This document shows, piece by piece, positions 1-64,000 of a DNA stretch of 64,000 nt. Below the pieces are notes generated by a model that was given only the letters and a program-made list of their open reading frames with translations, was not told the DNA's origin and made no database searches. Numbering within the stretch: the first letter of the stretch is position 1; each line of letters begins with the position of its first letter. The position numbers were made by a program, and so were the translations under genes. This stretch comes from Mobula birostris (lineage: Eukaryota), in the NCBI RefSeq assembly GCF_030028105.1, contig NC_092379.1, forward strand, positions 28,699,821 to 28,763,820. Reading direction: 5' to 3'.

Positions 1-780
1 ATATTACCATTACTACAGTTTTCTTTCTGCTTAGGATTAGTCCAAGTCTTTCGCTCTCTGTGTTGATGGTAGTTCATTCATACTAACTACGTTCTGTTTG
101 TCAATCTCACCCTTCCCTTCTTCGTTTTACTTTAATTCACAGTTCATTTCTTGCAATGAATTCCTTCACTGTTCCCTATTTTGTTACTGTCCTATATCTC
201 CGACGCTATGTCACTCAATGCTTCTCTGTCTGCCTCTGTATTCCAATCTGCAATTTTAGAAAATCATCAATGTAGCTTTAAACCCGTTGAGGGAACATCC
301 TTTAATCCAACGCCAGTACACTCCGTATTAATTTTCAAACCGTAAAGTAAACATCCTCTTATCTGCACTTTTAGGAAGCTAATGTCAATAGACCCCAGCT
401 GAAATTTATCTTTATCAGAAGCATTTAGTGTGACAGAATGTCCAATGCTGTCTGGTCATATGCAACCTCGGTATCTTTAGGTTTCACTCATCTTCACTGT
501 TAATCCCTCACGGCAATGAAAAATAAAGTCCAGCAAAAAATTAAACACAAGATATTTTTACAAGCAACAAAGAGACATGGACACCACCATATAGTAGAAA
601 TACTTCGGAAAGCCACCACAATATTCCTAGTTAAATCTAAATTCAAGATGTTTTCCACAAGTTTGGGCGCATTTTGCTGCTGAATGCGCATTTCAAATCG
701 ACCACGTGATCCCCATGCTTTCTGCGTACAGCTGTTCCAGTTCCCCAGCAAAAGGCGCCCTGCAGTGATCACGCAACGCT

Positions 781-1300
781 GGTTTTTGTTCAGACCCGCT
801 GCTTCCCTGCAACACTGAGGGGTCCTTTGTACAGAAGGACTGTATACACGAGAGTCCGGCACAAGACTTCCGGAGATACTTAAATGAGCTGACTCTACCT
901 TTGTGCATAACAGCTGTAACCCTCGCCGGACATTCTGAGGCCGCTCCAGTTTTCCTCAGCCAGAGAGCTTCGGCAGGTGTCAGGAGACTCTCCGCGATGC
1001 TGAGTGTATCAAATATGTTTGTCTTCGTTCGTGTGTAACTGCTTTTCAGTGTTTTATCGTCGGACTTCCGTCTGCCGATAATTTAGGACCATCCTGATCA
1101 CAGTTTTGTACTTTCTCTTTTCTGTATTAGCAGACAGATTGCATTGACTTCCCTGACTTGCACTGAACTGCGCTCTCTCTGGTCATGTGTGCTGCGTTTT
1201 AGCTGTCAGGAAGACAAATGAAACCTGTAAGAAACTGAGAGGCACATGCTCACTCGCTTCACTTCCAAGAATTTATCACGATGACACACTATAAATCTTT
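781..1300 (-). pseudogene. TCR V pseudogene, family B (long intron)
   Basis: RSS 781-819 (CTCAGTG - 23 nt - ACAAAAACC; heptamer CAC broken). Exon ~820-1121 has TGA at the Trp41 position and frameshifts. Leader remnant ~1250-1300. Confidence 0.8.
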
Positions 1301-2000
1301 TTTTCTCTTTCACTATATCTCTCTATCCCTCTCTTTATTTCACTTTCTTCCCCCCTCGCTCCACTCCACCTCTCTCCAGCTAACTATTTATTTATCTATC
1401 TCTTTATCTCCGTCTCTCTTTCTCACTCTCTTGCTCTACCCGTACCTACTTCCCTCTCTCGTTCTCACTCCGCACATTCGTTTCTATTTTTTCTATTTAT
1501 TTATATTTGTCAACGCTCTAACAACTCAGTCTCGCTTTATTTGCCATTCTGCCCCTGTGCTATCCTTTTTCACACCATGTCACTCCATGCTAACCAGCGT
1601 ATCCACGACGGTTGCTACGAGTCAACTACAAAATTATGACTTCCCGCTTTTGCTGTTATCTAACTTATTATTAACCTTTGAAGTTATTGAAAGAATATCT
1701 TTCAATCTTGCAGGACCCTGTTAGATATTTCTTGCCAATAGCACATCAAATATTTATTCCCATGGACGAGCTGGGATTAGATGTTTATCGGACATGGAAG
1801 GCACCGGATAGAGCAGGCAAACATTACGAACACTGAGGAGTCCATATCCTGTATCCCCGTGGAACGTTGAGTGCTGAACTGTGCAAAGCTATTCAATGGA
1901 GTCCAGCACATTGCCCCCAAACTTATTTCAGCGGAACACCTTTGCACAGAGACCCGAACTATTACTGGGCTGTTTTGGTGTAGAACAATATCTCCAGTCA

Positions 2001-3557
2001 TGTCATAACCGGGGGCGGTGGTGGCTGACCCAAATGCAAGACACAGACACTTAAGTACTGGGAACAGGACTTGACTAGAGAGCTGGGACAAGAACACCGA
2101 CTTGGGCTAGGGCATTGGATAGGCAAGTGGGATCAGGACAAGGAACTGGGAACTAGGTGTCTGGACTTGGATTCCGAGCGGGAGACTAGACAAGGACCCC
2201 GAACCTGGGTCTTGACCCGGCCTCGGAACAAGGAACTAGGCGAGGACATGACAGGGTTAAGGATGGACATGGCTTGGGTTCTTCCAGGCTTGGGATCCTG
2301 GCGGCTTGGGGTCCTCGAGGCGAGGACATGACGAGGCTTGGGTTCTTCAAGGCGAGGACATGAGTGGCTGGGCTTCTTTAAGGCGAGAGCATGAAAAGGA
2401 TTGTGATCTTCGAGCCGAGGACATAACGAGGTTTAAGTTCTTCGAGGGGAGAACATAACGAGGCTTGGGTTCTTCCAGGTGAGGAGATGAAGAGGCTTGC
2501 GTTGTTCGAGTCGAAGACATGACGAGGCTTGGGTTCTTCGAGGCGAGTACATGACGAGGTTTGGGTTCGGATTCCAAGCCGGAGACTGGACAAGGATCCA
2601 GAACCTAGGTCTTGGCGCGGGCTCGGACTCCTGAACTAGGTGAAGACATGACGTGGTCTTGGGAGACAGGAACCTCGTAACCTTTGACGAAGGCTGGACG
2701 CTTGGAGTCCTGGACGAGGACTGGACGCTCGTGCGTTGGTCTAGAGCATGAGAGCACGGAGCCTTGGACTTGTGATACATGAACGTGGAACACGGAGCCG
2801 GGACCCCTCTTTGGGAACAGGAACGTAGAGCTGGGACTCATACACGGAATGCTGAACACGACGAGACAGTTTCCAACTCTAGGTAGCAGCAAACGGACCT
2901 ACTTAGCGGAGGCGTGGACACAGAGACGGTTCGCAACATAGGTAGCGGCCAACGGCCGGACCTACCTAGCGAAGGCGTGTACACAGAGACAGTTCTCAAC
3001 ACTAGGCAGCGGAAAAAGGCTGGACCTACGTAGCGAAGGCGTGGACACAAAGACAGTTCCAACTCAACGATAGACAGTTCCTTATCTTGACAGAGCAAGG
3101 CTCCGGTCTCGCTCCGGTGGAAGAAATTGACAAGGTTGCAGGCAAGTCTCCAGACACAGGTCGCAGGCAAGGCTCCATTCGCAGTGCAGACAAGGCTCCA
3201 GACACAGTTCGCAGTCAAAGGCTTCAGGCAGAGGTTGCAGGGAAGTCTTCAGAAAGAAGGGGAATGGAAGGGAGCAGTCCAGCCTCACGGTAACGGCAAT
3301 GACGGTTTGGCTAACCCAATGGATATCATGACAGGGAAGGACAGATCCAACCGCAGGGTAACGGCAAAGACAGACTGACGTATCCCACGGAGGAGATGAC
3401 GGGATACTGACGAGACAAACCAGCCACCATACTCGAACCCAGAACCACTTATATTCCCAGCACCAGGAGAAGCATCAGGCGCCGAGCATTAAGCACAACT
3501 GAAACAAGGGACAGCCGGAAGACACGGAGTCCAGAGTACACGGACCGGACCATGACA
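2001..3557. mobile_element. Solo LTR (TGTCAT...ATGACA), 5-bp TSD AGTCA, with internal ~32-bp minisatellite
   Basis: AGTCA at 1996-2000 and 3558-3562; TG..CA termini with 6-bp inverted repeats; flanks rejoin to match the empty paralogous site near 35850. Confidence 0.85.
2310..2560 (+). repeat. ~32-bp tandem repeat (GAGGCGAGGACATGACGAGGCTTGGGTTCTTC), about 8 degenerate units
   Basis: GGACATG recurs at 2324 and 2356, with degenerate units following. Confidence 0.8.
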
Positions 3558-4035
3558 AGTCATGAATACTATCATCCGTTTTCCAGAATATTGAACGAAC
3601 AACAAATAGGTTCTGCCAGATTCCAAGTGACTGAAGCTCAGTGACACGGTTTCCCTTTCCACGGTAATTAAATCTCTCCTCCTGAGTTTCATAAAATCTG
3701 CATCTCTCGTCCCTGTATCAAGCCCCGAAGGTGTGATGGGCGCCGGAATGCAGTGACCCTGGAGGGCACGTTCTGACAGATTCGACAGATTCACCAAGCA
3801 GAGCAGTAAATACAAAGAACTTCGCAGCGAGACCATGGTAATTTGAATAAAATAAACAGAAGATTTGAAGATGTTACTCTGATAAAACAGAAGTGATTCA
3901 AGTAAGTACAATAAGAGATTTTCCGGGAAACTCCGTGTTCTCGTTTCGAAGGATATTCGTCTTTCTATTCTAAATCAGGGGAACATAGCAATCATTGGGA
4001 CGTGACTGGCGTAAATTAACTCCTCGTCTTTCCCC

Positions 4036-4037
<2 letters not shown>

Positions 4038-4104
<67 letters not shown>
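4038..4104 (+). repeat. (CT)n microsatellite
   Basis: Pure CT run. Confidence 0.95.
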
Positions 4105-4108
<4 letters not shown>

Positions 4109-5172
4109 ACAATGGGGCGTTGGGAACGAACCCAAATGCAAGACACAGACACTGAATTACAAGGAGCAGGACTTGACTACAGTAGGGACATGACAGGATT
4201 CAGACCAGGAGCAGGGACAGGAGCTTAGAGTTGGGCTAGGGAAAGCGGGACCAGGATTGGTAACCATGGACTAGGAGATAAGGCTTGGGCTCCTGGCCCG
4301 AGACTGGACAAGGACACAGAAAGTGGGTGTAGCCTCTGGCTCGGGCCCCAGAACCAGGCAAGGACATGACATGGTTTCAGGACAGGACGTGGTTGGGGCC
4401 TACAGGCCTGAGCTTGGAGACAGCCTGGGGTGTTTGTTCTTGTGCTTGTTTTAAGGCTGCGCTCTTGGGTCTTGAGCTTGGCTTGAGGCTGGTGTCTTGG
4501 ATCTTGTACTTGGCTGCAGGCTGGGGTCTTGTGTCATGTGCTCGGCTTGGGATCCTCGATTCTTAGGTTCTTGGAGCTTGGCTTGGGATCCTCGAGGCTT
4601 GGGTTCTTGGAACTTGGCTTCGATCCTAAAGGATTAGGTTATTGGAGCTTGGCTTGGGATCCCCGAAGCTAGGTTTTTTGGAGCTTGGTTTGCGATCTTG
4701 GAAGCTCGTGTTCTTGGAGCTTGCCTGCGGGATCCTCGAGGCTTCGGTTCTTAGAGCTTGGCAGCTGGATCCTCGAGGCTTGGGTTCTTAGAGCTTGGCT
4801 TGGGATCCTCGAGGCTTGGGCTCCTGGAGCTTGGCTTGGGATCTTCGAGGCTTGGGTTCTTGGAGCTTGGGTTGGGATCATCGAGGCTTGGGTTCTTGGA
4901 GCTTGGCTTGGGATCCTCGAGGCTTGGGTTCTTGGAGCTTGGCTGCGGGATCTTCGAGGCTTGAGGGCTTCGAGCTTGGCTGCGGGATCATCGACGCTCG
5001 GGTTCTTGGAGCTTGGCTGCGGGATCGTCGAGTCTCGGGTTCTTGGAGCTTGGCTGCGGGATCTTCGAGGCTCGGGTTCTTGGGCCTTGCCTGCGGGATT
5101 CTCGAGGCTTGGGGTATTGGAGCTTGGCTGCGGGATCGTCGAGGCTCGGGTTCTTGGAGCTTGCCTGCGGTT
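4105..5172 (+). mobile_element. Truncated LTR of the same family as 46918-48212 (opposite orientation)
   Basis: Begins TGTCACAATGG..GAACG.ACCCAAATGCAAGACACAGACAC, homologous to the reverse complement of 48130-48212; the other end is lost. Confidence 0.75.
4540..5172 (+). repeat. 36-bp minisatellite (GAGCTTGGCTTGGGATCCTCGAGGCTTGGGTTCTTG), about 17 units
   Basis: Direct periodicity of 36; it explains the repetitive ORFs at 4685-5224, 4758-4964 and 4795-5184. Confidence 0.9.
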
Positions 5173-5917
5173 CGGTGTTTATAGGGCTGAAGATGCTGTC
5201 TGTCAGAATAACCATATCGATTGAACAGTCCACATCTGTGTTGCAGAGAGAATGATAAGCATTATTGGACATATCAAATTTTGAGCTGGCTTACCCAGTG
5301 ATCCGAGGACAATTCTCCTTGCAAAAGTACCAGGGGTATTGAGACTTCGATAGGATTGACATACATTGTCTTCAGAATGTGAGTTCAATATGGTGGAATT
5401 AGAATCGGAAAGGTATGCAACCTTTGGAGATGGCTGTCGGGACGCTGGGGGAAGGGGGTCGAAATAGGTTATCAAGAGGAGATAGGAGTGGAAAGAAAAT
5501 AATTCTCAGGGGGATGGAGCGGTTTGGACAGGAGGGATTTTCTGAGGGGATTTACGTTGATCAGAAGGAGAGACAGGGAACGGGATTGCCGGAACATTTG
5601 AACATTGAGAAATAAAACTTAATAACGTCGAGTTGCAGATACGCCATGGGAAAATACAGCGCAGTTCCTTCAGTTTGCATTTTAGCTCAACCCGCTATTG
5701 GTGGAAGCCGGCAAGGTCCGACTTTCCCTTTATATCAAAACGCTATCCTCGTCTGTGCATCTTTCGGTCTTCCTCCCCTTCGAGTTCGAAACTGTAAGGA
5801 AATAATGAAAAGCAATAAGCAACGTATTTTCTGAGCGTACGAGTCGTGTGTTCTTTCTCTTATCCCCTAACGGTGTTGTCCTCATAGGGCTCTATCCTGG
5901 AAAGGTGTGAAGAATAT

Positions 5918-6235
5918 ATTTTTTGTCCATATCCGGCTTCACCCACAAAATTTATAGTCTGATTTACGAATGATACAGCGGAGAAACCCACTCAAGAACT
6001 CCGGAGATAGTTTCCTGTTCTGGAAATCCGACGTCCTTACAGGGTTGTCTTCAGGCCGAGCCACGTGTGCAAGGATGAACATTGTAAATATTTTTATAAA
6101 GTTTCCACCAATGTTAATTGTTCCACAGATAAGCAATGACAATTCATGCGTAAGTTCAGCTCAGCACCATGCGCCGTCCTTCCTAATTCAATGATTCATT
6201 CCGATCCTGGCTCAACTAATCTACCCCATTTGTAC
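5918..6235 (-). pseudogene. Highly decayed V relic (family D)
   Basis: Minus frame GTNGVD*LSQD...EGRRMVLS*TY...AYLW and ...SDYKFCG; nonamer-like ACAAAAAAT at 5926-5918; heptamer missing. Confidence 0.55.
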
Positions 6236-6274
6236 CTCTAACAACCCAAAATTTGTGAGGGGCGCCGGATAGTT

Positions 6275-7185
6275 ATAGGTTTAAGGTAAGAAACTGCAAG
6301 GGTTAAGGAATCCAGCGGGCAGCGATAAACAAACCTCCAGACAGTAGGTAGAATGTGGAGCACAGATTACAAGAGCAAATAGAAAAGGAATCCCAAACAG
6401 TAATGTTATGATAGTCATGGGAGATTTCAACATGCAGGCTGATTGGGAAAGTCAGCTTACGTATGGATCTCAAGAGAGTGAGCTTGTTGAATGCCTCACG
6501 AAACGGCATCTCAGATCAGATTGTTCATCACCTAACAAGGGGATCAGTTGTACAGGATTGGTTGTTGTGCAATGAACTGGAGATAATTAGTGACCTTAGG
6601 ATAAAAGAACATTTGAAGGCTGTGATTACAATATGATTGAGTTCAACTATAAATTTGCCATTGGGAATGATCTTTCAAAATCATTGTCAATGAAATAGAT
6701 GGTAGAATATATGACTGTGTTGCCAAGTTTGTAGATGATACAAAGATTGATGGAAGGATAAGTCGTTCTGAGGAAACATGCAGGCTACAGAAGGACAGAA
6801 AGATGAGGGAATGGGCAAGAGAGTGGCAGACGAAGTAGAATGTACCAAAACGCATATCATGCATATTGGTGTAAGAAATCAATGTGCAGACTATTTTGTA
6901 AGCGGGTAAAAAAATCCAAAAATCTCCGATGCAAAGAGACTTGGAGGATCCAAGTGCAGAACATCCTGACGGTTAACTTGCAGATAGAGTCGGTGGTGAG
7001 GAAGGGAAATACGATGTTAGCATTCATTTCAAGATGTCCAGAGTACATGGGCAGAGACGTAATGCAGAGGATTTGTAATAACGTGAGACCTCACATTGAG
7101 CATTCCGAACGGTTTTGGGTCCCTATTCTAAGAAAGATGTACTGGCGTTGCAAATCGTTCAGAGGACATTCACATGGATAACACA
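6275..7185 (+). mobile_element. CR1-type LINE remnant (endonuclease and RT C-terminal pieces)
   Basis: Encodes ..MIVMGDFNMQADWE.. (APE motif) and ..VAKFVDDTKIDG.. (RT FADD region); frameshifts and internal deletions. Confidence 0.75.
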
Positions 7186-7369
7186 GTCAGTCCCGCAAGC
7201 AAAGCAACTGTGCAACTAACTGAAAACTGTAGTTAGTAATTTTTCCCCTTTCCCCTGGAGTTTCGCCTTTTTAAGTCAATCACGTGGCAGTGGTGAATCT
7301 GTGTTTGCGCTCCAGCTATTTTCCGGCAAAGGGCTCCCTCTAGCGAGCGCTCGCTGCATCGCGGAGGTC

Positions 7370-7830
7370 GGATTTTGTCGAGAGCCGTCATCACCTTGCA
7401 ACTCTGTGGGCATCATGGCACAAAGATAAACGGCGGAGTCCGACACAAGAGCACCAGTGATGTTCAAATGGGCTGCTTTGCTGTCACGGTGCCAACCAGC
7501 GGTAAACCTTGCTAGATTTCGGTCCATCGTGCCAGTGCTATATACCGTCAGCAAATACCTTGGACATTCCACGCGATACTGAACGTACCAAAAAATGTAT
7601 TGATCATTGCCAGTGTATTACAGTTCAGTGTAACAATTTGTTCTTCCGCAATCGTTAATTCAAGAGGCCATTGTGTCACCGAAGCTTTCCCATTTGTTCC
7701 TGCAATAAAAGGATAGAATGCATGAACAGATCGGGATTTCTTCCACATACGGAACAGATATAGGCTGTTACCGCGGAGACTCACCGGGCATCATAGTCAA
7801 TATAATCAGCAGATAACACAGCGAATTCAT
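7370..7830 (-). pseudogene. Divergent V segment with a single 1-nt frameshift; leader, splice sites and RSS intact
   Basis: Leader MNSLCYLLIILTMMP-G 7830-7785; exon 7699-7409. TGTAATACACT lacks one T versus TGTAATTACACT in paralogs (~7617). RSS CACAGAG - 23 nt - ACAAAATCC at 7408-7370. Confidence 0.88.
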
Positions 7831-8649
7831 AGTGACTGGCTTCAAACTCGATCGCAAGAGAACTTACTTTCAACAAGTTAATATCCTTGACCGATATTGA
7901 AGAGTAAAATCAGATCTGAAGCATATATATCAGCTGGCGTAAATCTGGGGGCGTTGCCCAGCCTATGGATTGATTGGCTGTGAGCATCGATCTGCGCCGG
8001 TCCGAGCACCAATCACAGATTGGTTTGTGTCAGTTCCTCTACATGCTTTTAAAAATCCGCCGCCCGGAGCTGTAAGTAGCATCGCGCTAACCACTGTGCA
8101 AGAGTCGTTATACTTCTCTCTCTCTCTCTCTTGCATTCTTCTTCCAGTCAGGCTCTCATCCCTATTTCCCTCTCCTCCCGATGTTTATCGTTCTACTCTC
8201 TGTTCTATCGATCACCGTCCCTCGCTCTCTCACTTCTTCTTTTCTCTTAAATCTCCCCGAGCTATCCACTTTGTTATTCCATCATACCAAATCGCTTAGT
8301 TTCTCCTCCCATTTTACTCACCATATCAAACCCCCACCGTTTTCCCTGGATATCACTTCCTTTGTCCTCTAGCAAACCGCAATTCGCATTCAGACGCATT
8401 TATCTTCATATTTCTCTCCTGCGGAAAACGGGCGAAACGCCACTGAGGCAGAAAATAAGAAAAACATCATCGCTCGGGGGAACGGGGGATGTGTATTGTG
8501 TGCTAGTCTCTTGTCTCACTGCCCATCAGCCTTCTCCCTCCAGGAAAGTTGCTGTCGGTTGAGTCTTGTGGATGGACGAGGGTTGGATGAAGAATTTGAA
8601 GATGCTGAAAATCCAATGGAACTCACAATACTCTGGAGGAAGTCCCCAG

Positions 8650-8930
8650 GTCGGGCAGAATCTGGGGAAAATGTAAATAGCCGACGTTCCGTCCGAGACC
8701 CTCCTTCAGGACTGAGAAGCAAGGAGGGAGATGTATAAACGAAAATGTGAAGGAACATGAAAGAGGCTAACTGAAAGGCGAAAGGTGAAACCAGGTTGCT
8801 GGAAAGGCGAAGGGCTGTACAAGAAAGAACCTGATTATCTTATTAAGGCATGATCTTATTCAATTGCGGAGTAGGTTCGACGGGTCAAATGGCATAGTCC
8901 GAGTCTTATTTCTTATGGCCTTATGTTCTG
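8650..8930 (+). mobile_element. Penelope-like end fragment followed by a CR1 3' tail
   Basis: gacgttccgtccgagaccctccttcaggact motif (similar to 49530-49565), then cggagtaggttcgacgggtcaaatggc...tcttatggccttatg. Confidence 0.45.
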
Positions 8931-8934
8931 CCGT

Positions 8935-9115
8935 TCCACAGTCATTAACTTGCTCACATCATGAGCTACCCAATTTACCCCACTCGTATCTGTAACAAAT
9001 CTCGAAGAGCGTGAGTGGCGCCGAATCTTAATGACGATGTATAACACGCGCAAACTGATGAAGAAGAAATTATCCAGACAGAGCAGCCATTAAAATCAGC
9101 AACAAACACGAGGGT
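8935..9115 (-). pseudogene. 5' V fragment (leader remnant, acceptor, start of FR1)
   Basis: Plus-strand ccccactcgtatctgtaac matches V exon starts (ccactcgttcctgtaa); leader-like cagacagagcagccattaaaatcagc. Confidence 0.4.
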
Positions 9116-10506
9116 GATACGGAGTCGGCATTAACATCAACAATAGGATTTTATCAAATTCTGAACCAGGTGAAGGTAATTACGTCACGTCAGGAGCATC
9201 AGAGGCTCGGGGGAGACACGTGCCCTTCCTCTCGAACCGGATTGGTATATTCCCTATGATGTGCCTTCAACTCGACAGGCGTGTTGGTTCTCGGTCAGCT
9301 TCACTTAGGGCTTCATTTTACACCCTTACTTTACATATTGTAGTAGATGGCTGTTGTGTTTTCTTAATGGCAGATGTCGGAGTCCTGGGTGATCCAGAGT
9401 CTCCCAGGGAAATACATCTGCAAGGAATGCATCTGTCTGAAGCTCCTTGAAGACCATGGTAGGGATCTGGAGTGACCTTCGGCTTGTACGGCAGAGCTAG
9501 AAGGTAATCGATCGGAGTCATAGGGAAGTAGCCACCGCGAAGCTGCAGGAGGCAAGTGGCTATTGGACAATCAGGAGAAATGGAAATATGAAAGACAGTT
9601 AGTGCAGCGCACCCTTGTGGTCATTCCTGTCAATAGTAAGAATATTTTTCTACATACCGATGTGGGGGATGAACTCCCGGTGAATGCTAGGGAGACAGGG
9701 CTACTGCAACGCAGCATAGGCCCGTGCTGCAGATAGGAAAAAGGAAGAAGAAGTGAGCGGTAGCGAGAGGGGACTCAGCAATCGTGGGAACAGACAGGAG
9801 ATTCTGTGGACGCGAGCACAGCACCCTGATGGTATTCTGCCTCCGACATGTCAGTTTCGAATCTCACCAAAGACATTTTAGAGAGGTAGGATCAGCATTC
9901 AGATGTCAGGGCGCACATTGGCACCAATGACACACGAAGGAAGAGCAAATAGATGCTGAAAAATGTATTTGTAAAGCAAAAAAGAAGGCACTGGCAGATT
10001 TTGACGGGTACGAGGGATGTGCAGTTACTATTACAAGGCTCAAAGATCTGAACGAGCTAAGTCACCCGTACCAAATAAACTGCAATTTCAGGTTCTGAAA
10101 GAAGTAGTGTTAGAGATTATGATGATATTTTTAATGATCTTACAAAATTATTGTACTGTGTCATGGTGCCAGAGGAATGTAACATTGGAAACGTCACTCT
10201 ACTCTTTACGAAAAGCAGAAATTAAAGGCCTATTAGCCTGATCGCAGTGGTTGTGAATATGTTTGATTTAATTGTTAAGGATGAAGTTAGGGAGTATTTG
10301 GTGACACAGGACCAGATAGGAGAAAGTCAACATGGTTTCCTTCAGGAAAATATTACCTGACGATCATGTTGCGATTATATGAGGAGACTACATGTAGGTC
10401 AGATAAAGCGGGTGCAATGGATGTTGTCTGTGAGGTGTTACATCAGGCCTTTGGCAAGGTGGCAAATATGAGGATGCTTGACAAGTTAAGACCCTATAGT
10501 ACTACA

Positions 10507-10698
10507 GGGGTATATGGTGTGTCAGGAAGGGGTAGCACCTCTGGTGCGGGAACATGTCGCGCCCTTTTCAGGGCGATTAGTCCACCTTTGATCCCCACCT
10601 GGCACTCAGCTCTCACCTGTGGCTCCCCGTAGCTGTTTGCATGCGACAGCGGCCACACCCCGGGCAACGGCTTCGACAAGCCGGCTAAACCAGGTGAG
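10507..10698 (+). ncRNA. HDV-like self-cleaving ribozyme (candidate)
   Basis: P1 GGGGT(A)T 10507 / ACACCCC 10655-61; P2 CTCACCTG 10612-19 / CAGGTGAG 10691-98; P3 GGC 10621-23 / GCC 10652-54; L3 TCCCCGT; J1.1/4 GGGCAAC 10662-68; P4 GGCTT-CGAC-AAGCC; J4/2 GGCTAA with the C75 equivalent at 10685. Confidence 0.8.
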
Positions 10699-11070
10699 GG
10701 TAGCCGACGGGTCTCAAACCCTCGGTGAGATAGGGATTGTCTATCCCAGCATGTGAAGACAGACTCCGGCGGATTGAGCGGACGAGACCAATGGAAGGTC
10801 CAACGGTCAAGAAGGCGGTCTCTGCAAGCGTCGCGGAACGTGTAGAGCAGGACAACACACAGAAGATGTCCTGGTCATCCACTGCGCCTAGTCCCATCTC
10901 CAGCCGTCTAGACTCTGTCTTGCCACTGGACCGAGATGGGAATTGGGAACAGATAGTGAGGCTGTCGCTGCGGAACTCTCCCTCACTTAAATCCAAATCA
11001 CGCGCTAGTCTGGACACCATCATTATGGTGTCGAGGTCCTCATCGACGTCAACGATGGACGAACAACAAC
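10507..11070 (+). mobile_element. ~560-bp non-autonomous retroposon (RTE-like, short internally deleted type), (AAC)n tail, ~11-13-bp TSD
   Basis: TSD atagtactacagg 10496-10508 versus atggtactacagg 11071-11083; tail gaacaacaac; 3' hairpin GACACCAT-CATT-ATGGTGTC; second copy inverted at 52138-52695. The RTE assignment is inferred. Confidence 0.8.
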
Positions 11071-12463
11071 ATGGTACTACAGGAATGTTACTGGTATGGT
11101 TAGAGTAGTAGCTGTTTGGCAGGAGGTAACGAATAGCACTAAAATAATCACTCTCCGGTTGGCTGCCGGTGACAGGTGGTGCTCCGCAGTGGTCCCTGCT
11201 GGAAGCAATGTTTTTTTATGCTGTACATCAATGATTTAAATGATAGAATCCTTCCCTTTGTTGCCAGGTTTGCAGATGATGCGAAGACCGATGAAGGGTC
11301 AGGGTGCTTTGATAAAACAGGTAATCTGCAGAAAACCTGAGACAAATGACCAGAATGGGAAAGAGAGTGTAAATGAAATATCATCTTGGAAAATACATGG
11401 TCATGCACTTCGTTGGAAGAAATAATTGTGCAGACTATTTTCTGAACGTGGACAAAAGCCAAACCTATGATGTGCAAAGATGCAACGGGGCTTGGTAGTC
11501 CTTGTGCAGAACACCATTAAGGTTTTTTTTCGTGGAATTGGCGGAGAGGAAGACAAATACAATGTTAGACCTCATTTCAGGGGGTGGAGAATACAAGAGT
11601 AGGGATGTGTTGCTGACGCTTAAAGGCACTGGTGAGGCCCCACTTTGGGTATTGTGAACAGTTTTGGGCTCCTCATTGAAGAAAAAATCCGCTCGCATTG
11701 GGGAGAGTTCAGAGGAGGTTCACAAGGATGATTCCTGTAATTATTTACATACGAGAAAAGTTTGATATTTAGGAGTCTGTGCTCCCTGGAATTTAAAAGG
11801 ATGAGTGGGATCTCACTGAATCTTTTCGAATGTTGAAAGGCCTAGACAGAGTAGATGTGTAAAGGATGTTTCATGTGGTGAGGGAGTCTATGACAAGAAG
11901 GCTAAGCCTCAGGCGAGACGGGCGTGAATTCAATGCAGAGATGCGGAGAAACTCCATCAGCGCGAGTGTGGTGAATTTGTTGTATTTGTTAGCACGGGTA
12001 ACTGTAGAGGTAGGTCAGGTGCTTGGGAATACTTAAGGCAGAGCGTGATACGTTTTTGATTCGCCACGGTATCAAAGGGTCCAAAGGGAAGGCCGAGAGT
12101 GGGGCTGAGAAAGGGTCAATGATCAGCCATGATTTAATGGCGGAGCTGGTTCGATGGGTCAAATGCCCTAATTCTTTTGCTAAATTTTATGGTCTTACGG
12201 TTTTACCTTCTGTTTCAACATGGTCAAGTTTTAGCAGACTTTCAATTTTTCGCTCTCGACCTTCTTCGCGTGTCTCCTTCTTGCTGCATCCGCACCAGAA
12301 TATGTCTCGTTCCCTACCTTGTCTCCCTTAATCACTCTTATCACCTGTTTCCTCTCCTTTCTACCCATCCTCTGCACCCCGCACTTTCCGTTTCTCTTTT
12401 CTTTTGTCCTCCACTTTTCGTCTCTAACTTTCTCTCACTTACTTTCCCTTCCCCTTTCGCCCG

Positions 12464-12494
<31 letters not shown>

Positions 12495-13635
12495 AACTAT
12501 CTCCTCCTTCTTTTGCCATTTTGCACGGATTCCCTGTGGATGCTCCTAATTACAAACAATTATCCTCGGACAGGTATAATCCTCCTCGTACAAAACTGCT
12601 ACTAGGGGCTTTGGGTGTGTTGTAGCTCGTGTCCCCCTGCCCCTTCACCCTCTTGTAGCCTCTGAGCAGGGAGGTTGTGTTGTCTCAGGACGGACCGTTG
12701 TTCGATGTTGAGCAGAGTGTGGTGAGCCGCGGGCGCCCTCCGTTCCATGCGCCCATTGTACGCAGGATGTGTTCTGTCCAGATCGGCAATGGCACTGTAT
12801 TAGGTAGGGCTGATCATGCAAATATACATAACGGAACCCGGCACAAAGCAACTGGAGATATTTGAATCCAAGCAGCGGCCATTTCATGTCCAAACAACCT
12901 GAAATCTTCTCCGATGTAGTTTGCTATTGAGTTTCGCTGTCCTAATTAACCACGTGATTCTCGCAAATATTTGGATGCGCCACTTCGATTTTTCTGGCAA
13001 GACCGGCCCTCTAGCGACTGTTCACTGCATCACACCTCGCACACACACTACGTATTTTAAACATAAATTCACTTTGAACAATGACTATTTCTCACAGTAC
13101 GAGAATGGAACGGCCAAAATACGATTTACATTCTCTATCACGCTAAACATCCGGAGGATCTGTCGCATTATCTGAATCCTCAGGATAAATCAGAAATAGC
13201 TCCTGCAACATCCTTAATTTCAGCAGCATGTCACTTGCTGTTCTTTGTGAAACTGAAAACAACGAGTTTGTCCACACTCTGTTTTCCCTTAGTTACCCAC
13301 TGCCCTTTTTAAATATATCGCAGTTCCACTCCGTCCTTATTACTTCTCCATGCAGATGCTCGAACAATGTGGTCAAAGACGACGTAATACTACGTTGCCA
13401 AACGTGATGCCGTTGCAACAAAGAGGGTGGGTAAATGCACATTGCCGTATCCAGGAAATACATTACGAAGATCCAGTTTCGGTTTGCGTTGTACTCATGA
13501 ACTGTCGCCGCCTTGTGTTGGTGATTGCAGCGCTCTTACGTAGGGCAAGTGACCACGGCTGATTTCAGTGTGCGTTCTACCACTTTCCCGGCAAAAGTCG
13601 CCCTCGAGTGAGAGCTTTTTGCATTATACAGAACC

Positions 13636-14104
13636 AGTTTTTTCTCGGACCCGCCGCCTTCAGGCTACAGCGTGGTACTTAGTGAACGGAGATAGATGCC
13701 ACAGTCCGACACAAGTGCTTTTACGATATTCAACTGAGCCGTCTTGCTGCCTTTCTGCAATCTAGCGGTAAATGTCACTGGACAATCTTGTTGCCGCTCT
13801 ATTCTTCCTGTGTTATATACCTTCAGCAAATACGTTGGAGATCCTGCTCTACGTTGAATGTATCAAAAGATATATTCATCAGCGTCAGTGTAATTACAAT
13901 TCATTGTTATGGTCTGCCCTTCCTTAGCCGTTACGTCGGGAGGAACCTGCGTCACTGAATCTATCCCAGACGATCCTGCAAGAAAGGACCGAATACATTC
14001 ACATCGTTAGCTTCTATTGAACACCGGAACAATTCGCGAGCCACCTTAGCAGAGACTCCAGGCAGCAAAGCCAATGAAATCAGTAACGAACAGAGGGAAA
14101 TCAT
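13636..14104 (-). pseudogene. TCR V pseudogene, family A
   Basis: Exon 13975-13675 with Trp41>TGA and Cys104>Arg; leader donor deleted; RSS CACGCTG - 23 nt - GAAAAAACT at 13674-13636. Confidence 0.9.
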
Positions 14105-15241
14105 CGTGTATAAATTCTCTCTGAATCGAACGGCAGATTCCTTTCAGGACGTAATTATAACAGATTTTGTGGTGTGAGATTGTTTCAGCGGTACCCTTCA
14201 CATTGTGTAAGAGCCGGGGTGTTTCCCTGTTCAAAGGCTTCGCTGACAGAAAAAAAAAACGATAGTTTCTGATCACCAATCTGAAACGGGTATGTCAGTA
14301 TAAAAATAATGCTTAGTAGAGACTGTAACTTCGAAATAGCGACCGCTGTCTCCTCTCTCGTTTTTGAACGAGCCATATCAGTCTCTCATTTATTAGTGTG
14401 AGAGAGAGAGAATGCATATGAAACGATGAAATGTTGCAGTAAACAGCGAGCTTTTGTTGTACTGTAGACCAACCCCTCTCTGTGTATCTGGTTGCTTCCA
14501 TGGTGGTTGCTGGTGGAAGTGCTGAAGCTTTATGCTAGAATAAGTGAGAGAGATAGAAGTTGTTTATATTTAATGCTGCTTGGCGCAGATTATACAAGGG
14601 ATGTGGCAGGGGACGTTTAGGTTCCTATCTTTTTCTGATATTGATGCTCTCGGTTTCCGTTCTGTTTTTAGAACGTCTATGGAGACTATAAATACCAGGT
14701 TGTGTATTTTGTACCTTCACTGATTTTTAACGGAACCATTGAAACAAGCTGGGCGTTATTTTCGCTGTACCCTGAAACAACTGACAACAACAAATATATA
14801 ACAAAACATAAATCATTTTGATGTAACTGTGTGCGTCTACAAAGTGCAGGAATATATCAGGCTGTCCTTCATCAGTTCATATAACATGGGTTGAGCAGGA
14901 AAGTGGCGGTGGTGCTGGACTGCAGAGTGCCTGTCATGGCACCCTGGCGATATCTGGTCTCATGTCCCAGAGATTAGGTTCGATTCCGACTTTCAATGCT
15001 GTCAGCAGATAATTACGTGCTCAGTTTCCAGAATTCCCGAGTTGCTATGTTTTCTACTGCCCGAAAAAGACGCTCTGGGTAGCACGTGCTCGTAATCGGA
15101 GGATCAGTGAATGTACATGTTGAGAGGAATTTGCGAAATTGGACAGATAAATCAGTCGACAATAACACCATAAGATACAGGAACTGAATTAGGTCATTTG
15201 ACCTGTCGAGTCAGCTCAGCCATTTCAGATGAGAAGGTGTG

Positions 15242-15518
15242 GTAATGGAATTATTCGATACACTAAACATATAATTAAAATGAGATATTCAAAAAGTCGA
15301 AATATACCTTTGGAAACAGATGCTATCTGTTTGTGCTCCTTCGACAGTAACCGGACGTTTTCACTTTTTGTCCCTTCCATCGGTGGGAAAACAGAAAATT
15401 CTAAAAGCAAGTTCCCATGAAACAACAATCGACTATTCCCACTTGCAAGAGTATTGAACTGTAGGATGAAATTAAGTCTTAATCTTGGTATGACCTATCT
15501 CTGTATTTCCTGCCTGTG
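15242..15518 (-). pseudogene. Ancient V relic, family F (5 copies in window)
   Basis: Acceptor-like aaaaatgcag at ~15520. The LQFNTLASGNS..LF segment is a few substitutions and one indel from LQCNYSASGNSLFWY. Paralogs at 46.4 and 55.7 kb end in the family-A heptamer CACACTG. Confidence 0.45.
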
Positions 15519-16436
15519 CTGCATTTTTATACGTCTATCACAGTTTATTTTTGTATCCTTTTATTGTTTTACTTTGTACTGCCTCGATAAGCTGTATAGT
15601 GAATGCATCGGTATAAACAGAATCTATGCAATAGGCGACAATAATAAACAAATTCCGTTTTCAATTTAGATATGTAGCAAAATGCTACACGTGGTGATAA
15701 CATTGGATTCGTTAAATCCGATTGGGAAACCAGATTACTCAAGCAATCGCTCTGTTGTGATCCCATTCCCTCTCTCTTCCCTCTCTCTCTTTTATACTGA
15801 TAATGCCTTCAAAATATGAATCTCGGTAAAAACATATGTACTTAAATCATAAATTTAATTCAAACATTGAACCTTTTATTCACAGCTTCGGAATGCAATG
15901 GCCAATAATAGTATCTGAATTCTCCAACGCGCTAAGCGTCCGTAGGTTCTGCCGAATTATCTAAATACACAGTATGAATCATAAGTAGCTGCTGCAACAT
16001 CCTTAATTTCAGTAGCATGCCACTTGCAATTATTTGTCAATTCAAAAACGACCAATTTTCACACCCTCTGTTTTTCATCAGTCAGCCATTGTGCCATTTA
16101 AATATATCCCGGTTCCACTCCGTCCTCATTATTTCACACTGCAGATACTTGAACAAAGTGCCCAAAGACGATGTCAAACAAGGCTGTCAATCGTGATAAG
16201 CCGTCGCTGCAAAAGATGGTGGGTGATTGCACATTGCGGTATCCCAGAAAGTTATAAAGCTCAGTTTGTGTCCGCGTTGTAATCAGGAACTGCTCCTTTA
16301 GCTTCGGCGCCTTCTGCTGCTGAATGCAGGGCTCTTCAGTAGGGCACGTGACTATGACTGATTTCTGGGGGTGCCCTCTGCAGATTCCTCGGAAATAGGC
16401 GCCCTCCAGTGAGAGCTTTTTGCAATATACAGAACC

Positions 16437-16475
16437 AGTTTTTGCACGGACCCGCCGTCACCATATAACAGTGTG
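16437..16475 (-). promoter_or_regulatory. 23-RSS (CACACTG - 23 nt - GCAAAAACT)
   Basis: Heptamer 16475-16469, spacer 16468-16446 (23 nt), nonamer 16445-16437, directly abutting the V exon. Confidence 0.92.
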
Positions 16476-16907
16476 GTACTCATTGCACAGAGATACATGG
16501 CAGAGTCCGAGACAAGAGCTTCACGGATATTCAATTGAGACGTCTTGCTGCTTTTCTGTAAAGTAGCGGTATACCTCTCTGGACAATCAGAATGCCGCTG
16601 CATTTCTCCTGTGCTATATAGCTTCAGCAAATAATTTGGAGGTCCTCCAGTATGTTGAATGTACCAAAAGATATTTGGATTAGCGTCAGTGTAATTACAG
16701 TTCAGTGTTATGTTCTCTCCTTCCTTTGCCGTTAAGTCGAATGTATCCTGCGTCACTGAATCTTTCCCACTCGTTCCTGTAAGAAAGGACAGAATACATC
16801 AACAACGCTGGCTTGTATTGAATGCCGGACAAACTCGCTAGCCAGCTTCGCTGAGACTCACCAGGCAGCACAGCCAATACAATCAGCAATGAACAGAGAG
16901 AAATCAT
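16476..16907 (-). CDS. TRAV: Intact TCR alpha/delta V segment; leader 16907-16862, intron 16861-16777, V exon 16776-16476
   Basis: Leader MISLCSLLIVLAVLP-G, GTGAGT donor, 85-nt intron. Exon GTSGKDSVTQDTFDLTAKEGENITLNCNYTDANPNIFWYIQ...DSAMYLCAMST is open, with Cys23, Trp41 and Cys104, and is followed by a 23-RSS. Alpha versus delta cannot be separated from sequence alone. Confidence 0.93.
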
Positions 16908-16973
16908 GTTGTCTAATTTCTGGCTGAATCGAACGGCAGATTTCTTCCTGGGCGTTATTATCACAATAGATAT

Positions 16974-17125
16974 TGTGGTACGAGATAGTTTCAGCGATAC
17001 CTTTCAGATACTTTTCACCTTCTGTGAAACCTAAGGTGTTTCTTCTGGTTAAAAGATTGGCTGACAGGAACAACCGAGCCTTCCTGAGCACCAATCAGAA
17101 GCTTTTTTGTATCCATTCGTCATTC
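16974..17125 (-). promoter_or_regulatory. Putative V promoter module: RUNX site (TGTGGT 16974-79), inverted CCAAT pair (17056-60, 17091-95), CRE-like half site
   Basis: Same motifs at the same spacing upstream of the 43.9- and 51.0-kb genes; full TGACGTAA at 57434-41 and 63079-86. Confidence 0.55.
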
Positions 17126-17177
17126 TGCCTGTTGCTCCGCCCTTACAATGTCCGGTGTTCATCTCCCAACCCCCCAA

Positions 17178-17233
<56 letters not shown>

Positions 17234-17519
17234 CTTAATCACAACATATTCACTAACGTATCAATGTGTAATCAATGTGTAATCTAACATAATTAAGACT
17301 TTTCGTGAGTTCGCTTCTTCAAAATCAACAATATCCCACTGGAAGTAGTTGATTCCTTCATTGTATTTGTTTTGTTGGTTAATTATTTGAAGATATATCC
17401 TACAGTAGGCCTAAAGTCAATATGTTTCCATCTTCCAGCATTGAACTACTTATTCCAATGTCAGTAAGAGTTCATCTGGAAATTTCCTAATCTTTGTTTG
17501 CTGCTGGGGTGCCAATTTC

Positions 17520-18025
17520 TTCTTTACGCCAATAGACTCCTGACAGCACTTTCTGTGTAGCCATCATTTTCTTTCGTAAATTAAAATTCAAATCTGCCGC
17601 TTCCCTTGTAATGTCTTCCATTCGCCTCAAGATATCGTCCACTCGCATGAGCCATTTCCACCCTTAGATCAAAGTGCTAGTTGTCCACTTCATTATGCCC
17701 CTTATCATATCATACACGGCTATTAGTTTACCCCTTACCTTCCGTCGTTCCAACAAGAACGATCCTTGCTCCCAGAAACTGAAATGCCCCGTGGAATATA
17801 AATGCACTTGCGGATGCGTAACTGAGTTTCAACATTACTATTCGTTCTCCCTTAATCGTCGATGAAGTGCGATAAATCGTTCCCAGACGATTCTATAAAA
17901 GAGGGACAAAATGACTGAACACTCAATGCCTCCATTGTACATGGGAGACACCAGCTCACTATTTGTGCAACGGTACACCGGGCAGCAAAACCCATATTAT
18001 CAGTTAGGATCTAGAAGCACATAGA
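17520..18025 (-). pseudogene. Ancient V relic, family E
   Basis: Homologous to 33045-33549; ..KLSYASASAFIF.. and ..SGVYW..; acceptor tcttttatag at ~17893. Confidence 0.5.
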
Positions 18026-18136
18026 GTCTACTTTCAGACGAGATCTAAGCCAGATTACATTCAAGAAGCTAATTCCACAGACTGGCGAGAATTATGTCAG
18101 ATACGCTACACCCTTCACTTTGTGAGAAACCTCCCT

Positions 18137-19265
18137 TTTTGCAAGCAGGCGTTTAAGGAGACGACCCAAGTGCATGAAACAGACACCGAAGTATGAGGAA
18201 CTGGATTAAGATTATCAAGAATGCTAGGGAAGCAGGGATTGATCGGGGCAATCCAGGAAAGAGCAAAGCGTTAGCAGGAATAAGCGTACCTGGAAAAGGA
18301 CACAGGACCTGAATTAGACTAGGACTCAAGTCCTGGAATAGGACTTGGACTAGTAGCACGGGACCCGGACGTGGAAATTGGAACAAGGAGCCAGGAGTAG
18401 GAACTCTGAACTCCGGTACCAGAGTCTGGACAGGGACACGGAACCTGGGTCTTGACTCAGACCCGGAACCCGGGCCTGGTCTAGGACTCGGGACTAGGAA
18501 CTTGACTAGGAATCGGAAGGAGGACTTGGATCGGAAATAACAGTCGACAGGGACCTGGAACACGAGGCCTTGACTTGGACTGGACTGCAATACGAAGCCT
18601 TGATTGAACTGGTCTGTAACACGAAACACAGAGACGGGACTCCTCCTTGGATACAGGATATGGGCCGGGACTCCTCTCAGACACGGAATACAGAGCTAGG
18701 ACCCCTCCTTGAGTAAAAGACATAGGGCAGGGACTCCTCTTATACACAGAACACTGAAGACGAGGAGACAGATTTTGACTCAAGGTAGCGGCAGACAGCT
18801 AGACCTACCTAGCGAAGGCGAGGACACGAAAAAACAAGACCACACAACAATAGACTGTTCCTAATATTGACAAGACAAGGCTCCGGTCTCAATCCGGCGG
18901 GTTAACTTGACGTGCATTCTGACGAAGTCACAGACGAGGTTTGCAGACGACTTCGGAGACGAGGTGATTGACGAAGGTTGCTGTCAACGTTTCAGGGCAG
19001 GTTTTACACTAGGTTACAGACGAGTTTACAGAGGAGGTACAGACGAGGTACAGACAACGTGACTCAAGGGGTTCTGAAGGGAACTGTGCAGACGCTATTA
19101 CTGGACCCCTGAGCTTTTTTTTTTTATGTTGCCAGCCCGAGACGAGACTCAGGTGCCTCAGTTAAGGTCCCCGACGGAGCAAGGGCAAAACGAAGTAACT
19201 GGAATACTAAATCCACGGGCCGGACCGTGAAGCGGAATGCGCACTTCACCGACTGGACCGTGACA
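18137..19265. mobile_element. Solo LTR of the minisatellite-bearing family
   Basis: Begins ..gacccaagtgcatgaaacagacac (homologous to 2028-2050) and ends ..ggaccgtgaca; absent from paralogous sites near 33660 and 52770. Confidence 0.7.
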
Positions 19266-19572
19266 ACCATAAATTGCCCTGCTAAATGTGAACTGAACCG
19301 GGGAAGTCAGAACTGAGCCTATATAGCCAGTGATCTGAATGGAACTACGTCACTGTCGGTTTCTTAATAATGTATTTTAATTCTACTGTTCTTGTCTATC
19401 TCACACCTCCGTCCTTCGTTGTACTTTAAATGACACTTCATTTCCAGCAATGGATCGCCGTCCTTGGTCCGTCTTTCGTTACTCTCTTAAATTTTCGCCA
19501 CCGTGGCACGCTGCGTCGGTCTCTGTAGTCGAATCTAGTCCTTTATTTGTTTCCCTATACCCACGCCGACCA

Positions 19573-19577
<5 letters not shown>

Positions 19578-19615
<38 letters not shown>

Positions 19616-19640
19616 AAATATATATATATATATATATCTC
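19578..19640 (+). repeat. (CT)n followed by (TA)n microsatellite
   Basis: Direct reading. Confidence 0.9.
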
Positions 19641-20169
19641 CCCCTCTCTCTCCCTTCTTGCTCCCTAGCTTTGTGGCTACATCCGTTTACAAGCTGCCAG
19701 TTCACTCGGTATTCCGCTGTTCATTGTCAATCTGAAAAAAAATATCAATTCTTCTTCACTTTTAAGAAGCTACTGTTAATAGAGTCCACCTGAAATTTAT
19801 CATGATCAGAAGGATTTACATGACAGTTTAGCCGATGCTGTCTAGTCATATGCACCCTCAGTATCTCCAGGTTGCACTCATCTTCACTGTAAATCGCGCA
19901 AGCTCGTCAAAGATTATGTCCTGCCAAATGGTAACCACACAATATTGTTATAGGCAACAGAAACACAATATTGTTATGGACACTGAGATATAGTGAAAAA
20001 TGTTTCAGAAAAATGCCACAGTAATCCGAGGTAGAACTGAATTCAAGAAGTGTTCCTCAATGTTTGGCGCATTTTGCTGCTGAATGCTGCAGTTTAAGCC
20101 GAGCACGTGATCCTTATGCTTTGTGCGTGCGGCTGTTCCAGTCTCCCAGCTAAGGCGCCCTCTAGTGAT

Positions 20170-20700
20170 CCTGAGTCCGGACCCACTGTGTCCCTGCAAT
20201 TCTGTAGGGCGCATTGCACAGTGGTATACACCAGAGTCTGGGACAAGAACTCCATATACGTATATATAAATGAGCAGACTCTGCCTCTGTGCATATCAGC
20301 TGAAAATCTCGCCGAACATTCTGGAGGTTGCTCCAGTGTTCCTGAGGCATATACCTTCAGCATTTACTTTTGGAGATATTCTGCGATGTTGAGTGCATCT
20401 AAAATATGTGCATTAGTTCTTCTGTAATTGCAGTGTAGTGTTAAGAGCTGACATTCCTCAGCCGTTAATTTGGTAGCATACTAGATCAATGAACCTTTCT
20501 CTCTTGTTCCTGCATTAAAGGACAGAATGCACTAATATCTCTGACTTTCACTGAGCTCACGTGGCACACTCTGGTCCTATGTGCAGCTTCTTGCCTGTCA
20601 GGATGACAAATATAATGACACGAAACAAAAGGAGCACATGCTTCTGGCTTCAGCCTCGATAGGACTGCAGATAACTTCCCAGAAATTATCTCTATGGCAG
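20170..20700 (-). pseudogene. TCR V pseudogene, family B-related
   Basis: Exon 20509-20207 with an early TAG, ending VPDSGVYHCAMRP; heptamer TACAGAA; nonamer lost. Confidence 0.8.
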
Positions 20701-21640
20701 ATGCTAGGGAGTAAAATTGTATCAAAAGTAGATTTCACAGTGCCCTGGTCAAAGCTTGGTAGATAAAACGGAGCCGAGGCTCTATGAACACGAAAAAGAA
20801 AATCCGATTTCGTTGATTTCCGTCCTTTTCATTTTTGCCTCACACTATAAATCTTTCTCCCCATCGCGCTCTCTTTTTCCCTCCTCGCTCTCCACTCCCT
20901 GCCTCTCTCCGTCTATCTATTTATCTATCTTTCTCGCTTTCTCACTCTCTTGATCTCTCCCCTCCTTCTTCTCTCTCTCGCTCTCCTTCCGAATATTAAT
21001 TTCTGTTTATCTATCTCTTTTGTTTGCTCCATGAATTCATTCTCGCTTCCTTTGCCTCTGCTCTCTCCTTTCTCACACCATGTCACTCCATGCTAAACAG
21101 CGTATTACTGAGTCATTCACCATGTTATGACCTTCTACTTGACGTGCTATCTATCTTATCGATAGTCTTTTTTAAGATATTGACGAAATACTTTTCAGTC
21201 TATCAGCATCCCGCTAGATATTCCTTGTCAATAGTACACCAAATATTTACCCCCTAATATTTTTCCATAGGTGATCTAATCTCCTATCCATGGCAATAGA
21301 CTCAATTCAGAATTTATTTTCTGCAGTTGCCTTCGGCCTCACATCTTAATGGCTCCTTTCTCAGAATGTAAAATTCCTGTAAGTCCTGTTCACCGTGCAC
21401 TATGAAAGAAATCTTTCCAAGAGTTCAAAGTCGTGACCGTGTATTGTAGACAACAAGGGGAAATAAATATTGAGATGTCTCGAAAATCTTTTAACTTCTT
21501 ATTTGTACCAACAAACTGAATTTAGGCCTAGACGCCTGCGATCCTGAGAGTTGCCAGATTAAGGCGAACGGGAACCCTCTTTTGTCTTTGCGTCCATTCT
21601 TGATTCGCTCTCTGGACAGCGCTCTGTACACCAGCGAGCG

Positions 21641-21790
21641 ACTGTAATTCCGTGTCGATTATTCCCCTTTAACGGTGTGTGCTGCAAGGCAGAAAGATAC
21701 AAAGAAGAGTCCAGCGCAAGAGCCTCGGTGATGCTTCATTGAATCATTTTCGTCCATTTCGCAAAGCGGTGGTAAACGGCAAAACGTCAC
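21641..21790 (-). pseudogene. 3' V fragment with RSS, truncated by LINE insertions
   Basis: ..SITEALALDSSLYLSALQ, then CACACCG (21679-73) - 23 nt - AATTACAGT. Confidence 0.65.
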
Positions 21791-21794
21791 CTGA

Positions 21795-22515
21795 CGACAA
21801 GTAGCGGTGCGGAAAAGAGACAGAGATGATGCTAGAATACAGTCTTCTCAGTGTCAGCAAAGCAAACGAAAGGGTCATTGACTTCAGAAAGGGAGAGGGC
21901 GAGAAAACATAACCAATAACTTTTTCAGGTATAGCACATAGGCGCCATGTCCAAGGAAGCTCAAAAATGCCATCAAGACCTCAGTAAGCTAAATGAAATT
22001 TATAAATAAAATAAGATTTCAGAGGAGGTTCCGAAGGATGATTCCAGTAATGCAAGTGTTATCATTCGAAAAATGTCTGATATTTATGAGTCTGTGTTCG
22101 CTGGAATTTAAAAGATGAGGGGGATCTCACTGAATCATTTCGAATTTTGAAAGTCCTAGACAGAGTAGATGTGAAAAGGATGTTTCGTATGGGTGGCGAG
22201 TCTAGGAGAATAGGGTAAAGCCTCTGGTGAGACGGCGTCAACTTAATACAGAGATGCGGAAAAATTCCATCAGCGCGAGTGTAGTGAATTTCTTGCATTT
22301 GTTAGCACGGGCAGCTGCGGAGGACAGGTGGTTGGGGAAACTTAAGGCAGACCGTGATATGTTTTTCATTGGCCACCGTATCAAAGATTCCGGAGGGAAG
22401 TCCGGGTGTCGGACTGAGGAACGGTCAATCGATGAGCCGTGATTTATTGGCGGAGCAGATTCAGTGGGCCAAAGGCCTTAATTCTTCTGCTACGTTTTTT
22501 GGTCTTATGCTCTTA
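21795..22515 (+). mobile_element. Rex1/Babar-like fragment (~21795-21910) plus CR1 3' end (~21990-22515)
   Basis: ctcagtgtcagcaaagcaaac..gtcattgacttcagaaag matches the LSLNVSK.KE.VIDFR motif; the CR1 part is paralogous to 11700-12200. Confidence 0.65.
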
Positions 22516-23849
22516 GCCACTCTTTCAAAATGAACAAGTTTTAACAGACTTTCAATTCTTCGCTCTGACCCTCTTCGCGTGTCTTCTTCTTGCTGAACCC
22601 GTACCAGAATATGTCTCATTCCCTTCTTTGTCTCCCTCAACCACTCTTATCACCTATTTCTTCTCCTCTCTGCCCATTCTCTGTACCCCGCTCTTTCTTT
22701 CTCTTTTTTAATCATCCACTTTTGGTCTTTAACTTTCGTTCACTCACTTTTCCTTCCGCTCTCTCTCTCTCTCTTTCTATCTGGCACCCCCCCCCCCCCT
22801 TTTGCACGCCCTCCATGTGGATGCTCCTAATAGGCAAACATTCATCCTCGCATAGATATATTACTCCTTGTACGAAACTGTTACTAGGCGTTGTGGGTGC
22901 GTTGTAGCTCATGTAATCCTGACCCTTCACCCTCTTGTAGCCTCTGATCAGGGAGGTTGTGTTGTCTCAGGACGGGGTGTTGTTCGACTTTGATCAGCAA
23001 TCGTACTGCATTAGGGAGGGCTGACCATGCAAATATACATAGCGGAACCCTGCACAAAACCACTGGGGATATTTGAATCCAAGCAGTGGCCATTTCATGT
23101 CCAAACAACCTGAAATCTTCACCGATGTACTTTGCTACTGAGTTTCGCTCACATAAGTGAACCACGTGATACTTGCAAATATTTGGGTGCGCCACTTCGA
23201 CTTTTCTAGCACGACCCGCCCTCTAGCGACGGTTCACTGCATCACACCTCGCACAGACAGTATGTACTTTAAACATAAATTCACTTTGAACAATGACCGT
23301 TTCTCACAGTCCGGAAATGCAACGACCAAAATACTGTTTGCATTCTCTATCACGCTAAACATCTGCAGGATCTGTAGCATTATCGCAATGCTCAGTATAG
23401 CCACTGCAACATCCTTAATTTTAGCAGCATGGCACTTTCTATTCTTTGTTAAACTGAAAACAACGAGTTTGCCCGCGGTCTGTTTTCCTTTAGTGAGCCA
23501 CTGTCCTACTTAAATATATCGCAGTTCCACTCCGTCCTTATTGCTTCTCCATGCAGAAGCTCGAACAATGTGGCCAAAGACGACGTCATACTACGTTGCC
23601 AATCGCGATATGCAGTTGAAGCAAAGAGGGTGGGTGAATGCGCATTGCCGTATCCCGGAAATACATTATAAAGATCCAGTTTCGGTTTGCGTTGTAGTCA
23701 TGAACTGTTCCTTTACCTTCGCCGCCGTGTGTTGGTGATTGCAGCGCTTTTAAACAGGGCAAGTGACCACGGCTGATTTCAGTGTGCGCGCTACCACTTT
23801 CCCGGCAAAAGACGCCCTCCAGTGAGAGCTTTGTACATTACACAGAACC

Positions 23850-24417
23850 AATTTTTGTTCGAGACCCGCCGTCTTCATGCAACAGGTGGTACTCATTGCA
23901 CAGAGATAGATGCCAGAGTCCGACACAAGAGCTTTAACGATATTCCATTGAGCGGTCTTGCTGTCTTTGTACAGAGGTATACTCCAGAGTCCGGGAGAAG
24001 AATTCCAGAGATACTGAAATGAGTTGACTCTGCGTTTGTGCATAACAGCTGTAAACCTCGCCGGGCATTCTGAGTCCACGCCAGTTTTCCTCATCATATA
24101 TCTTCAGCAGTTGTTAGGAGATTCACCGCGATGATTGCCTTAGTTCGTGTGTAACTGCATTTCAGTGCTATCATCTGACTTTCGTCAGCCGATAATTCAG
24201 GAGCATCCTGATCACAGAATTGTACTTCGTCGTTCCTGCAATAAAGGATAGAATGCAGTGATTTCCCTGACTTGCACTGATCTACGCTCTCGCTGGTCAC
24301 GTGTGCAGCGTCTTAGCTGTCAGGATGACGAATAAACCTATTAGAAACTGGGGGACAGACGCTCACTCGCTTCAGCCCTGAAGGAATCGCAAATCACTTA
24401 CAACAATCTATCAACAT
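23850..24417 (-). pseudogene. Chimeric V pseudogene: family-B 5' part through Cys104 fused to a family-A FR3 and RSS
   Basis: ..HFSISGILLPDSGVYLCT, then out of frame KDSKTAQWNIVKALVSDSGIYLCAMST; junction ~23965-23970; RSS CACCTGT - 23 nt - ACAAAAATT. Confidence 0.85.
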
Positions 24418-24584
24418 GACAGATAAGGGAGAGTAAAACATATCAGATGTAGACTGAATTGGCAAAGCTCAACGATTGCTGGATAAAACCAGAACAAAGG
24501 ATATATGAGCACTAATCAGAAGCCAGTGATGTTGAAAACCCCTTGTTGCCTTTTCCCACACTATAAATCTCTTCCTCTCTCTCC

Positions 24585-24629
<45 letters not shown>

Positions 24630-25127
24630 GCCCCCCGACCCGTCTCACGGTTTGTAGAACACCTTACCACCCCTACATGTTGCTCAGAAGTGCCACAATA
24701 AAAGTGACAGTGTACTCGAACTGAATGTCATTCGAATAAACCAGCCTTTTATTCGCGAGTTTCTGATAGTGGGAAAAACATCTTTCCTTTCTACATATCG
24801 ACGTCAATAATATTTACTACTACAATCGCCATTAGAGTGATATCCTATCCAATATTTGCCCGGAATATGAAGACATTGTGCACGCAGAGATTCCTTCATC
24901 GTTGTGGAAATCTACCAAATATATTTGGGACGAAGATGTCAATGTGCACTCGAGCTTTACGAAAATCCGACGTGAGCGTGTGATCTCACATGGATTCAAC
25001 GTAAGTTCTTTCGCTTGTACGATTTGTCTTGGCAACTAACTCCCTGATGAAATGGACCTCGAGACCTTCATTGATTCATCTGCATCTTTTATAATGTTCC
25101 AGAAAAGGGCGCCCTCTGCCCATGGCC

Positions 25128-25600
25128 TGTTTTTAGGGGTCTTGCATCTCCCTGCGACGATATGAGTTCCAGGATACAAATGTACACGCGGGATTCCGAC
25201 AGAGGAACCGGGAGGACACGGAGAAATTTAAATGAACCATCTTCCTATCTGGCTGCGGAAAAGCTGTAAAGGTCAAGGCACATTCTATAGATTGTTACTG
25301 CTTTGTGTTGTACTCCTTCAGCAAGTATCTTAGACGTTCTCCTCGATACTCAATACAAAATAAAAGAATACAACTATTTTATGTCGAGTTATTTCAGTTG
25401 CATAATATTGGCTGCCATGCTCAGCAGTTAATTTAGGAGGATATTGCGCTACTGAATTTTTCCCGAGTGAAAACCTGTAATAAAGGACAGAATGTCTAGC
25501 CAGCCTAGCTTCGCATTCAACTGAATATATACACGCTGGTCCTTTTTTTGCAGAGATTCATTGTACTGCATGCTAAACATGACAGTTGGTGAAAGTGGGA
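25128..25600 (-). pseudogene. Decayed full-length V relic
   Basis: Acceptor context cctgtaataaaggacag at 25474; FR1 tcagcagttaatttaggaggatattgcgctactgaa; 3' end PLSESRVYICIL; degenerate RSS with CTAAAAACA. Confidence 0.7.
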
Positions 25601-27298
25601 GCACTGCAGTCGACGTTAATAAAATCATTCTGGTATTTAACATAATTTAAGCGATACTGGAGAATCAGGTCAGACCCACCTTGAATGTACCTTGATCATA
25701 AATAAGCACCGATCCGAATAGCCTTTGACTTTAATCCAGTGTCACTGTCTGCCTGTGTGTCTCATCCCTCATATTCCATCTCCCTTCTCACCACACCGCT
25801 ATCACACACACTAACTCTCTTCCTTAGAATTTAATAACAGTTGCTTGAATTAAACGAATATTGATTCCAGAAATACTTGAAATTAAGGAAAACAATAAAG
25901 GTCCAAGTATTTTGAAATCGGAAGTTTGTAATGCAATAAATAAGGTGAAGGAAGGAAAGGATGTTTTTTATCTTCGTCCTGTCGAGGTGTTTCAGCTCAA
26001 AATTCCGACTCTACTTTTATATAGACCTTGACTCCCCTGCTCAGTTCCTCCAGCATTAGGTGCGTCTTGATATAAAGGCAAATTCCATTCAATAAATAAA
26101 ACTCTCTTACTGCTCTGATCAGCTGAACAAGCGAGGAAAGAGATTGGCGATTCTTACGGGACATTCTGAGACTTAAAGCGATCGCGACATATCGCCGTTT
26201 GTTTCTTCATTAATTGACTTACCACAGCCAGTTGAATATCCCGCCTGCGCCGCAAGCAAAGCAACTAACTAACTGAAAACTAAGACAGTAATTTCTCCTC
26301 TTCCCCTTGGAGTATGCTCTTAAACCCCGCCATCAGCTCCACTGGTCTTCTCGTCGTGAACACAAGCATTTCCTTCTAACGCTTGCAGGTAACACGCGGA
26401 GTTTGGAAGAGGATTCTCTTACATAAAAGAGCGCACCATATCAGCAGCTGAACATTTGAGACTCTGTGCCCGTCGCTATCTTTGTACATATCAGAGACAG
26501 CCACCCATCGGACATCTGAGAGGTCTGCTCCATCCAATATTCCTTCTCCGCCTCTCGGGGATGTGCTTCACTCCCTTTACAATTATCAGGCTACGATGAC
26601 ATTGTTTCTCCGCCGGTGTATTTTGACTTTAATGTGGTAGGGATATAAGCGCTGATACCCACTCAGAATATTTCCCCTCGCTAGAGGATTCATTAGACCT
26701 TCCACATCAGACAACTCCGAAGCAACGAGATCAACTTGTCTTTGAAGTCTCCAACCTCAGCTACGGGAAACTCGGGTTGCAATTCGGTACTCTCACTTCC
26801 ATTGCACTCTTGTCTGTAGGCATGGACCAGCTTCTCCCGGGACCACAACAGCACGAGGCTAAGCAACTGCCGTCACATCTTTCCTAGCCTGGACGAAAAC
26901 GAAATCGTTGCCCACTGCTTGGTCAAACTATCTCCGTCACTGAACTTTGATCCATCGATTTGCGCAACGAAAGGCGGGAGGGTGCTTCATCCGGGAAATT
27001 TTGAGGTACTATGAAAAACGCACTCGACACAATTAGTATGATAAACAGAAATGGGACCCTGATCAGGATCAGCAGGATTCCAATAAAATCGGGATTACTA
27101 CCATTTCTAGTCTGTCTGTTAGTAATTACCTCCGCCGAACACTTTCTTACTGGCTTCCTTTATATGTTTTTTTTATTTGCCGCCCTTCCGTAACTTCCTT
27201 TGACTTCCTGTTTCTTTCATATTGCGTCCTCGTCTTTTCAACAGCTTTCGTTATCGCCATGCTATTCCAATCTCTCTCTCTCCCTCTCTCTCTCTCCC

Positions 27299-27341
<43 letters not shown>

Positions 27342-28981
27342 CCTCCCTCCCTCTATCACTCTCAAATTCTTAGGAACTACACGATTGCTCAAGTGGAAAG
27401 GTGACATTCGCCATGAGCGGAATAATTACCCTGTGTGAATTACTGATACTAATAAATTTCAATATTTCGTTGCACATCGTTGCACTGTAGCAGAGAATGG
27501 AACATAATACAGATCTCGATATATGCTACTATGTGGGCATTTATTTTAGGTAATGCACTTCTAATCGACTGCATTTTGCACGAGCGAGTTTGAGTCCCAC
27601 ACTTGCTGACTGAGGTAATTTCAAATAGGATTAGACGGTACGGTGTGATTTTATTACGACCCAAATGAATGAACGTTTGAATCAGAAAATCAATCAATTT
27701 CTGACAAGTTCAAATAACAACGTATTACTGAAACAATTACTGGACATAACTAGAAATACTCAGTCTACCTGGAAAGGACTATGAAGATTAAAGTTTCAGA
27801 CCCTTCATGAGACTGTGAACTAAGTTGGGCAGTGTCATCAATGGGATTGTTCCATGCATAACGCAAGATGAAAACGATAGTGGTAAAATATCAAGTTAGA
27901 AGTTTGCAAACAGATCATTTCATTCTGCTCTCCTTACTTCGACAGTAAACGGAACATTCTGTCTGTTCTCTTTTCCAGTCGTGCAGGTAATACATAGTGT
28001 ACAGGGATAGTTTCTGCTCTGCGTTTATAAGAGTAATGGGCTGCAGGATGAGATAGTCTGTTAACCCCCAATGCACTCGTTGTAGCCTTACTCTTTGCTG
28101 CCATGCATTATTTTGTTACTTTGGCTGTTACTTTCTTCTGCGTTCCAAAAGTGTTTATCTTATACTATCTCATCAAACAGTGCAATGAATTGTTCTGTAA
28201 GATTGGAACCAATTCAACATTTCACAGTGTGTTAGCACATTTCACTCTTTTATAAACGCAACTCTAACATCGATATTTAGCAAAATATTGGAAGGACGCC
28301 TTTGCCATTGACATATCTATTCTGGATACATTAAACAATCTTGTTTTGCCCTATCTTGTCACTCCTATTCCTTCTTCACAGAAAACTATCACAATTGTAT
28401 CCTCTCTATGTATCATACTATAGATCCATTGGTTGTTTAACTTATGTAAATTATCAATAAAATGAAAAGTATTTGTCACAACATCCTATCTTTCAGTGGC
28501 ATACCATTTGTTAAGTATCGTCAATCCGAGAAACATCGATTTCCCACCACTCTCTGGTTTTCTTTATTGAATCAATGTCAATAGATTCCACATGAGCATT
28601 CGCCTTGATCTGTATAATTTAATGTTGCAGCGCATTCAATGTTTTCTATTTCCAAGTTCGAAGACAACCTCACTGTTTTTTCCTCATGAATCCCTAACAA
28701 TATGGCAAAAAACAACATTGAATATAGTTGGCAACCGTGATATGGTATCCCATGCAAAAGAAGGTATTTAGATATTGTAGATATCAAAGAAATGCAATGT
28801 AATGCTTTCATTTGAGTTGAATGCAAGAATAGTACTCAAGCTCGACAGCTTTTGCGACCGAGCGACGCCCTTTTAGGTCGATCACGTTAATTTACTAATA
28901 TCTGTGTCCTCTCCTTGCAGTTAAATGGCAAAACAGGCCCTCCACTGACATTTATTGAATCACGCAGAGCTGTTTTATTTT

Positions 28982-29670
28982 TGTTTTTGTCCGTACCGGA
29001 GGTTTCCCTGCAAGAGCGTACTTCCTCATAACACAGAGGAACATGGTGCAGTGCAACAAAGAGCTCCAAGATATTCTTGGCATTAACTCTAACCGGACAT
29101 TATGGAGAGCGATCGAAATTTTCCTGAAAGTATTTTACAGATTCCCCGTAATGCTGACTGTACTAAAAGTAGTTACGCCAGCACTAGTGTTGTGTTTTCT
29201 CTTTCTCAAACATTAATTGAAGGAAACCCTACATCCCTGATTTTTTCACTCAATGAAAGGTAGAATGTTGGAAGATGCCTGGCTTGCACTAATCTTACTA
29301 GAAATCAGTTGGACGCCACTTCCCGACATTTGCTAGGCAAAAGGCCAGTGCAAACTATAAGGAACAAAAGAATGGCGCATGGCGTCGGACTTCTGACTCT
29401 GTCGAAAGGAAGTCTATTTCCAAATAGCTACTTTAAATTGAGAGATATTGGAAATCACTAGTATAAGTAAAATTCAGTGTTATGGTCGGTCCTTCTTCGA
29501 GCTTTAATTCGGGAGGGTCCTGTTTCACTAAATCTTCCTTCTCGTTCTGCAAGAAAGCACACGTGTTTGAGTATCCCTGGTTTGCAATAAAACCACGGGG
29601 CACTGATTGTTCATCACAGAGACTCACCGGACAGAACAGATAATATAAACAGTAAGGAACGGATAGTGTT
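28982..29670 (-). pseudogene. Split V pseudogene (about 265 bp of foreign sequence in CDR1)
   Basis: Leader donor 29627-26 with ATG lost; FR1 DLVKQDPPELKLEEGPTITLNFTY (Cys23>Phe); 3' half 29190-29021 ends MFLCVMRK; RSS TACGCTC - 23 nt - ACAAAAACA. Confidence 0.75.
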
Positions 29671-30169
29671 GGCACAGGCGATAGATCAGAAGCAAAATTG
29701 TAGGGTGAGATTGGATCAGCGACATCGGTCTCCGTGGGGATGACTTGGGGCGTTGTTCTGCTAAAGTATTAGATGATAATGCGGAATTGGATTTATTTAG
29801 GCAGAATTCGTCATTCACTTTCGTTCTTTTCCTCTCTGCTATTTTCTCCGTTCCATCAATCATCGAAGTCATCAGAGAATCTGATAACTATCGTTGCCCT
29901 ACAGTCTCCCTACACCCTACATGCCTACCTTTCCACAAGTGTTTAAGTTTGTCGTTCCCCCTTTACCGATGGTGATCTTCCTCTCATGGCCCCTGCTCCG
30001 TTGCAGTCGCTGAAACATTGAGTTATTGAGGATCCAAGACAAATGGGTGACGTGGTCGAGTGTTCAAAATGGACTAAATTTCCATTGTCTCTACATACGG
30101 GGGTTCCAATCCCACCCTGGTCTATTGAAGTAATTTCTGCTTCTGTTTATCAGTGTCGATGCATTGACT

Positions 30170-30980
30170 TTTTTTTAACGGAAAAAATGGACGTTTAAAT
30201 CCGAAATGACGACTAACGGCGACTCCTTTGCTTGCAATTTCAGAAACAGCTCTATTTCCATTTTGAATATCTCTATTTTCCCCTTCCAGGATTCTTTTGA
30301 AGAGCCTGACCGGGAGCTACATGCTGACTTTAGATCTTTGCGGAAATGGGGCCCGCTCCCAGAGTTCCACGACTGGCCGTCATTCGATGTCAAGGATGCG
30401 GCCTAATAAATTAGTGGCTCTGGAGACGGACGGACCGAAGGTCGGTGTCTCTGCAGCAATCCGGCGTGTCCAGCGCACGGAAGAACGAAAGCAGCGAGCT
30501 GGCTGCTGGCTGTGTGCCCCTAGACCCTCTATATTTAGGCACAGAGCTCGGAAAACGGACTTTTGACATTGCAAATCGCTGATGTTCGTTATGTCTCTCC
30601 TCTGAATGTGAAACGGAGACACCTCTTTCTCCCTTATACGGGAGACAGAGACCTGTAATATGTCGAATAACGGGTGAACAAATAGTCTTTCGGGTAGTGC
30701 AAGTCTGGGTCTCTGCTGATGCTTTGCTGCACGCTTTAGTGCACGGTGGTGGGTGCCGATGCTTTTTTTGTTGCTGGTGGGGGAGAAGGTATTGTTGATT
30801 TGCTGCTGATACGCCTTGCACAGAGGAGCTGTGGGTTGTCTCTGGGGTTCTAACATTTAAATGTCGTTCATTCTTTGGGGGCACTCCTCTCTTTTTCCTG
30901 GATGGTTGCGAAGAAAAAGTATTTCAGGGTGTATAAGGTATATATTTCTCTGACATTAATTGTACCTCTGAAGCTTTTGA
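30170..30980 (+). mobile_element. Unclassified interspersed repeat with a LINE-like 3' end
   Basis: GC-richer island ending tttcagggtgtataaggtatatatttctctgacattaattgtacc; no V homology seen. Confidence 0.3.
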
Positions 30981-31349
30981 AATCTCAGCAGTGTTGACAA
31001 AAGGATAATTAGGGCCCCATGGCTTGAATTACTCAGCTGGTCTGAAAAGGTCTGAGGGGGGAGAACGTTCAGGTTTTTCATCAGCACGTTCTCCTGAAAA
31101 TGTCAAAGGGCACTAGCGCGCAAAAAAGAGAAGTCTCATATATCTTATATTCATCAGTATGGCCATTGCTGATCCAGGGTGAGAGGGTTAACGTGATTAT
31201 GGACTCCTTAGATCAATTTATCGTAAAATAAAACTCGTTGAAGTCAACGTGGAAGAGCAGAGCCTTTCCAAATCAGTTTGAAGTATTCTATATGCGTTTT
31301 GAACAGAAGAGAGCAGCTACGTTACGATCCAAACAGAGATGTTCCAATG

Positions 31350-31470
31350 CAAATGAAGCAACAGTCAGCGCCGTGGACGTAAGTTCCATCATCAGGAGAC
31401 TTAACCTCTGGAAAGTACCTGGACTGGGTGGTGTCTAAGGCACTGCGGTTGGTTGCTGCACAACTCAGTT
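31350..31470 (+). mobile_element. Rex1/Babar-like RT fragment
   Basis: TVSAVDVSSIIRRLNLWKVPGLGGV resembles the N.RKA.GPDG region upstream of LINE RT. Confidence 0.45.
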
Positions 31471-31974
31471 CGTGGGGCTACATGCTGAACATTTTCACCT
31501 CGTCCCACTTCCATATGAGGTTACCACCTGGCTTAGAATATCACTATTCAGTTTGCACCTCAGAACAAATATAAAGTAACGTGCCTAATTGACCACCGGC
31601 CAGTGACTCTGAATCTCTGAATCCATCATCATTACGTGATAATGGCACAGATTAACTCCAGCTATCCAGCCAAACTCGACCCACTGCTGTTCACTACTGT
31701 GAAAGCTCTACTTTCTAGTCTTACATGCATCTACAGGTGTGCTTTTATGTAACCCACATTCGCTAGACAGCTGTTATCGACTGCGCTATGTAATATCCCA
31801 GTTTGGGTGCGTGTTGTAATCAGGAACAGTTCCTTTAGCTGCGGCGCCCTGTGCTGCTGATTGCAGCGATCTTAAGTAAGGCAGGAAACCATGGCTGATT
31901 TCCGGGTGCGCCCCTCCCACTTTCTGGGCAAAAAGACGTCCTCCGCCCAGAGCATTTTGCATTATTCAGGACCA

Positions 31975-32447
31975 GTTTTTTGACCGGACTTGCCATCTGC
32001 ATTCAACTTTATGACACTCATTGCACAAAGATACATACAGGAGTCCGAAACATGAACTTAAACGATCTGCAATTGAGCTGTCTTGCTGCCTTCCTGCAGA
32101 CTAGTATTAAATCTCTCTGGGCAATGTGGACGCCGCTCCATTCTTCCTGTGCTACATACCGTCAGCAAATAAATTGGAGGTTTTCCACAATGCTCAATCC
32201 ACAAAAACATATCTGCATCATCGTTGGTATAATTACAGTTCAGTGATATGGTCTGTCCTTTTTCAGCCGTTACGTCGGGAGGATCCTGTGTCACTAAGTC
32301 ATTGAACTACTCGTTCCTGCAATAAAGGGCAGAATACATCAACATCGCTGTCTTGTATTGAACGCTGAGGAAATTCGCTGGCCACCTTCGCAGAGACTCA
32401 CGAGGCAGCACAGGCAATTCAAACGCTAATGAACAGAGGGACATCAT
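31975..32447 (-). pseudogene. TCR V pseudogene, family A
   Basis: Leader 32447-32402; 2-nt frameshift near the exon start; TAA in FR3; heptamer CATAAAG. Confidence 0.9.
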
Positions 32448-33044
32448 GTTGTCTAATCTCTTGCTGGATCGACCAGTAGACTCTTTCTAGGCCGTAAATA
32501 TCACTTAGCAGTTACTGTTGTGTGGGATCGTTGAAACGGTACCGTTTACTATGTGTAACACCGGGGACGTTTCCCTGGTTAAAGAATTCGCTAACACTAA
32601 GAACCGAGCCTTTCTGAGCGCCAGTCAGAATCCGTTTTGTTTTATTCGTCATTCAGGGTTTTTCTCCGCTCAGTCAAGGTCCCGCGTCCACTCCCCGCCC
32701 TATCCCGTCTCTCTGTTTCTCTTTCTCTCTGTCTCACGCCCTCTCTCTCTAAGTGTGCCCAACTGCCTCTGTCCCCTGTTCTCTGCATAATCACAGCATA
32801 TTCACAAAATTATCGATGTGTAATCCAAATCAAATATGAAGTTCACGTGGTCACTTCGTCGTCTTCGTCAATGTTATGCTAGAAGTATTTATTTATTCAT
32901 TTGTTTATTTAGTTAGTTATTTGAAGATATATCCCATAATTGTCCCTTAGATCAACATTTATTTGTCTTTCGTCAATATTCAATGTCAACAAGTGTTAAT
33001 CTGGTTGTTCCCTAATCTTTGTTTGCTGTTAGGGAACTAATCTC

Positions 33045-33549
33045 CTATCCATGCCAATAGACTCCTGACATCACCCTTTATGCAACCACCACACCTTTCG
33101 TTAAAAAAAAAACAACACACATCTGGCAGTCCCCTTATAATTTCTTCCTATCGCCTTAAAATATCGTCCTCTCTCATGACCCGTTTCCACCCTTAGGTAA
33201 AATCGCTGGCTGTGCACTCTATCTTGCCTCATGTCATATTATACATAGCTCTTAACTAACCCCTCATCTTCCGTCTTTCCAAAAAAGGTACTTGTTCGCA
33301 GAAACTGAAATGTCCCGGGAAATGTACATGCACTTGCGGATGTGCAACTGAACTTCAGCATTACGATTCGTCCTCCTTTAATCATCAATGCAGAGAGCTT
33401 AATCCTTCCCAAACGATTGTACAAAAGAAGGACAAAATGACTGAACATCCATTGCTCCTGCTGCACCTGCAAGACACCCACTGTATATTTGCCCAAAGAC
33501 TCACCGAGCACCGCAGCCCATATATTCAGTAACAATCAAGGAAGCACAT
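33045..33549 (-). pseudogene. Ancient V relic, family E
   Basis: Leader ATG at 33549 reading ..LLNIWAAVL-G with GTGAGTC donor; exon ..GRIVMLKFSCTSASACTF..; ends SGVYWH. Confidence 0.6.
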
Positions 33550-34290
33550 GGTGTCTGCATTCAAGCGCAATCTAAATCCAGATTACATACAAGAATTTAA
33601 TACCACAGATTTGAAAGAATGGTATCAGATACGCCACACCCTTCATTTCGCGTAAAACCTGCGAACATTGCTCTGCTAAATGGGAATTGAACCGGGGAAG
33701 GCACAGCTGAGCCTGTTTAATCACCGATCTGACTGGAACTACTACACTCTGTTTAGTTCTATATTTCTGTTCTACTTGTCGATCTCAACCGTCATCTCTT
33801 CGTTCCTTCTTTCTCCTATATTTCCGTCCCTGTGTCACTCAATCGACCTCTGTCTGCTTGTATATTCCAATCTTCATTTTTTCTAAATCATCAATGCAGA
33901 TATTAACTAGTTGTGAGAACATCGTTTAATCCATTTCCAGTCCACTCGGGATTCATTTTCCATCCGGAAGATAAGCACCCATTTATCTCCACTTTGAGGA
34001 AGCTAATGTTAATAGACGCCATCTGAAATTTATCTTCATCTAAGCATTCAGTGTTACAGCTAATAGGATGCTGTCTGGCCATATACGCCTTCAGTATCCC
34101 CAGGTTGCAGTCATCTTCACTGCTAATCCCTCAAGGTGGAGAAGAATTACGCCTATAAAAAAAAAATAATAGCCGCAATTATTGTTATAGGCAAGAAGGA
34201 TCGACGTGGTCACCGAGATGCAGTGGAAATGCTCCAGAAAACTACCATGAAATCCCCAGGGAAAGCAAAATTTAAGAAGTGTTCCATAAA

Positions 34291-34508
34291 CGTGTTCCAC
34301 GGGCAGCAGTGGAGGCCAAGTCATTGGGTGTACTTAAGGCAGAGATTGATAGGTATCTGAGTAGGCAGGGCATCAAAGGTTATGGTGAGAAGGCGGGGCA
34401 GTGGGACTAAATAGGATAAAATGGATCAGCTCATGATAAAATGGCGGAGCAGACTCGATGGGCCGAATGGCCTACTTCGACTTCTTTGTCTTATGGTCTT
34501 ATGGTCTT
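34291..34508 (+). mobile_element. 5'-truncated CR1 insertion (218 bp) with TSD ATAAA
   Basis: ATAAA at 34286-90 and 34509-13; tail ggagcagactcgatgggccgaatggcctact...(ATGGTCTT)n; empty site in the paralog near 20050. Confidence 0.85.
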
Positions 34509-34633
34509 ATAAAGTTGGGCGCATATTGCTGCTGAAAGCTGCGTTTTAAGTTCACCACGTGATCCTCATGCTCTGTGCCTGCAGCTGTTCCAGTTTCCCA
34601 GCAAAGGTCGCCCTCCAGTGATCACACAAGGTT

Positions 34634-35150
34634 GGATGTTGCCCGTAACCGCTGTCTCCCTGCAACACTGAGTGGTCCATTGCACAGAGGTATACGCCAG
34701 AGTCCGGGACAAGAATTCCAGAGATATTTAAATGAGCTTATTCTGCGTTTGTGCACATCAGCAGGAAACCTCGTCGAATATTCTGGAGGCCGCTCCAGTG
34801 TTCCTGATCCATCTAGTTTCAGCAGTATTTTTTTCCGAAATTTGCCGCAATGCTGAGTGTATCCAAAATATTTGCATTAGTTCGTGTATAATTTCAGTGT
34901 TATGATCTGACTTTCGTCAGCCATTAATTTAGGAGCATCTTAGATCATTCAATTCCTCCCTCTCGTTTCTGCAATGAAGGGCAGGATGCAGTAATATCCC
35001 TGACTTGCACTGAACTAACGTGGCACTCTCTGGTCATGTCTGCAGGATGACGAATGTAATCAATGATAAACGTAGGGAACACATACTCCTTGGCTTCAGC
35101 CTCCATAGAACGGAAACTTACTTCCGAGAATTTATCACTACGACAAGTAT
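34634..35150 (-). pseudogene. TCR V pseudogene, family B
   Basis: Exon 34968-34673 with an early TGA, ending AHLNISGILVPDSGVYLCAMD; heptamer CTCAGTG; nonamer degenerate. Confidence 0.85.
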
Positions 35151-35689
35151 TGAAGAGTAAAACTGTATCAAAATAGACTTCACGGTGCCCTGCTCAACGA
35201 TGGCAGATAAAACAAACTGAGACTACATGAGAACGAATCAGAATCCACTTTCTTTGAATTCGCATGTTTGCCTTTTTCCCGATGCTATAAATCTCTCTCT
35301 CTCTCTCTCCCTGCTATAAATTTCTCTCTCTCTCTCTCTCAGTCTCAATCCGAATATTAGCTTCTACTTTTTTTTCGATTTATCCACCTCTTTTGTTTGC
35401 TCTACAGGCTCACTCTCGCTTACATTGCCATTATATCCTGCTCTCCCCCTTCTTACACTATGTGAAACCGTGCGAAGCAACATATCATTGGTTCATTCGC
35501 AAAATGTTGACTTTCAGCTGTTTCTGTTATCTAAAATCATCAGTCTTTTAAGTTGTTGACGAATTCCTTTCAATCTTTTAGCATTCCGCTGGATATTCCT
35601 TGTCAATAGCACACAAAATATTTATTGCCGTGTACCAGCTGGACTTGGATGCTGAGGGGATACCGAAAGCACCCGTTAGAGCAAGCAAA

Positions 35690-36146
35690 TACTGCGAACA
35701 CAGGTGTCCGGATCCTGTATCGCTGTGGGAATTTGAGTGCTGATCTGCGAACGCTATTCAGTGGTGTCCGGCACAACGTTGCCGAAGATGTTTAAGCCTT
35801 TTTTGCCGAGAGACCGGAAAAACTAAACGGACTGCCCTCGCATAGACTAAATCTCCAATCATGAATATTTTCATCGGTTTTCCAAAATAATCAACGCACA
35901 ACATATAGGCTCTGCCAGATTCCAAGCAACTGCAAATCAATGACATGGTCTGCCCTTACACGTCCATTAAATCCCTCCTATTAGGGTCACCAAATCTGCC
36001 CCACTCGTACCTGTAAGAAGTCCCGAATGTGTGAGGGACGCCGGAACGCAGTGACCCTGCAGGACACATTCTGACGGATTAGCCAGATTCAACAGCCAAG
36101 GTAGTCGATACAGAGAAATTCCAGGGTGTAGCTCTGGCGGGAACAT
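35690..36146 (-). pseudogene. V relic, family C (uninterrupted copy)
   Basis: Acceptor 36012-11; GTSGADLVT...GQTMSLICSCLESGRAYML; leader ATG at 36146. Confidence 0.65.
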
Positions 36147-36544
36147 GGTGCATTGCATAATGTAAACTGAGGTTGATTCGAAGTGCCGAATGGCCTACTC
36201 CTGCACCTATTTTCTATGTTTCTATCTTTCTATATTACTTCGATAAAAGAGAAGTAACGATAAGCAGGAAGTTTCCGGGACAATCGGCGGTTCTGTTTCG
36301 AAGCATAAGCGAATATTATTTCCAAGTAAGGGCACTATAGCAATCCTAAGACTGCAGTGGAATAAATCGACTCCTCCTTCAAACCCCCTCCATGCATTTT
36401 GCCTCCGCCTCTCTCCGTCATGCTCCTATTCGTCTGCTTCCGTTCCTCTCTGTTACTGTCACTTTAAAGAGGGAGTTAAAGTGCCTATTACACATTACTA
36501 CACATCAGGTGATAACACATGAGTTTGAGTACAGAGTACAGAGA

Positions 36545-36866
36545 GAAAATTAAGAACCTGGTGGCATGGTGCGAAGACAATGACCTATCCCTCAACGTCA
36601 GCAAGATGAAGGAATTGTTTGTTGACTTCTGAAGGAGTAGCGGACAGCACGACCAAATTTAAATCGGTGGTGCGCAAGTGGAACAGGTGAAAAGTTTTAA
36701 GTTCCTCGGGGTCAATATCACAAATGATCTGACTTGGTCCAAACAAGCAGAGTCCACTGCCAAGAAGCCCCATCAGCGCCTTTACTTCCTGAGAAAGCGA
36801 AGGAAATTTGGCCTGTCCCCTAAAATCCTCACTAATTTTTAAAGATCCACCGTAGAAAGCATTCTT
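36545..36866 (+). mobile_element. Rex1/Babar LINE RT C-terminal fragment
   Basis: NLVAWCEDNDLSLNVSKMKELFVDF..VEQVKSFKFLGVNITNDLTWSKQ..QRLYFLRK. Confidence 0.85.
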
Positions 36867-36874
36867 ACAGGACC

Positions 36875-37395
36875 AGTTTTACACAGATGCCTGAATTCAA
36901 CATAAGAGTTGGAGGGCTATGCAATTGAGGCGTTCAGCTGCCTTCATGCAGACTACTGATGAATCTCCCTGAGCAATTTGGATGCCGCTCCATTACTGCT
37001 GTGCTATAATTTGCTTCAGCAAATTATTTGGAGTTTCTCCATAGGGTTGCATGTACCCAAATCTATCTACATCAGTGTAAGTGTAATCACATTTGAGTGT
37101 AATGGTCTATATCATCTCTCAGCCGTTCAGTCGGGAGGATCTGGCGTCACTGAACCTTTCCTACTAGTTCCTGCAATAAAGGACACAATGCATCTACATA
37201 GCTGGCTTGTATTGAAAGCCGGGGAAAATCGCTGGCCACCTTCACAGGCTCCACAGGCAACACAGCCAATGCAATCAGTCTAAAACAGAGATTAGATTAG
37301 ATTAGATTAGATTGGATTAGATTCAACTTTATTGTCATTGTGCCGAGTACAGATACAAAGCGAATGAAATTCATTTATTAAGAGAGGGAAAGCAT
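36875..37395 (-). pseudogene. TCR V pseudogene, family A: RSS heptamer and spacer deleted, leader interrupted
   Basis: Acceptor 37172-71; partial nonamer AGTTTT joined almost directly to CACAGA; insertion 37291-37382 inside the leader. Confidence 0.85.
37291..37382 (-). mobile_element. Short retroposon 3' end with a (CTAAT)n tail, inserted in a V leader exon
   Basis: (ATTAG)6-like run followed by attcaactttattgtcattgtgccgagtac; possible AGAG TSD. Confidence 0.65.
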
Positions 37396-37611
37396 GGTGT
37401 CTAATTTTAGTCTAGATCGAACGGCAGATTTATTCCAGGACGTAATTAAGACTCAGCAGACATTGTGGTGTGAGATCATTTCAGAACTACCTTCACTTTG
37501 TTCAAGGCCCGGAGCGTTTCCCTGGTTAAAGATTCACTGACATGAAGAACCCAAACCTTTCCGAGCACCGAACAGAATCAGCTTTGTTTCCATTCGGCAT
37601 TCTGCTCGTTT

Positions 37612-37752
37612 NNNNNNNNNNNNNNNNNNNNNNNNNNNNNNNNNNNNNNNNNNNNNNNNNNNNNNNNNNNNNNNNNNNNNNNNNNNNNNNNNNNNNNNNN
37701 NNNNNNNNNNNNNNNNNNNNNNNNNNNNNNNNNNNNNNNNNNNNNNNNNNNN
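37612..37752. other. Assembly gap (141 N)
   Basis: N run near where paralogs carry a (CT)n tract. Confidence 0.99.
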
Positions 37753-38741
37753 TGGAGAGATTACTGCTGATTCCCAGCTGAGCATATCGGTATAAAAAGA
37801 ATGTTTAATACTGACGGTAGCATCGAAATAGTGAGAGCTGATTCCTCTCTCGCTTTTGAACGAGCCATATCAGTCTCTTATTTATTAGTTAGTGAGAGAG
37901 AGAGAATGCCTGTGAAACGATGAAATATCGCAGTAAACACCTAGCTTTTGATGTACGGTAGACCAAGCCCCTCTTTTTGTTTGTGGTTGTTTCGATGGTG
38001 GTTGGTTGTGGAAATGCTGATGCTTTATGCTAGAATAAGTGAGAGAGGCAGAAGCTGGTTAGGTTAATGCTGCTTGCCGCTGATTGGGCGAGGGATGTGA
38101 CAAGGAACTTTTAGGTTCTTATCTTTTTTTTCTGACATTGATGCTTTGTGTTTTTGTTCTGTTTTAAGGATGCCTGTAGAGACTGTAAATTTCAGGTTGT
38201 GTATTTTGTACGTTCTCTGATTTTAAGCGGAACCATTGAAACAAGGTGGGCATTCGTTTCGCTGTACCCTGGTACATCTGACAACAACAAATATATAATA
38301 TACATAATCCAGTTTGATGTAACTGTGAGCGTCTGCAAAGTGAAGGAATATATCAGGCTGTCCTTCATTAGTTCATTGAACATGGGTTGTGCAGGAAAGT
38401 GGCGGTGGTGCTGGACTGCAGATTGCCTACATGACACCCTGGCGTTATCTGGTGTCATGTCCCAGAGATTAGGTTTGATTCCGACCTTCCGGTGTGTCAG
38501 CGGATACTTACGTGCTCAGCTTCCGCAATTCTCGAGTTGCTATGTTTTCCACTGCCCGAAAAAGACGCTGTGGGTTGCACGTGCTTGTGATCGGAGGATC
38601 AGTGAATGCACATGCTCAGAGGGAGGAATTTACAAAATTCGACAAATAAATCAGTCGACAATAAGACCATAAGGTATTGGAACCGAAGTAGGCCATTTGG
38701 CTTGTCGAGTCAGCTCCGCCATTTCAGATGAGAACGTATCG

Positions 38742-39017
38742 TGGTGGAATTATTCGATACACTAAACATATAATTAAAATGAGATTTTCAAAAAGTCGAA
38801 ATATACCTTTGGAAACAGATGCCATCAGTTTGTGCTCCTTCGACAGTAACCGGACGTTCTCACTGTTTGTCTCTTCCATCGGTGAGAAAACACAAAATTC
38901 TAAAAGCAAGTTCCCATGAAACAAAAATAGACTATTCCCACTTGCGAGAGTATTGAACTGTAGGATGAAATTGAATCTTGATCTTGGTATGACCTTGCCC
39001 TTTATTTCCTGCCTGCG
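38742..39017 (-). pseudogene. Ancient V relic, family F
   Basis: Paralog of 15242-15518; ..LQFNTLASGNSLFLFH.. Confidence 0.45.
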
Positions 39018-39710
39018 CTGCATTTTTAGACGTCTGTTACAGTTTCTTTTTGTATCCTTATATTGTTTTACTTTGTACTACCTCGATAAGCTGTGCAGTG
39101 AATTCATCGGTATAAACAGAATCAATGCAATAATGCGACAATAATAAACACATTCCGTTTTCAATTTAGATATGTAGCAAAATGCTACACGTGGTGATAA
39201 CATCGAAACTGTTAAATCTGATTGGGAAACCAGATTATACAAGCAATCAATCTGTTGTGATCCCATTCCCTCTCTCTTCCTTCGCTCTCTTTTATACTGA
39301 AAATGCCTTCAAAATATGAATCTCGGGGTAGTATGCGGTCACGTATATGCACTTTAATCATAAATTTAATTCAAATATTGAACCTTTTTATTAGAGCTTG
39401 GGAATGCAACGACCAAAAATAGTATCTGCGCTCTCCAACACGCTAAGCATCCGCAGGTTCCGCCGACTTATCTAAATGCCCAGTATAAATCATAAGTAGC
39501 TGCTGTAACATCCTTAATTTCAGTAGCATGCCACTTGCAATTATTTGTCAATTCGAAAACGACCAATTGTCCCACCCTCTGTTTTTCATCAGTCAGCCAT
39601 TGTGCCATTTAAATAAATCCCGGCTCCACTCCGTCCGCATTATTTCACACTGCAGGTACCTGAACACAGTGGCCAAAGACGATGTCAGACAAGACTGTCA
39701 ATCGTGATAT

Positions 39711-42700
39711 GCTACTACTACTACTACGTAGACTCAGGCCTAGGGAGCCTGCGTCGGGCACGATGACGGACTCTCTACTTCTCCCTCTCCCTCATCAGTG
39801 TGTTCAGTTCACCTACATTAGCCGCACCGCTGTCTTCTAGGAGCGTGCTGACCATACTTTCCTGAGGGCGCCCAGGGTTCATCCACCCGTGCTTGGGCTC
39901 CCATATGATGACTAGGCTGGCAGGTAGCTGGGGGTGGCGGAGACAGTGCCCAGCTAGTTGCAGTCTTCTCGCCTCGATTTTAGGAGAGAGCATCGGTAGG
40001 TTGTTATAGAGCTCAACGTTCGTCATGTGCTGTTGCCAACTCACATCAACAGCCATCCGCAGCATTCGTGTATAGCAACCATCTAGAGACTTTCGAATTG
40101 TCTTGGTGAGTGTCCACGTCTCGCATCCGTACGTGAGAATGGACTCTATGACTACTATTAACATCCTTTTTTTAAGCCCTCTAGTCAGGTTCGGCTTCCA
40201 GATTTGCTTCATGTCGTTCGTAGCCCTCCACGCCAGCGCCTTCCGTATCTTTATTTCCTTCTCTGGACTCATCATTCTTGACCGGAGGTACTTGTAGTCA
40301 AAGACTTTCTTAATGGTATCATTCTCTACGGTCATGAGAGTACCTTTGTCGCAGTTAAACACCATGTACTCCGTCTTTTCAGCGTTTCGGTGAAGTCCAA
40401 CTTTATTATTTTCTCTTTCCACTGTTGTCAGTAGTTGTAGTGATTCCTCCATCTGGTCAGAGAGCAGGACTATGTCATCTGCAAAATCGAGATCTGTGAG
40501 TGTAACTGGTTCGCCCTGGTTTTATGGTAAAACCAAGCTTGTCATGATCTTTGGAAACTTGACGCAGATCGTAATCAAGGACGATTATAAAAATGTAGGT
40601 TGTCTCCTTGCAGCACACCAGCTAGGAGCCTGAACACTGCTGTTTTTCCGTCTGGTGCGACAACTTTTGCCATGTATTTGGTATAGCTGGACTCTATTGC
40701 TCTCAGTAGATGGTCTGGCACTCCGTAAGCTTTCAGGATCTTCAGCATTTTACTTTGCTGAATGGAGTCAAAAGCTTTGCGAAAATCGATATAAGTAAGC
40801 ACGGCTGGTAGGTTGTTCTCCTTGACTTCCTCGATGATCCTACGGAGAGCACGTATATGCATTACTGTTGTGCGCTTCTGCCGAAAACCAATCTGATTGA
40901 ATCTTAGCTTAGGGACATTGGCGGTGCGAAACCTGTTCAAGTTCATCCGATTGAGTTATATGTCTTTGTGAGGGATCCAGACTTGGGGGCTGGGATAATG
41001 GTTGAGAGTGACCACCGTTCTGGTGTGTCGCCTTTCATCAATGCCATACTACATATGTCCAGCAAGATGTCGCCCAGGTCGCAGTTCTTCAGGACATCTG
41101 GTGGTATTCCATCTGGTCCAGCGCTCCTGCCCTGTTTGAGTGCCTATTTGGCCTTCTTCAGTTCCTCAATGGTGAATGGGCCGTCATTGATGTCGACTTG
41201 CGTTGGTATCGTAGGTACGTCCTCTTCTTCTTCCGTGATCGTTGGAGGGCTTCCCAGCAGATTCTGAAAGTGGGTAAACCATGTCAGGACACGGTCGTCT
41301 GCTGTTTTACCACTCATTTGACCTCATGGGCACTTCTTCTGTTTACTGATCTCATTGACCAGGCGCCATGCTTGAGTGCATATTTGGCCTTCTTCAGTTC
41401 CTCAATGGTGATTGGGCCGTCATCAATGTCGACTTGCGGTAGCATCGTGGATATGTCATCTTCTTCTTCCGGGATCTTTGGAAGGCTTCCCAGCAGGTTG
41501 TTAAAGTGGGTAAACCATGTCAGGACACGGTCCTCTGCTGTTTTACCAATTATCTGACCTAATGGGCATTTGTTGCGTCTACTGATCTCATTGACTAGGT
41601 GCCAGCTTCTATTTCTCTGATCATCTCAGCTAGTTCCTCTTCCTTCAGTCGGTCGTAGGTGGCAAATAGATTCTTCTTTGCTGCCTTGAACTTGTCTCTT
41701 AGCTCTTCTGTTTCGCTTCTTCTAAGTTCGGCACGACAAGCAGTGACTACACTTCAAGCTGAGACGATGTCAGGATGTTTTGAGATCCTTTTCTTCATTC
41801 GCTTCACAGTAGACAAACTCTTTGTTGCATCTGTTTGTGCGTCTATGAGCCGTTGATAGCGGTCGGTGGCAGTCTCTTCCTCCCCGCTTTCCAGTGGGCC
41901 GAAGCGATTTCTCACCTCCACTGTGTACTGAGTTTGAAGAACAGGTTGTGAGGAGAATGCCTTCCAGTCTATCTTCTCCTTGGACCTGTGGCTTTGGGTT
42001 GCCGCGGGCTTAGTCTCACTTACATTGACACTACTCTGTGATCAGAACTGACCGAGTTGAAGATGCCGTAGGCTACTGTGTTGATCACACAATTACGCCA
42101 TTCTGTTCTTAAGAAGAAGTAATCAAGCTGTTTCCTGTAGATAGAGGCTCTGTTTTCATACGTCCACAGTTTACCACCTCGCTCCTGAATTGTGTGTTGG
42201 CGACAATGAGACTGTGTTCCTGGATCAAATCAACTAGATATTGACAATTTCCGTTCGTAAAGTCTTGGTATGATTATGGAATATCTTTCAGTCCGACCTG
42301 GGCATTAAAATCGCCGAGCACAGCCAGGATGTTATGTGCCGGTATTGAAGTGACAGCCTTGTGAAGTTTACTGTGGAAGGCCTCCACCTCCTTCGCCTCG
42401 CTGCAGTTGGGTGGGGCGTAACGGATGATGACAGAGGTCGCCGGGTTTCTCTCAAATTCCGCAGTAAGGATTCTGTCACTGACTGAGACTACGCCCCTCA
42501 GTGCCTCCCTCGCCTTACGGTTCAACATCAGCCCTACTCCACATTGTGCTGACATCGTCGTCGGCTCTCTCCACGCAGACTAGGTGATGAAGTGCATCCC
42601 CTCTACCTCTGTGAACTTTATCTCTTCGTCAGGGTGTACATGACAGTGTTCTCGGATCCCCAGGATGGTGATCTCGTATCTGCTTGCCTGTAAAGCCAAC

Positions 42701-43200
42701 TATGTGCATCGAGGCAAGAGGCTGATGTGGTTTGCGATGAAGGTTGAGAAGATCGTTTTTACCTTACAACGCAAAAAAGGCGCAGTTCGCTCGGCCCCCT
42801 TGTCGGACTCAACTCTCCCCATGGTGTTTGAGTTTACATCTTCATAGTGTCTGCCTAGACCAGGTTCTGGGCGTTCCGCAGAGTTCCTGAGCACTCCCGG
42901 CTCTGGAAGTATGGGGTTTGTTGGGCTGTCTGTCATCATAATGCCTTACCAGGCTCAAAATGAAAGATTGTGTGGCGCGCCACTCCTCACACAGACAGTA
43001 GGTGGCCGTTGACTCACAAAGAGTTCATCCGCCCTTTGATAGGTTTTGGTTTTAGTCCTGTTGGGTGCCTACACACTCTCCTCCCTGGTTAACAGAAGTG
43101 CACCAGGGGCTGTGCCCTGAGTCGCCGATCGCCCGACCCGAGGCAGGTAGTACTGGGCTACGCGGTACCAGTATCAAGGCAACGCCCTGACCCGACCTTA
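39711..43200 (-). mobile_element. Near full-length RTE-clade LINE (APE endonuclease + RT), degenerate, (TAG)n tail, TSD TGATAT
   Basis: EN ..GVGLML..DRILTAEF..YAP..VLGDFNAQVG (42555-42274); RT ..YIDFRKAFDSI..GVLQGD and DLDFADDIVLLSD (~40500), ..YKYLRS; TSD at 39705-10 and 43201-06; empty site in the paralog near 16195. Confidence 0.92.
41136..41608. repeat. Tandem 236-bp duplication inside the RTE ORF
   Basis: 41136-41371 versus 41372-41608; roughly 30 substitutions by manual count. Confidence 0.9.
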
Positions 43201-43443
43201 TGATATTCCGTTTCAGCAAAAGATGGTGGGTGATTGTACATTCCGGTATCCCAGAAAGTTATAAAGCTCAGTTTGTGTCCGCTTTGTAATCAGAAACTGC
43301 ACCTTCAGCTTCGGCGTCTTCTGCTGCTGAATGCAGCGCTCTTAATTAGGGCACGTGACTGTGACTGATTTCTGGGTGCGCCCTCTGCAGATTCCTCGGA
43401 AAAAGGCGCCCTCCACTGAGACCTTTTTGCAATATACAGAATC

Positions 43444-43482
43444 AGTTTTTGCACGGACCCGCCGTCCCCGTATAACAGTGTG
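43444..43482 (-). promoter_or_regulatory. 23-RSS (CACACTG - 23 nt - GCAAAAACT)
   Basis: Heptamer 43482-43476, spacer 43475-43453, nonamer 43452-43444. Confidence 0.92.
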
Positions 43483-43905
43483 GTACCCATTGCACAGAGA
43501 TACATGGCAGAGTCCGACACAAGAGCTTCACGGATATTGAATTGAGACGTCTTGCTGCCTTTCTCTAAAGTAGCGGTAATCCTCTCTGAATACCGCTGCG
43601 TTTCTCCTGTGCTATATAACTTCAGCAAATAATTTGGAGGTCCTCCACTATGTTGAGTGTACCAAAAGATATCCGCATTACCATACGTGTAACTACAGTT
43701 CAGTTTTATGCTCTGTCCTTCCTCAGTCGTTATATCGGGAGGATCCTGCGTAACTGAATATTGCCCACTCGTTCCTGCAAGAAAGGACAAAATACATCAA
43801 CAACGTTGGCTTGTATTGAACGCCGGACAATCTCGCTAGCCAGCTTCGCTGAGACTCACCAGGCAGCACAGCCAATACAATAAGCAATAGACAGAGGGAA
43901 ATCAT
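43483..43905 (-). CDS. TRAV: Intact TCR alpha/delta V segment; leader 43905-43860, V exon 43774-43483
   Basis: Leader MISLCLLLIVLAVLP-G, 85-nt intron. Exon GTSGQYSVTQDPP...LNCSYTYGNADIFWYTQ...DSAMYLCAMGT is open. Close paralog of the 16.5-kb gene with a 9-nt in-frame deletion. Confidence 0.93.
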
Positions 43906-44149
43906 GGTGTCTAATTTCTGGCTGAATCGAACGGCAGATTCCTTCCAGGGCGTTAAATTCACAACAGTTATTGTGGTAGTAGATTGCTTCAGCGATACCT
44001 TTCACCTTGTGTAAAACCGGAGGTGTTTCTCTGGTTAAAAGATTGGCTGACAGAAAGAAACGAGCCTTCCTCAGCACCAATCAGAAGCTGTTTTGTATCC
44101 ATTCGACATTCAACCTGTTTCTCAGCTCTTACAATGTCCGGTGTTCATC

Positions 44150-44200
<51 letters not shown>

Positions 44201-45078
44201 CCTCCGTCTCTCCCTCTCTCTCTATTTCTCTCTCACACGCGCGCGCTCGCCCCCGCTCTCCCTAGTCATTTTCCCTGCTGCCACATTTTTCCTCGCCTCC
44301 TGTCCTTTTGCTCTGTTTCTTTTTTCTCTTTCCGTTACTGTTTAATCTCCCTCTCTTTGTCTCGATCCATCACTTTTGCCACCGCATTTCTTCGTCATCC
44401 TCCTATTCGACTCCTTCCGTTTTTCTCCCTCACTGACTCTTTCAAGTGGATGTGAAGGTATTTATTTTATCATTCCTTTGTACTACCTCGATAAGCTGTT
44501 CAAAGATTTGATTTCTTAAATCCCAGTCAATGCAATCATCCGACAGGAATAAACAAACATATCCAGCAAAATGCCCCACGTGGTGATAACATCAGATCCG
44601 TTCAATCTGTTTGGGAAACCAGATTATACAAGCTATCACTCTGTTGTGCTCCCACTCCCTCTCTCCCTCTCTCGCTCTCTTTTCTACTGAAAAAGGCTTC
44701 ATAATATGTTTATGGGTGGTGTGCAGTCAAGTATATGTACTTTAATAATAAAGTTACTTTGAATATTGAACCTCTTTCGCTATCACGCGAAACATTGGCA
44801 GGTTCTGTCGCATTATGTAAAAACTCAGTATAAATCAAGGTAGCTCTTGCAGCATCCTTAATATCGGTAGCATGTCACTTGCAGATCTTTGTCAATCCGA
44901 AGACCACCATTTTTCCCAACTGTGCTTTCTGTTCATCAGCAATTGTCCTATTTAAATATATCCTACTTCCAATCCATTCTCATTATTTCTCAGTCCATGG
45001 CTAATTTCTAGGTGCGCCCCTTCCAGATTCCCGGAAAAGACCCCCTCCAGTGAGAGTTTTTTTGCATTATATAGAACC

Positions 45079-45362
45079 ATTTTATATAGATAAAAATATA
45101 TGCCAGTATTCGACACAAGAGCTTCAAGAAAATGTAATTAGGCCGTCTAGATGTCCTTCTGCAACTAGCGGTAAATCTCACTGGGCAATCTAGATGTCGC
45201 TGCCTTATTGCTATGCCCTATAACTGCAGCGAATAATTTGGAGATTCTCCACAATGTTGAACGTACGAAAAGATAGTTGCATCAGCTGAAATGTAATTAC
45301 GTTCGCAGAGACTCAGCAGGCAGCACAGCCAATCCAATCCGTAACGAACAGAGGGAAAGCAT
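45079..45362 (-). pseudogene. TCR V pseudogene: RSS deleted, intron and FR1 deleted
   Basis: Leader ATG at 45362; atgtaattac joined to gttcgcagagactc at ~45300; no heptamer. Confidence 0.85.
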
Positions 45363-45668
45363 GCTGTCTATTTTCTGACTGGATCCAACGGCAGATTTCT
45401 TCCAGGACGTAATTAGCACTCAACAGATATTGTGGTATGAGGTCGTTTCACTGATAGCTTCCATCTTGTGTAAGAGCAGGGACGTTTCCCTGCTTTTTGG
45501 ATTCGCTGACACAAAGAACCGAAATCTTTCTGAGCAACAATCAGACTCTGCTTCATTTCTATTCGTCTTTCTACTTGTTTCTCCGTTCTTTGAAAATCGC
45601 ACGAGAACCGCTCACTCTCTCCCTCCCCCTTTCCCTCTTTCTCTCTCTCCCTCTATTTCTTTCTCTCT

Positions 45669-45800
45669 NNNNNNNNNNNNNNNNNNNNNNNNNNNNNNNN
45701 NNNNNNNNNNNNNNNNNNNNNNNNNNNNNNNNNNNNNNNNNNNNNNNNNNNNNNNNNNNNNNNNNNNNNNNNNNNNNNNNNNNNNNNNNNNNNNNNNNNN
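45669..45800. other. Assembly gap (132 N) in a (CT)n tract
   Basis: N run. Confidence 0.99.
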
Positions 45801-46415
45801 TTTCACTCTCTCTCATGCTGCTTTGGGTTTTTGTACAGTTTGGAGGATGTCTGTGGAGGGTTCTGAATTTCGGGATGTATATTGTGCACATTCTCTGATT
45901 TTAATGGGAAACATTGAAGCATGTTGGGTAGGTTTTTCGTTGTACCCTGGCACACCAGAGCGAAAAAAAAAAAGAAAGCATGATATAATGAACATTAACT
46001 AGTTTGGGGTAAGTGTGCGGGTCTGCAAAGTGATGGAATATATCAGACTGTCCTACAGCTCATAGAGTAACGTTTGAGCGGGAAAAAAAGAGGTGAATGA
46101 CTGCAGGGTACCCATCTTACAGTGCGCTGATATCTGGTGTCATGTAACCAGGGATCCAGTGCGATTCCGACATTCGATTCGATCAGCAGATACCTATGTG
46201 CTCAGGTTCCACGTTTCTCCCGTTATCATGTTTCCAAGGTCCCGTAAAAGATGCTCTGGGTAGCATTCCTCCTGATCGAATGATCACTGAGGTACGTGTT
46301 AAGAGGAATTTGCGAAAATTGGAGAGGTTAATCTGTTAACCATGAGACGACAAGATAGAAGTTTATAATTCGGCTATTTTTTCCGATCGAGTCTGCTCCG
46401 CCAGTTCAGATGAAA

Positions 46416-46692
46416 CAGTGTGGTGATGGAATTTTTCGCACCGCTCATTAAAGTGAGAGTTTCAGAAGTTCGAAACCTAGCTTTGGAAACAGATGCAATC
46501 ATTTTTTGTTCCTTCGACAATAATCGGTCGTTCTCTTTGTTTGTCTGAGGGAAAACATTGAAATCTAAATGCACGTTCCAATGTGCACAAGTATACATTC
46601 TACCCGGTTGTAAGAATATTGACCTATAGGATGAAATTGAATCTCAATCCCAATCCACTTCGGTATGAACTTCTTCCTTATTCCTGGTTGCA
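46416..46692 (-). pseudogene. Ancient V relic, family F, with heptamer CACACTG (46422-16)
   Basis: Paralog of 15242-15518; the putative spacer runs into a CR1 tail. Confidence 0.45.
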
Positions 46693-46917
46693 CTGTATTT
46701 TTAGACGTTTGTTACACTTTATTGTTGTATTCTTTTATTGTTTTACTTTGTACTACTGCGATAAGCAGTGCAGTGAATTCATCTGTAATAACCAAATTGA
46801 TGCAGTCATGCGACAATAATAAACACATTCCGTTTGCAATGTAGATATATATACCAAAATTCTCCACGTGGCGATTGCATCGGATCAATTAAATCTGGTT
46901 GGGAAACCAGATTATAC

Positions 46918-48212
46918 TCTCATGGTCTGGTCCGTGAATTTCGCATTCCGGTTCACGGTCCGGTCCGTGGACTCAGGACTCCGGGTCTTCCAGCTGTCCC
47001 TCGTTTGGTTGAGTTTTCATAGGCACCTGATTTCCATATTTGGGCTTGAAATATAAGTATCCCTGGGGTTGAGTGTGGGCTGCTGGTTTGTCTTGTGAGA
47101 CGACTTGGAGCAACCTGCTGATGGAAAGCTAGAGAAACCATTTGAGATCTCGAGGCCTGGTTGTAGGACCACCGCTTCATGGAGCCTTGTTGCCACTCGT
47201 TGGAGTAGTTGTTTGCAGTACGGATTCGGCTGTTTCCCGGTCCAGCTGAGTCGCCGTCACACTCCGAGCTCGGTAGGGATCCGGCTGTTTCTGTAGCCGG
47301 CGGTGGTTTCTGGGTGTAACTGCGAATCCCAGCAACCCCGAAGCAGAGATGGGACTGTCTGTCTTTCTTTATTGTTTCTCTCTTCTTGTGTTCGCCTCCG
47401 TGGGATAAGTCAGGCTGTTCTGCCGTTGCCCTGCGGAGGGTCATGTCTTGTCTTGTCCTCGCCTCCGTGGGGTAAGTCAGGCCGTTTGGCCATTGCCCTG
47501 CGGGGGCACATGTCTGGCCTTCGCCTCTGTTGGGTAAGTCCAGTCGTTCTGTCGTTACCCGACAGATGTGCCTGTCCCACCTTGGTGAGGAGAGGTTGTG
47601 TCCCGGCTTGTCTAAGTATAAGTCCAGGCTCAATATCTGGGTACTGTCCTGCATCATGTTGCTGTCGTGTTAACAATGAGTCCCGGCTTTCCGAAGGACA
47701 AGTTCCGGCTCTATATTGTTGTTCAGTTCCCACTCGGTCTCTCAGCTCCAGCCTCCGAGTTATATGCCTCCGCATTTCAATACGAAGATCCCGCAGCCAA
47801 GCTCCTAGAACCCAAGCGTCGACGATCCCAAGCCAAGCTCCAAGAATCCAAGCCTTGAGGATCCCAAGCCAAGCAAGAATACAAGCCTCGAAGATCCCGC
47901 AGCCATGCCCCAAGAACCCAAGCATGGATGATCCCGCAGTCAAGCTCCAAGAAGACAAGCCTGAAGACCCCAGCGTCAAGCCTCAAGACCAAGACCCCAG
48001 TCTCAAGCCTCACGACCCAAGACCCCAGCCTGCAGCCGAGCTCACGACCCAAGAGCCCAGCCTCAAACCTCAAGACCAAAGACCCCAGCCTGTCTCCAAG
48101 CTCAGGCCTCTAGACCCCAGCCACGTCTTGTCCTGAAGCCATGTCATGTCCTTGCCTGGTTCTGTGTTTGTGTCTAGCATTTCGGTCCGTTCCCAACGCC
48201 TCCATTGTGACA
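46918..48212. mobile_element. Solo LTR (T[C]TCATGG...GTGACA), 5-bp TSD TATAC, internal 36-bp repeats
   Basis: TATAC at 46913-17 and 48213-17; empty site cagattatacaag in several paralogs; TATA-like gaaatataag at ~47050. Confidence 0.88.
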
Positions 48213-48592
48213 TATACAAGTAATGACTCTGTTGTGGTCCCATTACGTTTCTTTTTCTCTCGCTCTTTTATTCTGAAAATACCTTCAAAATATGAATCTC
48301 GGGGTAGTATGCGGTCGCCTATATGTATTTAAACCACAAAGTTACTTTCAACACTGAACCCCTTTCACACAGCACGGGAATACACCGACGGGCATAGTAT
48401 CTGCATTCTCTATCACGCTAAATATCCGCAGGTTATGTTGGATTATCTAAATACTCAGTAGCTGTTGTACTTTTCCTTAATTTCAGTGGGTTGTAAATTT
48501 CTGGGTTTCAGTAGCAACCCACTTGCAATTCTATGTCATTCTGGAAGACACAAATTTTGTCCCCCAAACACGAGAAAATATGCAGATACTGG

Positions 48593-49452
48593 TGTTACAT
48601 ACTTCATGGATATCTTGAGACTGTCTTATGAGGATGATGCAATGGTGTTGCGGAGGTCACATTATGTAATTTTCCCGCCGATGTGAGGTCATGTAGTGAC
48701 CTGTTCTCACCAGGTATATAAGGATAGACCCCTGGTGACAGAGTTAGCTTTTCAGTTAGGTCGTCAGTCAGATACTCCGCTATGCTGCGTATTCGTACCA
48801 TAACGCAGTTTAGTTTTAAAACGGAGTTTTACTTTCTATTGTAAGATACGGAAGTGTTGGGCCGGCCGTTTCACCAACAGCTGCCAGCTTTGTTGGTGTA
48901 CCTTTTCAGTAGTATTGGAGAGTGAAGACATTACTAATGTACGGAATCTGAAGGAGTCGAGTTAAGCTGATATTGTTTGGCGGTTTCGGAGAGGATCGAA
49001 CTTTATTGAATCTTCGTTCAAGTAAAAGTGACCTGCAACTGAGATATCCCGTCTAAATTAAGAAGGATAGTGCAGCGTCTAATCGCCAGAGGAAAAGATC
49101 AGTTTCTTTAAGCCGTTTTATTTCCATCGTCATGAATCCTGCGAGCAAGGCAGGTCCGGCTGGGTTCAGCAGTAACGACACGTCCTCGAGGAATTCTTTA
49201 CTGCAGGAAAGTCTCTCTTAATTGACTATATAAATCTCCTGGACTTTCGAATTTACTATGCTAAGAACGGTGTTCGAATTTACCAATTTAAGAACTGTTT
49301 TCACATTTGCCCTTTTAAGAACTGTTCCAGTGTTGCCGTATAGCAGTTAACTTCTGGTTAAGTTAGTTGTTTAAATACATTTCGCTATTTTTGAGCAAGG
49401 TTTGATTAAAGTTTGCTTGTTTTTATAAAAACTGAGTGCCTGTCACGTGACA
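48593..49452 (+). mobile_element. Solo LTR (TGTTAC...GTGACA), 4-bp TSD CTGG, Gypsy-like
   Basis: CTGG at 48589-92 and 49453-56; TATA-like GGTATATAAGG at ~48712. Confidence 0.8.
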
Positions 49453-49796
49453 CTGGAAATGCAAGCAATACGCACAAAATACTGGTGGAACGCAGCTGTT
49501 CAGGCGGCAACTGTAGGAAGAAGCACAGTCAACTTTTCGGATCGTGACCCTTCGTTAGGTCTGACGGAAAAAAAGAGATAGTAAGAGATTTGAAACTGGG
49601 AGGGGGAGGGGGAGACCCAAAATGATAGGAGAAGACAGGAGGGGAGGGATGAAGCCAAAAGCTGGGAAGTTGATTGACAAAAGGGACACAAGGCTGGAGA
49701 AGGGGGAGTATCCTGGGACGGAAGGCCGTGGAAGAAAGAAAGGGGGAGGGGAGAACGAAAGGAAGATGGGGAACAGGCAAGGAGTCATTGTGAGAC

Positions 49797-49939
49797 NNNN
49801 NNNNNNNNNNNNNNNNNNNNNNNNNNNNNNNNNNNNNNNNNNNNNNNNNNNNNNNNNNNNNNNNNNNNNNNNNNNNNNNNNNNNNNNNNNNNNNNNNNNN
49901 NNNNNNNNNNNNNNNNNNNNNNNNNNNNNNNNNNNNNNN
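49797..49939. other. Assembly gap (143 N)
   Basis: N run. Confidence 0.99.
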
Positions 49940-50532
49940 GAATAGGAGGAGGGGCATTAAAAGAAGTTAGGGAAATCAATCTTCATGCCATCATGTTGGA
50001 CGTTACCCAGACGGAATATCAGGCTTTCTTCCTCCAACCTGAGTGTGGCTTCATCTCAGCAGTGCAGGAGGCCATGGGTTGCCATATCGGAGTGGGAATG
50101 GGACGTGGAATTAAAATGTATGGCCACTGGAAGATCCTGCTTCCTCTGGAGGGCATCCTGTGTTTTCCTTTGGTCAGCAATTAATCATCACAAATATATC
50201 CTGGTTCCACTCCGTCCTTATTATATTTCCTTGCAAACAAACGAATAAAGTGGTCAAAGACAATCTCAGTCAAGGCTGTTTATTGTTATATGCCCTTACA
50301 GCAAAAGAAGATGGGAGAATGCACATTGATTTATTCAGGAAATGAGTGGCAAACTTCTAGTTTGGTTGCACCTTGTAATCAGAAACTGTTCCTTTAGCTT
50401 CCGCGATTTCTGCTGCTGCTCACAGCGCTCTTAAGCAGGGCACGTGACCATGGATGATTTCTGGGTGAACCCCTTCATGAGTCGCCGCGAAAAGGCGCCC
50501 TCCTGTGAGATTGTTCTGCATAATACGGCACT

Positions 50533-50571
50533 AGTTTTTGTCCGGACCTGCTGTCTCCATACAACAGTGTG
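50533..50571 (-). promoter_or_regulatory. 23-RSS (CACACTG - 23 nt - ACAAAAACT)
   Basis: Heptamer 50571-50565, spacer 50564-50542, nonamer 50541-50533. Confidence 0.93.
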
Positions 50572-51003
50572 GTACTCATTGCACAGAGATACATTCCAGA
50601 GTCAGACACAGGCGCTTCACTGATATCCAATTGAGCCGTCTTGCTCCCTTTCTGTAAACTAGCGGTAAACCTCAACGGGCAATCTGGATGCCGAAACATT
50701 CCACCAATGCTAGATACCTGCAGCAAATAATTTGGAGGCTCTCCACTATCTTGAATGTACCAAAAGATATACGCATCATCGTAAGTGTAAGTACAGTTCA
50801 GTGTTATGTTCTGTCCTTCCGTGGCCGTTAAGTCGGGAGGATCTTGCGTCACTGAATCTTTCGCACTTGCTCCTGCAAAAAAGGACAGAATACATCAACA
50901 ACGCCGGCTTGTATTGAACGCCGGGAAAATTCGCTGGCCACCTACGCAGACACTCACCAGGCAGCACAGACAATGCAATCATTAATAAACAGATGGAAAG
51001 CAT
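50572..51003 (-). CDS. TRAV: Intact TCR alpha/delta V segment; leader 51003-50958, V exon 50872-50572
   Basis: Leader MLSICLLMIALSVLP-G, 85-nt intron. Exon GASAKDSVTQDPP...LNCTYTYDDAYIFWYIQ...HPDCPLRF...DSGMYLCAMST is open. Confidence 0.93.
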
Positions 51004-51249
51004 GGTGTCTAATTTCTGTTAGAATCGGACAGCAGGTTCTTTCCAGGACGTGATTATCACTCAATAGATATTGTGGTGTGAGGTCTTTTCAGCGATAACT
51101 TTTACTTTCTGTATGAGCGGGGGCGTTTTCTTCGTTAAAGGATTGGCTGACACAATGAACCGCGACTTTCTGAGCACCAATCAGAATCTGCTTTCTTTCC
51201 ATGCACGTCATTCTGCCTCTTTCTCCGCTCTTTCAATGTCGCGCATTCT

Positions 51250-51287
<38 letters not shown>

Positions 51288-51599
51288 TTTCTCAGTGTGT
51301 CGTGCTGCATTTGTTACCCTTTTCTCTAGAGAATAACAAAATATTCAAAAACTTATCAATGAGTAATCAAGCGCAATTAAGAGTTTTTCACATTGTCGCT
51401 TCTTCGTCATCGACAGTATTCCGCCGGAGTAGTTCATTTATTTATTTGTTTCTTTAGTTAGTTATTTGGTGGTATATCGGACAATAGTCCCTTAGGTAAA
51501 CATTTCTCAATCGTCCAGCATTAAACTAGTTATTCCATGTCAGCAAGTGTTCATCTAGTTATTCCCTAATCTTTGTTTGCAGTTGGGGAGCCAATTTGC

Positions 51600-52101
51600 T
51601 ATCCACGCCAATAGACTCCTGAAAGCACGTTCTGCGTAGCCAGCACTCTCTTCGTTAAAAAAAACAATACTCACATCGGCACGCCCCTTGTAATTATTTC
51701 CAATCGCACTAAAATATCGTAAACTTGCATGAGCCATTTCCACCCTTCGGTCAAAGGGCTGAATGGCCTCTCTATCTATGCTTCTTGGCAGTTATTAAGT
51801 TGTTAAGTTACCCCTCATCTTCCTTCGTTCCAAAAGAAAGGTCCTAGCTCGCTGAAACTGAAATGACCTGTGGAATATATAGGCACCTGCGGATGTGTAA
51901 CTGAAGTTGAACTTTACGATCCGTCTTCCTTTAATCATGGATGCAGAGAACTAGATCTTTTCCACACGTTCTACAGAAGAAGGACAACATGACTGAACAT
52001 CAAGTGCTCCCATTGCACCTGCAAGACACCCACTAACTATTTGCGAAAAGATTCGCCAGGCAGCAGAAACAATATAATCAGTAAGAATTAAAGACGTACA
52101 C
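51600..52101 (-). pseudogene. Ancient V relic, family E
   Basis: Acceptor cttctgtag at ~51970; ..GRRIVKFNFSYTSAGAYIF..; SGVYWR. Confidence 0.55.
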
Positions 52102-52137
52102 GGTGCCTGTTATCGCGCGCGGTCTTAAGCCAGATAG

Positions 52138-52695
52138 AGTTATAGAGTTGTTCGTCCATCGTTGACGTCGATGAGGACCTCGACACCATTATGATGGTGT
52201 CGAGACTAGCGCATGATTTGGATTTAACTGAGGGAGAGTTGCGCAGCGTCAGCCTCACTCTCTCTTCCGAATTCCCATCTGGATCCAGTGGGAAGACAGA
52301 GTCTAGACGGCTGGAGATGGGACTAGGCGCAGTGGATGACCAGGACGTCTTCTGTGTCTTGTCCTGCTCTACACGTTCCACGACGCTTGCAGAGACCACC
52401 TTCGTGACCGTTGGACCTTCCATAGGTCTCGTCCGCTCAATCCGCCGGAGTCTGTCTTCACATGCTGGGATAGACAACTCCCTATCTCACCGAGGGCTTG
52501 AGACCCGTCGGCTACCCTCACATGGTTTAGCCGGCTTGTCGAAGCCGTTGCCCGGGGTGTGGCCGCTGTCGCATGCAAACAGCTACGGGGAGCCACAGGT
52601 GAGAGCTGAGTGCCAGGTGGACTAACCGCCCTGAAAAGGATGCGACATGTTCCACCACCAGAGGTGCTACCCCTCCCTGACACCCCATGCACCCC
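52138..52695 (-). mobile_element. Second copy of the ~560-bp ribozyme-headed retroposon
   Basis: Reverse-complement homolog of 10507-11070; possible TSD AAGCCAGATA at 52127-36 and 52703-12; empty site in the paralog near 33575. Confidence 0.8.
52517..52695 (-). ncRNA. HDV-like ribozyme (candidate), copy 2
   Basis: 72-nt core identical to copy 1; 5' end GGGGTGC, with a second perfect GGGGTGT at 52686-80; P2 3' strand carries one mismatch (CATGTGAG); C75 equivalent at 52530. Confidence 0.75.
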
Positions 52696-53595
52696 AGATA
52701 ACAAGCCAGATAACAAGAAGTTAATACCACAGATTTGAGAGAATGATGTCAGATACGCTACACCCTTCACTTCGTGCAAACCCTGCCGTAATTTGTTTGG
52801 CTAACTCGGAGTTTAACTGTGGAATTCAGAGCTAAGCCTATTTAACCACTGACGTGAATGGAACTGCTGCACTCTATGCTTATTTATCATTCACTCTAAC
52901 TATATTATATTTTCCAATCTCATCCTTTCCTTCTTCGTTCTATTTTAATTAACACTTCATTTCTGGCATTGCATCTCCTTCTTTGTTCCCTATTTTGTTA
53001 CTAGCTATAGTTCCGTCGCTATGTCACTCAAAGGTTCTATGTCTGCCTTTGTATTCCAATTTGCAATTTTAGTGAATTATCAATATAGCTTTAAACTCGT
53101 TGTGGAAACATCCTTTAATCCAACGTCTATCTACTCTGTATTAATTTTCAATCAGTAAAATAAACATCTATTTACCTGCACTTTTATAAACATAATGCTA
53201 GTGGACGCCACCTGAAATTTATCATCATCAGAAGCATTTAGTGCGACAGCATGTCCAATGTTGTCTAGTCATATACAACATCAGCATCCCTAGGTGGCAC
53301 TCATGTTCACCGTTTAATTTCTCAAGGTAGTGAACACTGAAGTTCAGCAAACAATTAACCACAAGATATTGTTATAGGCAACAGAGAGACATTGCCACTA
53401 CCATATAGTAGAAATGCTTCGGAAAGCCGCCAAAATATCCCTAGCTAAAGCTAAGTTCAAGAAGTTTTCCACAAGTTTCGTCGCATTTTGCGGCTGAATG
53501 CAGCATTTCAAATCGACCACGTGATCCTCATGCATTCTGCGTACAGCTGTTCCAGATCACCAGCAAAAGGCGCCCTCTAGTGATGACGTAACCCT

Positions 53596-54105
53596 GGATT
53601 TTGTCAGATCGGCAACACTGCGCGGTCCATTATACAGAGGTACTGTGTACACCAGAGTCACGGACAAGAATTGCAGAGATACTTGTATGAGCCGACTCTG
53701 CGATTGTGCAGAACAGCTGTAACCCTCGCCGGACCTTCTGAGGCAGCTCCAGTTTTCATCAGCCATATAGCTTCAGCAGTTTTTAGGAGATTTTCCGCGA
53801 TGCCGAGTGTATCAAATATGTTTGTCTTCATTCGTGTGTAACTGAATTTCAGTGTTATCATCTGACTTTCGTAAGACGATAATTTTGGAGCATTCTGATC
53901 ACAGAATCGTACTTTCTCGTTCCTGCAATAAAGGACAGGATGCAGTGACTTCCCTGACTTGCACTGTACTGCGTTCTCGCTGGTCATGTGCGCAGAGTCT
54001 TAGTTGTCAGAATGGCGAAAGAAACCTATAAGAGACTGAGGGACGAATACTGACTCGCTTTAGACCCGATAGGATCGCAAATCACTTGCAGGAATTTATC
54101 AACAT
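53596..54105 (-). pseudogene. TCR V pseudogene, family B
   Basis: Leader with an in-frame TGA; exon 53922-53623 frameshifted with TGA at Trp41; RSS CGCAGTG - 11 nt - ACAAAATCC. Confidence 0.85.
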
Positions 54106-54699
54106 GACAGAGAATGGAGAATGAAACGTATCGGAAGAAGACTGACGGGTGCAATACTTAACAATTGCTAAATAAAACCAGAACAAAGGCGCGAATCAGA
54201 ATCCAGTTACGTTGAAAGCCCTTTTTTGCCTTATACCACAGTATGAATCTCTCTTTCTCTCTCACTTTCCCTGCCCCTCTTTCTTTCACTCCCCCGCCCC
54301 CCACTCAACCTCTCTCCGTCTGTGGTTCTCTCTTCATCACCGTCTGTCATTCTCACTCTCTTGCTCTATCCCTACCTACTTCTCCCTCTCTGTCGTTCTG
54401 ACTCCGGGCATTGATTTCTATTTATCTACATTTTTGAACGCACAACTCACTCCCGCTTTCTTTGCCATTCTGTACCTGTTCTATCCTTTCACACCATGTA
54501 ACTTAATGTTAGCCAGCGTATCCACGACGATTCCTACGAGTCAATTCCGCAGTTGCCGTTATGCAACTTATTATTAGCCTTTTAAGTTATTGACGGAACA
54601 CCTGTACCTTTCAATCTTCCAGAACCCCGTTGGGTAATACTTGTCAATAGCACATCAAATATTTATCCCCATGGACGAAGTGGGATTAAATGTTTAGCG

Positions 54700-54870
54700 G
54701 ACATGGAAGGAACCGGTTAGAGCAGGCAAACATTGCGAACACTGAGGTGTTCAGATCTGCTATCACCGGGAAACGTTGAGCGCTGAACTAAGCAAAGCTA
54801 TTCAGTGGAGTCCGGCACAATGCCGCATAACTTATTTAGGGGGAACATCTTTGACCAGAGACCCAAAAGT
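54700..54870 (-). pseudogene. 3' portion of a family C V relic
   Basis: Homologous to 1820-1990 and 35690-35830. Confidence 0.45.
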
Positions 54871-55653
54871 CTTCTACCCAAGAGTAGAAAAGTCTTTCTA
54901 CTCGTTTCCTTATTCTTTGAAGATCGCACGTCAACTCCTCCTTCCCCCTTCTCTCTTTCTCTCTCTCTATTTCTCTCCCTCCCTCTCTCTCTCCGCCCTC
55001 TCTCTCTCCCTCTCTCTCTCTGTCTTACTTTCTCTCTCTATCTCTCTCTCCCATGCAGTTTTGAATTTTCTAAATTTTGTACTGTTTGGAGGATGTCTGT
55101 GGAGGGTATGAATTTCGTGATGTATATTGTGCACACTCTCTGATTTTAAATGGAACCATTGAAGCATGCTAGATAGGTTTTTCGCTGTATCCTGGTACAC
55201 CTGGAAAAAAAAAAACAGAAAGATAAGTAACATCACCAGTTTGAAGTCAGTATGAGGGTCTGCAATGTGAAGGAAGATATCAGGCTGTCCTGCAACTCAT
55301 AGAATATCGGTTGAGCAGATAAATGGGGATGAAAGACTGTAGGTTACCTATCTTGCAATGCGGTGATATCTGGTGCCATGTAACCAGGGATCTAGTGCGA
55401 TTCCGATATTCCATTTGATCAGCAGACACGTGTGTGCTCAGTTTCCACATTTCCCCCGTTTACATGTTTTCACGGTCCGATAAAAAGATGCTCTGGGTAG
55501 CTCGTCCTCCTGATCGAAGTATCACTGAGGTACGTGTAAAAGGAATTTGCGAAAATTGGACAGGCAAATCTGTAAACCATTATACGATAAGATGAAAGTT
55601 CAGAATTCTGCCATTTTTTTCCGATCGAGTCTGCTCCGCCATTTCAGATGAAA

Positions 55654-55947
55654 CAGTGTGGTGATGGAATTTTTCGAAACTCTAAACATACCATTAAAGT
55701 GAGAGTTTCAGAAGGTCGAAATATAGCTTTGGAAACAGATGCAATCAATTTCTGTTCCTTCTACAGCAATCGGTCGTTCTTTTTGTTTCCCTCTTCCATC
55801 TGAGGGAAAACACTGAAGTCTACAAGCACGTTCTAATGTGCAGAAATATACATTCTACCCGGTTGTAAGGATATTGAACTATAGGATGAAATTGAATATC
55901 AATCCCAAGCCAGCTCAGTATGATTTCTTCTTTATTTCCTGCCTGCG
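55654..55947 (-). pseudogene. Ancient V relic, family F, with heptamer CACACTG (55660-54)
   Basis: Paralog of 15242-15518. Confidence 0.45.
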
Positions 55948-56789
55948 TTGCATTTTTATACGTTTCTTATTCTTTATTGTTGTATTATTGTTGTTATATA
56001 TATTCCAAAATGCTCCACGTGGCGATTAAAACGGATCCGTTAAATCTGCTTGGGAAACCAGATTATACAAGGTATCACTCTGTTGTCATCCCATTCCCTC
56101 TCTTCCTCTCTCGCTCCTTTATTCTGAAAATGCCTTCGAAATATGAATCTCGGGGTAGAATGCTATCGCCTATATGTATTTTAACCACGAAGTTATTTTC
56201 AACACTGAACCCCTTTCACACAGAACGGAAATACTCCGACTAGCATATTATCTGCATCCTCTATCACGCTAAACGTCGGGAGGTTCTGTCGGATAATCTA
56301 AATGTTCAGTATAAATAATGAGTAGCTGTTAGATCTTCCTTAATTTCAGTGAGTTGTTAATTTCTGGGCTTCGGTAGCATGCCACTTGCAATTCTTTGTC
56401 ATTCTGAATAGCACCAATTTTGCCACCCTCTGTTTTCCATTGACCACTTTAAATATATACTGGTTCCACTCCTTTCATATTATTTTTCTGTGCAAACAAA
56501 CGAACAAAGTGGTCAAAAACAATGTCAGTCAAGGCTGTCCATCGTTATATACCCTCTCAGCAAAAGAAGATGGGCGAATGCACATTGCGTTATTCAGGAA
56601 ATGAATTGCTACTGTTCAGTTCACTTGCGCCTTGTAATCAGAAACTTCCTTCAGCTTCGGCGCCTCGTGCTGCTGCTTACAGAACTCTTAGGCATGGCAC
56701 GTGACCATGGATGATTTCCGGGTGCGCCCCTTGCAGATTCGCCGCGATAAGGCGCCCTCCTGTGAGAGCTTTTGGCATCATACAGGGCT

Positions 56790-56828
56790 AGTTTTTGTCC
56801 GGACCCGCCGTCCCCATATAACAGTGTG
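56790..56828 (-). promoter_or_regulatory. 23-RSS (CACACTG - 23 nt - ACAAAAACT)
   Basis: Heptamer 56828-56822, spacer 56821-56799, nonamer 56798-56790. Confidence 0.93.
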
Positions 56829-57251
56829 GTGCTCATTGCACAGAGGTACCTGCCAGAGTCCGACACCAGAGCGTCACCGATGTTCAATTGAGTCGTCTTG
56901 TTGACCTTCTGCAAACTAGCGGTAAACCGATTCATTCGATCCATTTCTCCAGTGCTAGATACCTTCAGCAAAAGATTTGGAGGTTCTCTACTACGTTGAA
57001 TGTACCAACCAATAAAATATGGAGTATCGTAAGAGTAATTACAGTTCAGTGTTATCTTCTGTCCTTCCTTGGCCGTTAAGTCGGGAGGATCCTGCGTCAC
57101 TGAATCTTTCCCACTCGCTCCTGTAATAAAGGACAGAATACATCAACAACGCCGGCTTGTATTGAACGCCATCGAAATTCACTGGCCACCTTCACAGACA
57201 CTCACCAGGCAGCACAGCCAGCGTAATCATGAATAAACAGAGGGAAATCAT
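56829..57251 (-). CDS. TRAV: Intact TCR alpha/delta V segment; leader 57251-57206, V exon 57120-56829
   Basis: Leader MISLCLFMITLAVLP-G, 85-nt intron. Exon GASGKDSVTQDPP...LNCNYSYDTPYFIGWYIQ...DSGRYLCAMST is open. Confidence 0.93.
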
Positions 57252-58199
57252 GGTGTCTAATTTCCAGCTGAATCGAATGGCATATGCCTTCCAGGACGTA
57301 ATTATTACTCAATGGATATTGGATATTGTAGTGTAAGGTCTCTTCAGCAATACCTTTCACCTTTTGTGGTTAAGGACTGGCTGACACAATGAACAAAAAC
57401 TTTTTGAGCACCAATCAGAATCTGCTTTTTTTCTTACGTCATTCTGCCTGTTTCTCCGCTCTTTCAATGTCCTGCGTTACTTTCTCTCTCCCTCTCTTTC
57501 TGTTTTTCAGTATGCCTTACAGCCTTTGTTACCCTGCTGTCCTTGCATAATCACAACATACTCAAAAACTTATCAATGTGCAATCATACCCAATTAAGCA
57601 TTTTTCACATGGTCGCTTCTTCGACTCGACAGTATACAACTGGAAGTAGTTCATTTATTTATTTGTTCGTTTAGTTGGTGATATATCAAACAATTGTCCC
57701 TTCGGTCAACATTTTTCAATCTTCCGGCATTGAACTAGTTATTCAATGTCAGCAAGTGTTTGTCTAGTCCTTGTTTGCTGTTGCGGAGCGAATCTGCTAT
57801 CTACGCCAAGAGATTCCTGAAAGCACATTCTGTTTCGCCAGCAATCCCTCTCTTTCTTACTCAGAACATTGATTTCCATTTTTCTATCTATCTGCACGTT
57901 TAAACGCTCTTTCAACTCATTCTGGCTTCCTCTGCCCCTGCGCTATCCGTTTTTACACCATATCACTCCATGCTAACCAATGTATCCGCGACGATTCCTA
58001 CGAGTCATCCACAAAAATTATGGCTTTCCACTGTTGCCGCTTTCTAACTCATTATTAGCCTTTGAAGTTAATGTCGGAATACCTTTCAATCTCTAGGCCT
58101 CCGTTGGATATTTCTTGTCAATTGCACATCGAATATTTATTTACATGGACGAGCTGGGATTACATGTTTAGCGGACATGGAAGGTACCGGTTAGAGCAG

Positions 58200-58570
58200 G
58201 CAAACATTGCGAAAAACGAGTTGTCCAGATCCTATATGCCATGGGACGTTGAGTTCTGAACTGGGCAAAGCTATTCAGTGGAGTCGGGCAAGATGCCCCC
58301 AAACTTTATTTAAGCGGAATATCTTTGCCCAGAGACCCGAAATATTACTGGACTGTCTTCGTGTAGAACAATACAGTGACACGGTCTGCCCTTCCACGCT
58401 CACTAAATCTCTCTTCTGACGTTCACAAATGCTGCCTCATTTGTGCCTGTATCAAGCCTCGAAGGTGTGAGGGGCGCCGGAACGCAGTGATCCTGGAGGG
58501 CACGCTCTGACGGATTCGCCAGATTCACCAAGCAGAGTAGTAAATACAAAGAACCTCGTAGCGGGATCAT
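58200..58570 (-). pseudogene. V relic, family C, internally deleted
   Basis: Leader ATG at 58570, donor 58528-27, acceptor 58448-47; CDR1-FR2 deleted near 58372. Confidence 0.6.
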
Positions 58571-59835
58571 GGTGATTTGAATAAAATAAAAACAGAGGAA
58601 AATTTGAAGATGTTACTCCGATAAAAGAGAAGTGAATCAAGTTAGTTTAACAAGAGACTTTCCGGGAGACTCGGCGCTTTAGCTTCGATGTATATTCGTC
58701 TTTCTTTCCTAAATTAGGGGATTATAGCAATCATAGGAATGTGAGTGGCGTTAACTGACTGCTCTTCTCTCTCCCCCCCCTCTCTCTCTCTCGCACGCGT
58801 GCGCTCGCCCTCGCTCTCCGCACTCATTCTCCCTGCTGCCACATTTTTCCTCGCTCCTGTCTTTTTCTCTTATCCTTACTGTCTAATCTCCCTCTCTTTG
58901 TCTCAATCCATCACTTTTGCCTCCGCATCTCTTCGTCATCCTCCTATTCGTTTCCTTCCGTTTTTCTCCCTCACTGACTCTTTCAAGTGGATGTGAAGGT
59001 ATTTATTTTATCATTCCTTTGTACCACCTCGATAAACTGTTTAAAGATTTGTTCTCTTAAATCCCAGTCAATGCAATCATCCGACAGGAATAAACAAACA
59101 AATCCAGCAAAATGCCCCACGTGGTGATAACATCAGATCCGTTAAATCTGTTTGGGAATCCAGATTATACAAGATATCACTCTGTTGTGCTCCCATTCCC
59201 TCTCTCCCTCTCTCGCTCTCTTTTCTACTGAAAATGGCTTCATAATATATGTATATGGGTAGTATGCAGTCATGTATATGTACTTAAAAGATGAAGTTAC
59301 TTTGAACATTGAACCTCTTCCGCTATCACGCGAAACATTGGCAGGTTCTGTCGCATTATCTAAATACTCAGTATAAATCAAGGTAGCTGTTGCAGCATCC
59401 TTAATGTAAGTAGCATGCCACTTTGCAGATCTTTGTTAATCCGAAGACCACCATTATTCCCACCTGTTTTCCGTTTGCCAGCAATTGTCCTATTTAAATA
59501 TATCCTGTTTCCAATCCATTCTCATTATTTCTCGCTGCAAACACTCGAACAATGTGTACAAAGACAATGTCAGGCAGTGTTGTCAATCGTGGTATGCAAT
59601 TGCAGCACAAGAGGTTGGGTGAAAAAACATTGCCGTACCCCGGAAATGCATTGTAAAATTCCAGTTTATTTGCGCATTGGTGTCACGAACTGCTCCTCTA
59701 GATTCTGAGCTGTCTGCTGCTGATTTCAGCAAACTGAACCAGGGCACAAGTCAATGACTGATTTCTAGGTGCGTCCGTCCAGTTTCCCGGAAAAAGGAAC
59801 CCTCCAGTGAGGACTGTTTTGCATTGTACAGAATT

Positions 59836-60245
59836 ATTTTTGTATATATTACAGATACATGCCAGTATTCCACATTACAGCTGCAAGAAAATTTAATTAG
59901 GCCGTCTAGTTGGCCTTCTGCAACCAGCGGTAAACCTCACTGGGCAATCCAGATGCTGCTCCGTTATAGCTATACCCTATAACTTCAGCAAGTAATTTGG
60001 AGATTCTCCACAATGTTGAATGTACGAAAAGATAGTTGCATCAGTGTATGTTCTGTCCTTCCTCAGCCGTTACGTCAGAAGGATCCTACGTCAGTGAATC
60101 TTTCCCGCGCGTTCCTGAAATAAAGTTCACAGTAAGTAAACATCGCTGTCTTGTATTAACCGCATAGGAAATTCGCTGTCCACCTTCGCAGAGACTCGCC
60201 AGACAGCACAGCCAATGCAATCCGTAATGAAAAGAGGGAAAGCAT
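59836..60245 (-). pseudogene. TCR V pseudogene: RSS and Cys23 region deleted, GC donor
   Basis: Paralog of 45079-45362; nonamer remnant atttttgt at 59836-43, six nt from tacagatac. Confidence 0.85.
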
Positions 60246-61171
60246 GGTGTCCAATTTCTGTCTGGATCCAACGGCAGATTCTTCCAGGACGTAATTATCA
60301 CTCAACAGATATTGTGGTGTGAGATCGTTTCAGTGATAGCTTCCACCTTGTGTAAGATCAGGGACGTATCCCTGTTTTTTGCATTCTCTGACATAAAGTA
60401 TCCAAATCTTTCAGAAGAGCAAGTAGACCCTGCTTCATTCTATTCGTCTTTCTACTCATTTCCCCGTTCTTTGAAGATCGCACCTGAACCCCTCTCTCCC
60501 CTCTCTCTCTCTCTCTCTCGCTCTCTCTCTCCATCTCTCTGTCTTTCTCTCCCTATTTCTCTTTTCTTTCTCTCACTGCCATGCTGTTTTGTGTTTTTGT
60601 ACTGTTTGGAGGATGTCTGTGTAGGGTATGAATTTCGTGTTGTATATTATGCACAGTCTCTTATTTTAACGGGAACCATTGAAGCATGCTGAATAGGTTT
60701 TTCGCTGTACCCTGGTACACCTGAAAAAAAAAACACAGAAATATATGTAACATCACCAGTTTGAAATCAGTGTGAGGATCTGCAAAGTGAAGGAAGATAT
60801 CAGGCTGTCCTGCAACTCATAGAATATGGGTTGAGCGGTAAAAATGGAGGTGGTTGACTGCAGATTACCTATCTTGCAATGTGGTGATATCTGGTGCCAT
60901 GTAAACAGGGATCCGCTGCGATTCCGATATTCGATTCGATCAGCAGATACCTATGTGCTCAGTTTCCACATTTCCCGCGTTAACACGTTTTCAAGGTCCC
61001 GTAAAATATGCCCTGGGTAGCCCGTCCCCCTGATCGAAATATCACTGAGGTACGTGTAAGAGGAATTTGCGAAAATTGGGCAGATAAATCTGTTAACCAT
61101 TATACGATAAGATAGAAGTTCAGAATTCTGCCATTTTTCCGATCGAGTCTGCTCCGCCATTTCAGATGAAA

Positions 61172-61465
61172 TTGTGTGGTAATTGAACTTTTCGAAACGC
61201 TAAACATATATTAAAGTGGGAGTTTCAGAAGGTCGAACGATAGCTTTGGAAACAGATGCAATCAATTTCTGTTCCTTCGACAGTAATCGGTCGGTCTCTT
61301 TGTTTCTCCCTTCCATCTGAGGGAAAACCCTGAAGTCTAAAAGCACGTTTCAATGCGCACAAGTATACATTCTACCCGGTTGTATGAATACTGAAGTGTA
61401 GGATGAAATTGAATCCCAATCCCAATCCACCTCGGTATCATTTTGTTCTTTATTTCCTGGCTGCG
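61172..61465 (-). pseudogene. Ancient V relic, family F
   Basis: Paralog of 15242-15518. Confidence 0.4.
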
Positions 61466-62420
61466 CTGCATATTTATACGTTTGTTACCCTATATTGTTG
61501 TATTCTTTAATTGTTTTTCTTTGAACTACCGCGATAAACAGTGTAGTGAATCCATCTGTAATAATCACACCGATGCAATCATGCGACAATAATAAATAAA
61601 TTCCGTTTGGAATGTAGATATATATATATATATACCAAAATACTCCACGTGGCGATTACATCGGATCCGTTAAATCTGGCTGGGAATCCAGATTATACAA
61701 ACTATCAATCTGTTATGATCCCATTCCCTCTCTTCCTCTCTCGCTCGATTATTCTCAAAATGCCTTCAAAATATGAATCTCGGGTTAGTATGTGATCGCC
61801 TGTATGTATTTTAACGAGAAAGTTACTTTCAACACTGAACCCGTTTCACACACAGCACGGGAATACATCGACGAACATAGTATCTGCAATCTCCATCACG
61901 CTAAACATCGGCAGGTTCTGTCCGATTATCTAAATGATCAGCATAAATGATTAGTAGCTGTTGTATCTTCCTTAATTTCAGTGGGTTGTTAATTTCTGGG
62001 TTTGGTCAGCATGCCACTTGCAATTCTTTGTCATTCAGGAAATTACCAATTTTGCCACCCTCTGTTTACATTGACCACTTTAAATATATACCGGTTCCAC
62101 TCATTCCATATTATTTTTCTGTGCAAACAAACGAACAAAGTGGCCAAAGACAATGTCAGTCAAGGCTGTCCATCGTTATATACCCTTACAGCAAAAGAAG
62201 ATGGGCGATGTGCATTGCGTTATTCAGGAAATGAATTGTAAATTTCCAGTTCAGTTGCGCCTTGTAATCAGGAACTGTGCCTTTAGCTTCGGCGCCTCTG
62301 CTGCTGCTTACAGCGCTCTTTCGCAGGGCACGTGGCCATGGATGATTTCCGGGTGCACCCCTTCGAGATTCACCGCGATAAGGCGCCCTCCTGTGAGAGC
62401 TTTTGGCAACATACAGGACT

Positions 62421-62459
62421 AGTTTTTATCCGGACCCGCCGTCTTCATACAACAGTGTG
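62421..62459 (-). promoter_or_regulatory. 23-RSS (CACACTG - 23 nt - ATAAAAACT)
   Basis: Heptamer 62459-62453, spacer 62452-62430, nonamer 62429-62421 with C>T at position 2. Confidence 0.88.
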
Positions 62460-62882
62460 GTACTCATTGCACAGAGATACCTGCCAGAGTCCGACACCAG
62501 AGCTTCACGGATTTTCAATTGAGCCGTCTTGCTGAGCTTCTGCAAACTAGCGATAAACCGATTTTTTCGGTTCATTGCTCTTGTGCTAGATACCTTCAGC
62601 AAATAATTTGGAGGTTCTCCACTACGTTGAATGTACCAACCAATAAAATATGGATTATCGTCAGTGTAATTACAGTTCAGTGTTATGTTCTGTCCTTCCT
62701 CGGCCGTTAATTCGGGAGGATCCTGCGTTACTGAATCTTTCCCACTCGCTCCTGCAATAAAGGACAAAATACATCAACAACGCCGGCTTGTGTTGAACGC
62801 CGGGGAAATTCGCTGGCCACCTTCACAGACACTCACCAGGCAGCACAGCCAGTGCAATCATTAATAAACAGAGGGAAATCAT
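62460..62882 (-). CDS. TRAV: Intact TCR alpha/delta V segment; leader 62882-62837, V exon 62751-62460
   Basis: Leader MISLCLLMIALAVLP-G, 85-nt intron. Exon GASGKDSVTQDPPELTAEEGQNITLNCNYTDDNPYFIGWYIQ...DSGRYLCAMST is open. Paralog of the 56.8-kb gene. Confidence 0.92.
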
Positions 62883-63849
62883 GATGTCTAAATTCCAGCT
62901 GAATCAAATGGCAGATGCTTTCCAGGACGTAATTATCACTCAATAGGTATTGTAGTGTGAGGTCTTTTCAGCGATACCTTTCACCTTATGTAAGAGCGGG
63001 TGCATTTTCCTGTTTAAAGAACTGGCTGACACAACGAACAAAAACTTTCTGAGCACCAATCAGAATCTGTTTTTTTTCTTACGTCATTGTCTCATTCTCC
63101 ACTCTTTTAATGTCCCACATTCATCCCCGCTTCTCTCTCTCTCTCTTTCTTTCTGTTTCTCAGTGTGTCCTACAGCCTTTGTTACCCTGTTCTCTGCATA
63201 ATCACAACGTACTCAAACTCTTATCAATGTGTAATCATACCCAATTAAGCATTTTTCACATGGTCGCTTCTTCGATTCGACAGTATCCCGCTGGAAGTAG
63301 TTCGTTTATTTATTTGTTTGTTTTGTTGGTTATTTGGTGATATATCAAACAATTGCCCCTTAGGTCAACATTTTTCAATCTTCCGGCATTGAACTAGTTA
63401 TTCAATGTCAGCAAGTGTTCGTCTAGTATTTCTTTGCTATTGACGAGCCAATCTGCTATCCACGCCAGGAGATTCTTGAAAGCACATTCTGTTTTGACAG
63501 CAATCCCTCTCTTTCTTACTCCGGACATTGATTTCTACTTTTCTATTTATGTACATGTTTGAACTCTCTTTCAACTCGCTTCCACTTTCCTTGCGATTAT
63601 GCCCCTGCGCTATCTATTTTTACACCATATCACTCCATACCAACCAAGGTATCCGCGACGATTCCTACGAGTCATCCGCAAAATTATGGCTTTCCCCTGT
63701 TGCTGCTTTTAACTTATTATAGCCTTGTAAGTTATTGTCGGAATACCTTTTAATCTCCAGGACACAGTTGGATATTTCTTATCAATAGCACATCAAATAT
63801 TTATATACATGGACGAACTGGGATTAGCTGTTTACCGGACATGGAAGGG

Positions 63850-64000
63850 ACCCGGTTAGAGCAGACAAACAATGCAAAAAATGAGGTGTCCAGATCCTGT
63901 ATCGCCGTGGAACGTGGACTGCTGAACTGTGCAAAGCTATTCACTGGAGTCGGGCAAGATGCCCAAGAACTTAGTTAAGTGGAACATCTTTGCCCAGAGA
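63850..64000 (-). pseudogene. 3' portion of a family C V relic (runs off the window)
   Basis: Homologous to 1800-1950 and 58190-58330. Confidence 0.45.

What the first reader, a model, noticed from the sequence alone, without database searches (positions are those of the whole stretch)
10507..10698. HDV-like self-cleaving ribozyme forming the 5' end of a short non-autonomous retroposon
Seen: every element of the nested double pseudoknot is present in the right order. P1 GGGGTRY pairs with ACACCCC; a long J1/2 carries its own hairpins (GCACC-TCT-GGTGC, CGCCCT-TTTC-AGGGCG); P2 is CTCACCTG/CAGGTGAG; P3 is GGC/GCC; L3 is TCCCCGT; GGGCAAC follows P1; P4 is GGCTT-CGAC-AAGCC; J4/2 is GGCTAA. Established: GGGCAAC and GGCUAA match the genomic and antigenomic HDV ribozyme junctions, and HDV-like ribozymes define the 5' ends of R2- and RTE-type retroelements. 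Inference: G1 coincides with the TSD-defined element boundary, so self-cleavage would generate the 5' end of a ~560-nt mobile RNA with an (AAC)n tail, i.e. a ribozyme-headed SINE-like family. Whether this family is already catalogued cannot be checked here.
Basis: partly seen in the sequence, partly recalled or inferred. Interest (0 to 1): 0.82.

Follow-up and report, generated by a model that had tools for sequence, protein, structure and literature searches.

The report
Ribozyme-headed deletion copy of RTE LINE
A 564-base jumping-gene copy in a ray genome starts exactly at a fold that has nearly all the parts of the hepatitis-delta-type self-cutting RNA, an arrangement already known from other jumping genes; here it carries an unusual extra hairpin in its catalytic loop, and cutting has not been tested.

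Summary
The observation mostly holds. Window 10507-10698 can be drawn as an HDV-like nested double pseudoknot with P1, a structured J1/2, P2, P3, P1.1, P4 and a GGCUAA J4/2 carrying the candidate catalytic C10685. It begins at the first base of a TSD-flanked 564-nt retroposon ending in (AAC)3.

Corrections:
- L3 is 28 nt, not 7. A 19-nt hairpin plus one G sits between the L3 core and the 3' strand of P3.
- G1 pairs with C, not U.
- This copy has one A·C mismatch in P1.
- No Rfam HDV-family model matches, even at E≤10.

New evidence:
- The family has thousands of contigs in at least three related organisms.
- A full-length ~4.1-kb LINE (endonuclease + RT, hits named "craniofacial development protein 2-like", an RTE-type label) in another assembly has the same ribozyme directly after its TSD and the same GACGAACAACAAC 3' end.
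- The 564-nt element is therefore an internal-deletion derivative of that LINE, not a SINE.
- Compensatory changes occur in P2, P4 and the J1/2 closing helix. The candidate catalytic C and the GG of P1.1 are kept in every subfamily.

Cleavage is untested. First-stage notes on other windows of this genome appear to describe further copies. Verdict: very probably a genuine HDV-like ribozyme, a variant of a known kind.

The parts
10496..10508 (+). left target-site duplication ATAGTACTACAGG; its last two G overlap the element's first two G
   Evidence: GTACTACAGG is exact on both sides, 13 nt with one mismatch
10507..10513 (+). P1 5' strand GGGGTAT; proposed cleavage is 5' of G10507
   Evidence: family consensus GGGGTGT
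10515..10608 (+). structured J1/2 domain (P1.2-like) closed by UGG.GUGUCAGG / CCUGGCACUCA, with two inner hairpins
   Evidence: MFE folds; the closing helix changes compensatorily in subfamily B (GUGUCCA/UGGACAC) and becomes a perfect 10 bp in L012
10612..10619 (+). P2 5' strand CTCACCTG
   Evidence: U10618-A10692 becomes A-U in L012; C10617-G10693 becomes A-U as inferred from proteins P0134/P0135
10621..10623 (+). P3 5' strand GGC
   Evidence: invariant in non-decayed copies
10624..10631 (+). L3 core TCCCCGTA; C10625 and C10626 pair with G10663 and G10662 (P1.1); T10624 and G10629 match HDV U20 and G25
   Evidence: a TCCAAGT subfamily makes up 15-25% of depth and keeps U, CC and G
10632..10651 (+). 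extra hairpin GCUGUU-UGCAUGC-GACAGC plus G, inserted between the L3 core and the P3 3' strand
   Evidence: present in copy 2, L001, L002, L010 and L012; changes keep pairing (93% of cells paired)
10652..10654 (+). P3 3' strand GCC
10655..10661 (+). P1 3' strand ACACCCC
10662..10668 (+). GG of P1.1 plus J1.1/4 (GGGCAAC)
   Evidence: GG is kept in subfamilies B (GGUACAC) and L010 (GGAAAAC)
10669..10682 (+). P4 hairpin GGCTT-CGAC-AAGCC
   Evidence: closing pair is G-C here and in L012, C-G in subfamily B, U-A in L010
10683..10690 (+). J4/2 GGCTAAAC with candidate catalytic C10685
   Evidence: C is kept as GGCAAA in L012 and GGCCAA in L010
10691..10701 (+). P2 3' strand CAGGTGAG (+GGT extension)
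10702..11012 (+). body: 5' UTR and first ~90 codons of the parent LINE ORF (ATG at 10791), collinear with L012 10076-10587
11013..11061 (+). two 3' hairpins (GACACCAT-CATT-ATGGTGTC; GUCC..AUCG/CGAUGGAC) from the LINE 3' end
11062..11070 (+). (AAC)3 tail
11071..11083 (+). right target-site duplication ATGGTACTACAGG
52147..52695 (-). second copy of the element (92% identical). Its core 52501-52604 is identical to copy 1 except G to T in the P2 3' strand. It has a 13-nt deletion in J1/2.

Best explanation
Window 10507-11070 is one old copy of a very abundant non-autonomous retroposon of rays. The family arose by internal deletion of a ~4.1-kb RTE-type LINE and keeps the LINE's first ~510 nt and last ~30-50 nt.

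The first ~190 nt encode an HDV-like self-cleaving ribozyme. Proposed mechanism:
- The element has no promoter-type head, so it is transcribed as part of longer host or neighbouring transcripts (inferred).
- The ribozyme folds into the double pseudoknot and C10685 acts as general acid with Mg2+ (inferred by homology of motifs).
- The RNA cuts itself 5' of G10507, removing upstream sequence and defining the 5' end of the transposition template (inferred).
- The LINE reverse transcriptase then recognises the 3' hairpins and (AAC)n tail and copies the RNA into a new site by target-primed reverse transcription, producing the TSD (the TSD is shown; the mechanism is inferred from established LINE biology).

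The structured J1/2 domain and the 8-11-bp P2 probably 'pinch' P1 and P2 together, as shown for the RTE ribozyme drz-Agam-2-1.

This particular copy is probably a decaying relic. It has one P1 mismatch and 14 differences from the family majority.
For: 1. All core elements are present in the right order and register. The strict descriptor is unique in the window and gives 0/32 shuffles.
2. The fold begins at the element's first base in copy 1, in copy 2 and in L003. It also does so, unambiguously, in the full-length LINE of L012: TSD ACTGAAGATC, then GGGTGT.
3. Family depth rises about 30-fold in the 10503-13 bin over the flank, and a further ~20-fold by 10514-24; thousands of contigs were laid in three organisms.
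4. Compensatory changes: P2 U-A to A-U in L012; P2 C-G to A-U inferred from P0134/P0135; P4 closing pair G-C / C-G / U-A; J1/2 closing helix.
5. On 8 sequences, 85% of cells are paired against 32-47% when partners are slid. The covariation score was reached by 1/500 shuffles and extra pair types by 0/500.
6. The candidate catalytic C, the GG of P1.1, and the UCC..G of L3 are kept across subfamilies, while J1/2, J1.1/4, the P4 loop and the nucleotide after the C vary.
7. Precedent:
   - HDV-like ribozymes cleave at the first nucleotide of P1 and process RTE, R2 and L1Tc elements (PMC4908430, PMC6765202).
   - Their non-autonomous derivatives NARTc and the R2 SIDEs keep the ribozyme (PMC3185411, PMC3414825).
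   - Structured J1/2 plus a long P2 activates drz-Agam-2-1 (PMC4908430).
   - The variable 5' junction of copy 2 fits cleavage at the element end (PMC3774820).
8. The parent LINE has EN + RT ORFs, and its EN hits carry RTE-type names.
Against: - No Rfam HDV, CPEB3 or drz model matches the window copy or the L012 copy, even at E≤10.
- L3 is 28 nt with an internal hairpin, against 7-8 nt in characterised ribozymes (10.1101/2022.09.22.508989). I found no described example of this.
- G1 pairs with C, whereas HDV needs a G·U wobble (PMC1874588). L1TcRz does lack it, since its +1 is C (PMC3185411).
- J4/2 is 8 nt, and one U separates P2 from P3.
- The nested MFE is no better than shuffles (z -0.84).
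- P1 and P3 never covary, so they are uninformative. Most copies are dead and CpG-decayed, so much of the variation is noise.
- One 'covarying' P1.1 cell is in a decayed copy.
- There is no RNA 5'-end data. The RNA-like runs are contigs only.
Confidence: 0.72

Rival explanations
1. The 5' ~190 nt is a conserved structured RNA of the LINE, for example an RT-binding site, IRES-like element or stabilising 5' structure. It descends from or resembles an HDV-like ribozyme but no longer cleaves. The defined 5' end would then come from transcription initiation or processing by host enzymes.
For: - The L3 insertion, the G-C at the cleavage site and the long J4/2 depart from active-site rules (PMC1874588).
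- Rfam is negative.
- HDV-like ribozymes of R2 also serve as protein-binding and IRES-like elements (PMC6765202), so structure could be conserved for those roles.
- Conservation between the two window copies continues past the ribozyme to about 10833.
Against: - The residues kept invariant are exactly the catalytic ones (the C in CNAA, GG/CC of P1.1, U..G of L3), while flanking junction bases vary.
- The structure starts at nucleotide 1 in independent insertions, including the full-length LINE.
- No promoter-type head was found.
Confidence: 0.17
2. The element is a conventional SINE or other Pol III-transcribed retroposon. Its 5' end is a transcription start, and the HDV-like drawing is a coincidence of a GC-rich sequence.
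For: - A loose HDV-like descriptor hits about 0.16 times per shuffled 64-kb window.
- The nested MFE is not exceptional.
- The element is short and highly repeated, like a SINE.
Against: - No tRNA, 7SL or 5S similarity.
- The whole element is collinear with the two ends of a 4.1-kb EN+RT LINE.
- The strict descriptor gives 0/32 shuffles.
- Compensatory changes occur in P2 and P4.
- Motifs are identical to the HDV junctions.
Confidence: 0.04
3. The region is a fossil of an endogenised deltavirus-like or circular ribozyme-bearing RNA (retrozyme-like) rather than a LINE component.
For: - GGGCAAC and GGCUAA are identical to the HDV genomic and antigenomic junctions.
- Long ORFs are open on both strands of the body in both copies.
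Against: - There is only one ribozyme per unit and no tandem or terminal repeats.
- The sense ORF is the N-terminus of a LINE ORF.
- The ORFs have no Pfam match.
- The element has a TSD and microsatellite tail typical of TPRT.
Confidence: 0.02

Closest known systems
drz-Agam-2 family: HDV-like ribozymes at the 5' end of Anopheles RTE retrotransposons (Ruminski et al. 2011, cited in PMC6765202; kinetics in PMC4908430)
   Same: - Double-pseudoknot ribozyme heading an RTE-type LINE.
- Large base-paired J1/2 (P1.2) domain with short linkers.
- Extended P2 (8-11 bp here, 12 bp in Agam-2).
- Cleavage site at the first nucleotide of P1, which is the element's 5' end.
   Different: - No detectable sequence or CM similarity (Rfam negative).
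- 20-nt hairpin insertion in L3.
- G-C instead of a wobble at the cleavage site.
- Vertebrate (ray) host.
- Activity not measured.
R2 SIDEs (short internally deleted elements of R2) in Drosophila, PMC3414825
   Same: Non-autonomous retroposons made by internal deletion of the parent LINE. They keep the 5' HDV-like ribozyme and the 3' RT-recognition end.
   Different: - R2 and its SIDEs insert site-specifically in 28S rDNA and are Pol I co-transcripts.
- This family is dispersed with ordinary TSDs (one copy sits inside another LINE).
- It derives from an RTE-type element and is present in thousands of copies.
L1Tc / NARTc of Trypanosoma cruzi (L1TcRz), PMC3185411
   Same: An autonomous LINE and its non-autonomous partner share a 5' HDV-like ribozyme that cleaves at +1. 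There is no G·U wobble at +1.
   Different: - L1TcRz is a minimal 77-nt ribozyme that doubles as an internal promoter.
- It belongs to a different LINE clade and a protist host.
HDV genomic and antigenomic ribozymes and the CPEB3 ribozyme
   Same: - GGGCAAC after P1 (genomic HDV) and GGCUAA J4/2 (antigenomic HDV).
- UCCNNG L3 core, 3-bp P3, 2-bp P1.1, 7-bp P1.
   Different: - L3 is 7-8 nt in those ribozymes (10.1101/2022.09.22.508989) and 28 nt here.
- J1/2 is a few nt there and 98 nt here.
- The G1·U37 wobble is required in HDV (PMC1874588) but is G-C here.

Membership tests
HDV-like self-cleaving ribozyme | Nested double pseudoknot in the order P1-J1/2-P2-P3-L3-P3'-P1'-P1.1-P4-J4/2-P2' | tested here: met
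   all strands are in order. 85% of cells are paired over 8 sequences, against 32-47% for slid controls.
HDV-like self-cleaving ribozyme | P1 of 6-7 bp whose first nucleotide is the cleavage site and the 5' end of the product | tested here: met
   7 bp in the consensus and 6/7 in each window copy. It starts at the TSD-defined 5' end here and in L012. Cleavage itself was not tested.
HDV-like self-cleaving ribozyme | 3-bp P3 closed by an L3 of 7-8 nt | tested here: not met
   P3 is present, but L3 is 28 nt: an 8-nt canonical-looking core plus a 19-nt hairpin plus G. Known L3 is 7-8 nt (10.1101/2022.09.22.508989).
HDV-like self-cleaving ribozyme | P1.1: two C of L3 pair with two G directly after P1 | tested here: met
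   C10625/C10626 pair with G10663/G10662. GG and CC are kept in subfamilies A, B, L010 and L012.
HDV-like self-cleaving ribozyme | Catalytic cytosine in J4/2 (C75 equivalent, CNRA context) | tested here: met
   C10685 sits in GGCUAA. It is kept as GGCAAA (L012) and GGCCAA (L010), and lost only in the heavily decayed copy L011.
HDV-like self-cleaving ribozyme | G·U (or A·C) wobble closing P1 at the cleavage site | tested here: not met
   G10507-C10661 is Watson-Crick. T at 10661 occurs in only 2-8% of family depth, as CpG decay. The wobble is required in HDV (PMC1874588) but absent in the active L1TcRz (PMC3185411).
HDV-like self-cleaving ribozyme | Match to a curated covariance model (Rfam HDV, CPEB3, drz-Agam and others) | tested here: not met
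   No match at gathering score or at E≤10, in the window or in L012. These models cannot encode the pseudoknots and they penalise the long insertions.
HDV-like self-cleaving ribozyme | Compensatory covariation supporting the helices | tested here: inconclusive
   Seen in P2 (1 pair by DNA, 1 by protein inference), the P4 closing pair (3 Watson-Crick types) and the J1/2 stem. P1 and P3 are invariant. The sample is small and partly decayed.
HDV-like self-cleaving ribozyme | Mg2+-dependent self-scission giving 5'-OH and 2',3'-cyclic phosphate | not testable with these tools
   Only contigs of RNA-like runs were available, and they cannot show RNA ends.
Ribozyme-terminated non-LTR retrotransposon and its internal-deletion derivative (RTE; R2/SIDE; L1Tc/NARTc type) | The non-autonomous element shares both termini with an autonomous LINE encoding EN and RT | tested here: met
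   Element nt 2-513 match L012 10076-10587 (76.6%) and nt 534-564 match L012 14130-14160 (90%). Exo_endo_phos and RVT_1 ORFs lie between them. The LINE comes from another assembly, not from this genome.
Ribozyme-terminated non-LTR retrotransposon and its internal-deletion derivative (RTE; R2/SIDE; L1Tc/NARTc type) | Target-site duplication and a simple-repeat 3' tail (TPRT hallmarks) | tested here: met
   TSD of 10-13 nt and (AAC)3 in copy 1. TSD ACTGAAGATC and (AAC)n in L012. Copy 2 has a 10-nt repeat with filler at both junctions.
RTE clade of LINEs | Phylogenetic placement of the RT/EN within RTE | tested here: inconclusive
   No tree was built. EN homologues at 55-65% identity are named 'craniofacial development protein 2(-like)', a label that to my knowledge is given to RTE/BovB-derived ORFs. 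The ~4.1-kb length and EN+RT-only layout fit RTE.
SINE (Pol III-derived short retroposon) | tRNA-, 7SL- or 5S-derived head with an internal Pol III promoter | tested here: not met
   No Rfam family and no tRNA in 10400-11150. The head is the LINE's own 5' end.

The most novel reading that the evidence does not exclude
The ribozyme is active, and the HDV-like catalytic core tolerates a whole helix inserted between the L3 core and the 3' strand of P3, where HDV has one or two spacer nucleotides. It also works with a Watson-Crick G-C at the cleavage site. That would define a structural subclass that current covariance models and descriptors miss. This subclass would drive one of the most abundant repeat families of ray genomes. 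It would head an RTE-type LINE whose 5' coding region is ~70-74% identical at the DNA level in molluscs, hinting at horizontal spread among marine animals.
Probability: 0.5. Interest if true: 0.6.

Novelty: new variant of a known kind. Interest (0 to 1): 0.5.

Why it matters
HDV-like ribozymes at LINE 5' ends are established, so the biology here is expected rather than surprising. Three points still matter.

1. This would be a very high-copy vertebrate example, with thousands of contigs per genome. It includes a parent LINE and a deletion derivative that can be compared directly.
2. The 20-nt helix in L3 and the missing G·U wobble lie in the catalytic core. If the RNA cleaves, the family consensus used for searches (Rfam models, RNABOB-type descriptors with 7-8-nt L3) is too narrow, and similar ribozymes are being missed elsewhere.
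3. It gives annotators a mechanistic reason for the sharply defined 5' end of this repeat family in ray genomes.

Tried and rejected
- Rfam at gathering score and at E≤10, on the window copy and on the L012 LINE copy: nothing from the HDV clan. The only hit was a chance mir-3099 match at E 5.5.
- Exact-pattern scans of metagenome and viral contig collections for the core: nothing.
- Nested MFE stability: not better than shuffles, z -0.84. It cannot model pseudoknots, so it is uninformative.
- Loose descriptor: too permissive, 0.16 hits per shuffled window. It was replaced by a strict one.
- Read laying on RNA-like runs to see a 5' end at G1: the runs are contigs only, so no RNA ends, strand or proof of expression could be obtained.
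- Per-position variation among thousands of copies: dominated by CpG decay everywhere. Conservation of the core is therefore not distinguishable from the body this way. Only subfamily differences were informative.
- The body ORFs as genes: no Pfam match. Differences between the two copies are mostly non-synonymous by eye. The sense ORF proved to be the N-terminal stub of the LINE ORF. The antisense ORF is unexplained and probably chance.
- Search for the ribozyme upstream of the homologous ORF in mollusc loci L006-L009: absent. Homology starts only at the position matching window ~10749-10767, and upstream is unrelated AT-rich DNA. No cross-phylum covariation could be obtained.
- Alternative registers that would avoid the L3 insertion (P3 = GCT/AGC with a 21-nt linker before P1'; P1 = TGTGGCT/GGCCACA): these lose the canonical P1.1, J4/2 or P2 arrangement and were rejected by inspection.
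- SINE head: none found.
- RT-fragment homologue names were uninformative for clade.
- Ruminski 2011 and Webb 2009 could not be read because they are not held.
- Dfam and Repbase could not be checked.

Full report
**What is in the sequence**

Window 10507-11070 (+) is a discrete 564-nt insertion. It is flanked by GTACTACAGG on both sides (10499-10508 and 11074-11083). That repeat extends to 13 nt with one mismatch, and the insertion ends in (AAC)3. It splits an older LINE reverse-transcriptase reading frame, which I recognised by eye only (YINDL...FADD).

A second copy lies at 52147-52695 on the minus strand and is 92% identical. No other similarity exists in the window.

**The fold**

- P1: 10507-13 with 10655-61.
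- P2: 10612-19 with 10691-98, extendable by U·G, C-G and G·U to 10701.
- P3: 10621-23 with 10652-54.
- P1.1: C10625/C10626 with G10663/G10662.
- GGGCAAC directly after P1.
- P4: 10669-82.
- GGCUAA, with C10685 in the position of HDV C75/C76.

Three corrections are needed.
1. L3 is not TCCCCGT alone. After TCCCCGTA there is a 19-nt hairpin (10632-50) and a G before the 3' strand of P3, so the P3 strands are 28 nt apart.
2. G1 pairs with C10661 rather than with a U.
3. This copy has an A·C mismatch at P1 position 6. Copy 2 has a C·A mismatch at position 7. Four of six related copies read GT there, so the ancestral P1 is GGGGTGT, a perfect 7 bp.

The 98-nt J1/2 folds as its own domain. It is closed by UGG.GUGUCAGG / CCUGGCACUCA and leaves only 1 and 3 nt as linkers to P1 and P2.

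**More than chance?**

- A loose topology-only descriptor is not convincing by itself. It gives 0.16 hits per dinucleotide-shuffled window, and 6 of 63 shuffles had a hit.
- A descriptor at the quality of the real site finds only 10507 in the window and nothing in 32 shuffles. That descriptor requires an 8-bp P2, UCC..G in L3, GG, CNRA and P1 ≥6/7.
- The nested minimum-free-energy fold is unremarkable (z -0.84).
- Rfam finds no HDV-clan match at gathering score or at E≤10, for the window copy or for the parent LINE.

Sequence statistics alone therefore leave the question open. The case rests on context and comparison.

**The family**

Contigs of public runs from at least three related organisms hold thousands of pieces of this element: 6908, 5557 and 4188 contigs were laid. 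An earlier follow-up note calls this genome a manta ray.

Summed depth rises about 30-fold in the 10503-13 bin over the flank and a further ~20-fold by 10514-24. It falls again at about 11065-70, which confirms the boundaries.

Most within-family variation is CpG decay and carries no information. The informative differences are those between subfamilies:
- An L3 variant TCCAAGT makes up 15-25% of depth. It keeps U, CC and G.
- A subfamily 'B' reads ...CACACCCC GGUACAC CGCUU CGAC AGGCG GGCUAAACC, compared with GGGCAAC GGCUU CGAC AAGCC GGCUAA here. It keeps the GG of P1.1 and the C of J4/2, and it flips the closing pair of P4 from G-C to C-G.
- Subfamily B also has a different J1/2, whose closing helix is GUGUCCA/UGGACAC instead of GUGUCAGG/CCUGGCAC. 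That is again compensatory.

**Origin of the element**

The sense ORF of the body (ATG at 10791) has no Pfam domain. It does hit a handful of short predicted proteins. Among them are Dreissena polymorpha hypotheticals and an Elysia marginata 'endonuclease/exonuclease/phosphatase domain-containing protein' that lies next to an RVT_1 gene.

A protein search with the reading frame that happens to span the ribozyme found ten more predicted proteins. Fetching the contig that encodes one of them (L012) gave the key result.

L012 holds a full-length ~4.1-kb LINE:
- It is flanked by the TSD ACTGAAGATC.
- Its first 512 nt are collinear with element nt 2-513 (76.6% identity).
- Its last 31 nt match element nt 534-564 (90% identity, ...GACGAACAACAAC).
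- Exo_endo_phos and RVT_1 ORFs lie in between.

The 564-nt element is therefore an internal-deletion derivative of this LINE. It is analogous to the R2 SIDEs (PMC3414825) and to NARTc (PMC3185411), and it is not a SINE. No tRNA, 7SL or 5S head is present.

The LINE's endonuclease has many 55-65%-identical relatives named 'craniofacial development protein 2-like', including one in the stingray Hypanus sabinus. To my knowledge this label is typical of RTE/BovB-derived ORFs. Clade membership is likely but was not tested by phylogeny.

**Comparative support for the ribozyme**

In L012 the ribozyme starts directly after the TSD (...GAAGATC|GGGTGTCAGG). This is an unambiguous 5' boundary, one G shorter than in the ray copies.

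Relative to the ray copies:
- P2 has U10618-A10692 replaced by A-U.
- The J1/2 closing helix becomes a perfect 10 bp, through U·G to U-A and G·U to G-C.
- The L3 hairpin keeps pairing, through U·G to U-A.
- J4/2 is GGCAAA, with the C kept.

Two predicted proteins, P0134 and P0135, show SPV changed to SHV and NQV changed to NHV in the frame across the ribozyme. That corresponds to C10617 to A and G10693 to T (or C). It is a second compensatory P2 pair if the base is T, and this rests on inference from protein. Copy 2 of the window carries only the G to T half.

A metagenome scaffold copy (L010) has a U-A closing pair in P4, GGAAAAC after P1, and GGCCAA in J4/2.

Pair counts on eight sequences:
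- 85% of cells form standard pairs, against 32-47% when 3' partners are slid.
- 4 pairs show changes on both sides.
- The number of extra pair types was reached by 0/500 shuffles.
- The covariation score was reached by 1/500 shuffles.

Caveats apply. The structure was derived from one of the sequences, several rows are decayed dead copies, P1 and P3 are invariant, and one 'compensated' P1.1 cell is probably CpG noise.

**Fit to known biology**

- In HDV-like ribozymes the cleavage site is the first nucleotide of P1. L3 and J4/2 form the core.
- Natural large members carry structured J1/2 domains. Together with short linkers and a long P2, these accelerate the RTE ribozyme drz-Agam-2-1 almost 1000-fold (PMC4908430). 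The layout here is the same.
- RTE and Baggins elements lack promoters and rely on read-through transcription plus ribozyme processing (PMC6765202).
- R2 elements whose ribozyme cuts at the element's end have variable 5' junctions with extra nucleotides (PMC3774820). Copy 2 shows a 7-nt filler that repeats target sequence at its 5' junction.

Against membership:
- HDV needs a G1·U37 wobble (PMC1874588). The active L1TcRz, however, starts with C (PMC3185411).
- L3 is 7-8 nt in HDV and CPEB3 (10.1101/2022.09.22.508989).
- I found no report of a helix inserted in L3. The insertion sits where HDV has its last one or two non-conserved L3 nucleotides, so it may project away from the core. That is my inference and is untested.

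**Verdict**

The most likely reading (about 0.7) is a genuine HDV-like self-cleaving ribozyme. It would define the 5' end of an RTE-type LINE and of its abundant deletion derivative in rays. The copy at 10507-10698 would be a slightly damaged relic.

The main rival (about 0.17) is a conserved but non-catalytic 5' structure.

The arrangement is a known kind. The L3 helix and the G-C cleavage-site pair make it a variant that current models miss. Other first-stage notes on this genome describe what appear to be further copies, including one noting the L3 hairpin. These are leads, not independent evidence.

Noticed in passing
window 10200-10506 and 11084-11400 (+): Copy 1 is inserted, in sense, into an older LINE reverse-transcriptase frame (…LYINDLND…FADDAKT… downstream of the insertion). 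This was recognised by eye only. The short ORF fragments gave no Pfam hit.
   Followed up: partly
L006:1563-1738, L008/L009:5974-6206 (Dreissena polymorpha); L007:5923-6160 (Elysia marginata); L005 (TARA ocean scaffold): The 5' coding stub of the ray element (window ~10749-11000) is 70-79% identical at the DNA level to LINE fragments in molluscs and in a marine metagenome scaffold. EN homologues at ~60% identity span cestodes, corals, shrimps, urchins, reptiles and a stingray. The pattern suggests horizontal spread of this RTE-type LINE. The mollusc copies lack the ribozyme region.
   Followed up: partly
window 52696-52712 and 52127-52146 (- strand copy): Copy 2 has untidy junctions. The 10-nt direct repeat TATCTGGCTT is separated from the element by a 7-nt filler (GTTATCT, a repeat of target sequence) at the 5' side and by 10 nt (TCTATAACTC) after the (AAC)2 tail.
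   Followed up: partly
window 10589-10601 vs copy 2: Copy 2 lacks 13 nt of J1/2, lying between two CCACCT repeats. The 91 nt from 10602 to 10692 are identical in the two copies, although they differ by ~8% overall.
   Followed up: partly
window 10685-11023 (-) and 52191-52625 (+): A long ORF (112 and 144 aa) is open on the antisense strand of the element body in both copies. It has no Pfam match and is probably chance in GC-rich sequence.
   Followed up: partly
window 4349-5166 and 47783-48164: A tandem array with a 37-nt spacing pattern (D13), with inverted partner arms ~43 kb away (I3-I8). Unrelated to the finding.
   Followed up: no
window 13000-17000, 31800-32650, 43270-45560, 50190-51200, 56450-57350, 59090-63080: Many direct-repeat families (D1-D12) recur at 2.6-7 kb spacing, suggesting a tandemly duplicated multi-kb unit across much of the window.
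   Followed up: no
L012:7430-8110 (+) and 17265-18281 (-): Further RVT_1 gene fragments flank the full-length LINE in the 20-kb locus, so this is a repeat-rich region.
   Followed up: no
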